Shown here: positions 1 through 64,000 of the stretch, piece by piece
How positions within the stretch are numbered: the stretch's first letter is position 1
Layout of the letters: every line of letters begins with the position of its first letter
NCBI GenBank assembly: GCA_015065165.1
Contig: SVQU01000009.1
Coordinates: 66-64,065 of the forward strand
DNA length: 64,000 nucleotides
Direction of reading: 5' to 3'
Origin: Oscillospiraceae bacterium
Lineage (GTDB): Bacteria; Bacillota; Clostridia; Oscillospirales; CAG-382
Notes under the pieces: generated by a model
Database searches by the model: none
Told to the model about the DNA's origin: nothing
What the model saw: only the letters and a program-made list of their open reading frames with translations
Position numbers and translations under genes: made by a program

Positions 1-14
1 TCATTGCCCTTTGA

Positions 15-89
15 TGGCAGCGGAATAGGGATTCGAACCCCAACAAACAGAGTCAGAGTCTGTCGTGCTAACCGTTACACAATTCCGCT
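15..89 (-). tRNA. tRNA-Gln (anticodon CUG)
   Basis: The reverse complement folds by eye into a 75-nt cloverleaf. Acceptor stem AGCGGAA/TTCCGCT. Anticodon stem ACAGA/TCTGT with 7-nt loop C-T-CTG-A-C. T arm TGGGG-TTCGAAT-CCCTA. Discriminator G plus encoded CCA. Confidence 0.8.
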
Positions 90-119
90 ATACTGCACGC
101 CGTATTCGGCGCACGAGTT

Positions 120-148
120 ATTCTAACACTGAAAAAACAAAAAGTCAA
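120..148 (-). promoter_or_regulatory. sigma-A-type promoter candidate for tRNA-Gln
   Basis: On the minus strand: TTGACT (148-143), 17-nt spacer, TAGAAT (125-120), about 25-30 nt upstream of the tRNA 5' end. Confidence 0.45.
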
Positions 149-156
149 GTGGTTTT

Positions 157-690
157 TTACTTCTTTTTTATTTTATTTGTGATTTTTTTCATAGCAGTTA
201 ATGCTTTTTGGGTTATTTTCTCTCTTTTTGCGGTTTCGCCCAAGGCAAAAAGAGCCATATTAAGCGCCATTTTTGCCGATTGACGTCTTATTTCACCGCG
301 CTTGCCCGAGAAAACAAAGGTTTTTGCCAAGGTGGTTTCTTTTGTGGCAACGCCGATACAAACCGTACCCACAGGCTTGCCCTCGCTGGGCTCGGGCCCT
401 GCAACCCCCGTAACCGAAACGGCGATATCACCGCCCGAAAGCTTCAAAGCGCCTTCTGCCATTTCCTTTGCCGTTTCCTCCGAAACCGCGCCGAAATTGT
501 CAAGAGTTTCGGGTTTTACCCCAAGCAAAGCCGTCTTCGCTTGGTTGGAATAGGTAACCACACCATATTCGAAAACCGAGCTTGCCCCCGAAATATCGGT
601 TATCATCTTTGCCACCAAGCCACCTGTGCAGGATTCGGCTGTGGCTATTTTAAAACCCAGCGATTTAAGGGTTTTAACGAGAATTTTCAT
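157..690 (-). CDS. pncC: CinA C-terminal-domain protein / nicotinamide-nucleotide amidohydrolase PncC-like
   Basis: 177-aa ORF with the CinA-C signature 'KIATAESCTGGLVAKMITDISGASSVFEYGVVTYSNQAKTALLGV' and 'VSVTGVAGP'. Confidence 0.85.
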   Translation of the reverse strand: MKILVKTLKSLGFKIATAESCTGGLVAKMITDISGASSVFEYGVVTYSNQAKTALLGVKPETLDNFGAVSEETAKEMAEGALKLSGGDIAVSVTGVAGPEPSEGKPVGTVCIGVATKETTLAKTFVFSGKRGEIRRQSAKMALNMALFALGETAKREKITQKALTAMKKITNKIKKK

Positions 691-739
691 AAATATTTAC
701 CCCATTTAATCTATCGAATACACCAAAAGAGGTGTAAAA

Positions 740-1909
740 TCAACCTAATCTAACGAAATGGTCGGTTGCCAAAGCCCTTTCCACAAGCCCTGCTACGTCA
801 AGCTTTGCTTCCTCCGCAAGGATTTCCTCCATATCGGGGCGTGTGTCGGGGTGCTTGGGTGTGAAAACGGTACAGCAATCCTCATAGGGAAGTATAGAGG
901 TTTCAAAGGTGCCGATTTCTCTTGCTCTAACAACAATTTCCTCTTTATCCAAGCCAATACAGGGGCGCAAAACGGGAACTGTCGCCACCGCATCGGTAAC
1001 CGCCAAGGATTGCATAGTCTGGCTGGCAACCTGCGCCAAGCTTTCACCCGTAACGATACAGCCCGCGCCGTATCTTTCAGCCAAAGCCGAGGCGCAACGC
1101 ACCATAAATCTGCGAAGGAGAAGTGTAAAAAGTCTTTCCTTGCAGGTGGAAACCAAGGTTTCCTGAATTTCGGTAAGGCTAACCGAATGTAAATACATTT
1201 CTCCGCAATATTCGGTAAGCTTTTCGGCAAGAGTTCTAACCTTTTCTGCCGCGGCTTCGCCTGTGTAAGGGGGAGTTTCGAAATAAACGGCATCCATCGC
1301 CGCACCGCGACGGGCAATCATATGTCCTGCAACGGGGCTGTCGATACCTCCCGAAAGCATAAGCATCGCTCTGCCGCTGCTGCCCACGGGTACACCCCCC
1401 GCGCCCTTTTCGCCGTTACCGTGAACAAAGGCGGCGCGGTCGCGGATTTCAATGGTAATAACCCTTTCGGGGTTGATAACGTCAACCTTCATATCGGGGC
1501 GGTTTTCCAAAACTATACCGCCGCAAATAGCGCAAATTTCGGGAGATTTCAAGGGGAATTTCTTGTCGCTTCGCTTTGCATCGCATTTAAAGGTTTTTGC
1601 ATCTCCAAGAAGCTCGTCGATATTTTCGGCGATTTTCGCGGATATGTCGTCCATATCCTTTTCGCACTGAATACCGCGGCAAACGGTGGCAACGCCGAAA
1701 ACCTTTTTCACCTTTTCATAGGCGGTGTCCATATCTGCATCGTCGGATGCGGAAATACAAAGGGTGGATTGAGCGTAATCGAAATAAAATTCACCGTCAA
1801 CAGGCTTTAAAGCTCTGCGAACCCGCTTTTCCAAAACCGAGTTGAAATAACCGCGGTTAAGCCCCTTTAATACTATTTCCCCGTATTTTAAAAGTAATAC
1901 TTCTTTCAT
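740..1909 (-). CDS. thiI: tRNA 4-thiouridine(8) synthase ThiI (no rhodanese domain)
   Basis: 389-aa ORF with a THUMP-like N-terminus and PP-loop 'MLMLSGGIDSPVAGHMIARRG'. It lies immediately downstream of a cysteine desulfurase, as in the Bacillus nifZ-thiI pair. Confidence 0.9.
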   Translation of the reverse strand: MKEVLLLKYGEIVLKGLNRGYFNSVLEKRVRRALKPVDGEFYFDYAQSTLCISASDDADMDTAYEKVKKVFGVATVCRGIQCEKDMDDISAKIAENIDELLGDAKTFKCDAKRSDKKFPLKSPEICAICGGIVLENRPDMKVDVINPERVITIEIRDRAAFVHGNGEKGAGGVPVGSSGRAMLMLSGGIDSPVAGHMIARRGAAMDAVYFETPPYTGEAAAEKVRTLAEKLTEYCGEMYLHSVSLTEIQETLVSTCKERLFTLLLRRFMVRCASALAERYGAGCIVTGESLAQVASQTMQSLAVTDAVATVPVLRPCIGLDKEEIVVRAREIGTFETSILPYEDCCTVFTPKHPDTRPDMEEILAEEAKLDVAGLVERALATDHFVRLG

Positions 1910-1916
1910 AAAAAAC

Positions 1917-3035
1917 CTACCGTTTCAACCGCTTTGCGGTTTCTTCTAATTTTTCTGCAAGGGTGATGCAATCTTCCTTGGTGTTTCCCGCGCCGAAGCT
2001 TATTCGTACAGCCGATTCCAGCATTTCCTTGGAAAGCCCAAAGGATGCCATTGCGTGGGTAACCCCTTTTCTTGCCGAGCAGGCACTGCCCGCCGAAACA
2101 CAAATACCCAACGCGTTAAGAGCGTTAAGCATAACCTCGCTTCTAACTCCCGGAACCGAGATTAAAAGTATAGAATCTATATGGCTTTCGGGTATGTGAA
2201 GCGTAACAAAATCCTTGCCCGAAAGCAAATTTACCGTGTAATTATAAAGCTCGCTTATGTGGGAGGTAACGTTGGAATCAAATTCCTCCACCGCCCCCGC
2301 AAAAGCCGAAATACCAACCAAATTCTCGGTGCCCGAGCGCAAGCCGCCCTCCTGCCCGCCGCCGTGGATATAGGGCGCAAGCCTTACACCGCTTTTTACA
2401 TAAAGTGCGCCCACACCCTTAAAACCGCCGATTTTGTGGGCGGAGATAGATGCCACGTCGCAGTTTTTAACAATTTCACGCTTGTCCGAAACCTTTAAAA
2501 ACCCCTGAACAGCATCGCAATGAAGCAAAGCACCGCAACCGCTTTTGTCGATAGCCTTACGAACCGCCGAAATATCATATTTCGCCCCGGTTTCGTTGTT
2601 GGCAAGCATAATCGTTACAAACGCCGCGCCCTTGGAAAGCTCGGCTTGAAGAAAATCCATATCAAGTTTTCCACCAAGGGTGGGAACACGCGCAATCTCC
2701 CAACCTTCATCCTCCAAAACCGAAAGAGGGGAAGAAACCGAAGGATGCTCGCTGTCGGAGGTGATAATGCGCTTGCTTCGCCTTGCCCTTAGCTTTGCCA
2801 ACCCGAAAATGGCTTGGTTGTTGCTTTCGCTTCCGCAAGAGGTGAAAATAACCTCCTCGGGCTTTGCAGACAGCGCTTTCGCAACAGCCTTTCTGGCATT
2901 GTCCAAAAGCTTTTTCGCGTTTATCCCCGCCGAATGTACCGAGGATGGGTTGCCGTATATTTCAATTGCGTTCTTTGCGGCATTAACCGCGCCCTCGCTT
3001 GGATGGGTGGTCGCCGCCGAATCAAAATAAATCAT
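1917..3035 (-). CDS. cysteine desulfurase (class V aminotransferase, NifS/NifZ/IscS-like)
   Basis: The track ORF is 419 aa. I trimmed the start to ATG at 3035 ('MIYFDSAATTHP...'), preceded by GGAGA. PLP-lysine motif 'SISAHKIGGFKGVGALYV' and active-site Cys loop 'SAGSACSARK'. Confidence 0.88.
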   Translation of the reverse strand: MIYFDSAATTHPSEGAVNAAKNAIEIYGNPSSVHSAGINAKKLLDNARKAVAKALSAKPEEVIFTSCGSESNNQAIFGLAKLRARRSKRIITSDSEHPSVSSPLSVLEDEGWEIARVPTLGGKLDMDFLQAELSKGAAFVTIMLANNETGAKYDISAVRKAIDKSGCGALLHCDAVQGFLKVSDKREIVKNCDVASISAHKIGGFKGVGALYVKSGVRLAPYIHGGGQEGGLRSGTENLVGISAFAGAVEEFDSNVTSHISELYNYTVNLLSGKDFVTLHIPESHIDSILLISVPGVRSEVMLNALNALGICVSAGSACSARKGVTHAMASFGLSKEMLESAVRISFGAGNTKEDCITLAEKLEETAKRLKR

Positions 3036-3209
3036 AAATTCTCCAAAAGTTTCGTTAAATTCTATTATAACTCTTTGAACGCAAATAGTCAATAACCACA
3101 GAAAAAAGCCACGGGTAAAATCCGTGGCTTTTGTTTTTTGACAAGAAGCATATCTTTCGTTGTTATAGACTTTCAAGCACGTAAAGAACGAGTTTGTCTT
3201 GGGTATATA

Positions 3210-4013
3210 TCACGAACGGGCTAAGCAATTAAGCAGTCGTTCTCTGTCATCGGGGGCAGGGAGCCACGTATAACCAATTTCACCATATTCCTCTCCCAGC
3301 TTTTCCAAACCGTCAAGAGTTATATATCCCGTAGCGTCATAGCGAAGTTTGTATAGTCGCTTAAAGTCCGCATACTTTGAAATATCTGCGTCGGGAGCAA
3401 GATTTTGGGCGTGCTCACGGAATTTATCTTCAAATTCATCTTTAAATTCTTCCGACCAAATGTCAATATTGGAATAATCTAAAACCTCGGCGTGATACTT
3501 AATTTGTAGATATTTGTCGTCCACGGGAATAAACCCAACGGATTCGAGGATTTCGTCCTTTTGGCTTAATTTATTTTCTAATATATTCAGTCCTTCATCA
3601 GAAACGTCCGTTGTGAAGAACGTAATTCCTACGTAATAATATACGTTTGTTTTGTCAAGGGAGGGTTCGTGGTCAAATAACAAGTGTGAGATACCTTGCC
3701 CGGTTATTTCACAGCTGTACCATTCGTTTATCCCCCCGCCGCTATGCTCAAGGACTTGAGGCTCCCACGTATAGTATTGGTACTTGCCGGTGAAATAAGC
3801 CACTTTTTCGGGTATAGCAGGTGTGGTTTCGGGTTCGCTGCTTTCTTCGGAGGATTCAACGGAACTTTCAAGGCTTTCGGTTTCACTTTCCGCAACCGAG
3901 CTTGATGAAATTTCGCTTGAAATATTACTTGACGAATCGCCCGTGCCCTTGCAGGACACCAAAGCCGAGAAACACATTACAATACAAAGAATTAATGCGA
4001 TTCTTGATTTCAT
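3210..4013 (-). CDS. putative lipoprotein, function unknown
   Basis: 267-aa ORF with a signal peptide and lipobox 'SALVSC', followed by a Ser/Glu-rich low-complexity linker. No recognisable catalytic motif. Confidence 0.6.
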   Translation of the reverse strand: MKSRIALILCIVMCFSALVSCKGTGDSSSNISSEISSSSVAESETESLESSVESSEESSEPETTPAIPEKVAYFTGKYQYYTWEPQVLEHSGGGINEWYSCEITGQGISHLLFDHEPSLDKTNVYYYVGITFFTTDVSDEGLNILENKLSQKDEILESVGFIPVDDKYLQIKYHAEVLDYSNIDIWSEEFKDEFEDKFREHAQNLAPDADISKYADFKRLYKLRYDATGYITLDGLEKLGEEYGEIGYTWLPAPDDRERLLNCLARS

Positions 4014-4024
4014 ATAAATTCCTC

Positions 4025-5929
4025 CTATTTTATGTTAGAAGTATGTTTAATCCATGCTGCGCCGTATAGAATATCGTGATAATCAACGGAATTTTGCTTT
4101 TTTAGCTTTTTTATGACAAGATAATATTCAATATTACTTTCGGGAACAAACGTTACTTTTTCTAAATTATTATTTACGCTGATACTTCGGTAAATATAGG
4201 TATAGTCGTTTGGGTCTACGTAAAGACTTTTGTCAAACGTAGCAATACCCATTTGAATTCTTGGAACTATATAAATATCCAAATCTGGCAAAGGTGTATC
4301 CACATCGGGGGCAAAATTGCCGTGTCCTGCGCTTGAAAACATGGTGCGTTTTAAGAAGTTCATAGAAACGGTAACCTTTTGACCTTTTTGAAGCGCCCCA
4401 AGCGGGATGATATCTGTATCTTCGGTGGAGGTTATGGTACCGCTTACGTACGTGCCGCCATTTATTAAATAGGTTGCATTCGAAGCGTTTGCTATGCCGG
4501 CGCCATATTGATGATATCCGGTATCGTCAGTATTATAGTTGTGTTGAGTGTTTTCGGTTTTTTGTAATACAGAACAAGTTAATATAGCCTTTGTTAAATC
4601 CATAGCCGTTAAAAGTTCGGGCTCCAACGAACATAACGTTGCAACCATTCCGGCTATTTGTGGCGCGGCGAAACTTGTGCCGTTAAAAGCTTCTTCGGGA
4701 TTTGTGGAAATGGAAGGAATGAGTATATTGCCACCATAAGAGCAAATATCGGGTTTGTAGGGGCGATCTTCGTTTGTATTATAAGCCGATCTCGGAACGG
4801 TGTCGTCGGAGAATGAACTGCTTTGTACGTAATACCATTGCATATCATCGCTGTATGAGGCGGTATTTTGATCATCGACAGCGCCTACAGTGATTGCGTT
4901 ATATGCCATCGCGGGAAGAGCCACTTTGTTTCTGCCGTGATTTCCGCTTGCAATCACTATATGAACAGAATGGTTATACGCTATATGATCTATCCATTTT
5001 GCATATGACCAATATCTGTTTGAAGAATTTTCGTCTCCGCTGCTCATGTTAATTACATTCACGCCTTGCGTCAACAACCATTCGATCCTTAACACCATAT
5101 TGCCATACGTATCACAAGATGCGCTATATAAATGTTCAAATCCTTTTGCAAAACCATAATTTGGGTCAACCATTATGGATGCAACTGCCGTAGCGTGGGG
5201 TTTTACTTCTGCGCTAGATGATTGAAATGTGATTTTTTCACTAAGAGCAGCCAACACACTGTTGTTCAAATCAGGACGCCCTGTTTCCAACATACCGAGC
5301 TTAATACCTTGTCCGCCGTACCCCAATAAATATGGGAACCCTATATTTGTATTCGTATAAGCCAAGGAAGCGCAGTCTTCCATCTCTATATCACCGCGAA
5401 CCAATGATGAAACTTTATCATTTCTTGCCACGTTAAGGGCCTCGGATTTTGTAAGACTGCATATCAAAATCGGTGAATATTCGCTTATATAGGTAACCTC
5501 TCCGCATTTGGAAAGTTTTTCGGCGACCGCGGTATTGTGCTCTAAATATATTTCACGGGCAATACGGCGGTTTTCCATAATTTCAGCTTGTTTTTCTTCG
5601 ATTCTTTCCAATCTTTCTTCCAGCGAAACTTTAGTTGACGAGAGATTGGAGTTGATAATGTCATCGAGATTAACGATTGAACCCTCTTTTGTTAAGCTTG
5701 ATGAGGTTTTAGGTACAGCTTTTTGATATTCCTCGGTGGCAGTATCGTTAAGCCAAACTATAACGTCGGTTTTTTCGCTGCTGCTTCTTTGGTTATATAC
5801 AGCCATAAGGTCATCGGAAATTTTTGAATATGCTAATTGAACCTCTGCGGATGCTATGGGTGAAACTGACAAAATAAGTAAAACAGCGCAAAGCATAATA
5901 GAAATATATGCAATTTTTTTATGTTTCAT
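4025..5929 (-). CDS. secreted subtilisin-like (S8 family) serine peptidase
   Basis: Start trimmed to 'MKHKKIAYISIML...' (AAAGGA RBS upstream). Signal peptide ending 'ASAEV'. S8 motif order: 'GMLETGRPDL' (Asp-position box), 'KPHATAVASIM' (His box), 'INMSSGD' (oxyanion Asn), 'NGTSFAAPQIAGMVA' (Ser box). Confidence 0.8.
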   Translation of the reverse strand: MKHKKIAYISIMLCAVLLILSVSPIASAEVQLAYSKISDDLMAVYNQRSSSEKTDVIVWLNDTATEEYQKAVPKTSSSLTKEGSIVNLDDIINSNLSSTKVSLEERLERIEEKQAEIMENRRIAREIYLEHNTAVAEKLSKCGEVTYISEYSPILICSLTKSEALNVARNDKVSSLVRGDIEMEDCASLAYTNTNIGFPYLLGYGGQGIKLGMLETGRPDLNNSVLAALSEKITFQSSSAEVKPHATAVASIMVDPNYGFAKGFEHLYSASCDTYGNMVLRIEWLLTQGVNVINMSSGDENSSNRYWSYAKWIDHIAYNHSVHIVIASGNHGRNKVALPAMAYNAITVGAVDDQNTASYSDDMQWYYVQSSSFSDDTVPRSAYNTNEDRPYKPDICSYGGNILIPSISTNPEEAFNGTSFAAPQIAGMVATLCSLEPELLTAMDLTKAILTCSVLQKTENTQHNYNTDDTGYHQYGAGIANASNATYLINGGTYVSGTITSTEDTDIIPLGALQKGQKVTVSMNFLKRTMFSSAGHGNFAPDVDTPLPDLDIYIVPRIQMGIATFDKSLYVDPNDYTYIYRSISVNNNLEKVTFVPESNIEYYLVIKKLKKQNSVDYHDILYGAAWIKHTSNIK

Positions 5930-6238
5930 ACAGTGAATCCTTTCTCTTTGTTGTTGATATGTTGTTTTTTGCAAATTGTATAACCGAAAACTCTGAAACT
6001 TCGTTATCCATTGGATTCACCTCCTAACATGTTGCTTGATGAGTTTGCATTGTTCTACGTTTAGCGTACCACAAATAACAAGAAAAACAAGATTGAAAAA
6101 TAGAATTCGTGATGTTTTACAACGGTTTTGGCGTTTTATACAAAATAATTCTTTGGGCAAACGGAAAACCCTTGAATTTTTTGTTTAAAAAAGATTGAAA
6201 AATTTAATGGACATTTTGTAAAAATTACGCATTTACTA

Positions 6239-6267
6239 TTTACATATTAATAATATAGTTGTATAAT
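6239..6267 (+). promoter_or_regulatory. consensus sigma-A promoter upstream of rny
   Basis: TTTACA (6239-6244), 17-nt spacer, TATAAT (6262-6267). This leaves a ~145-nt leader before the rny ATG. Confidence 0.6.
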
Positions 6268-6416
6268 TAGTGTGAATACTAATATAAAGTTTTTGCAGCG
6301 GCGAAATAACTATTGGAGTTGTTTTGTTTGCCTTAATAAGCAAAACGGCGGAAAAGAACTTATCAGTCGGGCAAAATGTCTTTATATTGGGATAAAATAA
6401 ATTTCAGGAGGCAAAA

Positions 6417-7964
6417 ATGGACAATCCTATTTTAATTGGCATCATTGTGGGTGTCATCGCTGCCGCCTTAGGTTTCTTAATAGGCTATGTTTTACGCAAG
6501 AAGCTTGCCGAAAAATCCATCGGAAGCGCAGAAGCAGAGGCTAAAAGGATAATCGAGGACGCTACAAAAGCCGCAGAAACGGCGAAGAAAGAAAAGCTCG
6601 TTGAAGCAAAGGAAGAAGCTCTTAAAATTAAGAACGATACCGAACGCGAGCTTAAAGAACGCAGAAACGACCTTCAACGTATGGAGCGCAGAACCATTCA
6701 GAAGGAAGAAAATCTGGACAAAAAGTATGAAGCTCTGGAAAAGAAAGAGGAAGTACTTAACGAAAAAATTCGTGAAAACGAAGAATTGAAAACCAAAAAC
6801 GAAGAACTCGTTGCTCAGCAATCCGAGGTATTACAGAAAATTTCGGGTATGTCTGTTGAGGATGCACGCGCGATGCTTATCGAGCGTGTGGAAAGTGAAG
6901 CAAGACACGAAATGGCGATGAAGCTGCTTGAGGTTGAGCAGGAATGCAAGGACAAAGCAGAAGAATCCGCCAAGAACATAATTGCGTTGGCAATCCAGCG
7001 TTGCGCTGCCGACAGTGTTTCGGAAGCCACCGTTTCGGTTGTTGACCTTCCCAGCGACGAAATGAAGGGTAGAATTATCGGTAGAGAGGGCAGAAATATC
7101 CGCGCTATCGAAACGCTTACGGGGGTTGACCTTATTATCGACGATACGCCCGAGGCTATTGCGATTTCCACCTTCGACCCTGTTCGCCGTGAAGTTGCAA
7201 GAATGACTTTGGAAAAACTTATCTCCGACGGCAGAATTCACCCCTCCAGAATTGAGGAAACCGTTGAAAAGAGCCGTAAAGAGGTTGAAGCGGTTATTAA
7301 GAAAGAGGGCGAACAAGCCACCTATGAAACCGGTGTTCACGGTATCAATCCCGAGCTTATTAAACTTCTCGGTAGATTGAAATACCGCACAAGCTACGGT
7401 CAGAACGTGCTTAAGCACTCCATCGAGGTTGCGCATATCGCAGGTATGATTGCGGCTGAATTGGGTGTGGACGTTAACCAGGCGAAGCGCGCAGGCTTGC
7501 TGCACGATATCGGTAAGGCAATGACACACGAAATCGACGGATCTCACGTTCAGATTGGTGTTGACGTTGCAAGAAAATATAAAGAAAGCCGCGAGATTGT
7601 TCACGCTATCGAGGCTCACCACGGCGACGTAGAGCCCAACACCCTTGTTGCTATGATTGTTCAGGCGGCAGACGCAGTTTCTGCGGCACGTCCCGGCGCA
7701 AGACGTGAAAATCTCGAATCCTACATTAAACGCTTGCAGAAGCTTGAGGAAATCGCAACAAGCTTTAAGGGCGTTGAAAAATCCTTTGCAATTCAGGCGG
7801 GCAGAGAAGTTCGTATTATGGTTAAGCCCGACGAGGTGAACGACGACGAAATGGTATTTATCGCCCGTGATATTGCAAAGAAGATTGAAGAAGAGCTTGA
7901 ATATCCCGGACAGATTAAGGTTAACCTTATTCGCGAAATGCGTCAGGTAGATTACGCGAAGTAA
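6417..7964 (+). CDS. rny: ribonuclease Y
   Basis: 515-aa ORF with an N-terminal TM helix, a Lys/Glu-rich coiled coil, KH motif '[15 protein letters not shown]' and HD motif '[10 protein letters not shown]'. GGAGG RBS. Confidence 0.95.
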
Positions 7965-8153
7965 ACGCTACGCTACGCTTCGCTATCGCCCGAAAACACT
8001 TATTTTCGGGCGGATTTGCGCCTTCGTGCGCTTAACCCTAAAAATGCAAGCATTTTCAGGGAACCCATTTACTCGCGCCGAATTTGTGCATAAATGTCCA
8101 AATTCGCGAAGGCGTAAGGTATATTATCCAAGGCACGTGTCCTTGGATAATAT
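7965..8153 (-). repeat. structured interspersed repeat, copy D (family 'S')
   Basis: On the minus strand it shows the same ordered blocks as copies A-C. These are hairpin H0 (8121-8153), ATACCTTA, helix P1 (8107-8114 / 8019-8026), hairpin P2 (8079-8106), GCGCGAG box, hairpin CCCTGAAAAT..ATTTTTAGGG (8036-8061), hairpin H4 (7987-8012) and tail ..AGCGAAGCGTAGCG. The tail ends at 7965, directly against the rny stop codon (7962-7964). Confidence 0.7.
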
Positions 8154-8226
8154 GAATTTTAATTGTATTTGCTTTATTGTATTTTTTGTTGATGCTTTTA
8201 ACGGTATCAGCGATTAGATTGGAGTA

Positions 8227-9027
8227 TTGGATTTGATAAAAATACTCGCGGTGGGCGACGTATTCGGCGCGCCCGGTTGCAATTTTGTTAAAAAGCATTT
8301 GCGAAAAATAATTAATGCCGAGGGGGCGGATTTCGTCATCGTTAACGGCGAAAACGCCTGCGGAGGCAACGGTCTTGACAGGGCGGAGGCGGATTTGATT
8401 TTTTCAAGCGGCGCCGACGTTATCACGGGGGGCAACCATTCCTTCCGCAGATATGCCTTGATGGATTTTATCGAGGATGAACCGAGAATTTTAAGACCGT
8501 TGAATTTTCCCGTAGGTTCCCCCGGCGAAGGATTTTGTATCGTTCCCGTTAAAAACGGGCTTAGGGCAATGGTTATTTCGGTTTGCGGTCAGGTTTTTAT
8601 GGACCCTGCCGATTCACCCTTCACGGCGGTAAACCGCCTTTTGGAATCGCAAAAAGGCAAATATGATATTGCCATTTGTGATTTCCACGGTGAGGCAACC
8701 AGCGAAAAGCTTGCCTTTGCCCACGAGTTTGACGGCAGAATACAAATTATTTACGGCACACACACCCACGTGCAAACCGCGGATGAACGCTTAACCCCAA
8801 GGGGCGGCGGATATATCAGCGATATCGGTATGGTGGGCAGTGAAGATTCGGTTATCGGCATAAGCTATGAAACCGCGGTGCCCAGGTTCACACGGAACGT
8901 GCGTATGAAGGGTATCCCCGCCGCTGAAAACGTATCCCTTAGGGGCGCGGTGTTCACCTTGGACGAAAAAACCCTTTATTGTACAGACGTAAAGAGAATT
9001 AATTATAACGAGGAAGATTTAAAATGA
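8227..9027 (+). CDS. ymdB: YmdB-like metallophosphoesterase (2',3'-cyclic-nucleotide 2'-phosphodiesterase family)
   Basis: 266-aa ORF with a TTG start. Motifs 'ILAVGDVFG', 'VNGENACGGNG', 'TGGNH', 'DFHGEATSEK' and 'GTHTHVQTADE'. It lies downstream of rny as in Bacillus. The exact start (8227 vs 8233) is uncertain. Confidence 0.85.
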   Translation: MDLIKILAVGDVFGAPGCNFVKKHLRKIINAEGADFVIVNGENACGGNGLDRAEADLIFSSGADVITGGNHSFRRYALMDFIEDEPRILRPLNFPVGSPGEGFCIVPVKNGLRAMVISVCGQVFMDPADSPFTAVNRLLESQKGKYDIAICDFHGEATSEKLAFAHEFDGRIQIIYGTHTHVQTADERLTPRGGGYISDIGMVGSEDSVIGISYETAVPRFTRNVRMKGIPAAENVSLRGAVFTLDEKTLYCTDVKRINYNEEDLK

Positions 9028-9377
9028 ATTTTACAAATATGATGATGTTTTTCGAGGGTGAACCCGCAACAACAGGCTCGCTTGTTTCGTTGTTCATCCC
9101 TATGATTCTGCTTGCGGTGGTGTTCTATTTCTTCATCTACCGTCCCCAGAAAAAGCAGGAAAAGGAAACCGCAGATATGCGCTCCTCTATCGAAAAGGGC
9201 GACGTTGTGGTTACCACCGGCGGTATCGTTGGTATGGTTGTTAAGGTTACCGATGATATGCTTCTTATCGAATCCAGCGGTAACAGAACCAAAATTCAAA
9301 TTCAGAAATGGGCTGTTCACAGCGTTCTCGAAAGAGCCAACGCTCCCGAACCCGCAGAAGATTCTAAAAAGAAATAA
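9024..9377 (+). CDS. yajC: preprotein translocase subunit YajC
   Basis: 117-aa ORF with one TM helix, then 'YRPQKKQ...IEKGDVVVTTGGIVGMVVKV'. Its ATG overlaps the ymdB stop (ATGA). Confidence 0.85.
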   Translation: MNFTNMMMFFEGEPATTGSLVSLFIPMILLAVVFYFFIYRPQKKQEKETADMRSSIEKGDVVVTTGGIVGMVVKVTDDMLLIESSGNRTKIQIQKWAVHSVLERANAPEPAEDSKKK

Positions 9378-9434
9378 AAAAACAACGAGGCTGTGTAAAA
9401 ACAGCCTCTAATCATTGAATAAAGGAAACTTATT

Positions 9435-10661
9435 ATGAAAAAGTCGTTGCAAAGAAAATACGCAAAGCTTCTTATAAAGCAGGGCGTAAATATACAAAAA
9501 GGTCAACAGCTTAACATTCGCGCCGATATCGAGGCGGCAGAGTTTGTAACTCTCCTTGCCGAAGAAGCCTACCGCGCGGGTGCGGGCAAGGTTCGAGTGG
9601 ATTGGTCGTCGACGGAATTAACCAAGCTTTCCTACCGCCACAGAACTATGAAATCCCTTTGCGATATTCCCGCTTGGGAAATAGAAAAGGCAAAGCTTGA
9701 CAGCGAGATTCTTCCCGCGCAAATCCGTCTTATCTGCGAGGACCCCGACGGATTGGCAAAGGTAAACCAAGAAAAGGTCAGCCGCGCAACTATCGCCGCA
9801 AATAAGGTGCTAAAGCCCTTTAGAGATGCGATGGACAACAAAAACCAATGGCTTGTTTGCGCTATCCCCGGCAAGGCTTGGGCAAAAAAGGTGTTCCCAA
9901 AGGACAGAACGAGCGTTGCGGTTGAAAAGCTTTGGAAGGCTATACTTTCCACGGTTATGTGCGATGACGAAACCGATTGTATCGCTGCTTGGGATAACAA
10001 AAATAAGACTTTTAAAGAAAAGTGCGATTGGCTTAATAAACAGCAGTTCGATTATCTTCATTATAAATCCGCAAACGGCACCGATTTTAAATGTGAGCTT
10101 ATGAAGGAAAGCCTTTGGTGCGGCGGCGGAGAATATACCTTGGGTGGTGTTTATTACAACCCCAATATGCCCACCGAGGAAATTTTCACAACACCTATGA
10201 AGGGCAAATGCGAGGGCAGATTGGTTTCCTCCATGCCTTTGTCTTCAAGAGGAACTTTGATAGAAAACTTTTATATCGATTTCGAAAACGGCAAGGCGGT
10301 TTCCTGGCACGCCGAAAAGGGCGAGGAAGCGTTGGGCAAGCTTATTTCCACCGATGAGGGCAGCTGTATGCTGGGCGAGCTTGCTTTGGTACCCACCGAT
10401 TCGCCTATTTCTCAAAGCGGTCTTTTATATTACAACACCCTTTTCGATGAAAACGCATCCTGCCACGTGGCGCTGGGCTCGGGATATACGGGTTGTGTAA
10501 AGGGCTTTGAAAATATGTCCTTCGATGAGCTTTGCGAAAAAGGTGTTAACGATTCGATGATACACGTTGACTTTATGATAGGTACAGAGGATATGTGTAT
10601 TACGGGATATAAAGACGGCAAGGCAACCCCCATTTTCGTAAACGGTAAGTGGGCGGAATAA
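9435..10661 (+). CDS. aminopeptidase, M29 (AmpS/PepS) family
   Basis: 408-aa ORF. Its length and motifs ('EEIFTTP', 'NASCHVALG', 'HVDFMIG') fit thermophilic-metalloprotease M29 aminopeptidases. Confidence 0.75.
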   Translation: MKKSLQRKYAKLLIKQGVNIQKGQQLNIRADIEAAEFVTLLAEEAYRAGAGKVRVDWSSTELTKLSYRHRTMKSLCDIPAWEIEKAKLDSEILPAQIRLICEDPDGLAKVNQEKVSRATIAANKVLKPFRDAMDNKNQWLVCAIPGKAWAKKVFPKDRTSVAVEKLWKAILSTVMCDDETDCIAAWDNKNKTFKEKCDWLNKQQFDYLHYKSANGTDFKCELMKESLWCGGGEYTLGGVYYNPNMPTEEIFTTPMKGKCEGRLVSSMPLSSRGTLIENFYIDFENGKAVSWHAEKGEEALGKLISTDEGSCMLGELALVPTDSPISQSGLLYYNTLFDENASCHVALGSGYTGCVKGFENMSFDELCEKGVNDSMIHVDFMIGTEDMCITGYKDGKATPIFVNGKWAE

Positions 10662-10691
10662 ATTAAAAGCGTTATACACAGAGGTGAAATT

Positions 10692-11450
10692 ATGAAATTA
10701 CCCATAGGTATTCAACTTTATTCGGTTAGGGATTTTTGCGATACCGACCTTGAATCTACCCTTAAGTCTGTTAAAGAAATGGGCTATGAGGGTGTTGAGC
10801 TTGCAGGCTTTTACGGCAGAACACCCGAGGAGTTTGCCGACCTTTTAAACAAATACGGTCTTAAGGCTATGTCTGCCCACGTTTCTTATTATGAAATGCG
10901 GGACGATATGGCAAAGGTTATTGAAAATTGCAAAACCGTGGGATGTGAATATATCGCAGTTCCTTGGCTTGATCCCGATTACCGTATAGACGGTATATAC
11001 GGCAAGGAAATGGTAGATAATATATGTAAGTTTTCCAAAATGGCAAAAGAAGCAGGTCTTGGGCTTTTATACCACAACCACGAATTCGAATTTCAAAAAA
11101 TCGGCGATGAATATATGTTTGATATCCTCTATGCTCAGGTCCCCGACCTTTTGGCAGAGCAGGACAGCTGTTGGGTTCACTACGGCGGTGTAGACCCTGC
11201 GGAATATCTTAAAAAATATTCAAACCGCACCCCCGTTCTTCACCTTAAGGATTACGTTGGCAGAAAAGACCAAGGCAACTTCGAGCTTCGTCCCAACGGA
11301 TGCGGTATCGTTGACATAAAGGCACTTGTGGATATTGCCCCCGAAAATGGTGTTAAGTGGCTCGTTGTCGAGCAGGATCACCCCTCTATGGGTATGAATT
11401 CCCTTGAATGTGCCCAAAAGAGCATAGAATATTTAAAACAGATTGTATAA
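10692..11450 (+). CDS. sugar phosphate isomerase/epimerase (xylose-isomerase-like TIM barrel)
   Basis: 252-aa ORF starting 'IGIQLYSVRD...MGYEGVELAGF...', with 'YHNHEFEF' and 'LHLKD', typical of the AP_endonuc_2/TIM-barrel family. Confidence 0.75.
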   Translation: MKLPIGIQLYSVRDFCDTDLESTLKSVKEMGYEGVELAGFYGRTPEEFADLLNKYGLKAMSAHVSYYEMRDDMAKVIENCKTVGCEYIAVPWLDPDYRIDGIYGKEMVDNICKFSKMAKEAGLGLLYHNHEFEFQKIGDEYMFDILYAQVPDLLAEQDSCWVHYGGVDPAEYLKKYSNRTPVLHLKDYVGRKDQGNFELRPNGCGIVDIKALVDIAPENGVKWLVVEQDHPSMGMNSLECAQKSIEYLKQIV

Positions 11451-11483
11451 ATCCCTTTGAAATACACAGAAAGAGGTAAAACA

Positions 11484-12293
11484 ATGAGCGAATGTACTCA
11501 CGATTGCTCCAGCTGTAGCGCAAACTGCGCCAGCCGCGACCAAAAACAAATTATACAAACCGAAAAGCTCCGCGAGGGCAGTAAAATCGGCAAGGTTATT
11601 GCCGTTGTCAGCGGTAAGGGCGGTGTTGGTAAATCCCTTGTAACCTCCCTTTTGGCGGTTAACGCCCAGCGTGAGGGTAAAAGAGTTTGTATCCTCGATG
11701 CAGACATAACAGGCCCCTCTATCCCCAAGATTTTCGGCGTAAAGGCGGGGGTTGAAAGCGACGGCGAGGCAATGATGCCCGCTGTTTCCCAAACGGGTAT
11801 TAAAATCATGTCCCTTAACCTGCTTCTTCCCAACGAAAGCGACCCCGTTGTATGGCGCGGTCCCGTTATCGGCGGTGCGGTAAAGCAGTTCTGGACCGAC
11901 GTAAACTGGGGCGAAAACGACGTTATGTTTATCGATATGCCTCCCGGAACGGGCGACGTGCCTTTAACGGTGTTCCAATCCTTGCCCGTTGACGGTATGG
12001 TTATCGTAACCAGCCCTCAGGATTTGGTTTCGATGATTGTGGGCAAGGCTGTGAGAATGGCAGAGCTTATGAACAAGCCTATACTCGGCTTGGTGGAAAA
12101 CTATTCCTATTTTAAATGCCCCAACTGTGAAGAAAAGCATTATATCTACGGCGAAAGCAAGGTTGATGCGGTTGCAGAGGCTCACGGCATTAAAAAGGTT
12201 GCCAAGCTTCCCATCGACCCTTCAATTGCGGCGGCTTGCGACGGCGGTATGATAGAACTCTATAAGGGCGACCTTTTGAACGACCTTATTTAA
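11484..12293 (+). CDS. Mrp/NBP35 (ApbC) family iron-sulfur cluster carrier ATPase
   Basis: Start trimmed to ATG 11484 (AGAGG RBS). Cys-rich N-terminus 'CTHDCSSCSANC', deviant Walker A 'VVSGKGGVGKS' and a 'CPNCEEKH' motif. Confidence 0.88.
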   Translation: MSECTHDCSSCSANCASRDQKQIIQTEKLREGSKIGKVIAVVSGKGGVGKSLVTSLLAVNAQREGKRVCILDADITGPSIPKIFGVKAGVESDGEAMMPAVSQTGIKIMSLNLLLPNESDPVVWRGPVIGGAVKQFWTDVNWGENDVMFIDMPPGTGDVPLTVFQSLPVDGMVIVTSPQDLVSMIVGKAVRMAELMNKPILGLVENYSYFKCPNCEEKHYIYGESKVDAVAEAHGIKKVAKLPIDPSIAAACDGGMIELYKGDLLNDLI

Positions 12294-12312
12294 TTTTATT
12301 GGTTTTGGTTTT

Positions 12313-12448
12313 AAAAAAGGGGGACTTTTTAAAAAAAGTCCCCCTTTTAAATTCCCCCAAAAAATTTTTATCCCCGAAAATGAAATTTTCGGCAGTAAAG
12401 GTTTTTGGGGATTTCAAAAGGGGTGTTTTTTCAAAAACACCCCTTTTG
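12313..12448. repeat. palindromic intergenic repeat cluster (family 'E') acting as bidirectional terminators
   Basis: Three A/T-flanked hairpins: GGGGGAC..GTCCCCC (12319-12344), CCCCGAAAATGAAATTTTCGG (12372-12392) and AAAAGGGGTG..CACCCCTTTT (12417-12448). The last two modules recur at 16591-16637 and, inverted, at 21761-21828. Confidence 0.65.
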
Positions 12449-12460
12449 GTCATTTATTTT

Positions 12461-15400
12461 TTAGTTAATTGCGTAAATGCCGAAGTAAGCACGCTTAAGC
12501 ATTGTGTAGTCAACTGCGTCGATATCGCCGTTGCCGTTGATATCGCCTGCGGTAAGGTCAACCGCGTAGATGCCGAAGTAAGCACGCTTGAGCATTGTAT
12601 AGTCAACAGCATCGATTTCGCCGTTGCCGTTGATGTCACCCTTAAGGGTGGGTTCGGGTTCGTCTTCGGTAACAAGCTTAAAGCCGGGAGCCACGTTGAA
12701 TTCCCAAGTATCGGTGTCGATACCAACAAACTGAATCTTCTGACCAACGGTAGCGTTAGAAAGCATCATCTTGTTAAATGCACTGCCTACAACCGCCTGC
12801 TGACCTGCCAAGTTGGATTCCCAATCGTGTGCAGCAAGAAGAATTTCGTCGCTTGCGAGATTGAAGGTCTTGCCGTCGGTGTTGGAGGAATAGGTTTCCT
12901 TAATAACGTATGCACCTTCTGCGCTATCCCACTTTGCGATAACGAAAGCGGTATATTTGATGTTTGCGGTGGAGTTTGTAATTTCACCGAAGCTGCTGTT
13001 AAACACGGTGCAATCGCCTGCGGCAATCTTGGTGTTAACGTTGGAAACGTAAGACAAGGAAGCGTTGCTATCGAGAAGCTCGATTTCATCAACCCAGATA
13101 AAGCCGTTGGAGTAGCCGGGAGTGATGGTGAATCGGAAATATCTTGCCGTAATGGGGGTTGCGGAGGTTGCGGTAACGGTGCTTAACGCCCAAGGTAAAT
13201 CTGTGGTGGCATCCTTGGTTTTCTCGGTAGAGAGAGTTACGTTGGCTTTTGTCCAGGTGCTGCCGTTGTCGGAATAATAAATATCCATTGCAGAGGGACA
13301 GTATACACCCCAGTTATCGTGTGCGAAATAGCCCTTGAAGGTATCCTTGGTAGCAGAGGTGGAATAGTCAACAGTGATATCAACAACGCCTGCAGAGGTC
13401 TTGGTCCATGCGGAATATGCCGAGCTGTCGCCGGTGATGGATTGCTTCTTGCCGTCCATCAAACGTATGCCGTCGTCATAGAACATATTTGCAGCAGAGG
13501 CATCCCAATAGTCATAGTTGGGGGCGGTGGTGGTGTAGCTTACGGTAGCGAATGCTTCGATAAGCTTGGACATAGCGGAAGCGGTGTTCTTAACCTCGTC
13601 TTCAGAGGGGTTGTCGGAAGCGAGAAGAGCCTTTGCCTTGGTGTAAAGCTGACGGAGAGAATCAAGGTCAGCTTCGGAAAGGGAGTTGAGAGTAGCGGTT
13701 TCAGCCATTTCAACCAAAGGTCTGAGAACGCTTGCGCTGTTGCCGCCAACGGTAACGTCAACGGGCTGGGTGTAAACAACGTATTCAGAGCCCATATAGG
13801 TGTTGGTCTTGCAACCGAAGATAACCTTTGCGGTACCTTCCTTAACAGCAACCAACTTGCCGTTTTCAACCTTAACTGCATCGCCGCTTACAACAGCAGC
13901 AACAGTGTTTGCACCGCTAACGTTAAAGGAATAACGGCTGTAGGTTGTTGCGGTAAGTGCGCCGCCGGTGTAGGTCTGACCAACGAACATTTCAAGATTG
14001 TCAACCGAAACGGTTTTAACCATATCCTTAAGGTCCTGAGCGTTAATCATAGTCATACCGTCAACGCAAGCAAAGAACGCATCGTTGGTGGATTTGGTGT
14101 CGTAAGTCCAGGGCCAAACTGTCATACCTCTGTCGGTAGCAGCCTGCATAAGGTCGTTGGTGATGGGAACGTAACGGGGACAGCTGATGGTACTCTTATA
14201 ATACTGAGAATTGGAAATCCAATGGTCAAGAGAGAGGAGGGACTGTGCATAGGTTGCGTTAGTACCCTTAATATCGGTGCTGTTGTTGTTATAGATAAAG
14301 CTGGTGGATGCGCCGGGAGCCAAGGAAAGAACTGCGTTTAGACAGTTGCCGTAGAAGCTGAGGAAGTCGCACTGGTCCAACATATCGTATTTCTTGATAA
14401 GCTCGATAGACTTGGGAATCATATCGTGAGCATTCCATTTGTATTCAACAAACAACTTAAGGTCTTTGCCCTTAACGAACTGCAAAAGCTCTTCGAATTT
14501 GGGAATGGGCTTTCCTGTGTTAACGCCGGTTCTGGTGTTAACAACAGGGTATTGCTGAACCTCTGCCCAGGTCATTTCCCAAATGTTCTTGGTGCCTGTA
14601 TAGGTGGTGGTACGGTTAAGGGTGTTATCGTGAAGAAGAACGGGAACACCGTCGCTGGTGATACCCATATCAAGCTCGAGAATATCTGCGCCGTTTTCAT
14701 AAGCAGCGATAAAGCTTTCCATGGTGTTTTCTTCTGCTACGTCATAGTTACCTGCGTGGCCGATACCTGCAGAAAGACGTGTGAAGGTGTTGGGCGCGAA
14801 ATCGTTAGCGATAATTTCTTCAATTGCGCTTGCGCTGCCCGAAATAATACCGTGTGCGCCGGAGGTGAGAGCTGTGATAGCTTCAAGTCTGAACGCATCT
14901 GTGCCCTGGGTAGAAGCGACGTTTACCCAAACTGCAACTGCAAGCTCGTTAAGTGCGTTAACTGCCTGCGCGGATGCATATTTGCTGTCTACAACCGCAA
15001 ATGTCGCGGGCGCGGAACGAACCTTCTTACGAACCGCATCAGCTTCTTTAGAGGTGAGAACGCCGTCGGCAAGCTCGGTAGAAAGGCTAACTACAAGACC
15101 TCTGCGAACCTTGCTGTTCTTTCCGTGGAGGTAAGCAAGAACGCTTGCGGTGTTGGAAATAACGTTAACGTCATATTTACCTGCGGAAGAAATTGCGGCA
15201 ACCACTTTGTCAACCTGAGCGTTGGTGGTTACGTAGAAGGTAGGAACAACGTTTGCCGCAACAGCAGCCTTCAAAGCGGCGGTCGCGTCGATACTTGTGG
15301 TAAGGTCGAAATATGCAACAGAGAGGTTAGAAAGATTAGCCGCGCTAACCGAGGTAACCTTCTGAACGTTTGCAATAGGAGTTACAAGGTTTTCGGTGGG

Positions 15401-16363
15401 GTGATAGTTGTTGTAAATAAGGTTAAGACCGCTGGGAAGCTGTTCGGGAACGCTTTCCTGAAGAACAACCTTAACGCTCTTAACAGAAAGGGTGGTACCC
15501 GAAGCGGTCAAGCCGAGGTGGCCCTTTGTAAGACCGGTCTTGGAGGTATAGCTGCTGCCTGCCATATACAAAACCTGAGTGCCGCCGATGGAATATTTAA
15601 CGTCATTGCCCGAAACCTTAACGTCGATAACGCGGTATGCATCTGCCATGGTAGAATAAGATGCTGCCGCCTTGGAAATAACGTTCCAGCCCGAGGTGGT
15701 GAATTCGGAAAATTCAATGCCGTTTGCTGCGGTGGTGTTGTTACGGATACACATCTGGTAATGGCTTGCGGTACCTGCGCGGTTGTCGGAACGGTAAACC
15801 AAAGCGAACCAACGGGTATCTTCGTTAACAGAAGTGAGCTTAACGTTTGCAGAGAAGCCGTAGTTACCGAAATCGCCCAGCCATGCAGGGAGATATGCGG
15901 TGGACTGAACAGCGTTACCCTTGATAGAAAGGGCGCTGTCTGCAATACTTGCGGTGTCGGGAAGTGTCCAACCTGCGCTTGTAAGTGCAGAGGTGCTTGC
16001 AAAATCAGCCAAGTTTGCTTCGTAAAGTACATATTCGCTGTCGGAAGCATTCTTCGCAACAACGTAAATGTTCTTGGTTTTGCTGCCGCTTGTAGCGGTA
16101 AGGGTGGTTACACCCTTTGCGGTAGGTGTAAATTCGGTGATGGTGGTGCTGCCGTTCTTCCAGGTAACGTTGGAAGTAGCAGAGGTATCACCGTCAAAGG
16201 TAACCGAATAGTTGGAAAGAGCAATCTTTGTGCCAACTGTTGCGGTTATAGCGGGGGAGTTGTTCTTGATTACTGTTGCCGCAGAAGCGGGTGTAACTGC
16301 AAAAACAGTAAGCATAGAAACCAACATTGCCAACGCTAAAATGACGCTTAATGCACGTTTCAT
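12461..16363 (-). CDS. secreted multidomain glycerophosphodiester phosphodiesterase (GDPD) with C-terminal dockerin (paralog 1)
   Basis: 1300-aa ORF with AAAGGAG RBS and signal peptide '...VFAVTPASA'. It contains Ig-like (Big_2-type) segments and a GDPD core 'GHAGNYDVAEENTMESFIAAYENGADILELDMGITSDGVPVLLHDNTLNRTT'. It also has a discoidin/F5-8-type-C-like module ('ARYFRFTI...WVDEIEL'). The C-terminus carries a duplicated dockerin segment 'GDINGNG(E/D)IDAVDYTMLKRAYFGIYA'. Confidence 0.85.
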   Translation of the reverse strand: MKRALSVILALAMLVSMLTVFAVTPASAATVIKNNSPAITATVGTKIALSNYSVTFDGDTSATSNVTWKNGSTTITEFTPTAKGVTTLTATSGSKTKNIYVVAKNASDSEYVLYEANLADFASTSALTSAGWTLPDTASIADSALSIKGNAVQSTAYLPAWLGDFGNYGFSANVKLTSVNEDTRWFALVYRSDNRAGTASHYQMCIRNNTTAANGIEFSEFTTSGWNVISKAAASYSTMADAYRVIDVKVSGNDVKYSIGGTQVLYMAGSSYTSKTGLTKGHLGLTASGTTLSVKSVKVVLQESVPEQLPSGLNLIYNNYHPTENLVTPIANVQKVTSVSAANLSNLSVAYFDLTTSIDATAALKAAVAANVVPTFYVTTNAQVDKVVAAISSAGKYDVNVISNTASVLAYLHGKNSKVRRGLVVSLSTELADGVLTSKEADAVRKKVRSAPATFAVVDSKYASAQAVNALNELAVAVWVNVASTQGTDAFRLEAITALTSGAHGIISGSASAIEEIIANDFAPNTFTRLSAGIGHAGNYDVAEENTMESFIAAYENGADILELDMGITSDGVPVLLHDNTLNRTTTYTGTKNIWEMTWAEVQQYPVVNTRTGVNTGKPIPKFEELLQFVKGKDLKLFVEYKWNAHDMIPKSIELIKKYDMLDQCDFLSFYGNCLNAVLSLAPGASTSFIYNNNSTDIKGTNATYAQSLLSLDHWISNSQYYKSTISCPRYVPITNDLMQAATDRGMTVWPWTYDTKSTNDAFFACVDGMTMINAQDLKDMVKTVSVDNLEMFVGQTYTGGALTATTYSRYSFNVSGANTVAAVVSGDAVKVENGKLVAVKEGTAKVIFGCKTNTYMGSEYVVYTQPVDVTVGGNSASVLRPLVEMAETATLNSLSEADLDSLRQLYTKAKALLASDNPSEDEVKNTASAMSKLIEAFATVSYTTTAPNYDYWDASAANMFYDDGIRLMDGKKQSITGDSSAYSAWTKTSAGVVDITVDYSTSATKDTFKGYFAHDNWGVYCPSAMDIYYSDNGSTWTKANVTLSTEKTKDATTDLPWALSTVTATSATPITARYFRFTITPGYSNGFIWVDEIELLDSNASLSYVSNVNTKIAAGDCTVFNSSFGEITNSTANIKYTAFVIAKWDSAEGAYVIKETYSSNTDGKTFNLASDEILLAAHDWESNLAGQQAVVGSAFNKMMLSNATVGQKIQFVGIDTDTWEFNVAPGFKLVTEDEPEPTLKGDINGNGEIDAVDYTMLKRAYFGIYAVDLTAGDINGNGDIDAVDYTMLKRAYFGIYAIN

Positions 16364-16590
16364 AAATTTTCTCCTTTGTGCTTATTTTGCAAAAAAGCCA
16401 TTGCCTTTCTGCATAAATGTATAGTCAATTAATTATAACAGATAACTTCAATTTAATCAACGTGATTTTGGACAAAATGTTATATAAATTATTGGAAGAT
16501 TTGCTAAAGCGCCTTTGGTGTTCGGGGATTATCAAAACTTTTGTCGAGAACCTTTTGTTGACAAATCAAAAACAGTTCGGGGGATAAAAA

Positions 16591-16637
16591 GTTTTTGGGG
16601 ATTTTAAAAGAGGGCTTTTTTCAAAAAGCCCCCTTTT
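16591..16637. repeat. family 'E' repeat copy / terminator downstream of the symporter gene
   Basis: GTTTTTGGGGATTTTAAAAGAGGGCTTTTTTCAAAAAGCCCCCTTTT closely matches 12401-12448. Confidence 0.6.
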
Positions 16638-16670
16638 GTATATAAACTATTTAAAAACTAAGAATTAAGC

Positions 16671-18179
16671 CTATTCCTGTTCTTCGCTTGTGGCGGTATC
16701 GTAGATAGCCAAAACCTCTGCCGAGGGAGCTTTGTCCAAAAGTGTAACAACCACGCAGGCGATCAAGCAAACCGCGAAACCGGGGATAAGCTCGTAAAGA
16801 CCTGTGGAGCTCTTAAGGAAGATAAGCCACAAAACGTCGGTAACCGCACCTGCGATAACGCCTGCCAGCGCACCCTTGTAGGTGAATCTGCGCCAGAAGA
16901 GAGAAAGGATTACAACGGGACCGAACGCAGAACCAAAACCTGCCCAAGCGTTTTCAACGAGGTTCATAATCGCCTGTGCGCCTTCGGCTTTACTGCTTGC
17001 GATAAAGTAAGCAATAACCGCAACGATAAGAACAACGATTCTGCCTATCCAAAGGGTTTCCTTGTCGCTGGCATTCTTGCGGATAAGAGGCTTGTAGATA
17101 TCGGAGGTGAAGGAGGAGGAAGCAACCAAAAGCTGGCTGTCTGCGGTAGACATAGATGCCGCGATAATTGCCGAAAGGAGCAAGCCTGCCACAAATGCGG
17201 GGAAGAGCTTTCTTGCAAGGGTGATAAATACCATACTCTGTGCGCCGTTTTCAAGCAATTCTGCACCAACCATAACTCTACCCATAACGGCAAGAATGAT
17301 AACTGCCGCAAGAGCTAGAACAACCCAAACGATAGCAACGGTAGCCGACTTTTTAACCATCGAGGGCTTTTCGATAGACATAAAGCGAACCAAAATGTGG
17401 GGCATACCAAAGTAACCCAAGCCCCAAGCCAAGCCGCTGGCGATTTCGGTGGCGGGTGCGGAGAACAAATCTCTTACAAAGCCATATTCGGTAACCTCGC
17501 CGGTTGCGGAGGTGGAAGAAACCACAACGTCAAGAACAGAATAATCCAAATCCTTGGTGATAGCGATAATAATCGGAACCGCAAGAACGGCAACTATCAT
17601 AAGCATACCCTGGAAAAAGTCTGTCCAGCAAACCGCCTTATAACCGCCGAGGAAGGTATAAATAATAAGAATTGCGGCGAAAATAAGCATAGCAACGCTT
17701 TTGTCGATCTGGGGGAAGATGGATGTAAACACGTTTGTACCCGCAACAAAGGCAGATGCAACGTAAACGGTAAAGCAAACCAAGAAAACGATTGCGCAAA
17801 CAACCTGCAACGCCTTGCTCTTTGTTGCAAAACGGTTAGAGAGATATTGGGGCAGAGTGATGGAATCGTTTGCTGCCTGAGAAAAACGGCGCAAGCGACG
17901 TGCCACCAAAATCCAGTTAAGGGCGGTACCCAAGGCAAGACCGATACCGATCCAAGCCTGACCTAAACCGAAAGCCAAAATACTTCCGGGCAGACCCATA
18001 AGCAGCCAAGCGCTCATATCCGACGCCTGCGCGCTCATCGCGGTAACCCAAGGGCCCATACTTCTGCCGCCAAGGAAATAATCCTTGTCGGTCTTGCTTT
18101 TGTTTTTCAAAAAGAAAAATATGCCGATAGAAAGCATTGCAGCAAAATAAACTATCAATGCCAAAACTTCTGCATTCAT
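16671..18179 (-). CDS. putP: sodium:solute (proline-type) symporter, SSS family
   Basis: 502-aa polytopic membrane ORF. It starts 'DYFLGGRSMGPWVTAMSAQASDMSAWLLMGLPG' and contains 'GGYKAVCWTDFFQG', typical of PutP-like SSS transporters. The substrate is not provable from sequence. Confidence 0.75.
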   Translation of the reverse strand: MNAEVLALIVYFAAMLSIGIFFFLKNKSKTDKDYFLGGRSMGPWVTAMSAQASDMSAWLLMGLPGSILAFGLGQAWIGIGLALGTALNWILVARRLRRFSQAANDSITLPQYLSNRFATKSKALQVVCAIVFLVCFTVYVASAFVAGTNVFTSIFPQIDKSVAMLIFAAILIIYTFLGGYKAVCWTDFFQGMLMIVAVLAVPIIIAITKDLDYSVLDVVVSSTSATGEVTEYGFVRDLFSAPATEIASGLAWGLGYFGMPHILVRFMSIEKPSMVKKSATVAIVWVVLALAAVIILAVMGRVMVGAELLENGAQSMVFITLARKLFPAFVAGLLLSAIIAASMSTADSQLLVASSSFTSDIYKPLIRKNASDKETLWIGRIVVLIVAVIAYFIASSKAEGAQAIMNLVENAWAGFGSAFGPVVILSLFWRRFTYKGALAGVIAGAVTDVLWLIFLKSSTGLYELIPGFAVCLIACVVVTLLDKAPSAEVLAIYDTATSEEQE

Positions 18180-18287
18180 AAAAAATCCTCACTTTCGGGT
18201 AAATATTAAGAAAATTATACCATAGCTTTCATCAAAATGCAATAGCGTTTTATCAATTCATCCCAATAAAGCGAAAAAATATTAAAA

Positions 18288-18320
18288 AAGAACCCTTTGG
18301 AAAACCCAAAAGGTTCTTTG
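18288..18320 (-). terminator. rho-independent terminator after murA
   Basis: On the minus strand: AAAGAACCTTTTGGG..CCAAAGGGTTCTTT followed by a T-run. Confidence 0.65.
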
Positions 18321-18324
18321 GTGA

Positions 18325-19593
18325 TTATGCTCTTATATCGTCGCTGACAATTTTAATGTCCGCGCCCACACCACGAAGCTTGCCGACCATATCCTCATAG
18401 CCGCGCTGTATGTGGTGGATATCCTCGATAATTGTGGTGCCGTTGGCAGCCAAGGCGGCGATAACCATTGCGGCGCCTGCGCGCAAATCCACCGCGCGAA
18501 CGTTTGCGGGGGTAAGCTCGGGCACGCCGTCGATAATTGCATCTCTGCCCTGAACGCTGATTTTTGCGCCCATACGTATAAGCTCGTCGGTGTATTTAAA
18601 ACGGAAGTCCATAACGCTCTCTGTAAGCTTGCTTTGACCCTCTGCCAAGCAAAGAAGAACGCAGAACTGGGGGTTCATATCCGTGGGAAAACCGGGGTAA
18701 AAATCGGTCTTAACACGAACCTTTTTAAGGTTTCCGTCAGAGGAAACTCTGACAAAATCGTCCCCTTCCTCAACGGTAACGCCCATTTCCTCCAGCTTTC
18801 TGGTGGTGGCTTCAAGATGTCGGGGAATAACGTTTTTAACCGTAAGGTCGCCCTTGGTTGCGGCGGCGGCAATCATATATGTGCCTGCCTCTATCATATC
18901 GGGAATTATCGCGTAAGTACCGCCGTGTAAGGATTCCACCCCGCGGATTTTAATAACCTCGGTACCTGCGCCCGAAATGTTCGCCCCGCAGGAGTTAAGG
19001 AAGTTTGCAAGGTCAACAATATGAGGCTCGCGGGCGGCGTTGTCAATAACCGTCATACCCTTTGCGGTGGTGGCGGCAAGCATAATGTTACAGGTTGCGC
19101 CAACCGATGCCACGTCGAGATAAATCGAGGTGCCCTCCAAGGGCTTGTCGGTATAACAGCTTATGGTGGTGTTGCAGTTTACCGTTGCGCCCAAAGCCTC
19201 AAAGCCTTTTATGTGCTGGTCGATAGGTCTTGCGCCGAGGTTACAACCGCCGGGCAACGCCGTTGCCGACCTGCCGAATCTGCCCAATTCCGCACCCAAA
19301 ACGTAATAAGAACCGCGCATTATACGGGCGAGGTCAAGGGGTACGCTGTTGCTGCGTACGGTGCGTGTGTCGATACGGTAGGTAAAGCGCTCGATTTGCT
19401 CTACCTCTGCCCCCATACGTCTTACAATTTCAAGGGCGGAATAAATATCGCTAACCTCGGGGAGGTTTTCGAGAATACAAACGTCATTAACCAAAATGGT
19501 GGCGAATATAATAGGTAAAGCGGCGTTTTTCATACCGCCGATTGTAACCGAGCCCAAAAGAGGCTTGCCACCCGAAACATAAAGTCTATCCAT
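18325..19593 (-). CDS. murA: UDP-N-acetylglucosamine 1-carboxyvinyltransferase
   Basis: 422-aa ORF starting 'MDRLYVSGGKPLLGSVTIGGMKNAALPI', with active-site region 'LPGGCNLGARPIDQH' and EPSP-synthase-fold length. Confidence 0.95.
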   Translation of the reverse strand: MDRLYVSGGKPLLGSVTIGGMKNAALPIIFATILVNDVCILENLPEVSDIYSALEIVRRMGAEVEQIERFTYRIDTRTVRSNSVPLDLARIMRGSYYVLGAELGRFGRSATALPGGCNLGARPIDQHIKGFEALGATVNCNTTISCYTDKPLEGTSIYLDVASVGATCNIMLAATTAKGMTVIDNAAREPHIVDLANFLNSCGANISGAGTEVIKIRGVESLHGGTYAIIPDMIEAGTYMIAAAATKGDLTVKNVIPRHLEATTRKLEEMGVTVEEGDDFVRVSSDGNLKKVRVKTDFYPGFPTDMNPQFCVLLCLAEGQSKLTESVMDFRFKYTDELIRMGAKISVQGRDAIIDGVPELTPANVRAVDLRAGAAMVIAALAANGTTIIEDIHHIQRGYEDMVGKLRGVGADIKIVSDDIRA

Positions 19594-19721
19594 TTATAAA
19601 ACACCTTTCGGTTGAATTTTAAAAGTTAAATCTATATAGGTATATACATTATACATCATATCATTACATTATGTAAATGTCAAGAAGTAACCCCATTACA
19701 TTTTATGCGAATTTTCGCAAC

Positions 19722-19750
19722 TTGACATTTTTTGGTTTTTAGGGCATAAT
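19722..19750 (+). promoter_or_regulatory. sigma-A promoter candidate for RNase J gene
   Basis: TTGACA (19722-19727), 17-nt spacer, CATAAT (19745-19750). The ~90-nt leader contains hairpin CTGCCGTAACTCGGGCAG. Confidence 0.55.
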
Positions 19751-19843
19751 GTGTAATGTCAGTTTTAATTTTCTGCCGTAACTCGGGCAGGTCTATCGCC
19801 CGATACATATAACATTCTGTAAACTTAACAAGAAAGGACAATT

Positions 19844-21670
19844 ATGGCAAAAATCAAAGAAGAAAAGAAAGCCAAAAACAGCAAAGCCGATAAAAAAACG
19901 GCGCCTCAAAAGCCTAAAAAGGCAAAAACAAAAAACGCCTCTGCAAAGGCGCAAACCAAAAAGGCAAAGAACGAGAGTTTCTTTGAAAATAAAGGCCCTC
20001 GCTCTAAAAAATCCAACGTAAAAATTATTTTTCTGGGCGGTGTGGACGGTATCGGTATGAACTGTACCGCCTTTGAATACGATGACGATATTATTTTGGT
20101 GGATTGCGGTGTTTCCTTCCCCGAGGACGATATGCTGGGGGTAGATTTGGTTATCCCCGATTTCACCTATTTAGAGGATAATATTAACAAAATCAAGGGT
20201 TTGCTTATAACCCACGGCCACGAGGACCACATTGGCGCAGTGCCCTACTTTTTAAAGAAATTCCCCCAAGTTCCCGTGTTCGCCACAAGGCTCACCTTGG
20301 GCATAATCGAGGGCAAGATTTCCGAACACGGAATCCGCAATGCCAAACTTGAGGAAGTACACGCGGGTATGATTGTGGGCTTGGGCAATTTCGATTGCGA
20401 ATTTATCCACGTGAACCATTCTATGCCCGACGCCTGCGCTATTTGTATAACCACTCCCAACGGAAGAATTCTTCACACAGGCGACTTCAAGGTGGATTTC
20501 ACCCCTGTTGAAGAAAAGCCTATCGATTTGGCGCGTATCGCCGAGCTTGGCAGAAAGGGAATTCGCCTTTTGCTTTGCGACAGTACAAACGCCGAGAGGG
20601 CGGGATATACCCCCAGCGAAAGCAGTGTGGCGGTTAGCTTCGACAGAATTTTCAACAACGAATCCCGCCGTGTGGTTATCGCCACCTTCTCCTCTAACGT
20701 TCACCGCGTTCAGCAGATTATAAACGCTTCCGAAAAATATGGCAGAAAGGTTGCCGTTTCGGGCAGAAGTATGCTAAACTTCGTTAACGCGGCGACAAAA
20801 TTGGGTTATCTTTATATCCCCGAAAATATGATGATAGACCTTAACGATGCCCAGAAATATCCCCCCGAAATGGTTACGGTTATCACCACGGGCAGTCAGG
20901 GTGAGCCTATGAGCGCCCTTTACCGTATGGCTTTCGGCGAGCATAATCAGGTTAGCCTTGGCAGTAACGATTTGGTTGTGCTTTCCTCCTCGGCAATCCC
21001 CGGCAACGAAAAGTTAATTACAAAAATTATCAACGAGCTTTTCAAGCGCGGCACAGAGGTTATTACCTACAGCAATTATGACGTTCACGTTTCGGGCCAC
21101 GCCTGCCGTGAGGAATTAAAGCTTATTCATTCCTTAACCTCTCCCGAATTCTTTATGCCCGTTCACGGCGAATATAAGCATCTTATCGCCCACGCAAACC
21201 TTGCCCACGAAATGGGTATGGCTGAAAACCGCATTGTTATCCCCGAAATCGGCAGGGTTGTGGAAATGGGCAAAAGAGGTATCGTTCCCACCGACCACGT
21301 TCAGGCAGGCGCGGTTATGGTTGACGGTACAGGCGCAGGCGAGGTTAGCGATATTGTGCTTCGGGACAGAAAACGCCTTTCCGAGGACGGTATTATTATC
21401 GTTACCGCAGGGGTGGATTTGGATTTTATGGCAATTTCGGTTTATCCCGAGGTTATTTCCCGTGGCTTTGTTTACGAAAAAGAAAACGAGGACCTTATTG
21501 GCAGAATTACCGAATCGGCGCGTAATTCCCTTATCCGCAACCTTGCAAAGGGTATCGACGATATCGAGGTTTTGCGCTCGAAGCTTCGCGATGACGTTGC
21601 CGAATATGCCCGCAAACGTACAAAGCACAGACCGATGATTGTAGTTATGCTCTCCGACATACAGCAATAG
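19844..21670 (+). CDS. rnj: ribonuclease J with a Lys-rich N-terminal extension
   Basis: 608-aa ORF with metallo-beta-lactamase motif 'LLITHGHEDHIGAVP' and beta-CASP/RNase J core ('DFKVDFTP', 'HVSGHACREEL'). The first ~55 aa are a basic low-complexity tract. Confidence 0.92.
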   Translation: MAKIKEEKKAKNSKADKKTAPQKPKKAKTKNASAKAQTKKAKNESFFENKGPRSKKSNVKIIFLGGVDGIGMNCTAFEYDDDIILVDCGVSFPEDDMLGVDLVIPDFTYLEDNINKIKGLLITHGHEDHIGAVPYFLKKFPQVPVFATRLTLGIIEGKISEHGIRNAKLEEVHAGMIVGLGNFDCEFIHVNHSMPDACAICITTPNGRILHTGDFKVDFTPVEEKPIDLARIAELGRKGIRLLLCDSTNAERAGYTPSESSVAVSFDRIFNNESRRVVIATFSSNVHRVQQIINASEKYGRKVAVSGRSMLNFVNAATKLGYLYIPENMMIDLNDAQKYPPEMVTVITTGSQGEPMSALYRMAFGEHNQVSLGSNDLVVLSSSAIPGNEKLITKIINELFKRGTEVITYSNYDVHVSGHACREELKLIHSLTSPEFFMPVHGEYKHLIAHANLAHEMGMAENRIVIPEIGRVVEMGKRGIVPTDHVQAGAVMVDGTGAGEVSDIVLRDRKRLSEDGIIIVTAGVDLDFMAISVYPEVISRGFVYEKENEDLIGRITESARNSLIRNLAKGIDDIEVLRSKLRDDVAEYARKRTKHRPMIVVMLSDIQQ

Positions 21671-21722
21671 GTTCAGAACGAACTGGACGGATTATTTACG
21701 TGCTTGAAATAATTCAACAAAT

Positions 21723-21758
21723 AACGCTTCTCGAAAACGGGAAGCGTTGAATTTTTTA
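21723..21758 (+). terminator. rho-independent terminator after rnj
   Basis: AACGCTTC-TCGAAAACGG-GAAGCGTT followed by GAATTTTTT. Confidence 0.7.
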
Positions 21759-21760
21759 TC

Positions 21761-21828
21761 AAGGGGTATTTTCAAAAAATACCCCTTAAACCCCAAAATT
21801 TTTTACCCCCCCGAAAATTACATTTTCG
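21761..21828. repeat. family 'E' repeat copy (inverted relative to 12372-12448)
   Basis: AAGGGGTATTTTCAAAAAATACCCCTT, then AAACCCCAAAA, then CCCCCGAAAATTACATTTTCGG. These are the same modules, in reverse-complement order, as at 12.4 kb. Confidence 0.6.
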
Positions 21829-21923
21829 GAAAAAGATTTTATTACTGTAGCGAAAACTCATTTGCGCCGAAGCTAAAGGATATGCATAATAGGAAATGCA
21901 ATTCGAAAATGAAGGTTATATGC

Positions 21924-22142
21924 GGGTCGTCGAGGACGCCGACCCCTACAATTCTGTTTGAAACGTATTCGAAAAAACAAAGATACATCTAATTGAAAAG
22001 AATATGCTTCGCTCATTCGTAGCTTTTTAGTTATATTGAATGCTTACATTTTGATTCTGTAGGGAACGGCGTCCCCGACGTTCCGTTTTTTAACATAAGA
22101 TATACCAAAACAAAAAAGTAGGGGCGATTCACGAATCGCCCG
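21924..22142. repeat. REP-like palindromes (families 'TGTAGGG..GGCGTCC(T/C)CGAC' and 'GGGGCGATTCNNGAATCGCCC')
   Basis: GGGTCGTCGAGGACGCCGACCCCTACA (21924-21950), TGTAGGGAACGGCGTCCCCGACGTTCCG (22058-22085) and GTAGGGGCGATTCACGAATCGCCCG (22118-22142). Related copies occur at 44037-44060 and 49790-50039. Confidence 0.65.
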
Positions 22143-22156
22143 TTTCCACCTAAAAT

Positions 22157-22188
22157 AAAAAAGTCAGCGTATTTTCGCTGACTTTTTA
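22157..22188 (-). terminator. rho-independent terminator ending the leuS operon
   Basis: Hairpin GTCAGCG..CGCTGAC flanked by A- and T-runs, about 40 nt after the stop of the 22225-22944 CDS. Confidence 0.65.
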
Positions 22189-22224
22189 TTGTGTTGCTTT
22201 TATCCCAAAATCCCAAGTCGAGAA

Positions 22225-22944
22225 TTATTCAAGGATGTTGGAGGTAATAAACTGCACACCCCAAGAAATAAGCTCTTCTGCGCGTGCAGGGTTGTCAACC
22301 GTCCAAACGTTAACCTTAATGCCTTCTTCAAGGAATCTCTTAACGTGTTCTTCGGTGAGGTCCTTGGACCAGATATCAACGTCCATCTTGTTGTCCTTAA
22401 GGCGCTGAACAAGCTCTTCCGAGAAAGCACCGGTAAGGAACTGGCAATTTGCCTCGGGGCAGATGGTACGAAGAATCTGAAGGTTCTCAAAGGCGAAGGA
22501 GATGAAAATCATCATTTCAAGGCAATATTCCGCCTTAACGATTTCTACAACCTTTTTCATCTGTTCTTCGGTGTAATAACCCTTAAATTCAAGAACGCAA
22601 ACCTTATTATAACGCTTGCAGATGTGGAGATAATCCTCCATGGTGGGGATGCGAAGGTCGGTTCTGCCGCGCTTGCCGTCCATATCGAAAAGCTGAACCG
22701 ATTGGATGGTCTGAAGTGTGGATTGCTCGGGGATAAGCATATCGCCGCCGCAACGAACGGGGTTGTCATCGTGAAGAAGAATGAATTTGCCGTCTGCGGT
22801 GGGGCGTACGTCGGTTTCAATACCGAAATAGCTTCTGTTGCCTGCCGCAACGAAAGCCGAAGCGGTATTTTCACGTTCCAAGCCCGAAAGACCTCTGTGT
22901 GCTACGATTTGTGCGTTGCCTTTGTTAATTTTAATGGTATCCAT
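22225..22944 (-). CDS. cytoplasmic glycerophosphodiester phosphodiesterase (GDPD family)
   Basis: The track ORF (315 aa) overlaps leuS. I trimmed it to ATG 22944 (GGAGG RBS), giving 240 aa that start 'MDTIKINKGNAQIVAHRGLSGLERENTASAFVAAGNRSYFGIETDVRPTADGKFILLHDD'. No signal peptide. Confidence 0.85.
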   Translation of the reverse strand: MDTIKINKGNAQIVAHRGLSGLERENTASAFVAAGNRSYFGIETDVRPTADGKFILLHDDNPVRCGGDMLIPEQSTLQTIQSVQLFDMDGKRGRTDLRIPTMEDYLHICKRYNKVCVLEFKGYYTEEQMKKVVEIVKAEYCLEMMIFISFAFENLQILRTICPEANCQFLTGAFSEELVQRLKDNKMDVDIWSKDLTEEHVKRFLEEGIKVNVWTVDNPARAEELISWGVQFITSNILE

Positions 22945-22975
22945 TTGAACCTCCGTTTTACGGTAGAAACCGTTT

Positions 22976-25372
22976 TTATTTTGCAACGATGTTGAAAATT
23001 TTGTCTTTAATGTAAATCTTTTTAATAATCTGCTTGCCCTCGAGGTTTGCCATAATGCCTGCGTTTTGGGTGATAATTTCCCAAGCGGTGTCTTCCTCGG
23101 CGCCTGCGGGGATAACCACAGTGCCCTTAAGCTTACCGCAAATCTGCACGGCGATTTCAATTTCGTTATCAACCGTCAATGCTTCGTCATAGCCGGGCCA
23201 TTCTGCGGTAGAGCAGAAACCGTTCATACCCAATTTTTCCCACATTTCTTCGCAAACGTGGGGTGCGAAGGGACACAAAATACGGGTTAATACAAGCAAG
23301 CTGTTTTTATCGATAGAGCCAACGGCATAAACGTCGTTAAGGAAGCTCATCATTGCCGCGATAGCGGTGTTGAACTTCATACCGTCGATGTCCGAAGAAA
23401 CCTTTTTAACGGTTTTGTGCAAGGAACGGATAAGCTTTTCGTCCTCCTTGCCCAGCATTTCGTCCAAAGCGGCAAATCTTTCGAGAAAACGCTTACAACC
23501 TCTAACGCTGTTTTGCGACCAAGGCGCGGCAGAGCCGTAATCGCCCATAAACAAGGTGTAGGTACGCAAAACGTCTGCGCCGTATTCGTCAACAACGTCG
23601 TTGGGGTCAACAACGTTGCCCTTGGATTTACTCATTTTTTCGCCGTCGGGACCAAGAATCAAGCCCTGTGCGGTACGCTTTGCATAGGGTTCCGCAACGG
23701 GAACAAGACCAAGGTCATAAAGGAATTTATGCCAGAATCTGGAATAAATCATATGACGGGTAACGTGCTCCATACCGCCGTTGTACCAATCGACGGGAAG
23801 CCAATAATTAAGCTTTTCCTCCGAAGCAAAGAAATCGCTGTTCTTGGGGTCGCAATATCTTAAGAAATACCAGGAAGAACCCGCCCACTGGGGCATGGTG
23901 TCGGTTTCACGCTTTGCATCGCCGCCGCATTTGGGACATTTGCAATTTACGTATTCCTCAATCCTTGCCAAGGGCGATTCGCCGCCCTGACCGGGGGCAA
24001 ATTCTGTCATGTTGGGCAATCTCAAGGGAAGTTCCTCGTAAGGAACGGCAACCATACCGCATTTTTCACAGTGAACAATGGGAATAGGCTCGCCCCAATA
24101 ACGCTGACGGTTGAACGCCCAGTCCTTCATTTTAAACTGAACACCGCCTTCGCCGCAGCCAAGCTTTTCAAGCTCTTCAATAGCTCTGCGGATAGAATCC
24201 GCCTTGTTATCATATCCGTTAAGGAAATCCGAATTGACCATTACACCGCTTTCGGTGTATGCTTCTTCTTCGATATTTCCGCCTTTGATAACCTCGATAA
24301 TATCAATACCGAACTTCTTTGCAAATTCCCAGTCGCGGGTGTCGTGGGCAGGAACAGCCATAATTGCGCCCGTGCCGTAACCCATCATAACGTAATCGGC
24401 GATGTAAATGGGAATTTCCTTGCCGTTCAAGGGGTTAATTGCCGAAAGACCGTCGATTCTAACACCGGTTTTTTCTTTAACAAGCTGGGTTCTTTCAAAT
24501 TCGGTTTTCTTTGCACATTCCGCGCGGTAGTCTTCGATATCCTTTATGTTTGCGATAGAATCGGCATATTTGTCTATCATAGGATGCTCGGGTGCCATAA
24601 CCATAAAGGTTACGCCGAACAAGGTATCGGGACGGGTGGTATAAATACGCAGAGTTTCGTCCTTACCTGCGATTTTAAAGTTAACGAATGCGCCCTCGGA
24701 TTTGCCGATCCAGTTAACCTGCTGTTGCTTGATGTTGGGGAGATAATCAACCTCCTCCAAGCCTTTAAGAAGCTTATCGGCATATTCGGTAATACGCAAA
24801 TACCAAACGTCCTTGGATTTCTGAATTATATCGCTGTGGCAAACGTCGCATTTGCCCCCTTGGGAATCCTCGTTGGAAAGTACAACCTTACATTCGGGAC
24901 AGTAGTTAACAAGGGCGGTATCTCTGAAAGCTAAGCCCTTTTCGAACATTTTAAGGAAAATCCACTGAGTCCACTTGTAATAATCCTCTTCGGTGGTGTC
25001 CACAACTCTGGACCAATCGAAGGCGAAGCCAACGCGTTTAAGCTGGCTTGTGAATTTTTCGATGTTTTTGTCGGTAACAGCTCTGGGGTGCATACCGGTT
25101 TTTATAGCGTAGTTTTCGGTGGGCAGACCGAAGGCGTCAAACCCCATAGGGAACATAACGTTAAAGCCTTCCATTCTGCGCTTGCGGGAAACTACCTCAA
25201 GGCCGGAATAAGCCTTGATATGTCCAACGTGCATACCTGCACCGCTGGGATAGGGGAATTCAACCAAAGCAAAAAACTTGGGCTTTTTGCTGTTGTCATC
25301 CGCTTCGAAAATCTTGGCATCGTCCCAACGGGATTGCCATTTTTGTTCTATATCCTTAAATTCGTGTTTCAT
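22976..25372 (-). CDS. leuS: leucine--tRNA ligase
   Basis: 798-aa ORF with class I motifs 'PYPSGAGMHVGHIKAY' (HIGH) and 'KMSKSKGN' (KMSKS). Confidence 0.97.
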   Translation of the reverse strand: MKHEFKDIEQKWQSRWDDAKIFEADDNSKKPKFFALVEFPYPSGAGMHVGHIKAYSGLEVVSRKRRMEGFNVMFPMGFDAFGLPTENYAIKTGMHPRAVTDKNIEKFTSQLKRVGFAFDWSRVVDTTEEDYYKWTQWIFLKMFEKGLAFRDTALVNYCPECKVVLSNEDSQGGKCDVCHSDIIQKSKDVWYLRITEYADKLLKGLEEVDYLPNIKQQQVNWIGKSEGAFVNFKIAGKDETLRIYTTRPDTLFGVTFMVMAPEHPMIDKYADSIANIKDIEDYRAECAKKTEFERTQLVKEKTGVRIDGLSAINPLNGKEIPIYIADYVMMGYGTGAIMAVPAHDTRDWEFAKKFGIDIIEVIKGGNIEEEAYTESGVMVNSDFLNGYDNKADSIRRAIEELEKLGCGEGGVQFKMKDWAFNRQRYWGEPIPIVHCEKCGMVAVPYEELPLRLPNMTEFAPGQGGESPLARIEEYVNCKCPKCGGDAKRETDTMPQWAGSSWYFLRYCDPKNSDFFASEEKLNYWLPVDWYNGGMEHVTRHMIYSRFWHKFLYDLGLVPVAEPYAKRTAQGLILGPDGEKMSKSKGNVVDPNDVVDEYGADVLRTYTLFMGDYGSAAPWSQNSVRGCKRFLERFAALDEMLGKEDEKLIRSLHKTVKKVSSDIDGMKFNTAIAAMMSFLNDVYAVGSIDKNSLLVLTRILCPFAPHVCEEMWEKLGMNGFCSTAEWPGYDEALTVDNEIEIAVQICGKLKGTVVIPAGAEEDTAWEIITQNAGIMANLEGKQIIKKIYIKDKIFNIVAK

Positions 25373-25749
25373 TCCTGCTCCTCGTTATTTATAGAAATTA
25401 CCTCGGCGCCGTTCCAAAGCCTTTCCAATTTATAAAATTCTCTTGCCTGCGATGTGAATATATTTACAACCACACAGCCGTAATCAAGCAAGGTCCAAGC
25501 GTTGCCCGCCGAGCCCTCGATGTGGTTGGGAGTTACGCCAAGTTGTTCCTTAAGCTGAAATTCAACCTCGTCGGCAAGGGCGCGAACGTGGGTGTTGGAG
25601 GTACCCGTTGCGAGAACAAAATAGTCTGCCAAAATGGTCTGGTTGCCCACCTCGAGGGTGGTAACGTCAATACCCTTTTTGTTGTCAAGGGTGGTTGCCG
25701 CAATCTCCGCAATTTTCTTTGCCGTTTCTTTTTGAATGTTTTCGCTCAT
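25369..25749 (-). CDS. rsfS: ribosome silencing factor RsfS
   Basis: 126-aa ORF with the iojap-like motif 'ADYFVLATGTSNTHVRALADEV...GNAWTLLDYGCVVVNIF'. It overlaps the leuS start by 4 nt. Confidence 0.9.
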   Translation of the reverse strand: MSENIQKETAKKIAEIAATTLDNKKGIDVTTLEVGNQTILADYFVLATGTSNTHVRALADEVEFQLKEQLGVTPNHIEGSAGNAWTLLDYGCVVVNIFTSQAREFYKLERLWNGAEVISINNEEQE

Positions 25750-25773
25750 TTATAGTTTCCTTTCAGTGTTTGT

Positions 25774-26376
25774 TTATAATTCCGCAAGACGGCGCAGATA
25801 AAAATTTCTTGCCGCAATGGTGTTGCGGTCCACAAGACTGCCCTTATCGATAAGATGCTTAAGAGTGGTATCGAAGGAGCGCACCAGAGTGTTTATTAAA
25901 ACTGCGTTTTTGTCGCATTTGCGGTTTAGATTCTTCAGATAGAATTCGCGAAGCTTCACACAGGAAGGATCATCTCTGAATTCCTCTATGTAATCGGCAA
26001 GGTATATAACTATTTCAAAGGGTGTCATATCCGCCCTGCCCGTGGTGTGATAATAAATTGCCGAGCAGGCATCCTTGGGCAAACCGAAATGGTGGGATGC
26101 AATAGCCGCAGCGGTTTTGGAATGTAAAAGCTTCGGGGTTAGCCTTTCTTCCTCGGTAATCTCGATATGGTATTGTTCGCAAAGCTCAAACTGTTTTTCC
26201 ACAGAGTATTCCTTGGTGTAATCGTGCATAAGCGCCGCAAGCTCGACCATATTAAGGTCTAACTGGGGAAAGTGGGTTTTTGCAAGCTCTTTTGCGCATA
26301 CTGCCACACCCATAGTGTGCTTAAGACGTCTTTCCGAAACCTTAATGGAAGAAAGAATTCTGTTTGCATCTGTCAT
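25774..26376 (-). CDS. yqeK: HD-domain bis(5'-nucleosyl)-tetraphosphatase YqeK
   Basis: Start trimmed to ATG 26376 (ATGA overlap with the nadD stop). 'RLKHTMGVAVCAKELA...AALMHDYTKE' HD motif. Conserved nadD-yqeK-rsfS order. Confidence 0.85.
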   Translation of the reverse strand: MTDANRILSSIKVSERRLKHTMGVAVCAKELAKTHFPQLDLNMVELAALMHDYTKEYSVEKQFELCEQYHIEITEEERLTPKLLHSKTAAAIASHHFGLPKDACSAIYYHTTGRADMTPFEIVIYLADYIEEFRDDPSCVKLREFYLKNLNRKCDKNAVLINTLVRSFDTTLKHLIDKGSLVDRNTIAARNFYLRRLAEL

Positions 26377-26957
26377 AATCCGTATAACCCCCGTTTTTTG
26401 ATATATTCGTAAACCCCTTGGGGTAAACTGCTGTGGTCGGGATTCCTTCTGAAGCTCGAGGATGAACATTCAAAAGCCTCGTTATGCAGAAAATCCACGC
26501 TTGTTTGGGCAAAGCCTTTTATATTTTCTGCCAAGGGCAAAAGGTTTTCGCAATTTCGGGTGGCTATCACAAGATTAACGTTTTCCAAAATAAACTTTGC
26601 GTTTTTCCATCTTGTAAAGCCCTCTGCCAAATCGTCGCCGATAAGCAAAAACAGTTGGCTGTGTGGGTGAAGCTTTTTAATTTCTTCAACGGTGTCGCAG
26701 GTATAGCTTCTGCCACCGCGCTTAAGCTCCATATCGCCGATAGCGATTTTACTATTCCCCGAAAAGGCGATTTTTAACATTTCAATACGGTCCTCGCCCG
26801 AAACGTTTTCCAAATCTTTAAAGGGCGAAATATGGTTTGGGATAATATAAAGTAAATCAAGCCCAAGCTCTTTTATAAATTTTTCGGCAACTAAAATATG
26901 CCCCTTGTGAACGGGGTTAAAGCTTCCGCCGAAAATGCCGATTTTATTCGCCGTCAT
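26373..26957 (-). CDS. nadD: nicotinate-nucleotide adenylyltransferase
   Basis: 194-aa ORF starting 'IGIFGGSFNPVHKGHILVAE' (HxGH motif), with 'SSSSFR' near the C-terminus. Confidence 0.93.
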   Translation of the reverse strand: MTANKIGIFGGSFNPVHKGHILVAEKFIKELGLDLLYIIPNHISPFKDLENVSGEDRIEMLKIAFSGNSKIAIGDMELKRGGRSYTCDTVEEIKKLHPHSQLFLLIGDDLAEGFTRWKNAKFILENVNLVIATRNCENLLPLAENIKGFAQTSVDFLHNEAFECSSSSFRRNPDHSSLPQGVYEYIKKRGLYGL

Positions 26958-27666
26958 CCCAGTTGTGCCAAACCTCGGTAACGTCGTCGTTATCCTCCAA
27001 CGCCTCCAAAAGTCTGTTCATTTTAACAATCTGGTCCTCGTCGTCAAGACGAACGTAGTTAGAGGGGACCTTTTCGGGGTCTGCCGATTCGATGGTATAA
27101 CCCTTTGCTTCAAGGGCTTCTCTAACAGAAGAAAGCTCGCTTACGTCGGTGAAAACCTCGCCGTGGCCGTCCTCGCTGGTGAAATCCAACGCGCCGCAAT
27201 CCATACAAGCTTCCATAAACGCATCTTCATCTTCAACCCCCGAAACAACCACAACGCCCTTATCTGCGAAAAGGTAAGAAACGCAACCGCTTGTGCCAAG
27301 GTTTCCGCCGAACTTGTCGAAGTAATGGCGAACCTCACCTGCGGTTCTGTTACGGTTGTCGGTTGCGGCATCAACGATAATTGCCACACCGCCGGGGCCG
27401 TAGCCTTCGTAGGTAAGAACCTCGTATTGCACACTGTCCGCGCCCGAAGCCTTTTTTATAACTCTGTCTATGTTGTCATTAGGTACGTTAAGGCTTTTTG
27501 CCTTTGCGATAAGGTCGCGAAGACGGGTGTTAGAGGTGGGTTCGGGACCGCCGTCTCTAACAGCAATAGCAATTTCCTTGCCTATTTTGGTAAACACCTT
27601 TGCTCTTTGTGCATCGGTCTTTTCCTTTTTATGCATTATATTTTTCCATTTGGAATGTCCTGACAT
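26944..27666 (-). CDS. yebC: YebC/PmpR family DNA-binding transcriptional regulator
   Basis: 240-aa ORF starting 'MSGHSKWKNIMHKKEKTDAQRAKVFTK'. Confidence 0.93.
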   Translation of the reverse strand: MSGHSKWKNIMHKKEKTDAQRAKVFTKIGKEIAIAVRDGGPEPTSNTRLRDLIAKAKSLNVPNDNIDRVIKKASGADSVQYEVLTYEGYGPGGVAIIVDAATDNRNRTAGEVRHYFDKFGGNLGTSGCVSYLFADKGVVVVSGVEDEDAFMEACMDCGALDFTSEDGHGEVFTDVSELSSVREALEAKGYTIESADPEKVPSNYVRLDDEDQIVKMNRLLEALEDNDDVTEVWHNWDDGE

Positions 27667-27713
27667 AGTAAAACTCCTTAGTGGTTATTAAAAGCAAATT
27701 TATGTATTTTGGT

Positions 27714-27904
27714 ATTTTTCGGCGACCTGTGATTTACCCCACAAAATTTCATTTTGCGGGGGCCCCGTCGCGTCGAAAAATACACCTTAGAGTGCTGAGG
27801 ATTCGGACAACGAGCGTTAGCGAGGCGCACGAATCCTGCGCGAGCGAACGGCACTCACAAAAGACAATCAAAAACAAGTGTTTTTGATTGAGAGCGTAAG
27901 CGAC
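27714..27904 (+). repeat. structured interspersed repeat, copy A (family 'S')
   Basis: H0 arms ATTTTTCGGCGAC/GTCGCGTCGAAAAAT enclose a CCCCACAAAAT..ATTTTGCGGGG module. Then follow ACACCTTAGAG, P1 (27790-27795/27851-27856), P2 (27798-27805/27830-27837), GCGCGAGCGAACGG, H4 (27865-27890) and tail AGAGCGTAAGCGAC. The tail ends at 27904, directly against the argS stop codon (27905-27907, opposite strand). Confidence 0.7.
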
Positions 27905-29599
27905 TTAAATTTCCTCTGTTCTTCTCATACCAAGCAAATCAAGGCATCTGCCCAAAATGTTGCGGGTTGCGGAGGTAAGAGCAAGACGGAACTGTTCGGT
28001 TTCACCGTCCGAGCCGAGAATTCTGCAATTGTGATAGAACTGGTTATAAAGTGTACAAACACCAAGAGCAAAACGGGAAATATGGCTGGGCTCGTAATCA
28101 TTTGCGGCACGCTCTACAACGTTTTCAAATTCGCAAAGCTTACGGATAAGCTCGGTTTCTTCACCAACGGGGGTGTAGGATTTCCAATCGCCCTCCATAT
28201 TGCCGCGGCGCAAAACGCTGGCGGCACGTGCATAGGTATATTGAACGTAAGGACCTGTGTTGCCCTCGAAGGAAAGTGCGCTTTCCCAGGTGAAGTTGGT
28301 ATCCTTAATACGGCTGTTGGAAAGTGCACCGAAGATAACCGCGCCCAAGCCTACCGCCTCGGCGATATCCTTGTTGTCCTCTCCTGCCTTCTTTTCGTCG
28401 ATAATAGCCAATGCCTTTGCAACGGCTTCGTCGAAAACGTCGTTAAGCAAAATAATGTTGCCTGTACGGGATGCAAGCTTTTCGCCCCCGAAGCTCATTG
28501 TGCCATAGGGGATGTGAACCAAATCCTTTGCCCATTCCTTGCCCATAAGCTCGGTAACCTTAAACCATTGGGCAAAGTGCAAGGACTGACCTGCGCTGGT
28601 AACGTAAGCGCAAATATCAAAATTATAGGTGTTGTATCTATAGTTTGCCGCTGCAATATCGCGGGTGGGATAAAGGGTACTGCCGTCGCGCTTAAGGATA
28701 AGTGCGGGAGGCATATTATATTCCGAAAGGTCAACTATAGATGCGCCGTCGTCGATTTTAAGAAGCTCTTTTTCTCTAAGCTCATCTACAATAGCGGGCA
28801 TTTTGTCGGTATAAAGGCTTTCGCCGTCCCAAACGTCAAAATCAATGCCCAAGCGTTTGTAGGTCTGGGTATATTCGCGAAGGGAAATATCCTTAAACAA
28901 TTGCCATATTTCAAGATATTCCTTGTTGCCGTTTTCAAGTTCGCGGAAGGCGGCACGGGCTTGGTCGTTAAGAGAGGGGTCTTTTTCCGCCTCCTTGCCG
29001 AACATAACGTAAATACGTTCAAGCTCCTTAATGCCCTCTTTTTCAAGCTGTTCCTTGCTTGACCACTTTTTAAAAGCCACAATCTGCTTGCCGTTTTGTG
29101 TGCCCCAGTCGCCAAGATAGTTTAAAGCTACGGTTTTATAACCGCAGAATTTATAAATGTTTCTAACGGCGTTACCGATAACGGTTGTGCCCAAATGTCC
29201 CAAATGAAAACGCTTTGCGATGTTGGGGGAGGAGAAGTCCAAAACAATGGTTTTGTTTTCTCCCATTTTGGTAAGGTTGGGATATTCGTCGGAAAGCAAG
29301 CCTTCCAAATCCGAAATATATTTGTCCCCCGCAAAGAAGAAGTTAAGATAAGGGCCTGTGGGTGCAATTTTTTCTATACCGTCAACAGCGTTGAATCTTT
29401 CTGCAAGCTCGGCAGAAATCATCGCGGGATTACCCCTTAAAAGCTTTGAAAGCCTAAAGCAGGGCAATGCAAGGTCGCCAAGCTTGGAATCTGCAGGGGT
29501 TTCAAGAAAATCCGCCACCTCGTCTGCCGAAAGGGATGCGCCCTTGGAAGCAACATATTCCGCAACGGTTTCGCATATAATTGTTTTTATATCCGCCAT
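27905..29599 (-). CDS. argS: arginine--tRNA ligase
   Basis: The track ORF is 568 aa. I prefer the second ATG ('MADIKTII...', 29599) because GGAGA lies 5 nt upstream. Class I motifs 'SSPNIAKRFHLGHLGTT' (HIGH-like) and a DALR anticodon-binding C-terminus. Confidence 0.93.
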   Translation of the reverse strand: MADIKTIICETVAEYVASKGASLSADEVADFLETPADSKLGDLALPCFRLSKLLRGNPAMISAELAERFNAVDGIEKIAPTGPYLNFFFAGDKYISDLEGLLSDEYPNLTKMGENKTIVLDFSSPNIAKRFHLGHLGTTVIGNAVRNIYKFCGYKTVALNYLGDWGTQNGKQIVAFKKWSSKEQLEKEGIKELERIYVMFGKEAEKDPSLNDQARAAFRELENGNKEYLEIWQLFKDISLREYTQTYKRLGIDFDVWDGESLYTDKMPAIVDELREKELLKIDDGASIVDLSEYNMPPALILKRDGSTLYPTRDIAAANYRYNTYNFDICAYVTSAGQSLHFAQWFKVTELMGKEWAKDLVHIPYGTMSFGGEKLASRTGNIILLNDVFDEAVAKALAIIDEKKAGEDNKDIAEAVGLGAVIFGALSNSRIKDTNFTWESALSFEGNTGPYVQYTYARAASVLRRGNMEGDWKSYTPVGEETELIRKLCEFENVVERAANDYEPSHISRFALGVCTLYNQFYHNCRILGSDGETEQFRLALTSATRNILGRCLDLLGMRRTEEI

Positions 29600-29727
29600 A
29601 TTTATCTCCATGTTGAGTTATTTCTGATTATTCAAATAATATACCATATTTTCACATTAAAATCAAGAGAAAACCGCCGATTTTCCGTTGATTTTAAACC
29701 GTATTTTTCAATTAAGGGGGAGTAATA

Positions 29728-31026
29728 ATGATTATACACATCGTAAAAGAAGGCGAAACACTTTTTTCTATCGCCAACCAATACGGCGTAGACCCAACAG
29801 TTCTTGCCTTCGACAACGATATTGCCGACCCGTTACGCCTTCCCGTGGGGCAACCCGTTGCGGTGGTTTTTCCAAGGGTTACCCATACCGTTCAATCGGG
29901 GGAAACCCTTTTTTCGGTGGCAGAACTTTATGGTACAACCGTTGAAAACCTTTTTCGAAACAACCTTTTTCTAAACGGAAAACCCGAAATCTCGCCGGGG
30001 CAGGTTTTGTATATTGAAATCGAGAGAGAGCTTTTGGGCACTTATTCCACGGGCGGTTACGCTTATCCCTTTATAAACGAGGTACTTTTAAGACGTGCTT
30101 TGCCCTTTATGGGCGCTCTTATGCCTTTTACCTACGGATTTCGCCCCGACGGTACCCTTATATCTCCCGAGGACGGGGAAATGCTTAAAATCTGCGCCGA
30201 TTATTCTACCCAACCCGTAATGCACATTTCCACCCTTACCGATAACGATAATTTCTCGGTAGAACTTGCCGAATCGCTTTTTAATTCTTCGGATTTGCAG
30301 GAAAAGCTTTTGGATGAAATTATTATGAATATGCAAACCAAGGGTTATACCGCCCTGGACGTGGATTTTGAATTTTTGGGCAGAGAAAACGCGGTGAAAT
30401 ATGCCCAATTCGTTGCCTATTGCCGCGAAAGATTGCGCCCCTATGGCTATGGGGTTATGACAGCTTTAGCCCCCAAAACCTCCGATGACCAAACGGGCGC
30501 ACTTTACGAGGGGCACGATTATCAATTGCTGGGTGAGGCGGCAGACGCGGTTTTGCTTATGACCTACGAATGGGGTTACACCTACGGTCCGCCTATGGCG
30601 GTTTCCCCCATAAAGCCTGTTGCCGACGTGGTGGATTATGCCCTAACGCGAATCCCCGCCGAAAAAATTCTTTTGGGTATATCCAATTACGGTTATGATT
30701 TCACTCTGCCCTATACCCAAGGTGTTTCCCGCGCGCCCTCGGTTTCCACAAAACAGGCATTTTCCCTTGCCGCCCAATACGGCGCGGAAATATTCTTTGA
30801 CGAAACGGTGTTCGCCCCTTATTTCGATTATACCGCCGAGGGGAACCAACACCGAGTTTGGTTCGAGGACGTGCGCTCTATATCCGCAAGACTTCGGCTT
30901 ATGGCTGAAAAAAATCTCAGGGGCGCTTTGTGGTGGAACCTAAATCGGGAAAATAACCAAAGTTTAATAGCAATAAACAATTTAATCGACAGCGAAGGTT
31001 TAAATCTCTATATCAACGACGGCTGA
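29728..31026 (+). CDS. LysM x2 + GH18 spore-cortex/peptidoglycan hydrolase (YaaH/SleL-like)
   Basis: 432-aa ORF with two LysM repeats ('HIVKEGETLFSIANQYGV', 'HTVQSGETLFSVAELYGT'). The GH18 core includes 'YTALDVDFEFL' (DxxDxDxE-type motif). Confidence 0.8.
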   Translation: MIIHIVKEGETLFSIANQYGVDPTVLAFDNDIADPLRLPVGQPVAVVFPRVTHTVQSGETLFSVAELYGTTVENLFRNNLFLNGKPEISPGQVLYIEIERELLGTYSTGGYAYPFINEVLLRRALPFMGALMPFTYGFRPDGTLISPEDGEMLKICADYSTQPVMHISTLTDNDNFSVELAESLFNSSDLQEKLLDEIIMNMQTKGYTALDVDFEFLGRENAVKYAQFVAYCRERLRPYGYGVMTALAPKTSDDQTGALYEGHDYQLLGEAADAVLLMTYEWGYTYGPPMAVSPIKPVADVVDYALTRIPAEKILLGISNYGYDFTLPYTQGVSRAPSVSTKQAFSLAAQYGAEIFFDETVFAPYFDYTAEGNQHRVWFEDVRSISARLRLMAEKNLRGALWWNLNRENNQSLIAINNLIDSEGLNLYINDG

Positions 31027-31116
31027 AACCCTTTTTGAATTTAATGGCACAAAATAACCCAAGCGGTAATAATCCTAAACAAAAACAGAAAAAAACATCC
31101 AAAAAATTCGGTTCGG

Positions 31117-31151
31117 CTTCGACAAATCCAAACATCTCCTTTGGGCTATAA
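31117..31151 (+). promoter_or_regulatory. candidate Spo0A box + -10 element upstream of spoIIE
   Basis: TTCGACA (31117-31123) is the reverse of the 0A-box consensus TGTCGAA. It sits at the -35 position relative to TATAAT (31146-31151). Confidence 0.4.
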
Positions 31152-31187
31152 TGAACACCCAAAACACAAAGAAACGGATTTGAAAAA

Positions 31188-33350
31188 ATGGAAAGAACCA
31201 ACCAAAAAACAACCACACTCGCCCCGAAATTGCAAATAGCTTATGCCCTTTTGGGGTTCTTGTTGGGGATTGCCCCCCTTGCCGTGGGGGTAATGCCCTT
31301 TGGGTGCGCCCTCCTTTGCGCTATGCCCAAAAAGGGGCGAAAGGAAACCTTTTTCGGGGTGTTGATTTCGGCATTCTTCGATGCCTGCATACCTCTTGCT
31401 CTGTTTTGCGCGGTGTATATTTATCTTGTACTCTCATCAAAGGAAAAAAGCGGCGGGGTTTACACCTTTGTCCGTTTGTTGCTTTCCTTTTCCATAAGCG
31501 CTCTGCGGGCATCCTATATCGCCATAACGGGTATAAACGATATTGCGGGGATGTTCCGTCTTATTGCGGCAATAATCGCTTACCCTGCCTTTACCTATGC
31601 CTTTATCGGCTTTTTCCATAAGAAAAAGGAAATTCGCCAAAAGCATTACGATATCTCTCTTTTGTCCTTTGCTTTTGCCTTTACTTTGTTGCTTTCGCCC
31701 TTTGAAATAGGGGGTGTTTCCCTCGCTATTGCACCCGCAACGGCGTTTACCCTTTGCGCGGCGCGAATTAAAGGCTTTGCCTTTGGGGGTGTTTACGGTA
31801 TCGCCTGCGGTTTGGTTTCGGGGGGTGCGGCAACGGGGGCTTTGGGTGTGTTGGGTATGACCTACGGCTTGCTGGCAAACGAAATCGAGCCCCTTGCCCT
31901 TGTCCTTGCCTTTATGCTTTCTGTCAGCGGATATTTTTATCTTGCAGGGGTGGACGGCACCTTAACGGCGGGGGTAATTTTCCTTGCGGTGTTCCTTGCT
32001 TTCGTTCCTTTGCGTAAAAATTTGCCCATTCTCCGCCGTGAAACCACAAGCGCCGAAAAACGCGCCTACGACCGCCGTTTGGCACGCTATGCCGCCACGT
32101 TTTCATCACTTTCCTCGCTGTTTTATACCGTTTCGGATGCTACAAAAGAAGAAAGCATAACCGATTTAAACGGACGTATAGTAAAAACCGTAGATTCCTA
32201 TTGCTCCCATTGTGATGGATGCGAGCTGGATAAAAGCGAAATTTCAAACTTCTTTACCAGCGAATACCGCCGAAACGGCGTTACCGCCTATAACCGCATT
32301 CCCGTGCACATAAGCTCCAAATGTCCCAACGCCTGCGCTATGGCAAGGTCGGTGAACAATCTTCAGGCGGTTCGCGAGAGGGATGGGGAAAAGGGGTTAC
32401 GGCAAATAGCCGACGAATATTCCGCCATATCCTCCATACTTATCGAGGGGGCAAAAAAGCAGGATAACACACATTTTACAGATAAAATTCTCGGAGATAA
32501 AATAAAAAACTCGCTTTCCGAGGTGGGGGTTTCCTGCGACGGTGTTCGGGTTCAGGGCACAAGACTTCGCACGGTTACCGCCTATGGGGTTCAGCCCGAC
32601 AAAATAAAGCGTACACCCAACGAAATTTCAAACGCAGTGGCTTCGCAAATGAAAACCTGTGTGTCTGCCCCCGAGCTGGTTATGCACGACGATTATACCC
32701 TGATGCGCTTTAAAACAATCCCCGCCTTTAAGGTGGAATGTGCCAAGATTTCCGAGGCGAAAAGCGGCGAAACCGTTTGCGGAGATACCGTTAGCGTTTT
32801 TGAAAACGATGAAAAATATTTCTATTGCCTTGTTTCCGACGGAATGGGAAGCGGGCGTGATGCGGCGTTAACAAGCCGACTTTCGGCGATAATGCTTGAA
32901 AAGCTTTTAAACGTTGGGGCAGAAAAGGAAAGCGCGTTGCGCCTTTTAAATAAAGCGCTTTCGGAAAAGGACCAAGAGGTTTTCGCCACGGTGGATTTGT
33001 TGGAAATCGACCGTATAAATTCCACCGCCACGTTAATAAAAGCGGGCGCCGCCCCCACAATTTTAATCCGTGGGGGAAAAACCGCCCTTATCGAATCCCG
33101 CACACCCCCCGCAGGGATAATGGACAAGGTTATCGCCGACAGAAAAACCTTTAGAATTCAAAAGGGGGATATGATTGTTATGGTCAGCGACGGGATTTTG
33201 CAAACGGGAAGTGAATTTAATCTGCTTCCCAAGGAAAATCTCCCCCAAATGCCTGCCGCCCGTGCCCTTGCAAGCAAAATTATGCGGGAGGCGCAGAAGA
33301 ACGCCCAAGTTTCGGACGATATGTCGGTTTGTGTGCTTCGTATTTATTAA
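31188..33350 (+). CDS. spoIIE: stage II sporulation protein E (PP2C phosphatase)
   Basis: 720-aa ORF with ~10 N-terminal TM helices, a central regulatory region and a C-terminal PP2C domain ('CGDTVSVF', 'LVSDGMGSG', 'MVSDGI'). Confidence 0.9.
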   Translation: MERTNQKTTTLAPKLQIAYALLGFLLGIAPLAVGVMPFGCALLCAMPKKGRKETFFGVLISAFFDACIPLALFCAVYIYLVLSSKEKSGGVYTFVRLLLSFSISALRASYIAITGINDIAGMFRLIAAIIAYPAFTYAFIGFFHKKKEIRQKHYDISLLSFAFAFTLLLSPFEIGGVSLAIAPATAFTLCAARIKGFAFGGVYGIACGLVSGGAATGALGVLGMTYGLLANEIEPLALVLAFMLSVSGYFYLAGVDGTLTAGVIFLAVFLAFVPLRKNLPILRRETTSAEKRAYDRRLARYAATFSSLSSLFYTVSDATKEESITDLNGRIVKTVDSYCSHCDGCELDKSEISNFFTSEYRRNGVTAYNRIPVHISSKCPNACAMARSVNNLQAVRERDGEKGLRQIADEYSAISSILIEGAKKQDNTHFTDKILGDKIKNSLSEVGVSCDGVRVQGTRLRTVTAYGVQPDKIKRTPNEISNAVASQMKTCVSAPELVMHDDYTLMRFKTIPAFKVECAKISEAKSGETVCGDTVSVFENDEKYFYCLVSDGMGSGRDAALTSRLSAIMLEKLLNVGAEKESALRLLNKALSEKDQEVFATVDLLEIDRINSTATLIKAGAAPTILIRGGKTALIESRTPPAGIMDKVIADRKTFRIQKGDMIVMVSDGILQTGSEFNLLPKENLPQMPAARALASKIMREAQKNAQVSDDMSVCVLRIY

Positions 33351-33433
33351 TATTCCCCGTATGTGGGGAATTGTCAATATAATGAGAATGTTTTAACATA
33401 TTTTCAGAATAATTGCATTTACAGAGGTAGGCT

Positions 33434-33640
33434 ATGATTGTTTACGACAAGCTGTGGGAAACTATGAAACTCAAGGGCATTTCTCAATATAAGCTTATAA
33501 ACCATTATCACATAAGCCGCGGACAGATAGACAGGCTTCGCCATAACGAGCACGTGAGCACCTATACGTTAGACCAATTTTGCGCTATTTTGGGATGTCA
33601 GCTTTCGGATATTGCCGAATATATCCCCGAGGAAAAATAG
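33434..33640 (+). CDS. small XRE/Cro-type helix-turn-helix protein
   Basis: 68-aa ORF with AGAGG RBS. 'MKLKGISQYKLINHYHISRGQIDRLRHNEHVSTYTLDQFCAILGCQLSDI' fits an HTH_26/XRE fold. Confidence 0.7.
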   Translation: MIVYDKLWETMKLKGISQYKLINHYHISRGQIDRLRHNEHVSTYTLDQFCAILGCQLSDIAEYIPEEK

Positions 33641-33643
33641 GTT

Positions 33644-34591
33644 ATGAAGCTTAATTTAAACGCCGTTGTTGATACGGGTTTTCAACGCTTTTTTGAAACC
33701 GTTGGCAATTCGAGGGACCCTGCGATTATTCTTGATGACAGCCTTAAGGTTTTTTCTAAAAATAAAATAGCTGCGCGTATTTTTCCAAACCTGCGAAAAG
33801 GGCGCTCGGTGGGCGGCTTGATGGTTGCCTCCGACAAAGAAAAACTGCGTTCTCTTTCGGCGGGGCAAACGGTTTTGGTTAAGCTTTTAAGCGGCGAAAC
33901 CGTTTACGGCGCAACGGCTGTGCGGTTTTCAAATGAAATTTTGTTAATCGTCCGTCCCTTGTCGGCAGGCCTTAGAGAAAGGCTGGAAACCGTTTATTCC
34001 AAGGCTTCGGGGTATGATATAAATATCCTTTCCGAGGAACCCGACAAAGAGGAATTTATGGCGTTTTCCTTGAAGAATCTCTGCTTTCCCAAGGAAACCC
34101 GTTATTTCAACGTCGCCGCCGTTTCCGAATCCGTGATAAATCAATTAAGCCTGAACCATCCGTCGGTTCGCGAAAAAATCACGGTTAATTCTTCTCTGAA
34201 AAATAATTACGCCTGTGGCTCGGAATATGATTTTTCTATAGTTCTCACCTATATAGTATCCTTTTGTATGTATTGTACCAAGGAAAAAGTCGTTTTGGAG
34301 CTTTCGGATAAAAACGGCAGTTCGGTGGTGAAAATCAGCGCAATTCCTCCCGAGGATATGGATGAATCCGAGGAGTTGGTAAATGCATATCCCAAGGACA
34401 ATGTATCTTGGCATAATCTTATAAAACTGCTGTGCGACGGAAATTTATGGGATCTGGAAATAGAATGCGGTTATAAAAAACCTCTTCTGTTTACGTTTGA
34501 GCTGCCCGCCGCCGAGGAGAAACAACCCTTTGTTCTTTCGGATTCCTTCAAGAAAACCGTTGCAAAAATTCTTTCCGCATTTTTTGGTTAA
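33644..34591 (+). CDS. hypothetical protein (possible degenerate PAS + GHKL-ATPase-like architecture)
   Basis: 315-aa ORF starting 3 nt after the HTH gene, with GAGGAAAAA RBS. No catalytic motif is recognised. The C-terminal third ('VVLELSDKNGSSVVKISA...LWDLEIECGYKKPLLFTFELP') loosely resembles the end of a histidine-kinase ATPase domain. Confidence 0.5.
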   Translation: MKLNLNAVVDTGFQRFFETVGNSRDPAIILDDSLKVFSKNKIAARIFPNLRKGRSVGGLMVASDKEKLRSLSAGQTVLVKLLSGETVYGATAVRFSNEILLIVRPLSAGLRERLETVYSKASGYDINILSEEPDKEEFMAFSLKNLCFPKETRYFNVAAVSESVINQLSLNHPSVREKITVNSSLKNNYACGSEYDFSIVLTYIVSFCMYCTKEKVVLELSDKNGSSVVKISAIPPEDMDESEELVNAYPKDNVSWHNLIKLLCDGNLWDLEIECGYKKPLLFTFELPAAEEKQPFVLSDSFKKTVAKILSAFFG

Positions 34592-34603
34592 AAACAGCAT
34601 AAT

Positions 34604-34632
34604 AAAAAGTCAGCGAATTGCTGACTTTTTTG
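34604..34632. terminator. bidirectional rho-independent terminator
   Basis: AAAAAGTCAGC-GAATT-GCTGACTTTTTT between convergent genes. Confidence 0.7.
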
Positions 34633-34714
34633 TTTATGAAAATTCAACTGATGAATTAACGGCAAGTCGATTTATAATATGGAAATTCATTGATAGGCGC
34701 CTTTCGGACACTTA

Positions 34715-35935
34715 TCATCCTTGCGAGCTTCCTGCCACAAATCCTGTGGAAAATGCTATCTGCAAATTAAATCCGCCTGTATAGGCATCCAAATCCATAA
34801 CCTCGCCCGCAAAATAAAGCCCCGAAACTATCTTGGATTCCATTGTTTTTGGGTCAATCTCTTTACAATCCACACCGCCGCCCGTAACGATAGCCTCGTC
34901 AATAGGACGTGTGCCCACAATTTTCACGGGCAGAGCCTTCATAAGCGAAAGTATTTTGCCCCTTTGCTCCTTTGTAAGGCTGTTAAGCCGTGTTTCGGGG
35001 GGGATACCCGTAAGCTTTATAAAGGGCTCGATAAGCTTTGATGGAAGTAAAGCCGAAAAGCCGTTTTTCAGTTCGCGGTTTTGGTTTTCGGAAAAATCCC
35101 GCAACAACCGCTTGTCAAGGGTTTTTTCATCCAAGGCGGGTTTAAGGTCGATAAATGCCTCAAAAGGGAAACCGCCCGTTAAATGGGCAGATGCCGAAAG
35201 AATAACCGGACCTGTCAAGCCGAAATGGGTAAACATCATTTCCCCTTGCTCGTAATAAACCTTTTTACTATCTTTATAAAAGGAAACGCCAACGTTTTTA
35301 AGGGAAAGTCCCATACATTCTCCGCAGATTTTATCCCTTGAAACCAAGGGAACAAGGGAGGGACGTATGGTTGTAATTTTATGCCCCGCGCTTTCGGCAA
35401 GCCTATGGCCGCCTCCGTCCGAGCCTGTGCGGGGGTAGGATGCGCCGCCGCAGGCGATTATAACCGATTTGGAAGTGAATTCATCCTTACCGCACCGAAC
35501 GCCTAAAATTTTGCCGTCGGATATAATAAGGGACGAAACCTTTCGGTGAATAATCTCCACCCCAACGGTTTTAACCGCGTTTACCAATGCGTCGGTTATG
35601 TCGGATGCCTTGTCGCTTTGGGGGAAAACTCGGTTGCCGCGCTCGGTTTTAAGGGGAACACCAAGGGATTCGAAAAACGCTTTCGTATCTTCGGTGGAAA
35701 ACCTTGAAATTGCCCCCATTAAAAACCTTGGGTTGGCAATAACGTTTTGCAAAAATTCCTCGCGATCGCAATCGTTGGTAAGGTTACAGCGCCCTTTTCC
35801 CGTGATATTCAGTTTTCTTCCGCAACGGTCGTTTTTTTCAAACAGAATTACGCTGTTTCCGTTTATTGCGGCGTGGTATGCGGCAAATAACCCCGCAGGA
35901 CCTCCGCCGATGATGATAACGTCTGTCATTTTCAC
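34715..35935 (-). CDS. FAD-dependent oxidoreductase, HI0933/BaiN-like family
   Basis: 406-aa ORF with dinucleotide-binding 'VIIIGGGPAGLFAA' and C-terminal 'LYFAGEVMDLDAYTGGFNLQIAFSTG'. Confidence 0.8.
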   Translation of the reverse strand: MKMTDVIIIGGGPAGLFAAYHAAINGNSVILFEKNDRCGRKLNITGKGRCNLTNDCDREEFLQNVIANPRFLMGAISRFSTEDTKAFFESLGVPLKTERGNRVFPQSDKASDITDALVNAVKTVGVEIIHRKVSSLIISDGKILGVRCGKDEFTSKSVIIACGGASYPRTGSDGGGHRLAESAGHKITTIRPSLVPLVSRDKICGECMGLSLKNVGVSFYKDSKKVYYEQGEMMFTHFGLTGPVILSASAHLTGGFPFEAFIDLKPALDEKTLDKRLLRDFSENQNRELKNGFSALLPSKLIEPFIKLTGIPPETRLNSLTKEQRGKILSLMKALPVKIVGTRPIDEAIVTGGGVDCKEIDPKTMESKIVSGLYFAGEVMDLDAYTGGFNLQIAFSTGFVAGSSQG

Positions 35936-35998
35936 AACCCATTATAAATAGATATACAAAAACGGCGAAAACCGCCGTTTTTGTTTTATTCAATACAA

Positions 35999-37405
35999 TT
36001 AAAATGCAATCTTGCTTTCGATATATGCGCGTACCTCGGAAATGGGCATTCTAACCTGTTCCATGGTATCTCTGTCGCGAACGGTAACACAATTGTCCTC
36101 TACAGAATCAAAGTCGTAGGTTATGCAGAAGGGAGTACCGATTTCGTCCTCACGGCGGTAGCGTTTGCCGATAGAGCCTGCTTCATCATAATCAACGGGG
36201 AAGTATTTGCAAAGCTCGTTGGCAAGCTCGTGGGCTTGTTCGCCAAGCTTTTTGGAAAGGGGAAGAACTGCCGCCTTAAAGGGAGCAAGTGCAGGGTGGA
36301 AACGCAATACTGTGCGGATATCCTCTGCGCCGTCCTTGCCGATGTTTTCTTCGTCGTAAGCATCAACCAAGAAGGCAAGCACCGAACGTTCAACACCCAA
36401 AGAGGGTTCGATAACGTAGGGGATATATTTTTCGCCCTTTTCTTGGTCGAAATAGGTCATATCCTCGCCGGAGGTGTTTTGGTGCTGGGTAAGGTCATAA
36501 TCGGTTCTGTCCGCAACGCCCCAAAGCTCGCCCCATCCGAAGGGGAACATAAATTCAAAGTCGGTGGTAGCCTTGGAATAGAAGCAAAGCTCATCGGGAT
36601 CGTGGTCGCGCAATCTGAGATTTTCTTCCTTCATACCCAAGGAAAGCAACCAATCACGGCAGAAGCCGCGCCAATATTCAAACCATTCAAGGTCTGTGCC
36701 GGGCTGACAGAAGAATTCAAGCTCCATCTGTTCGAATTCACGCACACGGAAAATAAAGTTACCGGGGGTGATTTCGTTTCTGAAGCTCTTACCGATCTGA
36801 CCGATACCAAAGGGAAGCTTCTTTCTGGTGGTACGCTGAACGTTGTTGAAGTTTACAAAAATACCCTGTGCGGTTTCGGGACGGAGATAAACGGTGTTCT
36901 TCGCATCCTCGGTAACGCCCTGGAAGGTTTTAAACATAAGGTTAAATTGACGGATGTCGGTGAAGTTGTGCTTTCCGCAGGTGGGGCACTTAATGTTCTT
37001 TTCTTCAACAAATTCCTTCATTTCTGCCTGAGAAAAAGCATCGATAGGCTTGGGAAGGGTAAAATTGTTTTCTGCGCACCAATCCTCGATAAGCTTGTCT
37101 GCGCGGAAGCGCTCCTTACATTCGCGGCAGTCCATCAAAGGGTCGGAAAATCCGCCAAGGTGGCCCGAAGCAACCCAAGTCTGGGGGTTCATAAGAATAG
37201 CGGCATCCAAACCCACGTTATAGGGGTTTTCCTGCACGAACTTCTTCCACCAAGCTTTTTTAATGTTGTTCTTAAGCTCTACGCCCAAGGGGCCATAGTC
37301 CCAAGTGTTTGCAAGGCCGCCGTAAATTTCGCTGCCCGCAAATATAAAGCCTCTGCCCTTGCAAAGGGCAACTAACTTATCCATTGTTTTTTCGGTATTC
37401 TTCAT
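35999..37405 (-). CDS. glyQS: glycine--tRNA ligase (homodimeric GlyQS type)
   Basis: 468-aa ORF starting '[46 protein letters not shown]'. Class II motifs are present. Confidence 0.95.
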
Positions 37406-37447
37406 TTTTATCCTCCGATATTAAATCGCGATATATAAAATCACATT

Positions 37448-37476
37448 ATTATATACCATTTTAAAAAATATTGCAA
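37448..37476 (-). promoter_or_regulatory. sigma-A promoter candidate for glyQS
   Basis: On the minus strand: TTGCAA (37476-37471), 17-nt spacer, TATAAT (37453-37448). The leader is too short for a T-box. Confidence 0.55.
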
Positions 37477-37532
37477 TAGGAAAATTATCATCGCTTTTTA
37501 AGGCGGACTTTTTTAAAAATCCGCCTTTTGTT

Positions 37533-39746
37533 TTACATTTTATTAACCTGCCGTTGCGCCATAACAAGGCGGTAATATCTGCCCTGCTTACGCATAAGCT
37601 CATCGTGAGAGCCGATTTCCTCAATCTGTCCCTTTTCGAACACAACGATTTTCGTTGCGTTTCGAAGGGTGGAAAGTCTGTGGGCAATTGCAACGGTGGT
37701 ACGTCCGCCCGAAAGCCTTGCGATAGCCTCTTGAATCTGCTTTTCGGTTTCGGTATCCAGCGAGCTGGTTGCCTCGTCGAGAATAAGAATTCTCGGGTTA
37801 CGAAGTATGGCGCGGGCAATGGCAATTCTTTGCTTTTCGCCCCCCGAAAGGGTGTTGCCCCTGTCGCCCACGTAGGTGTTATAGCCGTCGGGCTGTTTCA
37901 TAATAAATTCGTGAGCGTTGGCAAGCTTGGCGGCGCGGATAACCTCGTCGCGGGTGGCATCCGGCTTGGCATAGGCGATATTGGAGAAAATTGTGCCGTT
38001 AAACAGGAAGGTTTCCTGCAATACCACGCCGATTTGGGAACGGCAGGCGTGGGCATCAATATCCCGAAGGTCCACACCGTCGATGGTAAGACTGCCGTCG
38101 TTTATGTCATAAAGCCTTAAAATAAGGTTGGCGGCGGTGGTTTTTCCCACACCGCTTCGTCCCACAAAACCGATAAAGTCGCCCTTGTTTATTTTAAGGT
38201 CGATGTTTTTCAAAACGTATTCGGCATCGTTATATCCAAAGGAAACGTTTTTAAACTCTATGTCGCCGTTTATGTTTTCCATAACCCTGCCTTGGGTTAC
38301 AATTTCGCTTTCCTCGTCAAGAAGCTCGGCAATTTTCGAAAGGGCGGTGGCGGCGCGGGTGATACGTCTGGGCACAAAGGACATCCAACGTATGGGTTGA
38401 TAAATCAAAGCCACGTAGGACAAAAATTGGGTAAGGTCGCCAAGGGTAAAGTTAGGGTTGCCCGAAGTGATAAACGAGGGGTCGCCGATAAGCTCACAGC
38501 CAAGGAAGAAAAGCACCGCGTATTCACCAAAGCTTAAAAGGAATGAAGCAAAGGGAATCGTCAGGTTCCAAATAAGCTCGTTTCTTCGGCTTATGTCGGC
38601 AATACGTTTTGCCGCAACGGCAAAGCGTTCCTCCTCGCGCTTTTCGGTACCGTAGGTTTTAACAACGCGCATACCCGAAAAAACGTCGTGCATTAAAGTA
38701 CCTGCGTCGCTTTCCACGTTCCACTGTCTGCGATAGCGTTTGTGGTTGGAACGGTGGATAAGACGGAACATAACCACCAAAAAAGGAACGGGAATAACCA
38801 CCAAAACAGTAAGACGCCAATTTATTGCAAGCATCATTACCGCAACCGACAAAAGCGTTATACTGTGCTGAATAAGCTCGGGCACAAGCCAGGTTATAAA
38901 CTCGCGAAGCTCGTCGGTATCGCTTGAAACGCGCTTTATAAGCTCGCCCGCGCTTTGCTTGTTAAGGGCGGAAAGCGAAAGGCTTTGAACCTTGGCATAT
39001 ACGTCCTCACGAAGCTTTATAAGAATGTTTTTCGAAGCGAAGGTAACAAAATATCTTCGCAAAGCGTTTATAAGGGCGGCGAAAAGACCGATTAATGCCA
39101 TACCGCCAATAAGCCAGAAGAATCCGCTTTTATCTGTGGGAAAAGGGTCGGCTGTTAAATAATCATCCACAATCGTCTTGTTAAAGAAAGGCAAAACAAG
39201 GTTGGCTGCCGAAACAACCACAAGACAAAGGGCGGCAAGTAAAAGAAGCTTCATTTGCGGCTTTGCATAGGGAACAAGAAGCGCAAAAAGCTTTGCTTTA
39301 GAAGTGTTTTTGCCTTTTTTATTTTCGGGGCGATTTTCCTTTGTTTTGGGTTTGATTTCCTTTTCGCCCTCGTTTGAATTTTCTTTGAGGGCGTTTTCGA
39401 TTTCCTTAACCGCGGCGCGGATCTGGTTGGAAAGCCTCATTTCGGCGCGGCAGATTTCGATTTCACCCTTTTCGGTTTTTGCCTCTACCGAAACACAACC
39501 CCAGTTGTTTACAAAATAAACCTCGTTAATGCTTTCTAAATCGATAACCCTGGTTTCGGGGTTGTCCTTTTCCTTTAAATAAAGCTTTTTCTCAAAAAGG
39601 GCGCAAACACCCAAGACCTTTTGGTTGGTATAGGAAAGGTCGTAGTTAAAAGTATAGGGTTGTGAATTTTCGCCAAGCTCCTTCAAAAGCGCTGTCTTAA
39701 CTGGCTCGAAGGGCGAAGGCTTTTCTTTTTTCTTGAAAAATCTCAT
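37533..39746 (-). CDS. ABC exporter (fused TMD-NBD) with ~150-aa N-terminal cytoplasmic extension
   Basis: 737-aa ORF with six TM helices, Walker A 'GRSGVGKTT', signature 'LSGGEKQR' and Walker B 'ILILDEATS'. The N-terminal 'ALFEKKLYLKE...VSVEAKTEKGEIEICRAEM' segment looks like a small beta-rich (PH-like) domain followed by a Lys/Glu linker. Confidence 0.85.
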   Translation of the reverse strand: MRFFKKKEKPSPFEPVKTALLKELGENSQPYTFNYDLSYTNQKVLGVCALFEKKLYLKEKDNPETRVIDLESINEVYFVNNWGCVSVEAKTEKGEIEICRAEMRLSNQIRAAVKEIENALKENSNEGEKEIKPKTKENRPENKKGKNTSKAKLFALLVPYAKPQMKLLLLAALCLVVVSAANLVLPFFNKTIVDDYLTADPFPTDKSGFFWLIGGMALIGLFAALINALRRYFVTFASKNILIKLREDVYAKVQSLSLSALNKQSAGELIKRVSSDTDELREFITWLVPELIQHSITLLSVAVMMLAINWRLTVLVVIPVPFLVVMFRLIHRSNHKRYRRQWNVESDAGTLMHDVFSGMRVVKTYGTEKREEERFAVAAKRIADISRRNELIWNLTIPFASFLLSFGEYAVLFFLGCELIGDPSFITSGNPNFTLGDLTQFLSYVALIYQPIRWMSFVPRRITRAATALSKIAELLDEESEIVTQGRVMENINGDIEFKNVSFGYNDAEYVLKNIDLKINKGDFIGFVGRSGVGKTTAANLILRLYDINDGSLTIDGVDLRDIDAHACRSQIGVVLQETFLFNGTIFSNIAYAKPDATRDEVIRAAKLANAHEFIMKQPDGYNTYVGDRGNTLSGGEKQRIAIARAILRNPRILILDEATSSLDTETEKQIQEAIARLSGGRTTVAIAHRLSTLRNATKIVVFEKGQIEEIGSHDELMRKQGRYYRLVMAQRQVNKM

Positions 39747-39787
39747 AATAAACCCTAAATAATCCCAAAGGGGATAATAAAACTAAT

Positions 39788-40348
39788 TTAAAGATAAAGC
39801 TCTATCTTTTTATAGCTCTTTTTGTCAAGCTCGGCAACGTTTTGAATTTTGTATCTGTTGCCGTCAACGTCGGTAACAATAACCGTTCCGTCCCCGACCT
39901 TTGCCATATTGCGATAGGTATCGTGGGTGGAGAATGTCATTTCTCCCATATCGGTTTCCACTTCCCAATAGGAATAACCCAATTTATCCTTTAAGGAATT
40001 TATCTTTTTAATAACGGGGCACAGATATTTTCTGTCAAGCTCGTCCGAAATGATTTTTCTTGCGTCCTCGGGAAACTCCGAAAGCTTTAAAATCAACCCG
40101 TATTCTCTGCCGTCCTTATCCAAAACCGAAATAAATTCGTTTGGGGTTTCAAAGGGGAAGCAACGGTGAAAGTAAACCCTGCCGAAATCCTGCTTAACGG
40201 GGGTGTTATCGGCAGAAAGCTCTAAATCGTCATTTCGTTTGGGAATAACCGCCTCCATAGCGGGAAATCCGTTTTGGGTAAGATAAAAACGGGCGTTATC
40301 CTTTGTTAAATATAAAATTTCGGCTAAATCCAAATAATTGTCGCTCAT
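39788..40348 (-). CDS. DUF1854-family protein
   Basis: 186-aa ORF between the two exporter genes. 'VYFHRCFPFETPNEFISVLDKDGREYGLILKLSEFPEDARKIISDELDRKYLCPVIKKI' matches my recollection of the DUF1854 pattern (R..FP...P..fISv.d..g.E...I.dl..l). Confidence 0.6.
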   Translation of the reverse strand: MSDNYLDLAEILYLTKDNARFYLTQNGFPAMEAVIPKRNDDLELSADNTPVKQDFGRVYFHRCFPFETPNEFISVLDKDGREYGLILKLSEFPEDARKIISDELDRKYLCPVIKKINSLKDKLGYSYWEVETDMGEMTFSTHDTYRNMAKVGDGTVIVTDVDGNRYKIQNVAELDKKSYKKIELYL

Positions 40349-40394
40349 AATAACAAATCCTTTTTAAGTTAGATTTGAAGAATCAAAACGGAGA

Positions 40395-42695
40395 TTATTC
40401 CCCGATACCCACGTTTTTCAATGCCTCCGCCTGAAGCTTGTAAAGCTTGTGGTAAACACCCTTTTGCTTTAAAAGCTCCTGCGCCGTACCGCTTTCGGCA
40501 ACCTTGCCGTTTTCAATGGCAACAAGGTTGTCGGCGTTTCGAAGGGTGGAAAGTCTGTGGGCGATTATAACCGTGGTGCGGTTTTTGGTAAGTCTGTCCA
40601 AAGCCGCTTGGATGTTTCTTTCGGTTTGGGTATCCATGGCGGCGGTGGCTTCGTCAAGAATAAGAATCTTCGGGTCGCGAAGCAACGCGCGGGCAATAGA
40701 AACTCTCTGCTTTTCGCCCCCCGAAAGCTCTTTTTTGCCAAATCCGATTTCGGTATTGTAACCGTCGGGCAGTTTAATTATAAAATCGTGGGCAGATGCG
40801 GATTTTGCCGCGTTTATAACCTGCTCTTTTGTTGCATTGGGGCAGGCGTAGCGTATGTTTTCCAAAATACTGCCTCTGAAAAGATAGGTTTCCTGAGAAA
40901 CGATAGCCACGTTTTGTCTTAAATAGTCAAAGGGCAAATCCTTAATATTAACGCCGTCGATAAAAATTCCGCCGCTTTTAACGTCGTAAAGGCGGGTTAA
41001 AAGGTTTGCCAAGGTGCTTTTGCCTGCACCCGTTTGCCCAACAATGCCAAGGGTTTTCCCTGCGGGGATAGAAAAGCTTACATCATCGATAACCTTGCGG
41101 TTTTCCACATAAGAGAAGCAAACGTTTTTGAACTCCACCTCGCCCCTGCTTTCCTTGGGGATAATCGGGTTTTCAGATTCCATAACGTCGGGCTTCGCAT
41201 CGCGGATTTCAAAAAGACGCTGTAATGCGTTAAGAGTCTGGCTCCACCAGTTGGTAACGTCCGCCAATTGCTCGATAGGGCCGTATATAAGGGCAAAATA
41301 GCCGATAAATGCCATTAATCTGCCGTAGGACATATCCCCAACGGAGTTCATAACCTGCCAACCGCCCACGCCCCAAACCACGTAAGAGCCAATCCGAAGC
41401 AAATAGTGAAGCAGAGGGAACACTCTCGCATCCCAAACGCGAATATCGTTCCAGGTTTCGGCGGCTTCGCGGCTTCGGCGGTCAAAGCGTTTTATCTCCT
41501 CGTCCTCGCGGGAGAAGGTTTTTACAACCCTCATACCGTTTAAAACGTCGGAAATAAGCGAGTTTAACGAGCGCGATTTGGAATAACCCTTCGCGTGGAG
41601 CTTGGAGAACATATTGTGTATACTGCGGAAGGATACGAAAAATATAGGAACGGTTATAAAGGTATAAAGGGCAAGCAGGGTGTTTTGGGCGAACATAACC
41701 GCCATAATAACCAACAACTGCAAAACGTTCATCACCAAAAAGGGGAACCCGTCGCAGAAGAACCAATAAAGTGTAAGGCTGTCGCTGTTAACCTGTGTCA
41801 TCAATCCGCCGGTTTGACGGTTGGTAAAGAAACCCAGCGAAAGGTCGCTTATGGTGTTGAATATCATCTTTTTAAGGTCGTAAGTAACCTTTGCCGCAAC
41901 GGTAGAGCTTATCGCCCCCGACAAAAGGTTAATAAACAGCGAAAGAACCCTTACGGCAACGATAAGCATAACTATTTTCAAAACGTCCGCCGCCGTGGAA
42001 TTGATATTGCCCAAAACGTCATCATAAAGAAGCTCGTTGCTGATATAAGGGGTTACAACCGCCAGCCCTGCCATAAGGGCAAAGGAAAGAATTATCATAA
42101 GCATAGAGCTTTTATATCTGAAGAACAAAACCGAAAGCCGTTTTACAAGCCTTGCCGTGTCGGCGCAGTGAGGGCAAACCTTCAATTCTCCGTCGGGATA
42201 TCTGCGCTTACATTTAGGGCAGCAGTGCTTTTTATAATCCTCTGCCCCGTAAACCTCTTCTTCAAGCTCGCCCTTGGATTTCAAATCGTTAACGGCGCGG
42301 CAAAATACACCTGCGGAATGCTTGCAAGCCGAGGTAAAGTTGAAAAGAAGCAAGGATTCGCCCTCTGCTTGGGCAACCACTCTGCCCGTGGAAATAAGCT
42401 GTTCGACAATAGGATTTTCGATTTCTTCAAGAGAAATTGTTTCAAAACGGGAAATTCTCAAATCCTCGTTTCGCACACTTCTTCCCGAAAGGTCCTTTCC
42501 TGCCGAGGTGAAAACGGTAAGGGATTCCAAAATTATAAATCTGTCTTTAAAAAGGGCGATAACTCCGTCCCCTAAATTGCCGTCCTTATGCATATCCAAA
42601 CGCAACACCAAAAGGGCATCCGTCAAAGGTGTGCCCCGGTTTGCAAAATATGCTTTTATATTGTCGGGTATAAGGTCGGTAAAAACGGTTTTCAT
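40395..42695 (-). CDS. ABC exporter (fused TMD-NBD) with N-terminal PH-like domain + Cys4 zinc ribbon
   Basis: The track ORF is 874 aa. I trimmed it to ATG 42695 ('MKTVFTDLIP...'), giving 766 aa. Zinc ribbon 'CCPKCKRRYPDGELKVCPHC' (about 42165-42221). Walker A 'GQTGAGKST', signature 'LSGGEKQR', Walker B 'ILILDEATA'. Confidence 0.85.
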   Translation of the reverse strand: MKTVFTDLIPDNIKAYFANRGTPLTDALLVLRLDMHKDGNLGDGVIALFKDRFIILESLTVFTSAGKDLSGRSVRNEDLRISRFETISLEEIENPIVEQLISTGRVVAQAEGESLLLFNFTSACKHSAGVFCRAVNDLKSKGELEEEVYGAEDYKKHCCPKCKRRYPDGELKVCPHCADTARLVKRLSVLFFRYKSSMLMIILSFALMAGLAVVTPYISNELLYDDVLGNINSTAADVLKIVMLIVAVRVLSLFINLLSGAISSTVAAKVTYDLKKMIFNTISDLSLGFFTNRQTGGLMTQVNSDSLTLYWFFCDGFPFLVMNVLQLLVIMAVMFAQNTLLALYTFITVPIFFVSFRSIHNMFSKLHAKGYSKSRSLNSLISDVLNGMRVVKTFSREDEEIKRFDRRSREAAETWNDIRVWDARVFPLLHYLLRIGSYVVWGVGGWQVMNSVGDMSYGRLMAFIGYFALIYGPIEQLADVTNWWSQTLNALQRLFEIRDAKPDVMESENPIIPKESRGEVEFKNVCFSYVENRKVIDDVSFSIPAGKTLGIVGQTGAGKSTLANLLTRLYDVKSGGIFIDGVNIKDLPFDYLRQNVAIVSQETYLFRGSILENIRYACPNATKEQVINAAKSASAHDFIIKLPDGYNTEIGFGKKELSGGEKQRVSIARALLRDPKILILDEATAAMDTQTERNIQAALDRLTKNRTTVIIAHRLSTLRNADNLVAIENGKVAESGTAQELLKQKGVYHKLYKLQAEALKNVGIGE

Positions 42696-42884
42696 TTTAT
42701 AAACCCTTTTCGTGAAATAAAAACTTACTGCATAATTTATTACAAAACATATTTTACACCCCGAACCCCCAAAAATCAATATAAAATCCGCGAAAAACTT
42801 AAGAAAAAACCCCAATTTGGGGGTTGAAAAACACGGTTTGTTGTGATAGAATGGCTGTATATAACGTTTTGGAGTAGATGTCTT

Positions 42885-43931
42885 ATGGTAAATATAGCAA
42901 TTCTCGGCTTCGGCACGGTTGGCGGCGGCGTTTATGAGGTTATCAGCCACGCAAATAAAAAAACCTTGTCCGAAGTAAATATTAAATACATTCTCGACCT
43001 CCGCACCTTCCCCGACCATCCTCTTGCAGACAGAGTTACCTCTGATTTCGACAAGATTCTTGCGGACGAAACCGTTTCTATCGTTGTAGAAACCATGGGC
43101 GGTACGGGCGCGGCTTATAAATTCAGCCTTGCGGCTTTACAGGCAGGCAAAAGCGTTGTTACCTCTAACAAAGCTTGCGTTGATAAATACGGCGCGGAAT
43201 TAGAGCGTGTTGCGGTTGAAAACGGCGCGGTTTATCTTTACGAAGCCAGCGTCGGCGGCGGTATTCCCGTTATCGCGCCCCTTAAGGATTGCTTCACGGG
43301 GGACGATATACTTCGCGTTGCGGGTATACTTAACGGTACAACAAACTATATTTTAACTCATATGCAGTCCGAGGGCAAAACCCTTGAGGAAGCATTGAAA
43401 ATCGCTCAGGAACTCGGCTATGCCGAGGCAGACCCCCACGCAGACCTTGCGGGCTTGGATTCTGCGAGAAAAATCGCTATCCTTGCGGGCATCGCCTTTG
43501 ATAAATACATTTCCTACGAAAGCGTTTCTTATATCGAGGGTATCGAAAACGTAACCAGCGAGGATATCCGCCTTGCCGAGGAAATGGGTTGTGTTATCCG
43601 CCTTATCGCAAAGGCAGAAAAGAAGGGCGACAAGGCATCCCTTTTGGTTGCGCCTCACTTGGTTGCAAGCACAAGCCTTTTCCACGCTATCCGCGAAGCA
43701 TTTAACGCAGTGAGCGTTACCGGCAGTGCCGTTGGCGAGGTTGTTTTCTACGGTCAGGGCGCAGGTAGCCTTCCCACCGCGGCGGCTGTTTGTGCGGATA
43801 TTGCCCGTGTTGCTTCGGGTACGGGCGTTACCACTGTTCGTAAGGAATGCGAAGCCGATTTCTTGGTTGAAGCAACCGACGAAAAGTTTGTAACCCTTAA
43901 AAACGGCAAGAAATATAGATATTTCGAATAA
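42885..43931 (+). CDS. hom: homoserine dehydrogenase (short form, no obvious ACT domain)
   Basis: Start trimmed to ATG 42885 ('MVNIAILGFGTVGGGVYEV'). Motifs 'VTSNKA', 'YEASVGGGIPVI', 'ILNGTTNYILT' and 'GYAEADP'. Confidence 0.88.
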   Translation: MVNIAILGFGTVGGGVYEVISHANKKTLSEVNIKYILDLRTFPDHPLADRVTSDFDKILADETVSIVVETMGGTGAAYKFSLAALQAGKSVVTSNKACVDKYGAELERVAVENGAVYLYEASVGGGIPVIAPLKDCFTGDDILRVAGILNGTTNYILTHMQSEGKTLEEALKIAQELGYAEADPHADLAGLDSARKIAILAGIAFDKYISYESVSYIEGIENVTSEDIRLAEEMGCVIRLIAKAEKKGDKASLLVAPHLVASTSLFHAIREAFNAVSVTGSAVGEVVFYGQGAGSLPTAAAVCADIARVASGTGVTTVRKECEADFLVEATDEKFVTLKNGKKYRYFE

Positions 43932-43949
43932 TTTAAGCGATTTTATATT

Positions 43950-43979
43950 AGACAGAGGTTTTTGCCTCTGTCTTTTTTT
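43950..43979 (+). terminator. rho-independent terminator after hom
   Basis: AGACAGAGG-TTTTTG-CCTCTGTCT followed by TTTTTTT. Confidence 0.75.
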
Positions 43980-44120
43980 GCGATGCGGGTGGATTCAACT
44001 TTGCAAGTCTCTTACGTGCGAGAATTTTTGGCGGTCGATTCTTGAATCGCCCTTACTCTTGCTCTCGCTGAAAATTTAATTTGTTGGGGAACACCACTAT
44101 AAATAAAAATGATAAAACAC

Positions 44121-44156
44121 AAAAAACAAACGGCAGAAGAAAATCTCTGCCGTTTT
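44121..44156 (-). terminator. rho-independent terminator after proA
   Basis: On the minus strand: AAACGGCAGAG-ATTTTCT-TCTGCCGTTT followed by GTTTTTT. Confidence 0.7.
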
Positions 44157-44161
44157 GCGTG

Positions 44162-45391
44162 TTATCTAATTTGTCCGTTGCCGTTGATTACGTATTTATA
44201 TGTGGTCATTTCAGAAAGCCCCATAGGACCGCGGGCATGCATTTTCTGGGTAGAAATGCCGATTTCCGCACCAAAGCCGAATTCCTCGCCGTCGGTAAAG
44301 CGGGTGGAGGCGTTAACGTATACCGCCGCCGCATCAACGGTGTTGCAGAAAAGAAGCGCATTTTCTTGGTTTTGGGTGATAATCGCCTCGCTGTGCCCCG
44401 TACCGTGGATATTTATGTGGGAAATCGCTTCTTCGGTGCTTTCCACAACCTTAACGGTGAGAATGTAATCGTTATATTCCGTAAAGAAATCCTCATTAGT
44501 GGCGGGGGTGATATCCCCAAGAATTTCAAGGGTTTTTTCGCAACCGCGAAGCTCTACGTTGTCAAGCCTTTCCTTAACCAAGGGCAAAATTGTGTTTGCG
44601 ATATTTTTGTGCACCAATAAGCTTTCAGCCGCGTTGCAAACCGAGGGGCGGGAGCGTTTTGCGTTGTCGATAACGTCAAGTGCGGTTTTTACGTCCGCGC
44701 TTTCGTCGAAATAAATATGGCAATTTCCCGCGCCCGTTTCAATAACGGGGACGGTGGCATTGTCAACTACCGAGCGAATAAGCGATTTGCCGCCGCGGGG
44801 GATAAGTAAATCGATACCGCCCTTCATTTTCATCAATGCGTTGGCGGTTTCTCTGGAGGTGTCGGTTACAATCTGAACACATTCCTTGGGCAGACCAACA
44901 CTTGAAATCGCATCTGCAAGGACGTTGGCAATGGCGATATTAGAGTTTATCGCCTCTTTGCCGCCGCGAAGTATAACCGCGTTGCCCGATTTAACACACA
45001 AAGCCGCCGCATCCGCCGTAACGTTGGGGCGCGCCTCGTAAATAATGGCGATAACTCCAAAGGGAACTCTCTTTTTAACAATTTTAAGTCCGTTGGGACG
45101 TTCCCATTCCTCGCAGCTTGACAAAGGGTCGGGAAGAGCGATAACCTTTAAAACTGCCTTGGAAATAGCCTCGATTCGTTGGCTGTTAAGTGTCAATCTG
45201 TCTATCATCGCATCCGAAATGCCGTTTTCCTTTGCTTTTTCCAAATCGGCTTGGTTTGCTTTAATAATTTCATCCTGGCGGGCGATTAATGCCTTCGCCA
45301 TGGCTTCGAGGGCAAGATTTCTCTTTTCGCCGTTGCAGTTTCCCAAAACGGCAGAGGCCCTTTTTGCGTTTTCACACATTAATTTAAGCAT
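44162..45391 (-). CDS. proA: glutamate-5-semialdehyde dehydrogenase (gamma-glutamyl phosphate reductase)
   Basis: Start taken at ATG 45391 ('MLKLMCENAKRA...'), overlapping the proB stop. Aldehyde-dehydrogenase-fold motifs 'IIPRGG'-like ('LLIPRGGKSLI') and 'NASTRFTDG'. Confidence 0.92.
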   Translation of the reverse strand: MLKLMCENAKRASAVLGNCNGEKRNLALEAMAKALIARQDEIIKANQADLEKAKENGISDAMIDRLTLNSQRIEAISKAVLKVIALPDPLSSCEEWERPNGLKIVKKRVPFGVIAIIYEARPNVTADAAALCVKSGNAVILRGGKEAINSNIAIANVLADAISSVGLPKECVQIVTDTSRETANALMKMKGGIDLLIPRGGKSLIRSVVDNATVPVIETGAGNCHIYFDESADVKTALDVIDNAKRSRPSVCNAAESLLVHKNIANTILPLVKERLDNVELRGCEKTLEILGDITPATNEDFFTEYNDYILTVKVVESTEEAISHINIHGTGHSEAIITQNQENALLFCNTVDAAAVYVNASTRFTDGEEFGFGAEIGISTQKMHARGPMGLSEMTTYKYVINGNGQIR

Positions 45392-46187
45392 TGGCGTTCT
45401 CCTTTGCGGCGAAATACGTACCGACAAATTCGCCGTCGAATATATCGTAAAGAATTTCGGGGTCCGCGCCGTTGCAGATAATCATAGGTATACCTCTTTC
45501 GGTGGTATATTTTGCGCTTTCAAGCTTGGCTGTCATACCGCCGGTGCCTCTTGCCGTACCCGCGCCACTACCAAACGAAGAAATCGTGTCGTCAATTTCG
45601 GCAACGTATTCTATAAACTTGGCGTCCTTGTTGCTTCTGGGGTCGGAATCGTAAAGACCGTCCACGTCGGACATATTAATAAGCAAATCGGCGTTACTTA
45701 AAACCGCAACCGTTGCCGCAAGGGTATCGTTACTTCCTATGTTAATCTGCTCGTCGGAAATGGTGTCGTTTTCGTTAACGATAGGGATAATGCCTTGCTC
45801 AAGCAAAATTTTAATGGTGGTGCTTGCGTGGGCACGGCGGTCCTTTTGGTCGATAACACCGCGGGTTAGCAAAATTTGGGCGATGTTCGTGCCGAAATCG
45901 GCAAATCTGCGGGCGTACATATCTATAAGCTGACATTGTCCCACAGCCGCCGCCGCTTGCTTTTGCTCGGTGGTGAGGGTTTCGCGGCGGAAGCCGATTT
46001 TTGCAAGACCGCAGCTTACCGCACCCGAGGAAACCAAAATAACGTCCTTACCGCTGTTGTGTAAATCGGCAAGAATCGAAACGATTTTTTCTATTTTGCG
46101 GATATTTATATATCCCGAATTGTGGGTCAGGGTAGAGGAGCCCACCTTTATAACTATTCTTTTGAAATTTTCGGTTGATATTTTCAT
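45384..46187 (-). CDS. proB: glutamate 5-kinase (short form without PUA domain)
   Basis: 267-aa ORF with 'RIVIKVGSSTLT', 'VILVSSGAV' and 'IPIVNENDT'. Confidence 0.92.
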   Translation of the reverse strand: MKISTENFKRIVIKVGSSTLTHNSGYINIRKIEKIVSILADLHNSGKDVILVSSGAVSCGLAKIGFRRETLTTEQKQAAAAVGQCQLIDMYARRFADFGTNIAQILLTRGVIDQKDRRAHASTTIKILLEQGIIPIVNENDTISDEQINIGSNDTLAATVAVLSNADLLINMSDVDGLYDSDPRSNKDAKFIEYVAEIDDTISSFGSGAGTARGTGGMTAKLESAKYTTERGIPMIICNGADPEILYDIFDGEFVGTYFAAKENANA

Positions 46188-46283
46188 TTTTTCACCTATA
46201 ATATATAACGTGCTGTTAATTCTGCATTATAATATAAATGAAATAAACAATCAAGAGATTTTAAAAATTTAAAGAGGCAAACA

Positions 46284-46874
46284 ATGAAAAAAACACTTAT
46301 ACTTGCTTCCGCATCGCCCAGAAGAAGAGAACTGCTTTCGGTTGCGGGGTATGAATTTGAAATTATGCCCTCGGGGGCAGAGGAAATCGAAAAGGGGATT
46401 CCCGCCAAGGACCTTGCGGTTAAAAATGCCCTTGCCAAGGCAAGGGACGTGTATAAGCAAAGCAACGGGGAATCGGTTGTTATCGGCGCGGATACCGTTG
46501 TTTGCGTTGGCGACCGAGTTTTGGGCAAGCCCAAAAGCAGAGAACACGCAAAGGAAATGCTTATAATGTTATCGGGCAGTGAGCACAGCGTTATAACGGG
46601 TTATGCCGTTGTGGGCAAGGATGGGGAAAAATCGGGCTATTGCGAAACTATCGTTAAATTCCGCCACCTTACCGAAACGGAAATAGACAGCTATATCGCC
46701 ACGGGAGAATGCGATGACAAGGCAGGGGCATACGGTATTCAGGAAAGAGCAAGCCTGTTTGTTCAGGGCATTTCTGGGGATTATTTTAACGTTATGGGTC
46801 TGCCTGTGGCAAGCCTGTATCCTATACTTTCGGATTTTGGCATTTTGCCGAATTGGCAAAAAGTTCTTGGATGA
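46284..46874 (+). CDS. maf: Maf-like nucleoside triphosphate pyrophosphatase
   Basis: 196-aa ORF with 'LILASASPRRRELL', 'VIGADTVV' and 'DKAGAYGIQ'. Confidence 0.92.
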   Translation: MKKTLILASASPRRRELLSVAGYEFEIMPSGAEEIEKGIPAKDLAVKNALAKARDVYKQSNGESVVIGADTVVCVGDRVLGKPKSREHAKEMLIMLSGSEHSVITGYAVVGKDGEKSGYCETIVKFRHLTETEIDSYIATGECDDKAGAYGIQERASLFVQGISGDYFNVMGLPVASLYPILSDFGILPNWQKVLG

Positions 46875-46888
46875 ATCGTGCAAAGATA

Positions 46889-46917
46889 TTGACATAAGAA
46901 AATTATTTTTGTATAAT
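46889..46917 (+). promoter_or_regulatory. consensus sigma-A promoter for the 46961 gene
   Basis: TTGACA (46889-46894), 17-nt spacer, TATAAT (46912-46917). Confidence 0.6.
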
Positions 46918-46960
46918 AAATAGGAACGTAAAAAAACGTAAAATAAAAGGAGAATTAACC

Positions 46961-49645
46961 ATGAACTTGGCAAAACGTTTAATTGCTTTGGCTGTTGTTG
47001 CGGTTTTGCTTGCTTCCTCTTGCATTTTTGTAAGTGCGGCAATGCTTACCTCCAAGGGCGGTCATAACGTAACCAGCGACGGCGCGGTAGTTTATAAAAA
47101 ATTCAGCGCTGCCGGTGCACATACCGAAGATGCAACCGTGCTTGAATTTAACCCTAAAAACGGCTATATTCCCGTTGCATTCGACGGAGCACCCACCAGC
47201 GTTGCTTCTATCCCCACCCAATACAGCACCGCTGTTAATACTTACGGCTATGAGGTTGCAGGCGTAATCAACGCAGGCTACTTCACCATGTCCACCAGCA
47301 CTCTCGAGGGTATGGTTATCACCGACGGCAAGCTTGTTGCCGCTACCAGAGGTGCGTCTACCATTGTTGCTTTCGGTAACAACGGCAGTATGGATATCGT
47401 TACCACCCAGCCTAAATATACCGTTGGTATCAACGGCAAAAGCCTCGAAAACCCCATTTGGTTCTTCAATAAGGAATATAAGGATGCAGGCTCTACCGAA
47501 AGAGGCGCTTATATGTTCTATTATGACTACAGCGCAAACGCAAAGACCTCTTATTCCGAATCCGGTACCGAAGTTCTTTTCGAAAAGCTTGACAATTCCG
47601 AGCTTTCTTACGGCGAAACCTTGGTTGGTAGAGTTGTAAGCAAAAAGACCTCTACCACAGGCAGCACCACTATCGCTAAAAACCAGTTCGTTCTTTTTGC
47701 AAAGAACGGCTCTACCTATGTAAACGAGCTTAACTCTCTTGCTGTGGGCAATAAGGTTACCATTAACATTACCGAAACCAACGCAGGCGCAGTTACCGTT
47801 ATGAACAACGCAAACAGCGTTCTTAACAATATCGACTATCTTGTTAAAGACGGTCAGAACTACACCATCGGCAAAACCTCTGTGGGCGGACATAACCCCA
47901 CAACCACCTATGCACGTTGGACTGCATACGGCGTTAAGGCAGACGGCACCTACGTATTCCTTACCACCGAAGGCGGCTCTACCGGTGTAAGCTCCCGTTC
48001 TCTTACTCTCAGAAACGTTGCCGATATCCTTATCGAGCTCGGCTGTGTAACCGCAGTTCGTCTTGACGGCGGCGGAAGTACAGGTATGTACGTTTCCAAC
48101 ACAGGCTCCGGCAACGCAGGCTGGGTTATGACGGGTCAGCGTTCTGTTGCAGATACCATTCTCGTTGTTAAGAAATCCAGTATGCACGATGCAACTCTTG
48201 AAACTAAGTTGAAATCTGCAATCGCCACCGCAAAGCAGACCGCAGGCTCTAACGCAGGTATTCTTAAAGCAATTTCCGAAGCAGAAGCAATGATTGGCAC
48301 CAACGCTACCGAAGGTCAGCTTCGTAAGGCTATCATCAGTCTTTCTCCCAAGGCAATGCTCGGCGCGGCTCTCGCAAAGTGCGACGTTTTGAACATCGGT
48401 GAATATACCGAAACCGACCTTGCGGCTCTCCGTACCGTTTACGATGCAGCAAAGGCTGTTTACAATTCCGATTCTGCTACCGATGCTCAATATTCCGCAC
48501 AGACCACCAAGGTTTACTCGGCATTGGATAAGAGCGCGAACGTTATTCTTTCCGCAGGCGCGGCTTACACCACCACCGCACCCAACCGCGGCGACGGACA
48601 CGACGACGACAAATATCGTCTTACCGACGGCACAAAGGGCGGCTTGGACCTTTCTCAGTACAGCTATTCCGGCTGGAACGTAAATTCTCTTTCCAACCGT
48701 ACCGTTAATATCGACGTAGACCTTGGCGCAGTTCAGTCCTCCAACACCTTTACCGTTTATATGGCGGCAGGTATGTGGGGTATCGGCGCACCCTCTGCTA
48801 CCTTAAGCGTTTACACCTCTACCGACGGTGTTAACTACACCTCTCTCGTAGGTACTTCTACCACCAGAACCTCTGTGGGCTCTGCTGTTGTGGGCTCCGA
48901 AACCTGCAATACCTATACCTACACCGTTAAGAGCAACTCCAACGTAAGCGCACGTTACGTTAGATTCGCCGTTAAGAACAGCGTTAACTTCACCTGGATT
49001 GACGAGGTTGAGGTTTCCCGCACCAACGGCAACGCAAGTAACGTAGTTACCAATTACACCAAGATTCAGAGCTTCAATACCAAGATTACCGCGGGCTCTT
49101 CCACCATCTTCACCCCCGATATGGGCGCGCTCACTCAGAGCAATGCAAACCACACCTGGTCCAGCAATATTATTTGCGAGCTTCAGTCCGACGGCAGCTA
49201 CGTTGTAGTTGAAAACGTAAGCTGGCATGCAGACAGCAACAAGACTATCACTCTTAAGAGCAACCAGATTATGATTTGTGCTCACAGCGATCCTACCGTT
49301 GCGGGAAGTGCTGCAAACGCATCCAACTTGGGCGCGGCGCAGGTTGGTCAGGTTCTTAAGGTTTACGGTATCGACCTTGCAAACAAAACAATCAGCGCGG
49401 CTGCATACGTTCAGTTTGAAAATCCCGCCGAGCCCGAACCCGATTATTACCTTGGCGATATTAACAACAACGGCAGCTTCGAGGCTATGGACTACAACCT
49501 TCTTAAGCGTGCATATTTCGGCGTTTACGGGTTGGCTATCGAAGCAGCGGGCGACCTTAACGGCAACGGCGAAATCGATGCAATCGACTATGCTATGCTT
49601 AAGCGCGCATACTTCGGCGTGTACCCCCTCGATTGGATTAACTAA
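46961..49645 (+). CDS. secreted phosphodiester glycosidase (NAGPA/DUF2233-like) with discoidin-like module and dockerin
   Basis: 894-aa ORF with AAGGAG RBS and a signal peptide. 'AGVINAGYF...GMVITDGKLV' and 'VTAVRLDGGGSTGMYV' fit the phosphodiester-glycosidase fold. It has a discoidin-like module ('ARYVRFAVKN..WIDEVEV'), a module shared with the GDPD paralogs, and C-terminal dockerin repeats 'GDINNNGSFEAMDYNLLKRAYFGVY' / 'GDLNGNGEIDAIDYAMLKRAYFGVY'. Confidence 0.7.
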   Translation: MNLAKRLIALAVVAVLLASSCIFVSAAMLTSKGGHNVTSDGAVVYKKFSAAGAHTEDATVLEFNPKNGYIPVAFDGAPTSVASIPTQYSTAVNTYGYEVAGVINAGYFTMSTSTLEGMVITDGKLVAATRGASTIVAFGNNGSMDIVTTQPKYTVGINGKSLENPIWFFNKEYKDAGSTERGAYMFYYDYSANAKTSYSESGTEVLFEKLDNSELSYGETLVGRVVSKKTSTTGSTTIAKNQFVLFAKNGSTYVNELNSLAVGNKVTINITETNAGAVTVMNNANSVLNNIDYLVKDGQNYTIGKTSVGGHNPTTTYARWTAYGVKADGTYVFLTTEGGSTGVSSRSLTLRNVADILIELGCVTAVRLDGGGSTGMYVSNTGSGNAGWVMTGQRSVADTILVVKKSSMHDATLETKLKSAIATAKQTAGSNAGILKAISEAEAMIGTNATEGQLRKAIISLSPKAMLGAALAKCDVLNIGEYTETDLAALRTVYDAAKAVYNSDSATDAQYSAQTTKVYSALDKSANVILSAGAAYTTTAPNRGDGHDDDKYRLTDGTKGGLDLSQYSYSGWNVNSLSNRTVNIDVDLGAVQSSNTFTVYMAAGMWGIGAPSATLSVYTSTDGVNYTSLVGTSTTRTSVGSAVVGSETCNTYTYTVKSNSNVSARYVRFAVKNSVNFTWIDEVEVSRTNGNASNVVTNYTKIQSFNTKITAGSSTIFTPDMGALTQSNANHTWSSNIICELQSDGSYVVVENVSWHADSNKTITLKSNQIMICAHSDPTVAGSAANASNLGAAQVGQVLKVYGIDLANKTISAAAYVQFENPAEPEPDYYLGDINNNGSFEAMDYNLLKRAYFGVYGLAIEAAGDLNGNGEIDAIDYAMLKRAYFGVYPLDWIN

Positions 49646-49666
49646 AGCAAAATAACGATATGCCCA

Positions 49667-49697
49667 AAAGGACGGAGGCTTTCCCTCTGTCCTTTTT
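49667..49697 (+). terminator. rho-independent terminator
   Basis: AAAAGGACGGAGG-CTTTC-CCTCTGTCCTTTTT. Confidence 0.75.
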
Positions 49698-49728
49698 CTG
49701 TTTTGAAAATATTGTAAGGAAACCTAAT

Positions 49729-50118
49729 GTCATCCCAAGCGAAGGTGATTTTTAATCACCGTAGCCGAAGGATATAGGCAACCTTTTTCGGTCGGTCGAG
49801 GACGCCCGACCCTACAAATAATGTTAAAACGGGCGATTCGTGAATCGCCCCTACCATCTTGAGAGTGGGCAATCTTATTGCCGTAGCCGAAGGATATAGA
49901 ATGATGAAGAATGAAAAATGAAAAATGAAAAATGAAGAATGAAGAATGAAAAATTGAGGTAGGCTTTCGGATTTTTTCCTCCGAAAGCCATTTTTATTTT
50001 AAAATATTGTAGGGGTGGGCGTCCTCGACCACCCGCAGGATAACGTTACGTATAAACCCACGTTAAAGCTTGTATCCTTCGATTGCGTCGGTTGCGCCGC
50101 CTCGGCTTGGGATGACAG
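49729..50118. repeat. dense cluster of REP-like palindromes and short repeats
   Basis: GTCATCCCAAGCGAAGG..CCGTAGCCGAAGGATATAG occurs at 49729-49777, partially at 49867-49900 and inverted at 50071-50118. GGTCGGTCGAGGACGCCCGACCCTACA is at 49790-49816. GGGCGATTCGTGAATCGCCCCTAC is at 49831-49854. TGTAGGGGTGGGCGTCCTCGACCACCC is at 50008-50034. Confidence 0.7.
49899..49954. repeat. 7-bp tandem repeat A(G/A)AATGA, ~8 units
   Basis: AGAATGA TGA AGAATGA AAAATGA AAAATGA AAAATGA AGAATGA AGAATGA AAAATTG, read directly from the sequence. Confidence 0.8.
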
Positions 50119-50238
50119 CGCAAAAAAATGCTCCCGCCGTTTCTGCTGTTTTCGGTGAGGAACGAGCCAAAAATATATCGAAAACATATTAAACATATAA
50201 ATAAATTGTAAACTTCGATTTAACTCCGCTATCCGCCA

Positions 50239-50267
50239 TTGACAAACACGTAACACCGTGATATCAT
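50239..50267 (+). promoter_or_regulatory. sigma-A promoter candidate
   Basis: TTGACA (50239-50244), 17-nt spacer, TATCAT (50262-50267). The same TTGACA-17-TATCAT layout occurs at 61018-61046. Confidence 0.55.
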
Positions 50268-50302
50268 CAAGTTAACATTATAACATAAAAGGAGATACAA
50301 AT

Positions 50303-53300
50303 ATGAAAAGATTAATTTCGTTTCTTGTTGTTGCCGCCATGCTTTTATCGCTTTTTGCGGTTGCACCTGCCGCGGCAGATTATGACACAACGGGAAATAT
50401 CGCGCTTGGCTGTTCCTATGAGGGAACGGGCTATGCGGTTTCCGGCGGTATGTGGCCTGCGTCCTACAACGCAAACCTTACCGACGGTTTGACAGCCACA
50501 GACCTTTACGGCACAGACAATTGGTTTGGTTTTTCCAGCAGCGAAAGCGACAACGGTATTAACGCTCCCGACAAAATCGGCGTCGTTATAATCGACCTTG
50601 GCGAAATTAAAAGCTTCAAATCCATCAAGGTTAACACCTTTGTTGGAAACGAATCGGGCATTACCAGACCTGAAAAAATCACTGCTTACGTTTCTGACAC
50701 CCGCGACGGTGTTTTCGAAACCCTTGGAGATTTCCAATACGGCGAAGTTGTAAATAATATCGCTTGGGCTATCCTTAACGCCGAAGCTTCCGGCAGATAT
50801 GTAGCTATTGAGGTTGAACTCGGCAGCGGCGTGTTCGCTTTCATCAACGAAGTTGCTGTTTACGAAGAAGAATCTGACGGCATCATTGAAGACCAGCCCG
50901 ACGTTCTTCCCGAATACAACGAAGCTTACGCTTATGACACCACCGGCAACGTGGCTCTTAACAAGACCTACGATGCTAAGGGTTACAAGCGCGGCGGCGA
51001 ATGGCCCGTTAACTACGTAGCTCCCCTTACCGACGGTCAGGCTTGCAACGAAGTTAAGTTCGACAACAACTGGTTTGCTTTCTGCACCAGCGCAGGCGAC
51101 TACGGTCCTAACACTAACAATGGTATTGGTACCGTTACCGTTGACCTCGAAAAGGTTCACAATATCGATTCTATCAAGGTTAACACCGTAGTTGGTAAAA
51201 ACGTTGAGGGTTCAGGCATAAACGGCCCCTATAAGATTTCCGCTTACATCAGCGATACTGCTGACGGAGATTTCACCTATCTCGGCGACCTTACCATCGG
51301 CGAAGGCGTAAATGGCGTTGCTTGGGCAGAGCTTTCTACCGAGGCTACGGGCAGATTTGTGAAAATCGAAATAATTCTTGACGGTTTTTTCGCTTTCATC
51401 AACGAAATCGCTGTTTACAGCGAAGATGCGAGCCAAGACGGTCCCTCCAAGCCTACCAACGACCAGGTAGATCCCGATCCTAACCCCGACCCCGAACCTC
51501 CTTTTGATGAGCTTCTCGGCGAAGAAAACGAAAACCCTGCGTTTACAATGGATATCACCGCGCCCGAAAGCTATGCCGCAGGCGAGGAGGTTGTTGTAAC
51601 CGTTACGGTTAATAACGCGAATACCGCCCTTCAATACGTAAATGGACATCTCTATTTCGACACCGACGTTCTTGGCTTTGACTTTGGATTGACAGAAGAC
51701 AGAGAACTAAGCGGTTCTCTTGTTGAATTTGCGGAATGGGAGGATTTCTGCGCCCTCAAAAAAGATGAAAACGGCAATTGGTACGTACGCATTCAAGCGC
51801 TCACCGCCGGTGATTACGATAATGATGGTAACTATATCTACACTGACAACCTAAACGACGGAGATATTACGTTTAACATCAAGTTCGTCGCCCTTGAGGA
51901 TGCAACCGATGACACTGTTGTATATATTCCTCACAACACCGTTATTGGTGCTTACGTAGACCCCCAAACCTACGAATCCTTCGACTACGTTGGTAACGGT
52001 TCCTTGGCGGAAATCAGTAAGGGCGAATCCAACGGTGCATACAACGGCCCGTTGACCTTTGAACTTGCGGAAAACGGCGAATATTACATCGTTTCGTATT
52101 GTGATGAAGAAGCAGTTTCGGTTGTTATTCCCGAAACCTACAACGGATTGCCCGTTAAGGAAATCGGCAATGATGCGTTCTGTTACTGCACTGAACTTAC
52201 CGACGTTACAATCCCCGATACCGTAACAAAAATAGACGATTATGCATTTGCTTTTTGCTTTAATTTGAATAACGTGATGTTCTCCGAAAACCTAACTTCT
52301 ATCGGTGAATATGCATTTGAAAGCTGCGACCTTTACAGCATATATATTCCCGATTCGGTTACTGAAATCGGATATCTTGCTTTTGACGGCAACTCGTATC
52401 TTACAAGTATAACCGTCGAAGACGGAAACCCCGTATATCATTCCGCGGGTAACTGTCTTATCGAAACCGCAACCGGAGCTCTTATTAAAGGCTGTAACAA
52501 GAGCGTTATTCCTGACGACGGAAGCGTTAAGACTATCTTCAATCATGCTTTCGCTTATTGCTACGGCTTGTCAAATATCAATATCCCCGATTCTGTAAAG
52601 TATATTCATAGCGAGGCGTTTATAAGCAGCGGGCTTGAAAAAATAACCATACCCGATTCGGTAGAGTTTATCGGCGATTTCGCTTTTTACGCTTGCGAAA
52701 ACCTTACCAAGGTAGAAATTTCCGCTTCGGTTGAAGTTATCGGAGTATACGCGTTTGTTTGCGGCGAAAGCCTTGAAAGTATAACCGTTGAAGACGGAAA
52801 TGAATTTTATCATTCTGCGGGAAACTGTCTTATTGAAACCGCAACAAAAACTCTGATTGCAGGCTGTAAAAACAGCGTTATCCCCACGGACGGAAGCGTT
52901 GAAATTATTGGCGATTATGCATTTTTCGGCGCTTGCCATTTAACCAGCATTACAATTCCCGAAACCATTATCTCTATTGGCAAATATACTTTCTATGATT
53001 GTTTCGGCTTGACGAGCATAATAATTCCCGATTCCGTGGAATTTATCGGTGAATACGCTTTTGCTTGGTGCTATAGCCTGACCGATATTTATTGCGAAGC
53101 CGAATCTCAACCCGAGGGTTGGGCAGTTAACGGTTACGATGATTATTTGGAAGAATGGCATGGTAGTTGGAATGACGATTGCGATGCAACCGTTCATTGG
53201 GGCTGGGTTATTGAAAACGACAACTCCTCTGACGTAGATTCTTCCGACATCGTAGATTCCTCCGACATTGAAGATTCCTCCGACATTGAAGATTCCTCCG

Positions 53301-53542
53301 ACGAATCCGACAACTCCGACATAACCGAACCCGAACCCGAAAAGGTTAACAAGGGCGACATTGACGGAGACAGCGATATCGATTCTATGGACTATCTCTA
53401 TCTTAAGAGAGTATACTTCAGCCAGTATAAGGTTGACGACATTACAATAGGCGATATCGATAACGACGGAGTAATCACCAGTATGGACTACCTCTATCTT
53501 AAGAGAGTATACTTCAGCCAATATATAATTAAGGAAAACTAA
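50303..53542 (+). CDS. secreted discoidin x2 - cohesin-like - BspA-type LRR - dockerin protein
   Basis: 1079-aa ORF with a signal peptide. It has two ~165-aa discoidin/F5-8-type-C-like modules ('YDTTGN(I/V)AL...NLTDG...DNWF(G/A)F...SIKVNT(F/V)VG...FAFINE(V/I)AVY'). A cohesin-like beta-sandwich segment 'NPAFTMDITAPESYAAGEEVVVTVTVNN...LYFDTDVLGFDF...ITFNIKFVALEDA' lies at about 51535-52020. LRR_5/BspA-type repeats ('IPD(S/T)V..IG.YAF..C..L') lie at about 52050-53100. An Asp/Ser linker follows, then dockerin repeats 'GDIDGDSDIDSMDYLYLKRVYFSQY' / 'GDIDNDGVITSMDYLYLKRVYFSQY'. Confidence 0.7.
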   Translation: MKRLISFLVVAAMLLSLFAVAPAAADYDTTGNIALGCSYEGTGYAVSGGMWPASYNANLTDGLTATDLYGTDNWFGFSSSESDNGINAPDKIGVVIIDLGEIKSFKSIKVNTFVGNESGITRPEKITAYVSDTRDGVFETLGDFQYGEVVNNIAWAILNAEASGRYVAIEVELGSGVFAFINEVAVYEEESDGIIEDQPDVLPEYNEAYAYDTTGNVALNKTYDAKGYKRGGEWPVNYVAPLTDGQACNEVKFDNNWFAFCTSAGDYGPNTNNGIGTVTVDLEKVHNIDSIKVNTVVGKNVEGSGINGPYKISAYISDTADGDFTYLGDLTIGEGVNGVAWAELSTEATGRFVKIEIILDGFFAFINEIAVYSEDASQDGPSKPTNDQVDPDPNPDPEPPFDELLGEENENPAFTMDITAPESYAAGEEVVVTVTVNNANTALQYVNGHLYFDTDVLGFDFGLTEDRELSGSLVEFAEWEDFCALKKDENGNWYVRIQALTAGDYDNDGNYIYTDNLNDGDITFNIKFVALEDATDDTVVYIPHNTVIGAYVDPQTYESFDYVGNGSLAEISKGESNGAYNGPLTFELAENGEYYIVSYCDEEAVSVVIPETYNGLPVKEIGNDAFCYCTELTDVTIPDTVTKIDDYAFAFCFNLNNVMFSENLTSIGEYAFESCDLYSIYIPDSVTEIGYLAFDGNSYLTSITVEDGNPVYHSAGNCLIETATGALIKGCNKSVIPDDGSVKTIFNHAFAYCYGLSNINIPDSVKYIHSEAFISSGLEKITIPDSVEFIGDFAFYACENLTKVEISASVEVIGVYAFVCGESLESITVEDGNEFYHSAGNCLIETATKTLIAGCKNSVIPTDGSVEIIGDYAFFGACHLTSITIPETIISIGKYTFYDCFGLTSIIIPDSVEFIGEYAFAWCYSLTDIYCEAESQPEGWAVNGYDDYLEEWHGSWNDDCDATVHWGWVIENDNSSDVDSSDIVDSSDIEDSSDIEDSSDESDNSDITEPEPEKVNKGDIDGDSDIDSMDYLYLKRVYFSQYKVDDITIGDIDNDGVITSMDYLYLKRVYFSQYIIKEN

Positions 53543-53555
53543 TTCCATAAACGAA

Positions 53556-53588
53556 AGAGCTGACACAATATGTGTCGGCTCTTTTTTG
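53556..53588 (+). terminator. rho-independent terminator
   Basis: AGAGCTGACACA-ATAT-GTGTCGGCTCT followed by TTTTTGTT. Confidence 0.75.
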
Positions 53589-53627
53589 TTGCCGTGGCTA
53601 TGGTGAAAACAACCCAAAATATTTTAC

Positions 53628-53656
53628 TTGAATAATGGGAAAACCTGTGTTATAAT
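53628..53656 (+). promoter_or_regulatory. sigma-A promoter candidate
   Basis: TTGAAT (53628-53633), 17-nt spacer, TATAAT (53651-53656). Confidence 0.55.
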
Positions 53657-53686
53657 GATAAAAAAGCAAAAAGGAGTATATAGTTT

Positions 53687-56038
53687 ATGAAAAAATCCAT
53701 CAGATTGCTTTCGGTTTTGTTGGCTGCCGTTATGATTACCGCCGTAATACCCTTCGGCGCAATGGCAACCACCACCGCTTTGAAAAACAAAACAGTTCTT
53801 GCCTTTGGCGATAGCCTTACGGCATTGGGCAACCCCACCTACGTAGGATACCTTTCGGATTTGTTGGGTATCAACGTTATTAACGCGGGTGTCGGCGGTA
53901 ATATGACCGCCCACGGTAAAGCGCGTTTCCAAGCCGACGTTCTCGATAAGAATCCCGACGTGGTTCTTATGTGCTTCGGTATGAACGACCAAGCCTGCAG
54001 CCTTCCTTCGGGCTATTGCTGGTCCTCTCCCGAGGTTTACCGTGCGGATATGACCTATTTCATCACCGAGCTTCAAAAGACCGGTTGCGACGTAATCCTT
54101 ATCACTCCCAACCCTGTTTGTGATGAAACCGGTTATTACGTTGCTCCCGAAGACTATACCTATAACTATCCCGGTTCGTTGGATAAGTTTGTAAAGGTTA
54201 TGCGCGAGCTTGCCCTTGAATTCGATTGCACTCTCATTGATATGCACCAAGAATTTATGACGGTTAAGGCAAGTAATATTGCTACCTATAAGAGCTATTA
54301 CGCCCCCAACGACGGTATTCACCAAAGCCAGCTTGGCAGACAGTTCTGGGCAGAAAAGGTTAACGCTCATCTTAACGCTGTTTATGATAACGTAAACAAA
54401 AAGACCATAACCGTTAACTGCGTTGATAAAAACAATAACGTTATTAAAACCTATAGCTATGTTGGCGCAAACGGTGCAAACGTTGTAATTGCGCCCCCCG
54501 CTATTCCCGCCTTCTCTACCGATAGTACGGCTGTGTCGGCTAAATATGGTACAGACAGCACCGTTACCTTCACTTTCGAGGCTAAAATCACTCCTTTGTT
54601 AGAGGCTGTTGAAAATATCGACGAATCCAAATACAGCGCAACCGCACTTTCTCTCATTCGCAAGGAATATAACACCGCGAAGAGCCTTCTTGCCGCTGAA
54701 AATATCGATTTTGAAGCGTTGGAAAAATGCGCTCAGGTTCTTGAATATTACCTTTCGGTAAACGGCGACGGTACCCTTGTTATCTCCTTGGGTAAGAGCT
54801 ATACCAGACCTGAACCCAACTATTATAAATGGGACAGCGCAACCGGCGGCCCCAGCACCGAGCTTAACGAGATGTATTCCGACGACTTTATTCGTCTTAC
54901 CGACGGTAAGAAGGGTATAGTTCCTGCCAATACAAGCGCATATTCCGCATGGCAGAGCAACGCCGATATCGTTGTGGATCTTGGCGAGGAAACTGCTTCC
55001 AACGTTTACCGCGCTTATTTCGCTTCCGGAATGTGGGGCGTTGCCGCACCTGCCGATATGAAGATTGCTTATTCCAACGATAAGACCAATTGGACTTATA
55101 TCGAAAAGGCATTTGTTAAGACCGATGTTGTTTCGGGCGGCGCCGACGCGTGGAGCTCTACCGAATATTCGGTTACCGCAGATTCCGAAATCACTGCAAG
55201 ATATATCAAGTTCGAAATCACCAAAACAGGTTCTTTTGTATGGATGGACGAGGTTGAGGTTGCGGTTAAGGGCAACGTTGAAGAAAAGTTTAACCTTGCT
55301 TACAACAAAACCTATGAAAAATCGCCTTTGTTCAGACAAAGCAATATAACTTGGGATTGGGACGAAACCTTCCCCGAGGCATATCCCGACGAGGGCGGAA
55401 TAACCCTTACCGACGGCAAGACCAATTCCATTAACGACCTTGGCGACGGCGCTTGGGTTGGCTTTAACTCCAAGACACCTATTCTCGAAACCAACTATAA
55501 CTACATCCGTGTTGACCTTGGCGACGTTTACGGCTTGACACAGCTTGACCTCCACGTGGGCAGCAACGGTCTTGGTTACGGTATTACCGCGCCCAACGTT
55601 GAATTCTTCGTTTCCGAGGACGGCGAGACCTACACCTCTGTGGGAACTGCCAACGGCGCAAACGGCGGCGCATATACCGAGCTTCTTTCGGTTGAATGTG
55701 AGGTTAACGCCCGTTACGTAGAAGCTCGTATTACCAGCATAGGCTGGGCGTTCGTTTCTGAAATTTACGCTTATGGCGGAGATTTGTTTGACGATAAAGA
55801 GCCTACTCCCGACCCCGACCCCGATCCCGATCCCGATCCCGATCCCGTTGTTATGAAGGGCGATATTAACGGCAACGAGGAAATCGATGCGGTTGACTAT
55901 GCAATGCTTAAACGCGCATATTATGGTATTTACAGCGTGGATGTGAAGGTTGGCGATATTAACGGCAATGAAGAAATCGATTCTGTAGACTACTCGATGC
56001 TTAAACGCGCATATTACGGTATCTATCAAATTCAGTAA
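53687..56038 (+). CDS. secreted SGNH/GDSL hydrolase with two discoidin-like modules and dockerin
   Basis: 783-aa ORF with a signal peptide. SGNH blocks 'VLAFGDSLT' (I), 'NAGVGGN' (II), 'MCFGMNDQ' (III) and 'NDGIHQS' (V). Discoidin-like modules ('ARYIKFEITK..WMDEVEV', 'ARYVEARITS..FVSEIYAY'). (PD)n linker. Dockerin repeats 'GDINGNEEID(A/S)VDY(A/S)MLKRAYYGIY'. Confidence 0.8.
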   Translation: MKKSIRLLSVLLAAVMITAVIPFGAMATTTALKNKTVLAFGDSLTALGNPTYVGYLSDLLGINVINAGVGGNMTAHGKARFQADVLDKNPDVVLMCFGMNDQACSLPSGYCWSSPEVYRADMTYFITELQKTGCDVILITPNPVCDETGYYVAPEDYTYNYPGSLDKFVKVMRELALEFDCTLIDMHQEFMTVKASNIATYKSYYAPNDGIHQSQLGRQFWAEKVNAHLNAVYDNVNKKTITVNCVDKNNNVIKTYSYVGANGANVVIAPPAIPAFSTDSTAVSAKYGTDSTVTFTFEAKITPLLEAVENIDESKYSATALSLIRKEYNTAKSLLAAENIDFEALEKCAQVLEYYLSVNGDGTLVISLGKSYTRPEPNYYKWDSATGGPSTELNEMYSDDFIRLTDGKKGIVPANTSAYSAWQSNADIVVDLGEETASNVYRAYFASGMWGVAAPADMKIAYSNDKTNWTYIEKAFVKTDVVSGGADAWSSTEYSVTADSEITARYIKFEITKTGSFVWMDEVEVAVKGNVEEKFNLAYNKTYEKSPLFRQSNITWDWDETFPEAYPDEGGITLTDGKTNSINDLGDGAWVGFNSKTPILETNYNYIRVDLGDVYGLTQLDLHVGSNGLGYGITAPNVEFFVSEDGETYTSVGTANGANGGAYTELLSVECEVNARYVEARITSIGWAFVSEIYAYGGDLFDDKEPTPDPDPDPDPDPDPVVMKGDINGNEEIDAVDYAMLKRAYYGIYSVDVKVGDINGNEEIDSVDYSMLKRAYYGIYQIQ

Positions 56039-56043
56039 AAAAC

Positions 56044-56231
56044 ATATTTTCCAAGGACAGGCGCCTTGGAAAATATACCTATGACGTTCGCGAGCTGTAA
56101 AGGGGGACCCTGAAAATCGGAAGATTTTTAGGGCATTACAGCGAGGTGCGAACGCACGAACGTCAAAAGGAAAAACGTAGTTTTTCGTCAAATCAATCAA
56201 AATGCTCGCATTTTGATTGAGAGCGTAGCGA
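56044..56231 (+). repeat. structured interspersed repeat, copy C (family 'S')
   Basis: H0 ATATTTTCCAAGG-ACAGGCG-CCTTGGAAAATAT (56044-56076), then ATACCTATG. P1 is 56083-56090/56157-56164. GCTGTAA/TTACAGC encloses CCCTGAAAAT..ATTTTTAGGG (56108-56133). H4 is 56194-56219 and the tail AGAGCGTAGCGA ends at 56231. Confidence 0.7.
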
Positions 56232-56290
56232 TAAACGCGCATATTACGGTATCTATCAAATTCAGTAAAAAACATATTTTCCAAGGACAG
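56232..56290 (+). pseudogene. orphan duplicate of the last 11 codons + stop + 3' flank of the 53687-56038 CDS
   Basis: The 59 bp at 56232-56290 are identical, base for base, to 56002-56060 ('TAAACGCGCATATTACGGTATCTATCAAATTCAGTAAAAAACATATTTTCCAAGGACAG'). Confidence 0.9.
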
Positions 56291-56317
56291 AGGCTAAACC
56301 CTCTGTCCTTTTGTTTT
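56283..56317 (+). terminator. rho-independent terminator (probably the original terminator of the SGNH gene)
   Basis: AAGGACAGAGG-CTAAAC-CCTCTGTCCTT followed by TTGTTTT. Confidence 0.7.
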
Positions 56318-56448
56318 GATACCGTTTGATTAAAGCCGATTTTGTGATATGTAAAAATACAGGACAGAACGTTTGGTTTTTGGGGTATAGCACAATTTTT
56401 TGGTGTGTTAATTGTATAAAGTGCCAATGCGAAAATGTCAAAAATCCA

Positions 56449-56477
56449 TTGAAAAGATAAAAGATTTTTGGTATAAT
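56449..56477 (+). promoter_or_regulatory. sigma-A promoter candidate
   Basis: TTGAAA (56449-56454), 17-nt spacer, TATAAT (56472-56477). Confidence 0.55.
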
Positions 56478-56518
56478 GATAAGCGCACATGCTATAAAAA
56501 CTCACAAAGGAGAAAATT

Positions 56519-59500
56519 ATGAAACGTACATTAAGCTTTATCGTTACGTTGGCGATGTTGCTTTCACTGTTCACCGTTTTTGCGGTTACACCCGCTTCTG
56601 CGGCAACAGTTATCGGCAATAATTCGCCCGCTATCCGTGCAAACGTTGGCGAGACAATCACTCTTTCCAACTATTCGGTTACCTTCGATGGCGATACTAC
56701 CGCTACCTCCAACGTTACTTGGAAGAACGGCAGCAGCACCATCACCACCTTTAAGCCTACCGCTAAAGGCGTAACCACTCTTACCGCTACCAGCGGCAGC
56801 AAAACCAAAAACATTTACGTTGTTGCAAAGAATTCTTCCGATACCGAATATGTTCTTTATGAAGCAACAATGTCTAACTTCAGCTCTGTTTCTGCTCTTA
56901 CAAGCGCAGGTTGGACCTTTACCAACTCCGCCAGAGCTTCCAAGGGCAGCGACGGCGCGTTGGTTCTCGGCGTTACCGGCAAATGGGATGCTACCAGCGC
57001 ATATCTTCCTTCCTGGTTGGGTGATTTCGGTAACTATAAGTTTTCCGCGAACGTAAAGTTCAGCGCCTTTGCCGAAAGCGATAAATCCCGTTGGTTCTCG
57101 CTTATGACACGTACGGAAAACCGTACCTGCACCGCCCACTATACTCACGCGGCTTTCCGTGGCAACAATACCGCCTCTAACGGTATCGAGTTTGCTGAAA
57201 GATACGCTACTGATTCCGGAAGCGATTGGAACGTTGCTCTTAAAACCCCCGGTACTTATACCGACCTTACCGATGCTTACCGCGATTTCAGCATTCTCTC
57301 TGTAGATAACACCTTCCGTGTGGATATCGCAGGCAAGCAGATGATTTACGTTGCTCCCTCCTCCTACCTCTCTTTGTCTAAAAAGCAGGTTTACAAGGGA
57401 CATCTCGGTTTCCAGGCTTCGGGCTGTACCATCGCAATAAAGAGCGTTAAGATCACTCTTGAGGATACCGTTCCCGAAGAAATTATCGATACAAAACTTA
57501 TTTATAACAGCTATCACGATGCGGATAACCTCGTTAACCCCATCGCTAATATTCAGAGAGTTTCCAGCGTTACCGCGGCAAACCTCGATAAGCTTTCGGT
57601 TGCATATATCGACCTTACCACCGGTGTAAATGCTCAGACCGCATTTAAAACCTGTATAGACAACAAGGTTGTACCTACCTTCTATGCAACCACCACCGCT
57701 CATGCAGATGCGATTATTGCGGCTTCTACCGCGTTGGGCTCTACCGACGCTACCGTTGTTTCCAACAACAAAACCGTTCTTAACCGTATCAGAGTTCACT
57801 CTACCGCTTATCCTATCCGTACAGGTCTTGTTGTGGATATTTCCACCCAGATGGCAGACGGCACCATGACCGATTACGAAGCCGACGAAATCCGTCGCGA
57901 CGTTCGTGCAATTCCCGCAACCTTCATTCTTATCGAAAGCAAATATGCCACCAAGCAGGCGGTTGCCGAGCTTCAGGAAATGGCTCTTGCGGTTTGGGTA
58001 AACGTTACTTCTACCCCCAACACCGATGCATTTAACATCGAAGCTATGAAGGCTATCACCTCCGGCGCAAACGGTCTTGTTTCCAACAGCGCGGCAGGCG
58101 TTTCTTCTCTTATTAAAACCCACATTCAGGCAAGAGCATTCACCCGTACACCTATCACCATCGGTCATAGAGGTAACCCCGGTGTTGCTGCCGAAAACAC
58201 TATCGAAAGCTTCCAGGCTGCTTATGAAAACGGCGGCGACGTTTTCGAAATCGACGTTGAATGTACCAAGGACGGCGTTATCGTTATTCTCCATGACGGT
58301 ACTCTTACCCGTACTACAACCTATACAGGCTCTACCTCTATCAGAAATATGACATGGGCGGAGGCTAAGAAATATCACGTTCTTGACCTTAACGGTAACT
58401 CCACCGGCAAGCCTATCCCCACCTTGAAAGAGGTTCTCGACTGGGCAAAGGGCAAGGATATTAAGATTTTCGTTGAATTTAAGGATAATTCCACCACCTG
58501 CGTAAACGGCACTATGGCTGATATCGTAGAACGCGGTATGACACAGCAGGTTGATATTATCTCCTTTAATACCACCGCACTTAAGCTTGCAAGAACTGCA
58601 GTTCCCGGTATCTCCACAGGTTATCTTAACGGTAACGATATTACCGGTTCTACCTATTCTATGGCTCTTAAGCTCTTCGAAGGCAGAATCGAACCCGCAC
58701 AGCGCGAATGGTCCACCGTTAACTGCGGCAGCTATAACAACCAGGTTACTAACCTTGCGGTTCAGGTTGCTACCGACCGCGGTATGACTATGTGGCCCTG
58801 GACCTATGGCTACAGCAACACCTCTGCTGCATTCTTCGACTGTCCCGACGGTATCACCACCGACAATATGGAAGTTATGAAGGATATGGTTAAGACCGTT
58901 CATGCAAAGAACTTTGTAATGCTTCCCGGTCAGACCTACGGCGGCGGCGCGCTTACCTCCGAAACCTACGGTAACACTCTTACCAGCGTTAGCGCAAACA
59001 ATACAATCGTTTCGGTTGTTGCAGGCGACAGCGTTAAGGTTGAAAACGGCAAGCTTGTTGCTGTTAAAGAAGGTATCTCCACCGTTGTTATGGCGGTTAA
59101 ATCCTGGACCTACCTCGGTAAAGAATATATCGTATACAGCCAGCCCGTTCAGGTAAGAGTAGGCACAGGCGACCCTGCGGTTCTCGAGCCTCTCGTTGAA
59201 ATGGCAAAATCGGCTACCATCAATTCTCTTTCCGAATCTGACCTCGCAACTCTCCGTGAATATTGCGACAAGGCTGTTGCACTTATCAACAGCTCTAACC
59301 CCAAGGAAGCCGAAGTTAAGGCAACCGCAGAAGCATTGAACAATATCATTGCTAAGTTCATCGTTGAAAAATATATCGCTCCTGCTCCCAACTATTATAA
59401 GTGGGACAGCGCAACAGGCGGCCCCAGCACCGAGCTTAACGAAACCTATGTCGACGACGGCGTTCGTCTTGTAGACGGTAAGAAGAGCCATGTTGCAGGT

Positions 59501-60460
59501 AATACCAATGCATATTCCGCATGGCAGAAGACCTCCGACGGCAAGATTGAAATCATTCTCGATTGCAGCAACCCTGCCCAGAGAGATACCTTCAAGGCAT
59601 ATTTCGCCTCTAACAGCATTTGGGGTGTTAAGGCGCCTGCAAATATGGAGGTTTCCTATTCTACCGATAACAAAACCTTTACACAGTTGGGCGGCGCTAC
59701 TCTTACCAAGCGTCAAATTCCCGACGTGGGCGAATTGAGCGACAACGTTTGGAGCCGTTGGGAATACACCGTAAAAGCTCCTTCGGTTGTTACCGCAAGA
59801 TATTATAAGTTCACCATCTATTTCGAGGGCAGCTTCATTTGGATTGATGAAATCGAAGCCGCTAACGAAAGCAGCGATCTTATTTATATTAATAAGGTTA
59901 ACAACAGAATTAATGCAGGCGAAGCGGGTATTTATACCTCCTCCTTCGGCGAATTGAACAAGCAAACCGCAAACAACATTTGGACAGTGAATATCACTGC
60001 AAAATGGGATGCTTCCAAGGATGCGTACGTGGTTAGCAACGTAGCCTTCGGCGACGGCACCGACAAGCCCGTAACTATTGCTTCGGATGAAATTTATATC
60101 GCTGTTCACGAATGGGAATTGAACACTCTTGATGAAATGCCCGTTGTCGGCAGTGCTCATAACTTGAATCTTGCAAAGGTTGCACAGGTTGGCGACGTGG
60201 TTGAATTCTACGGTATCGATACCGATACTTGGGAGTTCGGCCCTGCACCCAGCATTAAGTTTGTAAGCGAATCCAACAAGGGCGACCTCAACGACAACGG
60301 CGAAATCGATGCTGTTGACTACTCCTTGCTGAAGCGTGCATACTTTGGTATCTTTGCCAGTAATAGCAGTGTTTCTGATATTAATGGCAACGGTGAAGTG
60401 GATGCGGTAGACTACTCCTTGCTTAAACGTGCATACTTCGGTATTTACAGCCTTGCATAA
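56519..60460 (+). CDS. secreted multidomain glycerophosphodiester phosphodiesterase (GDPD) with C-terminal dockerin (paralog 2)
   Basis: 1313-aa ORF with the same architecture as 12461-16363; the N-terminal ~130 aa are nearly identical by eye. Canonical GDPD core 'GHRGNPGVAAENTIESFQAAYENGGDVFEIDVECTKDGVIVILHDGTLTRTT'. Discoidin-like module ('ARYYKFTIYF..WIDEIEA'). Dockerin repeats 'GDLNDNGEIDAVDYSLLKRAYFGIF' / 'DINGNGEVDAVDYSLLKRAYFGIY'. Confidence 0.88.
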   Translation: MKRTLSFIVTLAMLLSLFTVFAVTPASAATVIGNNSPAIRANVGETITLSNYSVTFDGDTTATSNVTWKNGSSTITTFKPTAKGVTTLTATSGSKTKNIYVVAKNSSDTEYVLYEATMSNFSSVSALTSAGWTFTNSARASKGSDGALVLGVTGKWDATSAYLPSWLGDFGNYKFSANVKFSAFAESDKSRWFSLMTRTENRTCTAHYTHAAFRGNNTASNGIEFAERYATDSGSDWNVALKTPGTYTDLTDAYRDFSILSVDNTFRVDIAGKQMIYVAPSSYLSLSKKQVYKGHLGFQASGCTIAIKSVKITLEDTVPEEIIDTKLIYNSYHDADNLVNPIANIQRVSSVTAANLDKLSVAYIDLTTGVNAQTAFKTCIDNKVVPTFYATTTAHADAIIAASTALGSTDATVVSNNKTVLNRIRVHSTAYPIRTGLVVDISTQMADGTMTDYEADEIRRDVRAIPATFILIESKYATKQAVAELQEMALAVWVNVTSTPNTDAFNIEAMKAITSGANGLVSNSAAGVSSLIKTHIQARAFTRTPITIGHRGNPGVAAENTIESFQAAYENGGDVFEIDVECTKDGVIVILHDGTLTRTTTYTGSTSIRNMTWAEAKKYHVLDLNGNSTGKPIPTLKEVLDWAKGKDIKIFVEFKDNSTTCVNGTMADIVERGMTQQVDIISFNTTALKLARTAVPGISTGYLNGNDITGSTYSMALKLFEGRIEPAQREWSTVNCGSYNNQVTNLAVQVATDRGMTMWPWTYGYSNTSAAFFDCPDGITTDNMEVMKDMVKTVHAKNFVMLPGQTYGGGALTSETYGNTLTSVSANNTIVSVVAGDSVKVENGKLVAVKEGISTVVMAVKSWTYLGKEYIVYSQPVQVRVGTGDPAVLEPLVEMAKSATINSLSESDLATLREYCDKAVALINSSNPKEAEVKATAEALNNIIAKFIVEKYIAPAPNYYKWDSATGGPSTELNETYVDDGVRLVDGKKSHVAGNTNAYSAWQKTSDGKIEIILDCSNPAQRDTFKAYFASNSIWGVKAPANMEVSYSTDNKTFTQLGGATLTKRQIPDVGELSDNVWSRWEYTVKAPSVVTARYYKFTIYFEGSFIWIDEIEAANESSDLIYINKVNNRINAGEAGIYTSSFGELNKQTANNIWTVNITAKWDASKDAYVVSNVAFGDGTDKPVTIASDEIYIAVHEWELNTLDEMPVVGSAHNLNLAKVAQVGDVVEFYGIDTDTWEFGPAPSIKFVSESNKGDLNDNGEIDAVDYSLLKRAYFGIFASNSSVSDINGNGEVDAVDYSLLKRAYFGIYSLA

Positions 60461-60493
60461 TAGAAAACCGTAAAAGTATAAAATAATATAACC

Positions 60494-60719
60494 ATAAAAG
60501 CCGAGGACACGTGATCCTCCCCGCAAAATGTAATTTTGCGGGGACCCCATTACTCGGCTTTTATACCTTAGAGGTTCGCAAGTTTGGACAAGATGCAAAG
60601 CATCGCGCACAAACTTGGCGCGAGCAACGGACCCTAAAAACGCCCGCGTTTTAAAGGGGTAGTGTCCGAACCTCAAAAAACGCACGAAAATAGGTGTTTT
60701 CGTGCGAGAGCGAAGCGAC
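60494..60719 (+). repeat. structured interspersed repeat, copy B (family 'S')
   Basis: H0 arms ATAAAAGCCGAG/CTCGGCTTTTAT (60494-60564) enclose ACACGTGATCC plus a CCCCGCAAAAT..ATTTTGCGGGG module. Then follow ACCTTAGAG, P1 (60571-60578/60667-60674), P2 (60579-60586/60610-60617), GCGCGAGCAACGG, hairpin ACCCTAAAAAC..GTTTTAAAGGGG, H4 (60681-60706) and tail AGAGCGAAGCGAC ending at 60719. Confidence 0.7.
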
Positions 60720-60722
60720 AAC

Positions 60723-60829
60723 CGTGCATACTTCGGTATCTACAGCCTTGCATAAAAGAAAATCGTAAAAGCATAAAACAAAATAAGTATATAACGATAA
60801 AAGCCGAGGCGTATGTCCTCGGCTTTTAT
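60723..60829 (+). pseudogene. orphan diverged duplicate of the last 10 codons + stop + terminator of the 56519-60460 CDS
   Basis: CGTGCATACTTCGGTATCTACAGCCTTGCATAA (60723-60755) differs at 1 of 33 positions from 60428-60460. The following 3' flank and terminator arms (AAAAGCCGAGG/CCTCGGCTTTT) are also duplicated, with a few substitutions and indels. Confidence 0.8.
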
Positions 60830-61017
60830 AGTTTTACTGACAGAACAAATGTTTCTGCGTCGTGCGCCATATTTTGCGCTTCGATTTTTTCTTGCTGTCT
60901 ATTTCTTGTGGTTTCGAGCAAACAGAGGTGTCCGAATGGGGCGATGGAAAAGCAGAAAACCAAGTATTTTGGCGGTTTTTTTGTACACATTTTGTCTATT
61001 AAAACCAATAAGTAATA

Positions 61018-61046
61018 TTGACAATAGGGCGATTTTGTGGTATCAT
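61018..61046 (+). promoter_or_regulatory. sigma-A promoter candidate
   Basis: TTGACA (61018-61023), 17-nt spacer, TATCAT (61041-61046). About a 90-nt leader precedes ATG 61139. Confidence 0.55.
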
Positions 61047-61138
61047 TACAATGTATATATGTGGACTTCGATATTTCGCTATTCGAACCGATTTCGGAAT
61101 ACCGTTTCCCAAAAAATCAAAAGAAAGGAACTCCCAGA

Positions 61139-64000
61139 ATGAAGAAGATTATTTCTATTCTTCTTGTTATAGCAATGCTTTCTACCATGTTCACAGCATT
61201 CGTATTTCCCGTTGCTGCGGCAGGTCAGTCTCTTGCTATTAACGCGATCAACCCTTCTGCGATGGCTCCCGGTATTTCTGCAATTTATACGCAGGCATAC
61301 ACCATCGACGGTTATCAGGAAAACGTGGCGTTTTCTCCCGTTTCCGGTAACACCTTTAAAGTAACCGCAAAATCCGGCTACAGCTGGGACGAAACTCAGG
61401 GCGATATTCTCTCCCAAGCACTCGCAATTCCTGCGGGCGGTTTCGTTTGGTCTGTACAGTGGTCCAGCGATTACTCTCTTGACGATGCAATTAAGTTTGC
61501 AAAGTCTTTGGTTGTTGGCGATACCTTTGAGGTTAGCGGCCTCGATATCGCAAACGGCACTTACACCGACGTAGTTCTTACTGCTGTTGCTGCTGACGGC
61601 GGTTATGACACCACCAACAACGTAGCACGCGGCAAAACATATGATGCTGTAGGTTACGGCGGATACACCGCAAACCTTACCGACGGTGTAGCTGCAAGCG
61701 AGCTTACTTATGACAACAATTGGTTTGCTTTCTATAACAACCCCGGCAACGAAGGCATAAACGCTCCCGACGGCGTTGGTACTGTTACCATCGACTTGGG
61801 CGCAGATTATGACCTCAGCGCTGTTAAGGTTAACACCTTTGTTGGCAGCGAATCCGGTATTGTTAAGCCCACCAAGATGGAAGCGTTCGTTGCATCCGCA
61901 ACCGGCGATTTCGTATCTGTTGGTGAATTGGCTTATACCGACAACGGCACCAACGTTCAGTGGGGTGTTGTAAACACCACCGCAAAGAGCGTTCGTTACG
62001 TTAAGGTTGCAGTTACTCTCAACGGCACCTTCGCGTTCATTAACGAAATTGCTGTTATCGGCGAAAAAGCTGCTAACGATACTTATGACACCACCGGCAA
62101 CGTGGCTCTCGGAGCAACTTACGATGCTAAGGGTTATAAGTCCAGCGGCGAATGGCCTTCTGAATATAACGCAAACCTTACCGACGGTAAGGCTGCACAG
62201 GCTCTTTCCTATGATAACAACTGGTTCGGCTTCTGCAAAACCGATGCAGGCGACAACGGTCTTAACGCTCCCGATGGCGTTGGTACCGTAACTCTCGACC
62301 TCGGCAAGAAGTGCGACATCAACTCTATTAAGGTTAACACCTTTGTAGGTAACGAATCCGGTATTGTTGCTCCCGAAAAGATGACCGCTTATATCAGCGA
62401 CACCGCTGACGGCGAGTTCACCTCTCTCGGCGACCTCACTATCGGTACCGGCGCAAATAACGTTGCTTGGGCAACTCTTAACAAGACCGCTTCCGGTCGT
62501 TTCGTTAAGATCGAAGTTACTGTAACCGGCAGCTTCGCGTTCATCAACGAAATTGCAGTTTACGGCGAAGAATCCAAGGAAGTTTCTCCCGAGGATCTTA
62601 TGGGTACTCCCCATGCTAACCCCAACTTCACTATGGACATCACTGCTCCTTCCACCTACAAAGCAGGTGAAGAAGTTGTAGTTACCGTAACCGTTAACAA
62701 CGTTAACGCTTCTACCGGTCTTCAGCACGTACACGGTAAGCTCTATTTCGACCACAACCTCTTCGGCTTCGATGTAGCGCTTAAGGATAAGCAGGAACTT
62801 AAGAATACCTTCCAGGGTTATGAAGAATGGGAAGATATGACCAGACTTCGTACCGATGGTTCCATCTGGTGGGTAGAACTTGACGCTACCACCGCCGGTT
62901 ATGAAGATCCCGATAACCCCGGTTCTTACCTTATCTCTGATGTAACCGAGGACGGTCTTCTCGTATTTAACGTTAAGTTCATCGCTCTTGCCGATGCAAG
63001 CGACGATACTATCGTTTATATCTCCAACGTTACTACCGACGGCAAGAATAACGTATACGGCGACCACTATGCGATGGAAGAACCTTACACTCACACTCCT
63101 TACGTAGGTAACGGTTCTTACGCTACTATCGCATTCAATGCAGATAGCGGCAACGAATCCTCCGAAGTAGTATCTTCCGAGGTTGAATCCTCCGAAGTGG
63201 TTTCTTCTGAAATCGAATCCTCCGAAGTAGTATCTTCCGAAGTAGTATCTTCCGAAGTTGAATCTTCTGAAGTAGTATCTTCCGAAGTAGTATCTTCCGA
63301 GGTTGAATCCTCTGAAGTAGTATCCTCCGAGGTTGAATCCTCTGAAGTAGTTTCTTCCGAAGTTGAATCCTCCGAAGAATCCTCTACTCCCGAAGTTTCC
63401 GAACCCGAAATCACCGACGACAGACCTTTCATCCCCTCTACCCCTGCAGCAACTCCCGGTTACGATACCACCGGTAACGTAGCACTCGGTAAGTCTTATA
63501 ACGAACAGGGCTTTGGTGGCTACACTGCAGGTCTTACCGACGGTTTGGCTGTTCAGGAACTTACCTATGATAACAACTGGTTTGCATTCTGCACCACTGC
63601 AAACGAAAACGGTTATACCAACGCTCCCAACGGTGTAGGCTCTGTTGTTGTTGACCTTGCTAAGGTTTACGACATCAGCTCTATCAAGGTTAACGCTATC
63701 GTTGGCGAAAACGTTGACAGCTCCGGCATTTACGGTCCCGCAAAGATTACTGCTTATATCAGCAACACTCTTAACGGCACCTATAAGCTTCTTGGCGACC
63801 TCACCATCGGTGCAGGCACCAATAACGTAACCTGGGCAACTCTTGACAAGACCGCTTCCGGTCAGTTCGTTAAGCTCGAAGTTGCTCTTAACGGCACCTT
63901 CGCATTTATCAACGAAATCGTTGTAATCGGCGAAGAACCCGCAAGCGTCGATGACCTTATGGGTACACCTGTTGCTAACCCCAACTTCACCATGGACATC
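61139..64000 (+). CDS. scaffoldin-like secreted protein with repeated discoidin + cohesin-like modules (3' end outside window)
   Basis: This ORF is not in the supplied track because it has no stop in the window. My hand translation from ATG 61139 (AAAGGAA RBS) stays open to 64000 (>950 codons). It has signal peptide 'MKKIISILLVIAMLSTMFTAFVFPVAAA'. After a ~130-aa N-terminal region come discoidin-like modules starting about 61606, 62083 and 63463. Cohesin-like segments 'NPNFTMDITAPSTYKAGEEVVVTVTVNNVNA...LYFDHNLFGFDV' start about 62620 and again at 63980. A (SSEVV/SSEVE)n linker is present. It is paralogous to 50303-53542. Confidence 0.8.
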   Translation, partial: MKKIISILLVIAMLSTMFTAFVFPVAAAGQSLAINAINPSAMAPGISAIYTQAYTIDGYQENVAFSPVSGNTFKVTAKSGYSWDETQGDILSQALAIPAGGFVWSVQWSSDYSLDDAIKFAKSLVVGDTFEVSGLDIANGTYTDVVLTAVAADGGYDTTNNVARGKTYDAVGYGGYTANLTDGVAASELTYDNNWFAFYNNPGNEGINAPDGVGTVTIDLGADYDLSAVKVNTFVGSESGIVKPTKMEAFVASATGDFVSVGELAYTDNGTNVQWGVVNTTAKSVRYVKVAVTLNGTFAFINEIAVIGEKAANDTYDTTGNVALGATYDAKGYKSSGEWPSEYNANLTDGKAAQALSYDNNWFGFCKTDAGDNGLNAPDGVGTVTLDLGKKCDINSIKVNTFVGNESGIVAPEKMTAYISDTADGEFTSLGDLTIGTGANNVAWATLNKTASGRFVKIEVTVTGSFAFINEIAVYGEESKEVSPEDLMGTPHANPNFTMDITAPSTYKAGEEVVVTVTVNNVNASTGLQHVHGKLYFDHNLFGFDVALKDKQELKNTFQGYEEWEDMTRLRTDGSIWWVELDATTAGYEDPDNPGSYLISDVTEDGLLVFNVKFIALADASDDTIVYISNVTTDGKNNVYGDHYAMEEPYTHTPYVGNGSYATIAFNADSGNESSEVVSSEVESSEVVSSEIESSEVVSSEVVSSEVESSEVVSSEVVSSEVESSEVVSSEVESSEVVSSEVESSEESSTPEVSEPEITDDRPFIPSTPAATPGYDTTGNVALGKSYNEQGFGGYTAGLTDGLAVQELTYDNNWFAFCTTANENGYTNAPNGVGSVVVDLAKVYDISSIKVNAIVGENVDSSGIYGPAKITAYISNTLNGTYKLLGDLTIGAGTNNVTWATLDKTASGQFVKLEVALNGTFAFINEIVVIGEEPASVDDLMGTPVANPNFTMDI
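63155..63390 (+). repeat. in-frame 15-bp tandem repeat encoding (SSEVV/SSEVE)n linker, ~15 units
   Basis: TCCTCCGAAGTAGTA / TCTTCCGAGGTTGAA units read directly from the sequence. The 104-aa minus-strand ORF 63118-63432 ('TSEDSTSEDTT...') is its mirror image. Confidence 0.85.

Follow-up and report, generated by a model that had tools for sequence, protein, structure and literature searches.

The 59-bp gene-end repeat around a structured element of an Oscillospiraceae genome looks like a later local duplication, not an insertion footprint

In a 64,000-nucleotide stretch of DNA from an Oscillospiraceae bacterium (hereafter the window), the end of an SGNH-dockerin gene is found twice, on either side of copy C of a short repeated element that we call S. 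Positions 56002-56060 and 56232-56290 are identical over 59 nt (100% identity), with an offset of 230 nt and 171 bp between them, and the chance expectation for such a repeat pair in 64 kb is about 6e-27. Each copy opens with the final base of a Leu codon, followed by 11 codons (KRAYYGIYQIQ), the TAA stop codon and 22 nt of 3' flank (an initial annotation of this DNA counted 23). Flanking direct repeats are a textbook signature of transposition, and this annotation read the pair as an unusually long target duplication. The question arises as to whether the repeat is indeed the footprint of the insertion of S, or was generated by another process.

Short-read assemblers can duplicate repeats, which would speak for an artefact. 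However, the locus C region is base-for-base identical in 8 independent assemblies, both copies of the 59-mer being present throughout and a single-copy assembly not being seen. Over 530 bp, it is identical in L001-L005 and L032-L039, that is, in 13 loci from at least 8 samples (JGI and ENA, two assembly pipelines). The 59-mer is therefore not an assembly artefact. In these 13 loci, no deleted, empty or solo allele of locus C was seen.

Copies of S were collected by nhmmer: four (A to D) lie in the window, while 16 MAG loci of Oscillospiraceae/Eubacteriales, each of them the 8 kb around S copies, contribute 25 or more further ones. The element, about 150 to 250 nt long, opens with an A-rich leader (ATACAATAAAAATCC) and the hairpin P1 (13-7-13); a core of several hairpins, closed by the helix P2, comes next, and a 3' hairpin and a single-stranded terminal motif, GAGAGCGAAGCGA(C), complete it. 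Its 3' terminus is precise in all copies; the 5' side varies, the leader being present, replaced (C, L010) or absent (B). That the leader is a general 3' UTR motif of the genome was rejected (43 matches against 41 expected). In copy C, AAAAC at 56039-56043 stands in place of the usual leader, and the element starts within the first repeat copy, with the left arm of P1 or possibly with a residual leader from 56039. Its length is then about 188 to 193 nt rather than the 171 bp between the repeats to which S had first been confined. The main features are collected in Table 1.

Table 1. Features of locus C and of the other S copies in the window
Feature	Position	Strand	Basis
S element copy A: leader 8168-8154, P1 8153-8121, terminal motif with (AGCGT)x3 7987-7965	7965..8168	-	nhmmer; anatomy
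S element copy B: long-form P1 27713-27782, terminal motif 27890-27904	27713..27904	+	nhmmer; anatomy
SGNH/GDSL lipase - F5/8 type C - dockerin gene, 783 aa, 3' end duplicated	53687..56038	+	ORF; Pfam Lipase_GDSL_2, F5_F8_type_C, Dockerin_1
Locus C repeat copy 1 (U): 1 nt + 11 codons + TAA + AAAAC + P1 left arm + ACAG	56002..56060	+	sequence
S element copy C, P1 to terminal motif	56044..56231	+	nhmmer E=1e-33; anatomy by comparison
P1 hairpin of copy C (H0), 13-bp perfect arms, 7-nt loop ACAGGCG, class II (left arm T-rich, right arm A-rich)	56044..56076	+	sequence; stems as in L010 S copy
Core of copy C, closed by long-range helix P2 (GACGTTCG 56083-56090 / CGAACGTC 56157-56164)	56083..56164	+	fold + comparison
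Hairpin CCCTGAAAAT..ATTTTTAGGG inside copy C core	56108-56133	+	fold + comparison
3' hairpin of copy C (56194-56219), then conserved terminal motif GAGAGCGTAGCGA (56219-56231)	56194..56231	+	comparison of copies
Locus C repeat copy 2 (U'), fused directly to S 3' terminus	56232..56290	+	sequence identity
Intrinsic terminator, probably native; left arm overlaps last 8 nt (AAGGACAG) of repeat copy 2	56283..56318	+	terminator scan; paralogous terminator 49668-49705
GDPD-dockerin gene, 1313 aa, 3' end duplicated around copy D	56519..60460	+	ORF; Pfam
Locus D repeat copy 1: gene end KRAYFGIYSLA*, UTR, hairpin left arm	60425..60506	+	87% identity
S element copy D: long-form P1 60494-60564 with nested hairpin, terminal motif 60706-60719	60494..60719	+	nhmmer; anatomy
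Locus D repeat copy 2, ending in terminator hairpin ATAAAAGCCGAGG..CCTCGGCTTTTAT (60797-60829)	60720..60829	+	alignment; terminator scan

The hairpin described at the outset downstream of the first repeat copy is real: directly 3' of this copy stands GCGCCTTGGAAAATAT, and CCTTGGAAAATAT pairs perfectly with ATATTTTCCAAGG over 13 bp. The insertion had been placed at this point, in the left arm of a terminator hairpin, but ATATTTTCCAAGG is S's own P1. In L010, which is another dockerin gene in another MAG, the S copy opens with P1 stems matching those of C (32 of 33 nt, the 17-mer CATATTTTCCAAGGACA among them), and this locus has its own separate terminator after S and no long repeat. Variants of the locus C P1 also head S copies A, L018, L022, L025 and L026. 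The converse proposal, in which P1 is the target gene's own terminator and the core alone is mobile, was rejected, given that the S-free argS site (L029) has no hairpin and that P1 loops are conserved between unrelated loci. As the P1 of locus C belongs to S, repeat copy 2 contains element sequence.

The second repeat copy continues into AAGGACAGAGG/CCTCTGTCCTT and a T-tract, the sole plus-strand terminator predicted for the SGNH-dockerin gene. The end of a paralog carries a near-identical terminator at 49668-49705, which bears out the earlier suggestion that this is the original one and points to a terminator native to the gene. The octamer AAGGACAG is the only 8-mer common to P1 and this terminator, and the right edge of the 59-mer falls inside it (chance about 0.015). 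Sequence likeness ends abruptly at 59 nt (p=0.74 for anything further), and both junctions of the 59-mer lie at perfect hairpins, one in the P1 loop and the other 13 nt past the 3' hairpin.

S lodges at gene 3' ends, typically directly after the stop codon, in both orientations and without target duplication. The argS-yebC spacer, empty in L029 and filled in the window, shows insertion without such a duplication, and the comparison of L007 (empty) with L028 (filled) yields a 5' junction that likewise has none; in filled/empty pairs, S stands directly after native stop codons. In 8 loci the 3' end of S is 0-2 nt from the stop codon of a convergent gene. Copy A abuts the stop codon of the RNase Y gene (6417-7964), upstream of ymdB, and copy B that of argS (27905-29611, minus strand). 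Gene 3'-terminal sequence adjoins the S 3' end in nearly all gene-proximal copies, as antisense in 8 loci and as a sense duplicate in 3, and only a terminator follows S in L010, L017, L019 and L023. The 3' flanks are enriched for TTAAA/TAAAC, and S is followed by TAA in L010, L015 and L025; a 3-nt TAA/TTA or a TA target duplication, which fits L010, C and the tandem junctions, fails for the convergent copies. The two ends of S are not inverted copies (leader plus P1 on the 5' side versus hairpin plus motif on the 3' side), so that terminal inverted repeats are absent. No conserved motif of the IS605 style was found before the left end, where the preceding bases vary (CAA, GCT, CGT, TAA, ATT, CGC and others), and no transposase was seen beside S in the 8-kb loci.

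The last 17 nt of the 59-mer belong to S (17-22 nt are element-borne), and for this reason it is not a target duplication: a repeat containing element sequence can come neither from staggered cuts nor from integration into an S-free attB. Moreover, most S copies have no flanking repeat, the filled/empty pair shows none, and where repeats exist their lengths range from 33 to 127 nt. Very long staggered cuts, one of three mechanisms that had been put forward, are thus effectively excluded, and a classical target duplication, like an assembly artefact, is in our view scarcely credible. No clean pre-insertion allele of locus C was found among the orthologs L006, L007 and L009 (91%, 80% and 68% identity), whose 3' UTRs differ. 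The 59-mer looks like a later, local duplication that spans the junction between gene and element, rather than like the footprint of S insertion.

Locus C is not alone in this respect. The tie between duplication and element proposed at the outset stands, and other S copies also carry flanking duplications: they span the junction in 5 of about 30 copies (C, D, L021, L016 and L026), with lengths of 33-127 nt. At locus D the duplication covers about 100 nt at 87% identity and runs through the hairpin, the terminator hairpin sharing its arms with the P1 of copy D. It covers about 127 nt in L021, taking in P1 and about 15 nt of core, and 33 nt in L016; in L026, it consists of a 66-nt non-genic flank followed by leader, P1 and ATACCT. 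The repeats therefore end at different points (the P1 loop in C, past the hairpin in D, about 15 nt into the core in L021, past ATACCT in L026). The downstream copy, for its part, begins exactly at the S 3' terminus in all cases, except that in L016 it begins 21 nt after. Long repeats were found in 3 of the 4 resolvable co-directional gene-end copies versus 0 of the 8 convergent ones (Fisher p=0.018). In L021 and L016, flanks of roughly 60% identity surround perfect blocks of 33-36 nt. In L021 the gene-attached copy ends in TFKF* versus TFSFEQK* downstream, with synonymous-type differences (AGC/TCT Ser). A decayed second S copy past the second repeat has support only in L021; the idea was rejected at locus C (p=0.74) and at locus D (p=0.19).

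The reading that we favour, with a probability of roughly 45%, places S at the stop codon first; the duplication would then have arisen secondarily, through template switching mediated by hairpins and microhomology. Originally, the gene would have run from ...YQIQ* through a short UTR into the native terminator AAGGACAGAGG/CCTCTGTCCTT, and S, by analogy with L010 and with the L028/L007 pair, would have landed between stop codon and terminator. During replication or repair synthesis, the nascent strand may have quit its template at the hairpin-bounded 3' end of S and annealed again at a TAAAC within the LKR codons of the dockerin, 230 nt upstream. It would then have copied 59 nt again (the gene tail, the stop codon and the next 22 nt, including the left arm of S's P1), before being dislodged once more in the P1 loop and picking up again at AAGGACAG, the 8 nt that the native terminator shares with P1. 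The same result could be reached in two steps, by a tandem duplication of gene end plus S and a subsequent deletion between the two AAGGACAG repeats. The resulting mRNA would read through S and a redundant gene tail before terminating. We infer this order of events; an S-bearing, unduplicated allele of the SGNH-dockerin gene was not found. At the left junction, microhomology (TAA[A]) is a hypothesis: it presupposes that TAA came after S, by analogy with L010, L015 and L025.

Among the three mechanisms first put forward, template switching at hairpins fits best. As in the hairpin and quasi-palindrome template switching known in bacteria, the junctions of locus C lie at perfect hairpins, the right one has 8 nt of microhomology, and the insert is templated locally. 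The S events are, however, more regular than sporadic replication errors: about 1 in 6 copies carries a duplication, and in each of these one junction lies at most 21 nt from the S 3' terminus. Such a proportion (5 of about 30) is high for random replication error, and the start of the downstream copy at the end of S gives a hint that the process is specific to the element. The bias of long repeats towards co-directional over convergent copies is not predicted by simple slippage, and the perfect blocks within diverged flanks at L021 and L016 additionally need gene conversion or a paralogous donor. Lastly, a perfect 59-bp repeat whose copies are 171 bp apart should be prone to deletion, yet the 13 loci contain no deleted allele.

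Alternatively, the element itself may drive the process, S being mobilised as a 5'-extended unit by TPRT-like or by rolling-circle/HUH-type copying. In the former case, the upstream gene would be transcribed through to the 3' terminus of S, and a reverse transcriptase would copy this RNA from a primer at a nick; in the latter, a copy on the opposite strand would overrun its hairpin terminator. The unit would be joined by its defined 3' end to a T/A-rich sequence within the gene tail (T|TAAAC), while its variable 5' end would be resolved via homology with the resident gene end or with an older S remnant, thereby duplicating the interval. Several observations suit such a process: the precise 3' terminus versus the variable 5' side, the TTAAA/TAAAC enrichment in 3' flanks, the reiteration of the terminal motif in A ((AGCGT)x3), L013 and L026, and whole 3' modules in tandem repeats. 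One 5' flank, R, accompanies S copies with differing cores at four distinct sites of one genome; cores are mosaic among copies, which fits template switching between RNAs; and the tail and Ser codon differences of L021 are as expected from a paralogous donor. The reverse strand of S begins with TCGCT and ends with a subterminal hairpin and GGATTTTTATTGTAT, recalling Helitron and IS91 ends. However, the loci around S copies yielded no partner protein, whether a reverse transcriptase, an HUH protein or another, the Helitron A|T insertion rule does not hold, and the leader is conserved in most copies although it lies upstream of the presumed RNA start. In addition, S-borne sequence in the downstream copy of C implies that the recipient already held S or a remnant, which makes this process no simpler than local template switching. 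We consider it unlikely.

A further reading takes S for a SINE-like retroelement of bacteria or, in a wider sense, for a mobile element templated by RNA. The S RNA would be made as the 3' UTR of a neighbouring gene, or antisense to it, would end at GAGAGCGAAGCGA, and would be copied into DNA at nicks beside stop codons; from a read-through mRNA template the gene tail would be co-copied and resolved by homology, giving the duplications of C, D and L021. Like non-LTR retroposons and SINEs, S has a structured RNA-type sequence that ends precisely on its 3' side, where the terminal motif is reiterated, but variably on its 5' side; its 3' junctions are rich in T/A, and its flanking duplications vary and are sometimes long. 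Unlike SINEs, most copies have no flanking duplication, the one at C includes element sequence, and no reverse transcriptase was identified near the copies. We know of no SINE-like retroposons in bacteria, and judge this identity rather improbable.

The remaining mechanism of the three originally listed was Campbell-type integration of a circle, as for CIME-like elements. A 230-bp circle, made of the right half of P1, the core, GCGA, the gene tail and the left half of P1, would have recombined, homologously or site-specifically, with a gene end holding a solo S 5' remnant, the 59-mers being the att-like homology. A single circle crossover gives precisely the U-V-U topology of the locus, P1 has a lox/FRT-like geometry (13-7-13) with the repeat ending inside the 7-nt spacer, and solo leader-and-hairpin gene ends devoid of core do exist (L007). 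But the circle needs the gene's own tail and so must come from an already duplicated or aberrantly excised locus, which leaves the origin unexplained, and at 230 bp it would be unable to replicate. CIME and Campbell att repeats, moreover, have a fixed crossover core that is present in the empty attB, whereas at S the end points vary among loci, the repeat contains element sequence, and the 13 loci (at least 8 samples) show neither an empty attB nor a solo allele. The arms of P1 are conserved only in pairing, unlike recombinase binding sites. Integration of a circle, which needs extra assumptions, is highly improbable.

Several features of S are those of an RNA. P2 is built from 19 distinct arm sequences among 25 copies, with 192 of 200 pairs Watson-Crick, and the P1 arms, with 13 distinct right arms, keep their pairing but not their sequence. 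Class I P1 hairpins have a conserved, strand-specific G·U pair; folds of the S-sense strand are stabler than antisense ones in 21 of 25 copies (p=8e-4); and 29 GNRA/CUUG tetraloops were counted on the S-sense strand versus 1 on the opposite strand. S thus combines compensatory covariation with strand-specific signatures, as structured RNAs generally do, and these data point to a functional structured RNA, read on the S-sense strand from leader to GCGA.

Such an RNA raises the possibility that the sense copy of the gene tail is kept by selection, S RNA and its 3'-adjacent sequence acting together as guide, decoy or template at the gene's 3' end, much as in transposon-end guide RNAs whose guide is the flanking DNA. 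The gene 3'-terminal sequence next to nearly every gene-proximal S 3' end would be accounted for, as would the persistence of perfect blocks (33-59 nt) in diverged surroundings (L021, L016) and the stability of the repeat across all assemblies. However, the adjoining gene end is sense in some copies and antisense in others, L010, L017, L019 and L023 carry only a terminator at this place, no partner protein is found, and gene conversion explains the patchy identity equally well. A selected function of this kind is therefore very doubtful. A diversity-generating (DGR, TR/VR) arrangement was rejected: the copies at C are identical, the differences at D (A>C, T>C, T>A, C>T) are not adenine-specific, and the next gene encodes a dockerin enzyme.

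S is apparently an undescribed element family of uncultured gut/rumen bacteria. With Rfam 15 at gathering thresholds, a tRNA is the only match in the window; a permissive scan of 55900-60900 gave chance-level matches only (E >= 1.9), and no curated Rfam covariance model, whether of group II (class C) introns or of known ribozymes and ncRNAs, matches S. The element was absent from the phage records, plasmids and viral contigs examined, and a full-text literature search found no description of it.

Like REP/BIME, ERIC, RUP/BOX/SPRITE, Correia elements and MITEs, S is short, non-coding, multi-copy, hairpin-rich and extragenic, with a bias to gene 3' ends, in both orientations, sometimes clustered and probably co-transcribed with its neighbours. 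It differs from them by its asymmetric ends without terminal inverted repeats, by its larger multi-helix, RNA-type architecture (GNRA/CUUG loops, strand-specific G·U pair, heavy covariation), by its position 0-2 nt from stop codons and by its recurrent 33-127-nt duplications across flank and element. MITEs and related transposons leave a short, fixed-length repeat of target sequence only at every copy; S does not, its repeats being long, variable and inclusive of S bases. RAYT-mobilised REP/BIME units are 20-40-nt imperfect palindromes with a GTAG head and alternating orientation, whereas S clusters are head-to-tail direct arrays (L015, L022, L026) of a 150-250-nt unit with several different hairpins. 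IS200/IS605 PATEs and the TnpB omega-RNA share with S subterminal hairpins at both ends, the lack of target duplication, a structured RNA scaffold and a 3' end abutting variable flank; but S has no conserved tetra-/pentanucleotide at its left end, either of its ends may face a stop codon, it has no Rfam match, and no TnpA/TnpB lies nearby in the loci around its copies. IS91/ISCR and Helitrons, like S, begin with TC (on the reverse strand of S), carry a hairpin about 15 nt from the 3' end, make no target duplication, have tandemly reiterated end modules and take adjacent host sequence along (for S, R+S units and gene-end copies). Unlike them, S has no known Rep/Y2 gene and no consistent target rule (A|T or GTTC/CTTG), and its RNA signatures lie on the opposite strand.

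If S is as it appears, it represents a new type of small bacterial repeat, with an RNA-like architecture and without inverted termini or target duplication, hosted by housekeeping genes (rny, argS) as well as by cellulosome-type dockerin genes across a large uncultured gut/rumen clade. Its placement within 0-2 nt of stop codons raises the question of how an element finds the end of an ORF, and annotators would gain a recurrent cause for contig breaks and odd 3' UTRs in these MAGs. More generally, elements of the S type would remodel gene ends, giving proteins new C-terminal tails (L021), displacing terminators and leaving redundant copies of gene tails. What locus C chiefly offers is a correction: even a long and perfect flanking repeat need not be a target duplication, and the one seen here carries element bases and has its end in a microhomology to the native terminator.

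Comparison of the window with itself bore out the initial annotation at all 59 nt: positions 56002-56060 and 56232-56290 (copies 1 and 2 of the 59-mer) are identical, where the chance expectation is about 6e-27 such pairs. The repeat takes in a single base of a Leu codon, the 11 terminal codons (KRAYYGIYQIQ) of the SGNH-F5/8C-dockerin gene (gene C), its TAA and then 22 nt past the stop, one fewer than the 23 first counted. Directly after copy 1, GCGCCTTGGAAAATAT completes a 13-bp hairpin with perfect arms around a 7-nt loop (56044-56076); copy 2 continues into AAGGACAGAGG/CCTCTGTCCTT and a T-tract (56283-56318), the sole plus-strand terminator predicted for gene C by a terminator scan. The same 530 bp occur, base for base, in five loci encoding the identical protein and in eight further loci retrieved via the next gene; since these derive from at least eight JGI and ENA samples, the repeat is not an assembly artefact, a concern that the annotation had itself raised. 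No polymorphism was seen in this region among the five and eight loci, and no gene C allele carrying S without the repeat, or lacking S, was found. MAG assemblies may break or collapse repeats. Nor do negatives from the metagenome contig collection mean that a sequence is missing from this organism, since the source contigs are not part of it: although the window's contigs are JGI metagenome records, a pattern present in the window itself gave 0 matches.

The small structured element S has four copies in the window according to an nhmmer profile. In the reference genome collection, 18 loci match a two-anchor pattern, 16 of them in Eubacteriales/Oscillospiraceae MAGs from rumen and gut, and these 16 hold at least 25 further copies, often clustered head-to-tail. 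As the pattern was taken from three copies, the sample covers only part of the family. Rfam 15 gave no match to S, S was absent from viral contigs, phages and plasmids, and literature searches turned up no description of such an element. Read in the S-sense direction, an A-rich leader (ATACAATAAAAATCC) precedes the hairpin P1 (13-bp arms, loop ACAYGYG, with a nested CCCCRCAAAAT hairpin inside the loop of the long form); the core, which follows ATACCTWWGA and has optional hairpin modules, is closed by a long-range helix, P2; a 3' hairpin and the single-stranded motif GAGAGCGAAGCGA(C) complete the element. The 3' module (hairpin plus GAGAGCGNAGCGA) is tandemly repeated in several loci, with a period of ~46-47 nt, a constant tail and differing hairpin sequences (L013, L015, L017, L019, L022, L025, L026), and complete units in head-to-tail arrays join at GCGA-TAA/TGA-ATACAAT.

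Coordinates of gene C, the S copies and the runs of short repeats
Feature	Location	Strand	Remark
SGNH-F5/8C-dockerin gene	53687-56038		source of duplicated last 11 codons
S copy A	8168-7965	minus	nhmmer
S copy B	27713-27904		nhmmer
S copy C	56044-56231		nhmmer
S copy D	60494-60719		nhmmer
TTCACT-type runs	L013 2464-2502; L022 4822-4860; L026 389-465; argS-yebC spacers of L020 and L030		

The initial annotation read the hairpin spanning the end of copy 1 as a target arm paired with an element arm, and the repeat as a long target duplication. Neither proposal held. Beside another dockerin gene in another MAG (L010), an S copy has the same P1 stems, ATATTTTCCAAGGACATGCGCCTTGGAAAATAT, with a separate native terminator past S and no long repeat, and close variants occur in copies A, L018, L022, L025 and L026. 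The hairpin is S's own P1 and, because the same stems and their variants are found elsewhere, the final 17 nt of each 59-mer (CATATTTTCCAAGGACA, then G) are element-borne. With these 17 nt inside it, the repeat can be neither the footprint of a staggered cut nor the product of integration into an S-free site; the evidence contradicts both a long target-site duplication and an assembly artefact, which we consider highly improbable. The terminator after copy 2 is native, as had been supposed, a paralog (46961-49645) terminating with AAGGACGGAGGCTTTCCCTCTGTCCTTTTTCTGTTTTG. The right edge of the 59-mer falls inside AAGGACAG, the sole 8-mer common to P1 and this terminator, past which no similarity to S was detected (p=0.74).

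Our preferred reading, to which we give a probability of about 45%, is a secondary duplication at a locus already carrying S between stop codon and native terminator. The nascent strand would leave its template at the hairpin-bounded 3' end of S, re-pair at TAAAC, 230 nt upstream, re-copy 59 nt as far as the P1 loop, and resume synthesis on the AAGGACAG of the terminator. Equivalently, the gene tail and S could have been duplicated in tandem, the second S then being deleted between the two 8-mers. The right junction has an 8-nt overlap and both junctions lie at hairpins; the order of events, microhomology at the left junction and the replicative nature of the event are what we infer. Campbell integration of a 230-bp circle, which seems very unlikely, would account for the topology but not for the origin, and it has no fixed crossover point.

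Flanking duplications, which the initial annotation proposed to look for at other copies, are present at D, L021, L026 and L016. Locus D (a GDPD-dockerin gene with S copy D, 4.4 kb downstream of C) has the same layout, and the ~87% identical repeat after S consists of the gene's tail (from the same K-R-A-Y codons), UTR and a hairpin with D's P1 arms. At L021 the ~127-nt unit takes in P1 and ~15 nt of core, with a 36-nt perfect block within ~60%-identical flanks; the downstream copy still has the longer tail TFSFEQK* and a terminator of its own, and the gene now ends TFKF*. The L026 repeat (66-nt non-genic flank, leader, P1 and ATACCT) is followed by different cores after its two copies, and that of L016 is 33 nt long. 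Thus ~5 of 30 S copies carry, at their 3' terminus, a duplicate of their own 5' flank that may extend 0-70 nt into S; for gene-end copies, the count is three of four co-directional versus none of eight convergent ones (p=0.018). Because these duplications are so regular, we keep alive an element-driven route, unlikely as it is: rolling-circle overrun, or the copying of a read-through RNA, would yield a unit extended on its 5' side, whose precise 3' end would serve for joining and whose 5' end would be resolved by homology. Hints of such a route are reiterated 3' motifs, variable 5' ends, differences of a paralog-like kind in L021, and units of S with an upstream module (R) that recur at four sites within one genome. 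Selection on the repeated tail, in a guide- or decoy-like role, strikes us as quite improbable and, like the circle, the target duplication and the artefact, is weaker than the element-driven route and secondary duplication.

As to placement, in eight loci (L011, L012, L016, L020, L025, L027, window copies A and B) 0-2 nt separate the 3' terminus of S from the stop codon of a convergent ORF of 195 aa or more, and in five others a convergent stop codon is found 13-51 nt away. Eight abutting copies out of 22 give p < 7e-6, even under a generous null of 0.05 per copy. The neighbouring genes are intact: copy A lies behind a full-length RNase Y gene and ahead of ymdB; copy B comes after ArgS, in which the match to the DALR domain reaches residue 567 of 568. 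Two filled/empty comparisons are possible. Against an ArgS ortholog (91%, L029) with an S-free 61-nt spacer, S in the window begins 1 nt past the native stop codon and there is no target duplication; another species (L020) has S at the same argS position. For the other orientation, L007 and L028 share the encoded C-terminus ...YFGTYVIK*, after which TAA is followed by GAATAAAAAACAG...terminator in L007 and by ATACAATAGAAATCAC and P1 in L028. By these comparisons, S lodges directly after stop codons, in both orientations.

Copy A separates the stop of rny (6417-7964) from the start of ymdB (8227-9027), a pair usually co-transcribed in Firmicutes, and its 3' terminal motif is lengthened by three AGCGT units. 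One L012 copy (~2399-2571, minus-strand orientation of the locus) exactly spans the gap between convergent ORFs, a co-directional 104-aa ORF ending at the leader start and a convergent 196-aa ORF at the S 3' end. Two dockerin genes of L007 (1100-1150 and 5610-5665) end in TAA and leader-like AATACAATAAAACAC / AATCCAATCAAACAC, then an ordinary AAAAGCCGAGG terminator, the S core being absent; they represent 'solo' remnants of leader plus hairpin or, alternatively, the source from which the S 5' module came. Dockerin genes are also followed by other repeat families (L006 3560-3780; L007 1160-1380 and 5660-5900): an inverted-repeat element, GGGCGGTCG...GACGCCCGCCCCTAC, around a GGGGTCCCCGAAAAT..TTTTGGGG hairpin module also found in S, and a unit, twice in tandem, beginning ACCTTAGAGTATATAGGTCGCGAGGGAG, whose first 9 nt are those of the S core. 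Runs of short TTCACT(C/T)TTCACTTTTCA-type repeats, or of the complement AGAGAAGAGAG, occur near S sites in several genomes. Module R (70-120 nt, …CCTCCCTTTACACAAGGGAGGCTCANCGCGAG…) precedes S copies with different cores at four sites, which suggests composite or modular units; R-bearing L013, L022 and L026 are three distinct regions of contig SVRD01000001.1. Within the window, three successive terminator-like hairpins (12260-12460, minus) follow dockerin gene 12461-16363, one of them (CCGAAAATTTCATTTTCGG) resembling the nested hairpin of long-form P1. A tandem repeat (63127-63407, 15-nt period, ~13 copies) lies within the gene starting at ~61140, whose called length of 976 to 2383 aa across assemblies probably reflects repeat-driven length variation or assembly trouble. 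At gathering threshold, Rfam matches nothing in the window but a tRNA gene (18-89, minus).

Several observations speak for a genuine and strand-specific structure in S. Among 25 copies, P2 shows 19 different arm sequences, with Watson-Crick pairing at 192 of 200 pairs, and P1 has 13 different right arms. The S-sense strand gives the more stable fold in 21 of 25 copies (p=8e-4) and carries 29 GNRA or CUUG tetraloops, versus one on the opposite strand; class I P1 stems retain a G·U pair, which on that strand would turn into an A·C mismatch. Because of this variation with retained pairing, together with the strand bias in stability, tetraloops and the G·U pair, we read S as a putative functional RNA on the S-sense strand.

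Follow-up and report, generated by a model that had tools for sequence, protein, structure and literature searches.

A GDPD-dockerin gene that encodes a cell-surface enzyme in an uncultured gut bacterium carries copy B of the repeat family S in its 3' UTR. This copy was analysed within a window of 64 kb, the whole stretch of DNA under study, and its features are listed in Table 1 together with those of the other S copies of the window (A, C and D). From 5' to 3', the locus comprises the functional gene end (X), a leader, a 5' hairpin (T1), the S body, an orphan copy of the gene end (X') and a plain hairpin (T2).

Table 1. Features of S copy B and of the other S loci of the window.
Feature	Position	Strand	Description	Basis
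GDPD + dockerin gene	56519-60460	+	1313 aa; ends ...LLKRAYFGIYSLA*	ORF; Pfam GDPD and Dockerin_1 in the same product
X, functional upstream copy of the duplicated stretch	60425-60467	+	K-R-A-Y codons to stop, plus 7 nt	
A/T-rich leader	60468-60493	+	CCGTAAAAGTATAAAATAATATAACC; inside the duplicated stretch	Listing against copy A
T1, 5' hairpin of S copy B	60494-60564	+	Left arm 60494-60506; loop ACACGTG 60507-60513; AT + CCT; module hairpin 60519-60543; ACCCCATTA; right arm 60553-60564	Fold, module scan; cassette also in copy D; orthologue in L047
13-nt direct repeats	60553-60565 and 60818-60830	+	CTCGGCTTTTATA; bound the 265 nt absent in L047	
S body, copy B	60565-60719	+	ACCTTAGAGG ... GAGAGCGAAGCGAC; helices P1 and P2; internal module 60632-60657; 3' hairpin 60681-60706	nhmmer, RNAalifold, fold
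X', orphan copy	60720-60796	+	Last 11 codons, stop and 3' UTR/leader (AACCGTGC ... ATATAACG)	Repeat comparison
T2, plain hairpin	60797-60829	+	ATAAAAGCCGAGG-CGTATGT-CCTCGGCTTTTAT, then T-run	Top-scoring predicted terminator of the + strand
Copy C locus	56002-56310	+	X 56002-56060; T hairpin 56044-56076; body 56077-56231; X' 56232-56290; native terminator 56283-56310	
S copy A	7965-8204	-	Leader, T hairpin 8121-8153 and body; between the rny stop codon (7962-7964) and ymdB	
S copy D	27712-27904	+	T hairpin with the same module cassette as B; 3' end abuts the argS stop codon (27905-27907)	

The recurrence of the gene end described in an earlier note on this DNA was confirmed, positions included: the coding stretch 60428-60460 (CGTGCATACTTCGGTATTTACAGCCTTGCATAA) matches 60723-60755 with one mismatch in 33 (T>C, synonymous). 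The orphan X' has no upstream reading frame. The 3' flank and both terminator arms likewise recur up to 60829. From CGTGC to GCCGAGG, the two UTR copies differ by 6 substitutions over 79 aligned nt and an 8-nt indel; the left arm ATAAAAGCCGAGG is found at 60494-60506 and 60797-60809, and the right arm (C)CTCGGCTTTTAT at 60553-60564 and 60817-60829. The S body occupies 60565-60719, between the two copies, where it had been placed before.

The stem of T1 is that of the gene's own terminator. T2 is probably that original intrinsic terminator, given its top terminator score and the orthologues in two relatives, L048 and L050, which carry plain hairpins (AAAAGCCGAGG / CCTCGGCTTTT) with the same stem and non-S loops. 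Where T2 has CGTATGT, T1 holds about 46 nt (60507-60552). The earlier note had taken this as replacement of the 7-nt loop by an insert; the additional sequence is there, but the S-type loop ACACGTG is kept, with AT, 3 nt and a module placed after it, so the loop was extended rather than simply replaced. The accompanying idea of a hairpin module inserted into the terminator loop holds in so far as the module has been added in comparison with the plain L048 and L050 hairpins. However, copy D has the same cassette at the same place in its 5' hairpin (loop, AT, 3 nt, then CCCC-hairpin-GGGG-R-CCCC), which identifies the module as the mark of an S subfamily and not as a private insertion into this terminator.

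S is a lineage-specific, non-coding mosaic repeat that is strongly structured and uncharacterised. Comparison of its copies by nhmmer, folding, RNAalifold and side-by-side listing revealed a common layout: an A/T-rich leader, a T hairpin (13-bp stem, 7-nt loop ACAYGYG), a body of 107-158 nt with two nested, covarying helices, and a 3' hairpin ending in GAGAGCGWAGCGAY. The leader of copy B is A/T-rich in sequence, and its homology to the 5' extension of copy A is suggestive only. GGGG/CCCC hairpin modules of 30-36 nt are optional extras that occur in either orientation and can sit within a body, within a T hairpin or beyond a 3' end; a module scan of the window located them exclusively inside S copies. 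The sample is small, with 11 body-bearing copies in this lineage, of which 4 are in the window (a density of 4 per 64 kb) and 7 are in related MAGs or metagenomes (L022, L042, L044, L052 with two, and L054). Partial 3' bodies alone are present in L024 and at a second locus in L022.

Structural conservation is evident throughout the family. RNAalifold detected double compensatory changes in 19/27 predicted pairs of the body, and the body of copy B folds with a z-score of -6.75. In the T hairpin alignment all 104 cells are paired (104/104), 8 of the 13 pairs show double changes, and the score was reached by none of 500 shuffles. In 8/8 complete cases a body follows a T hairpin that has the S-type loop, the body always lies immediately 3' of the hairpin (TAT|ACCT...), and the 3' end is joined precisely in every copy. 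On the basis of P2 and the 3' hairpin, the bodies fall into sub-lineages in which B resembles A and C resembles D. Copies are intergenic, often directly after stop codons or between convergent genes, and S-S tandem junctions occur in L022 and L042.

Database searches placed S in no known family. No Rfam match to S was obtained at either gathering or E-value thresholds; the sole hit of the window above the gathering threshold is a tRNA (18-89), and the strongest hits below it amount to terminator-like noise. Plasmid and phage collections searched with S by BLAST gave no match, and a pattern scan of viral contigs returned nothing. Pattern scans of genome and metagenome collections, the source genome excepted, recovered real copies in L022, L024, L042 and L044, the other hits being due to chance. 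Among the ~33 window ORFs scanned against Pfam, there was no transposase, reverse transcriptase, integrase or RAYT (Y1 transposase) gene, and no TnpA or TnpB gene was found.

A second long duplication flanks copy C, which sits within a perfect 59-nt direct repeat (56002-56060 = 56232-56290). An exact-repeat scan of the window found the B and C repeats to be the only long intergenic direct repeats flanking an insert, except for one 19-nt pair (49759/49881), and this near-uniqueness argues against a chance origin. The relative age that the earlier note had assigned to the two events is upheld, B being older (6/79 plus the indel, against 0/59 in C). Long duplications were also considered as a general trait of the repeats of this lineage, and the idea was rejected, as the 25-nt repeat of L052 (7194/7428) is the end of another repeat family.

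Of the 23 contigs on record with the exact proteins, ten distinct ones, drawn from JGI and ENA assemblies, were examined. The B and C spacers are base-identical in 10/10 of these independently assembled contigs, which shows that the arrangement is not an assembly artefact; none of the ten offers an empty site. A designed functional repeat, either a DGR template/variable pair or an RNA guide directed against the gene's own 3' end, is, like the artefact, hardly credible. A near-repeat of a surface-protein gene 3' end superficially resembles a variable/template pair, and a structured RNA followed by a target-identical stretch is the arrangement of transposon-end guide RNAs. However, the sole coding difference is T>C rather than adenine-specific, and the repeat spans the stop codon and UTR; the window holds no reverse transcriptase or nuclease gene, Rfam gives no match, and copies A and D lack such a repeat. 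The DGR, guide-RNA, integrase-att and artefact readings were all rejected.

Both duplications start at the same dockerin codons, K-R-A-Y, as had been noted earlier. The junction reads AA(A>C)CGTGC in B and TAAACGCGC in C, and the two agree at L-K-R-A-Y to within 1 nt. A likeness of K-R-A-Y to the 3' flanks of A and L052E was judged coincidental, the A flank being the genuine rny 3' end, conserved in L053. The view that two dockerin genes were hit separately was sustained: the L050 orthologues of both end in plain terminators without S, and the two bodies belong to different sub-lineages. These observations bear directly on a single ancestral event, in which S and the orphan would have arisen once and been inherited by both paralogues, with X and X' homogenised by gene conversion. 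Such a history would explain the identical K-R-A-Y junction without targeting, and the two genes are indeed adjacent paralogues in their C-terminal halves (families D2 and D8). It is nevertheless very improbable and close to refuted, given the plain L050 terminators, the differing P2 and 3' hairpins of the bodies, and the unrelated 3' UTRs of B and C.

The coincidence of the left boundaries, within 1 nt in independent events, would instead be expected from a transposition with a long staggered cut. An S-associated nuclease or recombinase encoded elsewhere would cut at K-R-A-Y (GCTT|AAACG) and, on the other strand, in or near the terminator hairpin, and gap filling would duplicate 59 to ~110 nt, as a long target-site duplication; the targeted mechanism of the earlier note corresponds to this course. 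The precise 3' end of every S copy and the lack of microhomology at the junction are consistent with such a cut. Against it, no duplication accompanies A or D and no coding duplication the L054 dockerin end, the duplicated lengths are unequal (59 versus ~80-110 nt), A/T-richness is all that the 3' flanks have in common, and 64 kb of sequence contains no candidate enzyme. We know of no bacterial transposon that makes duplications this long, and consider this course unlikely.

The other S insertions limit how far targeting can be taken. The boundaries of copy A are set by an empty site in L053, compared with which no flanking or target duplication of at least 3 nt is present, and copy D has no flanking duplication. 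In L054, the S insert at a dockerin end has the order stop, T, body, second T-like hairpin, and is flanked by the 9-nt repeat ATAAAAGCC alone, without coding duplication; at a further dockerin end in L054 (11659), an S-type hairpin is cut by the contig end. The preference for dockerin gene ends supposed in the earlier note is therefore not exclusive: 3/11 body-bearing copies follow dockerin genes, and within the window 3 of the 5 complete dockerin 3' ends are without S. Duplication does not attend every insertion either, being absent at A, D and the L054 dockerin end. The targeted mechanism put forward in that note retains the shared K-R-A-Y start in its favour but, as S also occurs away from dockerin genes and can insert without duplication, it can be called possible and no more.

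The L054 layout and the right junction of copy C raise the alternative of a rearrangement after insertion. S would first have landed between stop codon and terminator, and repair or replication at the body/terminator junction would later have copied the gene end, by ectopic strand invasion via the T-like hairpin with end joining or by a double template switch, and the K-R-A-Y start would reflect pausing of the polymerase or mere coincidence. An arrangement of the kind proposed for the precursor (T, body, second T-like hairpin) exists at the L054 dockerin end. In copy C the duplication ends inside the left arm and loop of T, its right junction falling where 8 nt (AAGGACAG) match the native terminator arm. 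The duplicated segment takes in the left arm of the S hairpin and ACAG, 17 nt in all, which indicates that the template already contained S. However, the same unusual two-step outcome would have to occur twice with the same left boundary, no microhomology links the S 3' end to the K-R-A-Y junction, and no intermediate was seen for B or C themselves. This sequence of events is, on balance, somewhat unlikely.

Comparison with known mobile and repetitive elements yielded partial likenesses. Stem-loop repeat families of bacterial genomes have been the subject of general surveys (PMC1590033, PMC2267715). S is built from intergenic, non-coding hairpin units in varying order and orientation, often placed directly after stop codons or between convergent genes, with tandem arrays and compensatory changes, and in these respects is REP/BIME-like and BOX-like. 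REP/BIME are enterobacterial mosaic elements and BOX are modular pneumococcal elements. S differs from them in having no sequence similarity or Rfam family, in its larger body, which has several helices and constant ends (T hairpin ... GAGAGCGWAGCGAY), and in the 59 to ~110-nt duplications of gene 3' ends that flank two copies; to our knowledge, long gene-end duplications are not a described feature of REP, BIME or BOX. Copy A resembles the palindrome-associated, IS200/IS605-derived elements in its subterminal hairpins at both ends, its lack of terminal inverted repeats and its lack of a target duplication; copy D likewise has no flanking duplication, and S insertions lie beside A/T-rich sequence near stop codons. 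In contrast to these elements, the 3' flanks of S (TTTAC, TTAAA, TTTAT, AAACG, AACCG, TATGG, ATACA) have no constant 4-5-nt target, only A/T-richness, and B and C carry long duplications, which, as far as we know, the IS200/IS605 mechanism does not yield.

The position of the S body directly 3' of a hairpin, and of a module inside the T hairpin, looks structure-directed, as in group IIC introns and IS1397/ISKpn1. Unlike group IIC introns, S has neither ribozyme domains (V, VI) nor an intron-encoded protein (no Rfam match), its body being 107-158 nt long; unlike IS1397/ISKpn1, its module is a non-coding 30-36 nt. Islands that target tRNA or other gene ends also leave the 3' end of the target intact with a second copy beyond the insert. 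In such islands the repeat is element-borne, the same at every site, and comes with an integrase. The B and C repeats, by contrast, match their own host gene and are unrelated to each other, no integrase was found, and the S insert is only ~170-230 nt. A classical DDE-derived MITE was rejected: by eye, the ends of copy A (CCGTTAAAAGCAT... and ...GCGTAGCGT) are not inverted complements, and there is no fixed short target duplication (A none of at least 3 nt, D none, C 59 nt, B ~80-110 nt).

Further constraints on copy B come from the relative L047, whose GDPD-dockerin protein is 93% identical. L047 carries X and T1 with its module, followed directly by the flank that follows T2 in the window and is common to both; the S body, the orphan and the plain hairpin are missing (265 nt). 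It was considered as a clean pre-insertion empty site, and was downgraded as it carries the S-type loop and module. Their retention favours a secondary loss, and the sequence gap is most simply read as a deletion between the two 13-nt repeats. With the opposite polarity, L047 could represent the state before arrival of the S body. The presence of the module in T1 and L047 and its absence from T2 indicate that the T1/T2 split came first, the module next and the window/L047 split last. The window and L047 differ at 23.9% of four-fold sites and at 15.3% in the downstream spacer. X and X' diverge by 7.6%, compared with the ~11-15% expected for a neutral orphan predating that split, and this value fits the timing of a loss in L047 only at the edge, or given some gene conversion. 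For copy C no clean empty site is available: the L049 orthologue has an unrelated downstream region, with synteny broken.

The best explanation, to which we assign a probability of roughly 0.4, is homology-assisted replicative insertion via the T hairpin, followed by loss in L047. These dockerin genes have T-like terminators homologous to the T hairpin of S, and S would enter by way of that hairpin along a replicative recombination route that may be a template switch at the hairpin or the integration of a circular or tandem intermediate. Synthesis would then re-join the chromosome upstream, at the K-R-A-Y codons, so that ~80-110 nt of the target would be copied twice and the gene left intact. 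The copy B event would have preceded the split from the L047 lineage, in which a later deletion between the 13-nt repeats would have removed the body, the orphan and most of the plain hairpin. We infer here the recombination route and the polarity of the L047 difference.

Entry through T homology is favoured by the L054 layout, by the tandem junctions in L022 and L042, and by the end of the C duplication in the T arm. The return at K-R-A-Y is harder to account for. Inspection by eye showed that the sequence preceding K-R-A-Y has no microhomology to the 3' end of S (GCGAY) in either B or C, so pure slippage or a template-switch return leaves the shared junction unexplained; that two independent events landed no more than 1 nt apart points to an enzyme or a specific signal. 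No circular or tandem intermediate of the form X-T-body was seen. S might then be a non-autonomous element whose partner enzyme recognises both the T-type terminator hairpin and the conserved dockerin L-K-R-A-Y coding sequence and replicatively re-copies the last 11 codons and the terminator, a speculative reading that we regard as quite unlikely. If it were true, the insertion would be 'self-healing', a site-anchored long duplication that spares the host gene, and we know of no described counterpart of such a mechanism in bacteria.

If the K-R-A-Y junction reflects real recognition, S would represent a new way for a small repeat to insert harmlessly at gene ends, with each event leaving a datable orphan gene end. 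On the more ordinary reading, S is an undescribed, structurally conserved repeat family in uncultured rumen and gut Clostridia, and the locus illustrates one way in which repeats of this kind reshape 3' UTRs and terminators at cellulosome-type (dockerin) genes. Caution is also called for in annotation, as repeat insertion can leave behind orphan dockerin 3' fragments and chimeric terminators.

The end of the GDPD-dockerin gene was found in duplicate around copy B of S, a non-coding structured repeat present in the window as copies A to D. The final 33 nt of the ORF (60428-60460) recur at 60723-60755 with a single, synonymous T>C difference, and the repeat continues through the 3' UTR from CGTGC to GCCGAGG (79 nt aligned, 6 substitutions and an 8-nt indel). 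Both hairpin arms are also repeated, the left (ATAAAAGCCGAGG) at 60494 and 60797 and the right (CTCGGCTTTTAT) at 60553 and 60818. The upstream functional gene end is termed X and the downstream orphan X'; T denotes the 5' hairpin of S, with T1 the upstream and T2 the downstream hairpin at B. T1 has ~46 nt extra at the position of the T2 loop CGTATGT. The recurrence described in the earlier note is thereby confirmed, and the interpretation given there is partly supported.

A perfect 59-nt repeat (56002-56060 = 56232-56290) is found at copy C, which follows the adjacent GDSL-lipase/dockerin gene. As had been claimed, the duplicated segments of B and C begin at the equivalent dockerin position, coinciding within 1 nt in the L-K-R-A-Y codons (GCTT/AAACGYGC). 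An assembly artefact is ruled out because the B and C spacers are base-identical in all 10 distinct contigs fetched (23 on record), which come from different assemblers. The divergence of the duplicated arms (0 differences in 59 nt at C, 6 in 79 plus an indel at B) clearly points to C as the younger event, the order proposed earlier. Compared with the orthologue at L049, a related locus, X and X' of C have two derived substitutions in common. A single ancestral event is effectively excluded: at L050, each of the two paralogues has an orthologue that ends in a plain terminator without S, and the S bodies of B and C belong to different sub-lineages. The two events are independent.

The wider S family was recovered by nhmmer with B and C as queries, which returned copies A and D, and by collection scans and neighbour look-ups, which located S in related uncultured Clostridia (L022, L024, L042, L044, L052 and L054; see table). 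A complete body is present in 11 copies, while L024 and the second L022 locus retain only a partial 3' body. The layout is common to every copy with a body. It opens with an A/T-rich leader, in which ATACAAT is frequent, and continues with T (13-bp stem, 7-nt loop ACAYGYG); the body follows directly (TAT/ACCT...), comprises two nested helices plus a 3' hairpin, and ends in GAGAGCGWAGCGAY. The structure is conserved through compensation. RNAalifold found double changes in 19/27 body pairs; in the T alignment, 104/104 cells are paired, 8 of the 13 pairs show double changes, and none of 500 shuffles reached the observed score. Folding of single sequences gave z-scores between -5 and -8 for each of the two strands. 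The family also includes small hairpin modules of 30-36 nt (GGGG-T-CCCC-stem-loop-stem-GGGG), which were seen in either orientation within bodies, within T hairpins and past 3' ends (1-3 in tandem); those in the window are confined to S copies.

S is an undescribed mosaic intergenic repeat, whose nearest counterparts in type we take to be REP/BIME or BOX elements. No Rfam family matches it, and plasmid and phage collections gave no S match. A Pfam comparison of ~33 window ORFs returned no transposase, reverse transcriptase or integrase, all being housekeeping or dockerin enzymes. Families of stem-loop repeats in bacterial genomes have been surveyed (PMC1590033, PMC2267715).

Features of the window and S loci in related genomes
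Feature	Position	Strand	Remark
tRNA gene	18-89	-	sole above-threshold Rfam match in window
S 3' end / stop codon contact	7962-7966		copy A, rny
S copy A	~7965-8204	-	between rny and ymdB
Fifth dockerin gene	12461-16363	-	GDPD + F5/8 type C + dockerin
S copy D	~27712-27904	+	between yebC and argS
S 3' end / stop codon contact	27904-27907		copy D, argS
GDPD + dockerin ORF	56519-60460	+	1313-aa product, C-terminus ...LLKRAYFGIYSLA*
S body of copy B	60565-60719		between both copies of gene end
S loci L022, L024			MAG JAZRTL
S loci L042, L044			one metagenome
S locus L052			MAG JAZSLN, two copies
S locus L054			one copy

Several other repeats and rearrangements were observed. The spacer behind the NAGPA-dockerin gene (49700-50150) holds other repeat modules, such as GGTCGGTCGAGGACGCCCGACCCTAC, a module with relatives in both L049 and L052. 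It also contains a 103-nt segment between 19-nt direct repeats CCGTAGCCGAAGGATATAG (49759/49881) and a GAAAAAT/GAAGAAT microsatellite. A second family of ~200 nt, 'G', has similar sequences at both ends (L052 6840-7470 and 11930-12215); its 25-nt terminal repeat was considered as a long target duplication and rejected, as it belongs to the element. The large gene starting at 61140 includes a 15-nt tandem array of at least 13 units (63127-63407), and a similar low-complexity repeat lies at 14390-14625 of L047, a locus of the close relative GCA_052839665.1. Gene order differs between the window and that assembly, where the C orthologue is not beside the B gene and is followed by an unrelated region; the breakpoint maps to copy C or close to it (window 56290-56380 vs L047 7745-7860, L049 3505-3780). 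Strain-level structural variation was also seen upstream of gene C (L015 1-5856 vs L011-L014; window ~46900-53540): in L015, one ENA assembly, 774-aa GDSL/dockerin and 1095-aa genes stand where the other contigs have the 894-aa NAGPA and 1079-aa LRR/dockerin genes.

Read on the opposite strand, the S 3' hairpin and T-run are terminator-like (60706-60681). The 3' end of A lies 1 nt from the rny stop codon and that of D 0 nt from the argS stop codon; for these two convergent genes, S may supply the terminators. At C, the upstream T hairpin lacks a T-run and the first canonical terminator comes only past the orphan, so the dockerin mRNA probably runs through S.

The targeted mechanism proposed in the earlier note does not hold as exclusive to dockerin ends. 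A dockerin gene precedes 3/11 body-bearing copies (B, C and L054-8531), the remainder following rny, argS, thiI and other genes, and three of the window's five complete dockerin 3' ends are free of S. Beyond the three copies, L054-11659 is a fourth dockerin end, where an S-type T hairpin is truncated by the contig end. The end of the fifth dockerin gene (12300-12460, minus strand) has two plain terminators, separated by a small hairpin (CCGAAAAT...ATTTTCGG), and no S. The T-like terminators of these dockerin genes resemble the S leader plus T (ATACAAT..., then A-run, stem and T-run), and this homology is a plausible reason for the arrival of S at such ends.

Nor is duplication an obligatory part of S insertion. 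No flanking repeats were found at A and D, and comparison of A with its empty site, L053, where the rny-ymdB spacer is 26 nt (TAA/TATAGCG...) and the window has a ~240-nt insert at that point, revealed no duplicated stretch reaching 3 nt. The dockerin-end S of L054 (8531-8720) is arranged as stop, 7 nt, T, body and a second T-like hairpin, is flanked by a 9-nt repeat (ATAAAAGCC) only and has no coding fragment duplicated. This layout may be the precursor of B and C.

The module in the terminator loop was confirmed as part of the extra sequence in T1, but it is not a private insertion. The B cassette (ACACGTG-AT-CCT-CCCCGCAAAATGTAATTTTGCGGGG-ACCCC) has a counterpart at the equivalent place in the T hairpin of D (ACCTGTG-AT-TTA-CCCCACAAAATTTCATTTTGCGGGG-GCCCC), so that T1 has an S-type loop and an S-subfamily cassette. 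Its stem, by contrast, matches the gene's native terminator. Among orthologues, the more distant L048 and the L050 GDPD gene end in simple hairpins, AAAAGCCGAGG-loop-CCTCGGCTTTT, whose loops are not of the S type; T2 belongs to the same class and is the top predicted intrinsic terminator of the region. Most simply, T2 is the original terminator and T1 an S/terminator chimera.

The L047 orthologue of the GDPD-dockerin gene (93% protein identity) bears on the order of events. There, X and a module-bearing T1 are followed directly by the flank that in the window comes after T2, and exactly 265 nt between two 13-mers CTCGGCTTTTATA (60553 and 60818) are missing. The window and L047 T1 hairpins share the module, with 3 differences in 71 nt, and T2 has none. 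The T1/T2 separation would thus predate the module, and the module the window/L047 split. Moreover, in 8/8 complete cases a body comes after an S-type T. Both points favour a secondary deletion in L047 over an untouched empty site. Alternatively, L047 may predate the S body, with X'-T2 derived from a module-less template. For an orphan older than the split, the X-X' divergence at B of 7.6% is lowish, set against 23.9% at four-fold sites and 15.3% in the downstream spacer; 6 substitutions are observed where ~8.5-12 are expected. A secondary deletion in L047 is compatible with this value only at the edge, or given some gene conversion.

We infer that a homology-assisted replicative event via the T hairpin fits best, either through template switching there or through integration of circular or tandem S. 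T is favoured as the crossover region because of the S-S tandem junctions in L022 and L042, the L054 layout, and the right end of the C duplication, which falls within the T left arm and loop at an 8-nt match (AAGGACAG) to the native terminator arm. This route does not account for the other junction, where, in both B and C, GCTT/AAACG meets the exact 3' end of S; no microhomology was found there, and no common target motif in the 3' flanks of other S copies. Two rivals therefore retain some probability, namely an enzyme cutting with a long stagger and a subsequent local duplication from an L054-like precursor. DGR and guide-RNA designs are effectively excluded, and a site-anchored 'self-healing' insertion mechanism is improbable. 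The two duplications are independent, preserve the gene and are anchored at one and the same codon.

Follow-up and report, generated by a model that had tools for sequence, protein, structure and literature searches.

A probable scaffoldin with a discoidin/CBM32-like module before each cohesin, encoded beside dockerin-tagged phosphodiesterases in a gut Clostridia bacterium

The window analysed here, a 64-kb stretch of DNA, derives from an uncultured Clostridia bacterium of the herbivore gut that lies near the Acutalibacteraceae and Ruminococcus-like lineages and whose LeuRS is no more than 80% identical to that of any GTDB representative. Its last 2.9 kb hold the first 40% of a gene that encodes a large modular protein, referred to below as the scaffoldin gene. 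As an earlier reading of the sequence alone had stated, the frame runs uninterrupted from ATG 61139 to 64000 (+), and translation yields 954 codons with zero stops; in independent data, six metagenome assemblies from six samples, it is likewise open and identical. One assembly (L001, with 0 mismatches to the window over 7,482 nt) spans the full gene, which ends at L001 position 21670 and encodes 2,349 aa, whereas in five of the six assemblies the gene interior is a break point. The gene contains an exact repeat of 143 nt, and its second and third cohesin modules are 94% identical in DNA. The tally given below, with four cohesin and six discoidin modules, rests on this single spanning assembly.

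Gene callers place the start at GTG 61037. The ATG at 61139, taken as the start in the sequence-only reading, is preferable because a candidate promoter falls within the GTG extension; 9 nt 5' of this ATG there is a ribosome-binding site, AAAGGAA. By consensus comparison alone, the promoter matches 11 of 12 positions. Since a terminator-like hairpin (60797-60829) closes the GDPD gene before it, the scaffoldin gene is probably transcribed as a separate unit. On exact look-up in a protein collection, neither the 2,349-aa scaffoldin nor the neighbouring LRR protein described below was present, the former probably because gene callers chose the GTG start. An antisense ORF (61079-63094) without a family match was rejected as a shadow ORF. 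Within the window, the gene comprises the following features:

61018..61046, plus strand: candidate sigma-70-type promoter of the scaffoldin gene (TTGACA, 17-nt spacer, TATCAT, extended -10 TG)
61139..61219, plus strand: start codon and signal peptide, aa 1-27 (sequence read directly; ribosome-binding site upstream)
61220..61597, plus strand: domain X, aa 28-153, without Pfam or PDB match
61598..62068, plus strand: Disc1, discoidin/CBM32-like, aa 154-310 (F5_F8_type_C 17.9 bits, sub-threshold)
62078..62575, plus strand: Disc2, discoidin/CBM32-like, aa 314-479 (F5_F8_type_C 23.3 bits against a cutoff of 28.2)
62606..63142, plus strand: Coh1, divergent cohesin, aa 490-668 (Pfam Cohesin 19.8-20.4 bits against a cutoff of 24.1)
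63158..63454, plus strand: Ser/Glu-rich linker with 15 SSE(V/I)(V/E) pentapeptides, then a Pro-rich stretch
63455..63937, plus strand: Disc3, discoidin/CBM32-like, aa 773-933, a repeat of the same module
63965..64000, plus strand: start of Coh2, cut at the window end (remainder in L001, to 21670)

The module order proposed earlier for this fragment holds along all 954 codons. The signal peptide, MKKIISILLVIAMLSTMFTAFVFPVAAA followed by G, opens with a basic n-region (MKK), continues in a hydrophobic core and ends at an AxA cleavage site (VAAA before G). Pfam and PDB searches with domain X returned no match; it is weakly similar to regions of three other proteins with discoidin and cohesin modules (P0025, P0041 and P0059), the IPAGGFVW motif included. 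The two cohesin-like modules had been placed from about 62620 and 63980, and the NPNFTMDI motif indeed begins at nt 62618 (aa 494) and again at nt 63977 (aa 947), with Coh2 continuing in L001. The predicted (SSEVV/E)n linker proves to be 15 SSE(V/I)(V/E) pentapeptides (aa 674-748), encoded by tandem repeats with periods of 15, 30 and 45 nt (L001 16637-16859, equal to window 63155-63377). Downstream, in L001, the gene goes on to encode Coh2, Disc4, Coh3, Disc5, Coh4 and Disc6, after which come an acidic linker and a dockerin of type B. The full protein thus reads signal peptide, domain X, Disc-Disc-Coh, three Disc-Coh units, a sixth Disc, acidic linker and C-terminal dockerin: four cohesins, each preceded by a discoidin/CBM32-like module, and six such modules overall. 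The repeats are far above chance, with each discoidin-like copy matching an HMM built from the copies at E values of 1e-72 to 1e-88 and Coh1-4 sharing 76-93% pairwise identity.

Recognition of the cohesins depended on relatives from outside the protein. A first Pfam/NCBIfam scan of the 954-aa fragment gave sub-threshold matches only; Coh1 aligns to Pfam Cohesin (PF00963) over model positions 2-124 of 139 at 19.8-20.4 bits (E 6e-4 to 9e-4), below the 24.1 cutoff. A word-indexed homolog search retrieved one protein only and cohesin peptide patterns gave no match in a genome collection, but an exhaustive HMMER search among 1.84 billion representatives succeeded, recovering 66 cohesin relatives, with a Pfam Cohesin match in 39, a dockerin in 26 and an LPXTG anchor in 5. 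Of 42 trimmed modules from the relatives, 33 matched Pfam Cohesin with E values of 0.01 or lower (best 8.2e-14). Built from just the four internal copies, a profile was too shallow and retrieved no cohesin from PDB sequences; with external relatives, the 42-row family profile (A5) matches about 20 solved cohesins (best E 9.3e-6). The AF2 model of Coh1 (pLDDT 96.4, pTM 0.91) is all-beta, and its ten best Foldseek matches in the PDB are all cohesins (probability 1.00, E 7e-6 to 2e-4; TM 0.54-0.76 target-normalised and 0.5-0.6 query-normalised); a first model from a 2-row alignment was discarded (pLDDT 44.7). The predicted fold is the beta-sandwich jelly roll of cohesins, with about 35 extra residues forming added strands and loops. 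Judged by family profile, relatives' Pfam matches and predicted fold, the modules called cohesin-like in the earlier reading are divergent cohesins of a rare subfamily. Because of this divergence (the sub-cutoff Pfam scores, the extra residues and the query-normalised TM), it is possible that dockerin binding by Coh1-4 is altered or lost.

The discoidin-like modules presented a similar picture. Individually they score 16-23 bits against PF00754 (F5/8C; cutoff 28.2), and the whole 2,349-aa protein scores 44.5 bits against PF22633 (cutoff 27.8). Most of the roughly 99 homologs of Disc2 carry PF00754, as do discoidin homologs at E 1e-33. A profile from the six internal copies matched nothing in the PDB and a 66-row alignment was required, which matches CBM32/F5-8C structures at E 3.5e-10 to 1e-3 (6Q63 at 3.5e-10; 2J7M, 2J1A and 2V5D at 1e-7 to 2e-6). 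Its nearest solved relatives are Clostridium perfringens NagJ and NagH, AlyQ, a chitosanase CBM32 and galactose oxidase domain 1; 2J7M and 2J1A, labelled only 'hyaluronidase' in the PDB, are presumably the CBM32 of NagJ. The PF00754-bearing homologs and these profile matches agree with the 'discoidin-like' label given before and place the modules, by sequence, in the F5/8C/CBM32 family as putative glycan binders. The Disc-Coh pair itself recurs in about 15 of 65 relatives and thus is a feature of a clade, not a one-off.

Besides the scaffoldin gene, the window holds five dockerin-bearing genes:

12461..16363, minus strand: putative cargo outside the cluster, GDPD with F5/8C and type A dockerin, 1,300 aa
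46961..49645, plus strand: putative cargo, NAGPA-family phosphodiester glycosidase with type A dockerin
50303..53542, plus strand: Disc-Disc-Coh(subtype 2)-BspA-type LRR protein with signal peptide and type B dockerin
53687..56038, plus strand: putative cargo, GDSL esterase with two F5/8C domains and type A dockerin
56519..60460, plus strand: putative cargo, GDPD-family glycerophosphodiester phosphodiesterase, 1,313 aa, with type A dockerin

Four of them encode secreted enzymes with type A dockerins, three in the adjacent upstream cluster, and these cargo dockerins exceed the Pfam Dockerin_1 cutoff. So does the C-terminal 75 aa of the scaffoldin (36.8 bits; cutoff 22.9), in which two EF-hand-like Ca2+ loop-helix units, GDIDRDGDIDSMDYLYLKRVYFSQY and GDIDNDEVITSMDYLYLKRVYFSQY, identify a type I dockerin (PF00404). 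Unlike its enzyme neighbours' type A modules, the scaffoldin dockerin is of type B, and the sequences of the two types diverge along the helix and in the loop, where positions 10-11 read AV in one and SM in the other; in type I dockerins these loop positions and the helix govern cohesin specificity. Both types have internally duplicated helices. No dockerin protein of the 64-kb window (NAGPA, GDSL, two GDPD and LRR) carries a glycoside hydrolase domain, and a cellulosome in the strict sense, with cellulase or hemicellulase cargo, is not what this window encodes. Pfam families cover less than one third of each large cargo enzyme, and relaxed Pfam scans of the unannotated halves yielded almost nothing more. 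A literature search on dockerin-GDPD or dockerin-teichoic-acid systems turned up nothing relevant.

The earlier reading had overlooked the cohesin within the neighbouring 'LRR' gene. This module shares 49-52% identity with Coh1-4 and 62% with CohB of another protein, P0002, and defines a second subtype beside the subtype 1 of Coh1-4; the LRR protein's dockerin is almost identical to that of the scaffoldin. P0002 reads Disc-CohA-CohB-sorting signal, contains both cohesin subtypes, and ends in a sortase-type signal (P-x-TGD, a TM segment and KTRK). Its contig belongs to the same ENA sample series as the window, and its tetranucleotide profile correlates with that of the window at r = 0.975 (0.959 between the window's own halves); on this composition-based assignment, P0002 is probably encoded in the same genome as the scaffoldin. 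The downstream sequence, searched for an anchoring domain, supplied the C-terminal dockerin. With a dockerin as its anchor, the scaffoldin would not be wall-anchored itself and must therefore dock on another cohesin, for which the anchored P0002 is a candidate.

Several cohesins, a signal peptide and the lack of any catalytic family match in the 2,349-aa protein are what a scaffoldin should present, together with dockerin enzymes in the same genome; four of these lie on the same contig, their cognate pairing being deduced. The label 'primary scaffoldin' attached to the fragment earlier is supported by the architecture, in which four near-identical cohesins and a distinct C-terminal dockerin occur without any catalytic domain. 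We consider it likely that the gene product is a secreted, non-catalytic scaffoldin that integrates the enzymes of a non-cellulolytic, cellulosome-like system in a herbivore-gut Clostridia bacterium. It probably assembles the neighbouring dockerin-tagged phosphodiesterases and esterase, not cellulases, into a surface complex. By analogy with known systems, type A dockerins would pair with subtype-1 cohesins and type B with subtype 2. Each of the four subtype-1 cohesins would capture one type A enzyme, whether GDPD, NAGPA or GDSL esterase, and the type B dockerin would plug the loaded scaffoldin into a subtype-2 cohesin, on sortase-anchored P0002 or on the neighbouring LRR protein. The discoidin modules could then provide multivalent, avidity-based attachment to glycan surfaces, giving each catalytic position its own lectin. 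In the most speculative step, which follows from the phosphodiester- and ester-cleaving families of the cargo, the substrates would be phosphodiester-linked glycopolymers (teichoic-acid-like polymers, other phosphoglycans, or surface glycoconjugates of host or microbial origin) and not plant cell wall. That the protein organizes a hitherto undescribed class of cohesin-dockerin system, a surface phosphoglycan-degrading complex with one lectin per enzyme position, is a tentative proposal that we regard as doubtful.

The classical scaffoldins CipA (Clostridium thermocellum) and ScaA (Ruminococcus flavefaciens) are similarly secreted, non-catalytic proteins with near-identical tandem cohesins, linkers, a carbohydrate-binding function and a C-terminal dockerin of a type other than that of the enzymes. 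CipA has one CBM3 and ScaA no CBM, whereas here a CBM32-like discoidin stands N-terminal to every cohesin, six modules in all. Further differences are that the cohesins belong to a rare divergent subfamily below the Pfam cutoff, that the linkers are Ser/Glu-rich and not Pro/Thr-rich, and that the dockerin-bearing neighbours comprise phosphodiesterases and an esterase but no glycoside hydrolase. C. perfringens NagJ (GH84C), ordered GH84-CBM32-cohesin-FN3, is part of a toxin-complex cohesin-dockerin system; the description of 2W1N agrees with the Coh-FN3 part of this order. NagJ resembles the present protein in that its CBM32 directly precedes its cohesin, and it furnishes the best or near-best solved relatives of both modules (2V5D for the Disc profile; 2JH2 and 2W1N as top Foldseek matches of the Coh model). 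Yet NagJ is itself an enzyme, and its one CBM32-Coh pair serves pairwise enzyme-enzyme association; the present scaffold is non-catalytic and repeats the pair four times, and the Foldseek alignments show a low sequence identity of 8-15%. Our literature search found no described scaffoldin that alternates CBM32-like modules and cohesins, and the design deserves the term 'unusual' applied to it before, qualified by the NagJ pair and by recurrence within the clade.

R. flavefaciens FD-1 likewise has many LRR-dockerin proteins, and its scaffoldin dockerin falls in a separate group (PMC2930009). The Limousia mucinolysome (Acutalibacteraceae) also resembles our locus, according to PMC12997984, in being cellulosome-like, directed at a non-plant substrate, found in a related gut lineage and encoded by clustered genes. 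Its scaffoldins cSca1 and cSca2 lack catalytic domains, and a multi-cohesin scaffoldin is proposed to attach through its C-terminal dockerin to an LPXTG-anchored single-cohesin scaffoldin. By the LeuRS comparison, Limousia is a different organism, and the likeness of the scaffoldins is one of description. Discoidin or CBM32 modules are not described in its scaffoldins in that text as searched, and the cargo reported there consists of mucin-degrading GHs and peptidases instead of GDPD, NAGPA and GDSL esterase. The amylosome of Ruminococcus bromii, a gut Ruminococcus-like bacterium, likewise applies cohesin-dockerin assembly to a non-cellulose substrate (mentioned in the same source). Its cargo differs, comprising starch-active GH13 enzymes and starch-binding CBMs, and some of its cohesins reside on enzymes. 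We know of no alternating CBM32-cohesin scaffold in the amylosome.

The wiring might be reversed or promiscuous, with subtype-1 cohesins binding type B dockerins or both types. Coh1-4 would then mediate self-association into homo-oligomeric chains or binding of the LRR protein, and the enzymes would be attached elsewhere, for example directly on anchored P0002. P0002, itself anchored, does carry a cohesin of subtype 1, which means that this subtype is not necessarily confined to scaffoldins, and the internal helix duplication of both dockerin types points the same way. In C. thermocellum, by contrast, the dockerin of CipA is distinct in specificity from the enzyme dockerins. The same holds for ScaA (PMC2930009), but AlphaFold3 predicts that Limousia scaffoldin cohesins bind both their own and enzyme dockerins (PMC12997984). 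Four type A enzymes and four near-identical cohesins are most simply matched to one another in number and type, and we think reversed wiring unlikely.

Other readings reassign the modules themselves. The protein could be a multivalent surface adhesin in which the discoidins do the work and the cohesin folds are stalk or spacer beta-sandwiches or bind ligands other than dockerins, the adjacent dockerin genes reflecting merely a common route to surface display through the protein's own dockerin. The six discoidin modules outnumber the four cohesins, which carry insertions and score below the Pfam threshold, and the neighbouring gene joins the same modules to BspA-type LRRs typical of adhesins. 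Cohesin-like modules also exist outside scaffoldins, as in C. perfringens glycosidases, but those do bind dockerins (PMC12997984, citing its reference 78). Moreover, cohesin and dockerin occur together in 26 of 66 relatives, several of them small and adaptor-like (for example P0001), the products of the window's five dockerin genes require some cohesin to dock on, and the strong conservation of the four tandem cohesins suggests a common ligand; an adhesin is in our view very improbable. Alternatively, the discoidin-like modules could be non-lectin 'X-module'-type elements that stabilize or orient the cohesins, in keeping with their fixed place directly N-terminal of the cohesin in about 15 relatives and their sub-threshold F5/8C scores. 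Against this, the nearest solved relatives of the Disc profile are bona fide carbohydrate-binding CBM32s, related F5/8C domains sit on the enzymes themselves, and Disc also occurs without cohesin, as in Disc1, Disc6 and many Disc-only matches of about 250 aa or less (many on 1-2 kb contigs and possibly fragments); a purely structural role is distinctly unlikely.

Cohesin-dockerin assemblies are best known for degradation of the plant cell wall; the amylosome for starch and the mucinolysome for mucin (2025-26) have recently extended their range. With its phosphodiesterase (GDPD, NAGPA) and esterase cargo, the enzyme-integrating scaffoldin proposed here points to a further extension. One CBM32-like lectin per cohesin, not per scaffold, suggests a different targeting logic, with avidity spread along the scaffold. 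Rare divergent cohesins escape the Pfam threshold, and systems of this kind are therefore under-counted when gut metagenomes are surveyed for cohesins with HMMs. In the naturally repeated lectin-cohesin cassette and its two orthogonal dockerin types, protein engineers have a ready template for glycan-targeted designer complexes. If the proposal is true, a phosphoglycan-degrading complex could strip or harvest teichoic-acid-like and other glycopolymers with phosphodiester links from microbes nearby or from glycoconjugates of the host, and the cellulosome paradigm would widen from glycoside hydrolysis to phosphodiester chemistry, built on a reiterated CBM32-cohesin block.

Translation from ATG 61139 to position 64000 on the forward strand gives 954 stop-free codons, confirming the open frame of the sequence-only reading, and the landmarks along it (the YDTT motif at residues 156, 316 and 775, NPNFTMDI at 494 and 947, and the 15 SSE pentapeptides across 674–748) match the module order described there. 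AAAGGAA stands at suitable spacing upstream of this ATG, and the protein begins with a signal peptide of the usual Gram-positive kind (MKKIISILLVIAMLSTMFTAFVFPVAAA/G). A terminator-like hairpin (60797–60829) ends the preceding gene and a near-consensus promoter, TTGACA-17-TATCAT with TG, occupies 61018–61046. Public gene calls start the scaffoldin at GTG 61037; because that start would put the promoter within the ORF, ATG 61139 is preferred. An antisense ORF overlapping the gene (61079–63094, reverse strand, 671 aa) has no family match and was judged a shadow ORF.

Longer loci were traced through the exact sequence of the complete upstream neighbour (56519–60460), present on 23 public contigs. 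No interruption of the frame appears in these independent data, the scaffoldin frame being identical in all six fetched loci (L001–L006). In five of the six public assemblies the contig ends within the gene, after 985–1,418 codons; L001 (JGI 3300022660) covers the whole gene, with 0 mismatches to the window over 7,482 nt. The complete protein of 2,349 aa comprises a signal peptide, an N-terminal domain X (28–153), discoidin/CBM32-like modules Disc1 and Disc2, cohesin Coh1, linker, Disc3, Coh2, linker, Disc4, Coh3, linker, Disc5, Coh4, linker, Disc6, an acidic (DSSIES)n linker and a dockerin. The module count and anchor that the sequence-only reading had left to downstream sequence are supplied by L001 as Coh2–4, Disc4–6 and a C-terminal dockerin. 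Pfam Dockerin_1 matches the last 75 residues at 36.8 bits (cutoff 22.9), and the predicted anchoring device is this dockerin, which goes beyond the earlier account. A convergent radical-SAM gene lies downstream. At the DNA level Coh2 and Coh3 show 94% identity, with a 143-nt exact repeat present in both, and most assemblies break at the repeated cohesin modules; the number of Disc–Coh units is therefore taken from a single short-read assembly.

A single scaffoldin cohesin scores 19.8–20.4 bits on Pfam Cohesin, under the 24.1 cutoff, and a profile built from the four internal copies matched no solved cohesin. Searched exhaustively with HMMER, 1.84 billion representatives yielded only 66 relatives; 39 of them match Pfam Cohesin, and a dockerin is present in 26, F5/8C in 11, LPXTG in 5 and LRR_5 in 3. 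With the relatives cut back to their homologous part, 33 of 42 modules match Pfam Cohesin with E <= 0.01, the best at 8e-14, and the resulting 42-row profile matches about 20 solved cohesins, including 4UMS ScaB (9.3e-6), 6KGC, 5LXV ScaC, 5NRK, 3L8Q and the NagJ cohesin. An AF2 model on the same alignment (pLDDT 96.4, pTM 0.91) retrieved cohesins as all of its best ten Foldseek matches in the PDB, with those of C. perfringens NagJ and NanJ ahead of C. acetobutylicum, C. cellulolyticum and C. thermocellum. Profile and model thus bear out the earlier cohesin-like call and indicate that the module, which exceeds classical cohesins by about 35 residues, is a true, if divergent, cohesin-fold domain.

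The discoidin-like assignment held up as well at the level of sequence. Single Disc modules reach 16–23 bits on PF00754, under the 28.2 cutoff; most of about 99 external homologues carry PF00754, and several are named discoidin-domain proteins by NCBI. A 66-row profile matches CBM32/F5-8C structures, among them the C-terminal domain of BT0459 hexosaminidase (6Q63, 3.5e-10), the CBM32s 2J7M and 2J1A (1.2e-7) and NagJ (2V5D, 2e-6), together with AlyQ, a chitosanase CBM32 and galactose oxidase domain 1. About 15 of 65 relatives also contain the Disc–Coh pair, which is therefore a feature of this rare cohesin clade. Neither Pfam nor the PDB gave a match for domain X (window 61220–61597, forward strand); its IPAGGFVW motif and weak similarity to it occur in parts of three other Disc/Coh proteins (P0025, P0041 and P0059), which marks it as a recurring uncharacterised domain.

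Besides the scaffoldin, the window encodes five further dockerin proteins:

Dockerin proteins of the window other than the scaffoldin
12461–16363, reverse strand: GDPD with F5/8C, 1,300 aa; type A dockerin
46961–49645, forward strand: NAGPA phosphodiester glycosidase; type A dockerin
50303–53542, forward strand: LRR protein; type B dockerin
53687–56038, forward strand: GDSL esterase with two F5/8C domains; type A dockerin
56519–60460, forward strand: GDPD; type A dockerin

Type A, GD(I/L)NGNGEIDAVDYxMLKRAYFGIY in two repeats, is found on the four enzymes; type B, GDIDxDxxIxSMDYLYLKRVYFSQY, also in two repeats, occurs in the window only on the scaffoldin and the LRR protein, whose dockerins are nearly identical. 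Pfam alone labels the LRR protein as BspA-LRR plus dockerin, and a module HMM scan of the window resolves it into signal peptide, Disc, Disc, Coh, BspA-LRR and type B dockerin. A second cohesin protein, absent from the earlier account, is therefore encoded in the same cluster. Its cohesin is of a second subtype, 49–52% identical to Coh1–4, which are 76–93% identical to one another. The predicted system, again beyond that account, is one of two cohesin and two dockerin types. Some 30 kb separate the reverse-strand GDPD gene, surrounded by housekeeping genes, from the dockerin cluster; its paralogue is 56519–60460, and the two encode near-identical signal peptides. The family HMM places F5/8C-like domains in the other three enzymes too (46961–49645, 53687–56038 and 56519–60460), so that discoidin-type modules pervade scaffold and putative cargo.

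The closest external relative is P0002 (NCBI MBE6692402.1, from a 'Ruminococcaceae bacterium' MAG; L088, 10001–12298), which consists of a signal peptide, Disc, CohA, linker, CohB, linker and a sortase-type signal (PVTGD, TM helix, KTRK). CohA is 74–79% identical to Coh1–4, and CohB is 62% identical to the LRR-protein cohesin. The tetranucleotide profile of its contig correlates with that of the window at 0.975, higher than the 0.959 of the window's own halves, and two contigs carrying the scaffoldin gene belong to the ENA sample series that yielded it; P0002 thus probably, though not provably, belongs to the same genome, and is a candidate anchoring scaffoldin. The unusual P-x-TGD sorting signal is common to P0002 and P0006, and P0008 ends in IPQTGD. 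Extreme low-complexity tails occur in some relatives: in P0005 a long (DDDDS/F)n stretch precedes repeats rich in Cys, Pro and Glu, and P0008 has over 300 residues of (SSEVE)n to either side of its one cohesin. The 284-aa P0001 (L007, 10001–10855, GCA_052837285.1) has an adaptor-scaffoldin-like architecture of signal peptide, one cohesin of the scaffoldin's subfamily and dockerin; its gene adjoins CotH, VTC and DUF4956 genes, not dockerin enzymes. The host belongs to the Clostridia and is uncultured; no GTDB species representative exceeds 80% identity to its LeuRS, and its nearest named relatives are Acutalibacteraceae, Ca. Fimenecus and Ruminococcus-like MAGs of herbivore-gut origin.

Starting from the established domain identities and order, two dockerin types, two cohesin subtypes and gene clustering, we propose that the subtype-1 cohesins Coh1–4 would recruit the type A enzymes, and that the type B dockerin would insert the loaded scaffoldin into a subtype-2 cohesin of cell-anchored P0002 or of the LRR protein. 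A rival wiring would be reversed or promiscuous. Types A and B differ at loop positions 10–11 (AV versus SM) and along the helix; in type I dockerins, loop positions 10–11 and helix positions set specificity. R. flavefaciens provides a precedent both for LRR-dockerin proteins and for a scaffoldin dockerin that forms a separate group (PMC2930009).

The six Disc modules may give multivalent glycan attachment. Less probably, they could be structural X-modules, a reading to be set beside their profile matches to CBM32 structures, or the scaffoldin could be an adhesin without enzyme recruitment. If enzymes are recruited as we propose, the cargo types suggest phosphodiester-linked glycopolymers as substrate. 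Similarity of the GDPD domains to solved glycerophosphodiesterases, some of which lie within large multidomain proteins, and a weak match between the NAGPA region and the human uncovering enzyme point the same way. This is the weakest step, because annotation covers under a third of each large enzyme; in both GDPD proteins the first ~550 aa lack any significant annotation.

The multi-cohesin architecture and a primary-scaffoldin logic like that of CipA and ScaA support the earlier interpretation as a primary scaffoldin, with function predicted. To our knowledge, C. perfringens NagJ offers the sole known CBM32–cohesin adjacency, and it is the top or near-top solved match for both Disc and Coh modules. 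The logic also matches the recently proposed Limousia mucinolysome, whose multi-cohesin scaffoldins would dock through C-terminal dockerins on an LPXTG-anchored scaffoldin (PMC12997984). Neither a scaffoldin with alternating discoidin and cohesin modules nor a dockerin-GDPD or dockerin-NAGPA system was found in the open-access literature searched, where absence is not proof. Because no glycoside hydrolase cargo was seen within the 64-kb window, the system falls outside the strict definition of a cellulosome. For specialists, the noteworthy elements would be the reiterated lectin–cohesin cassette and the phosphodiesterase cargo, with their predicted functions; the locus is a variant of the cohesin–dockerin scaffold theme.
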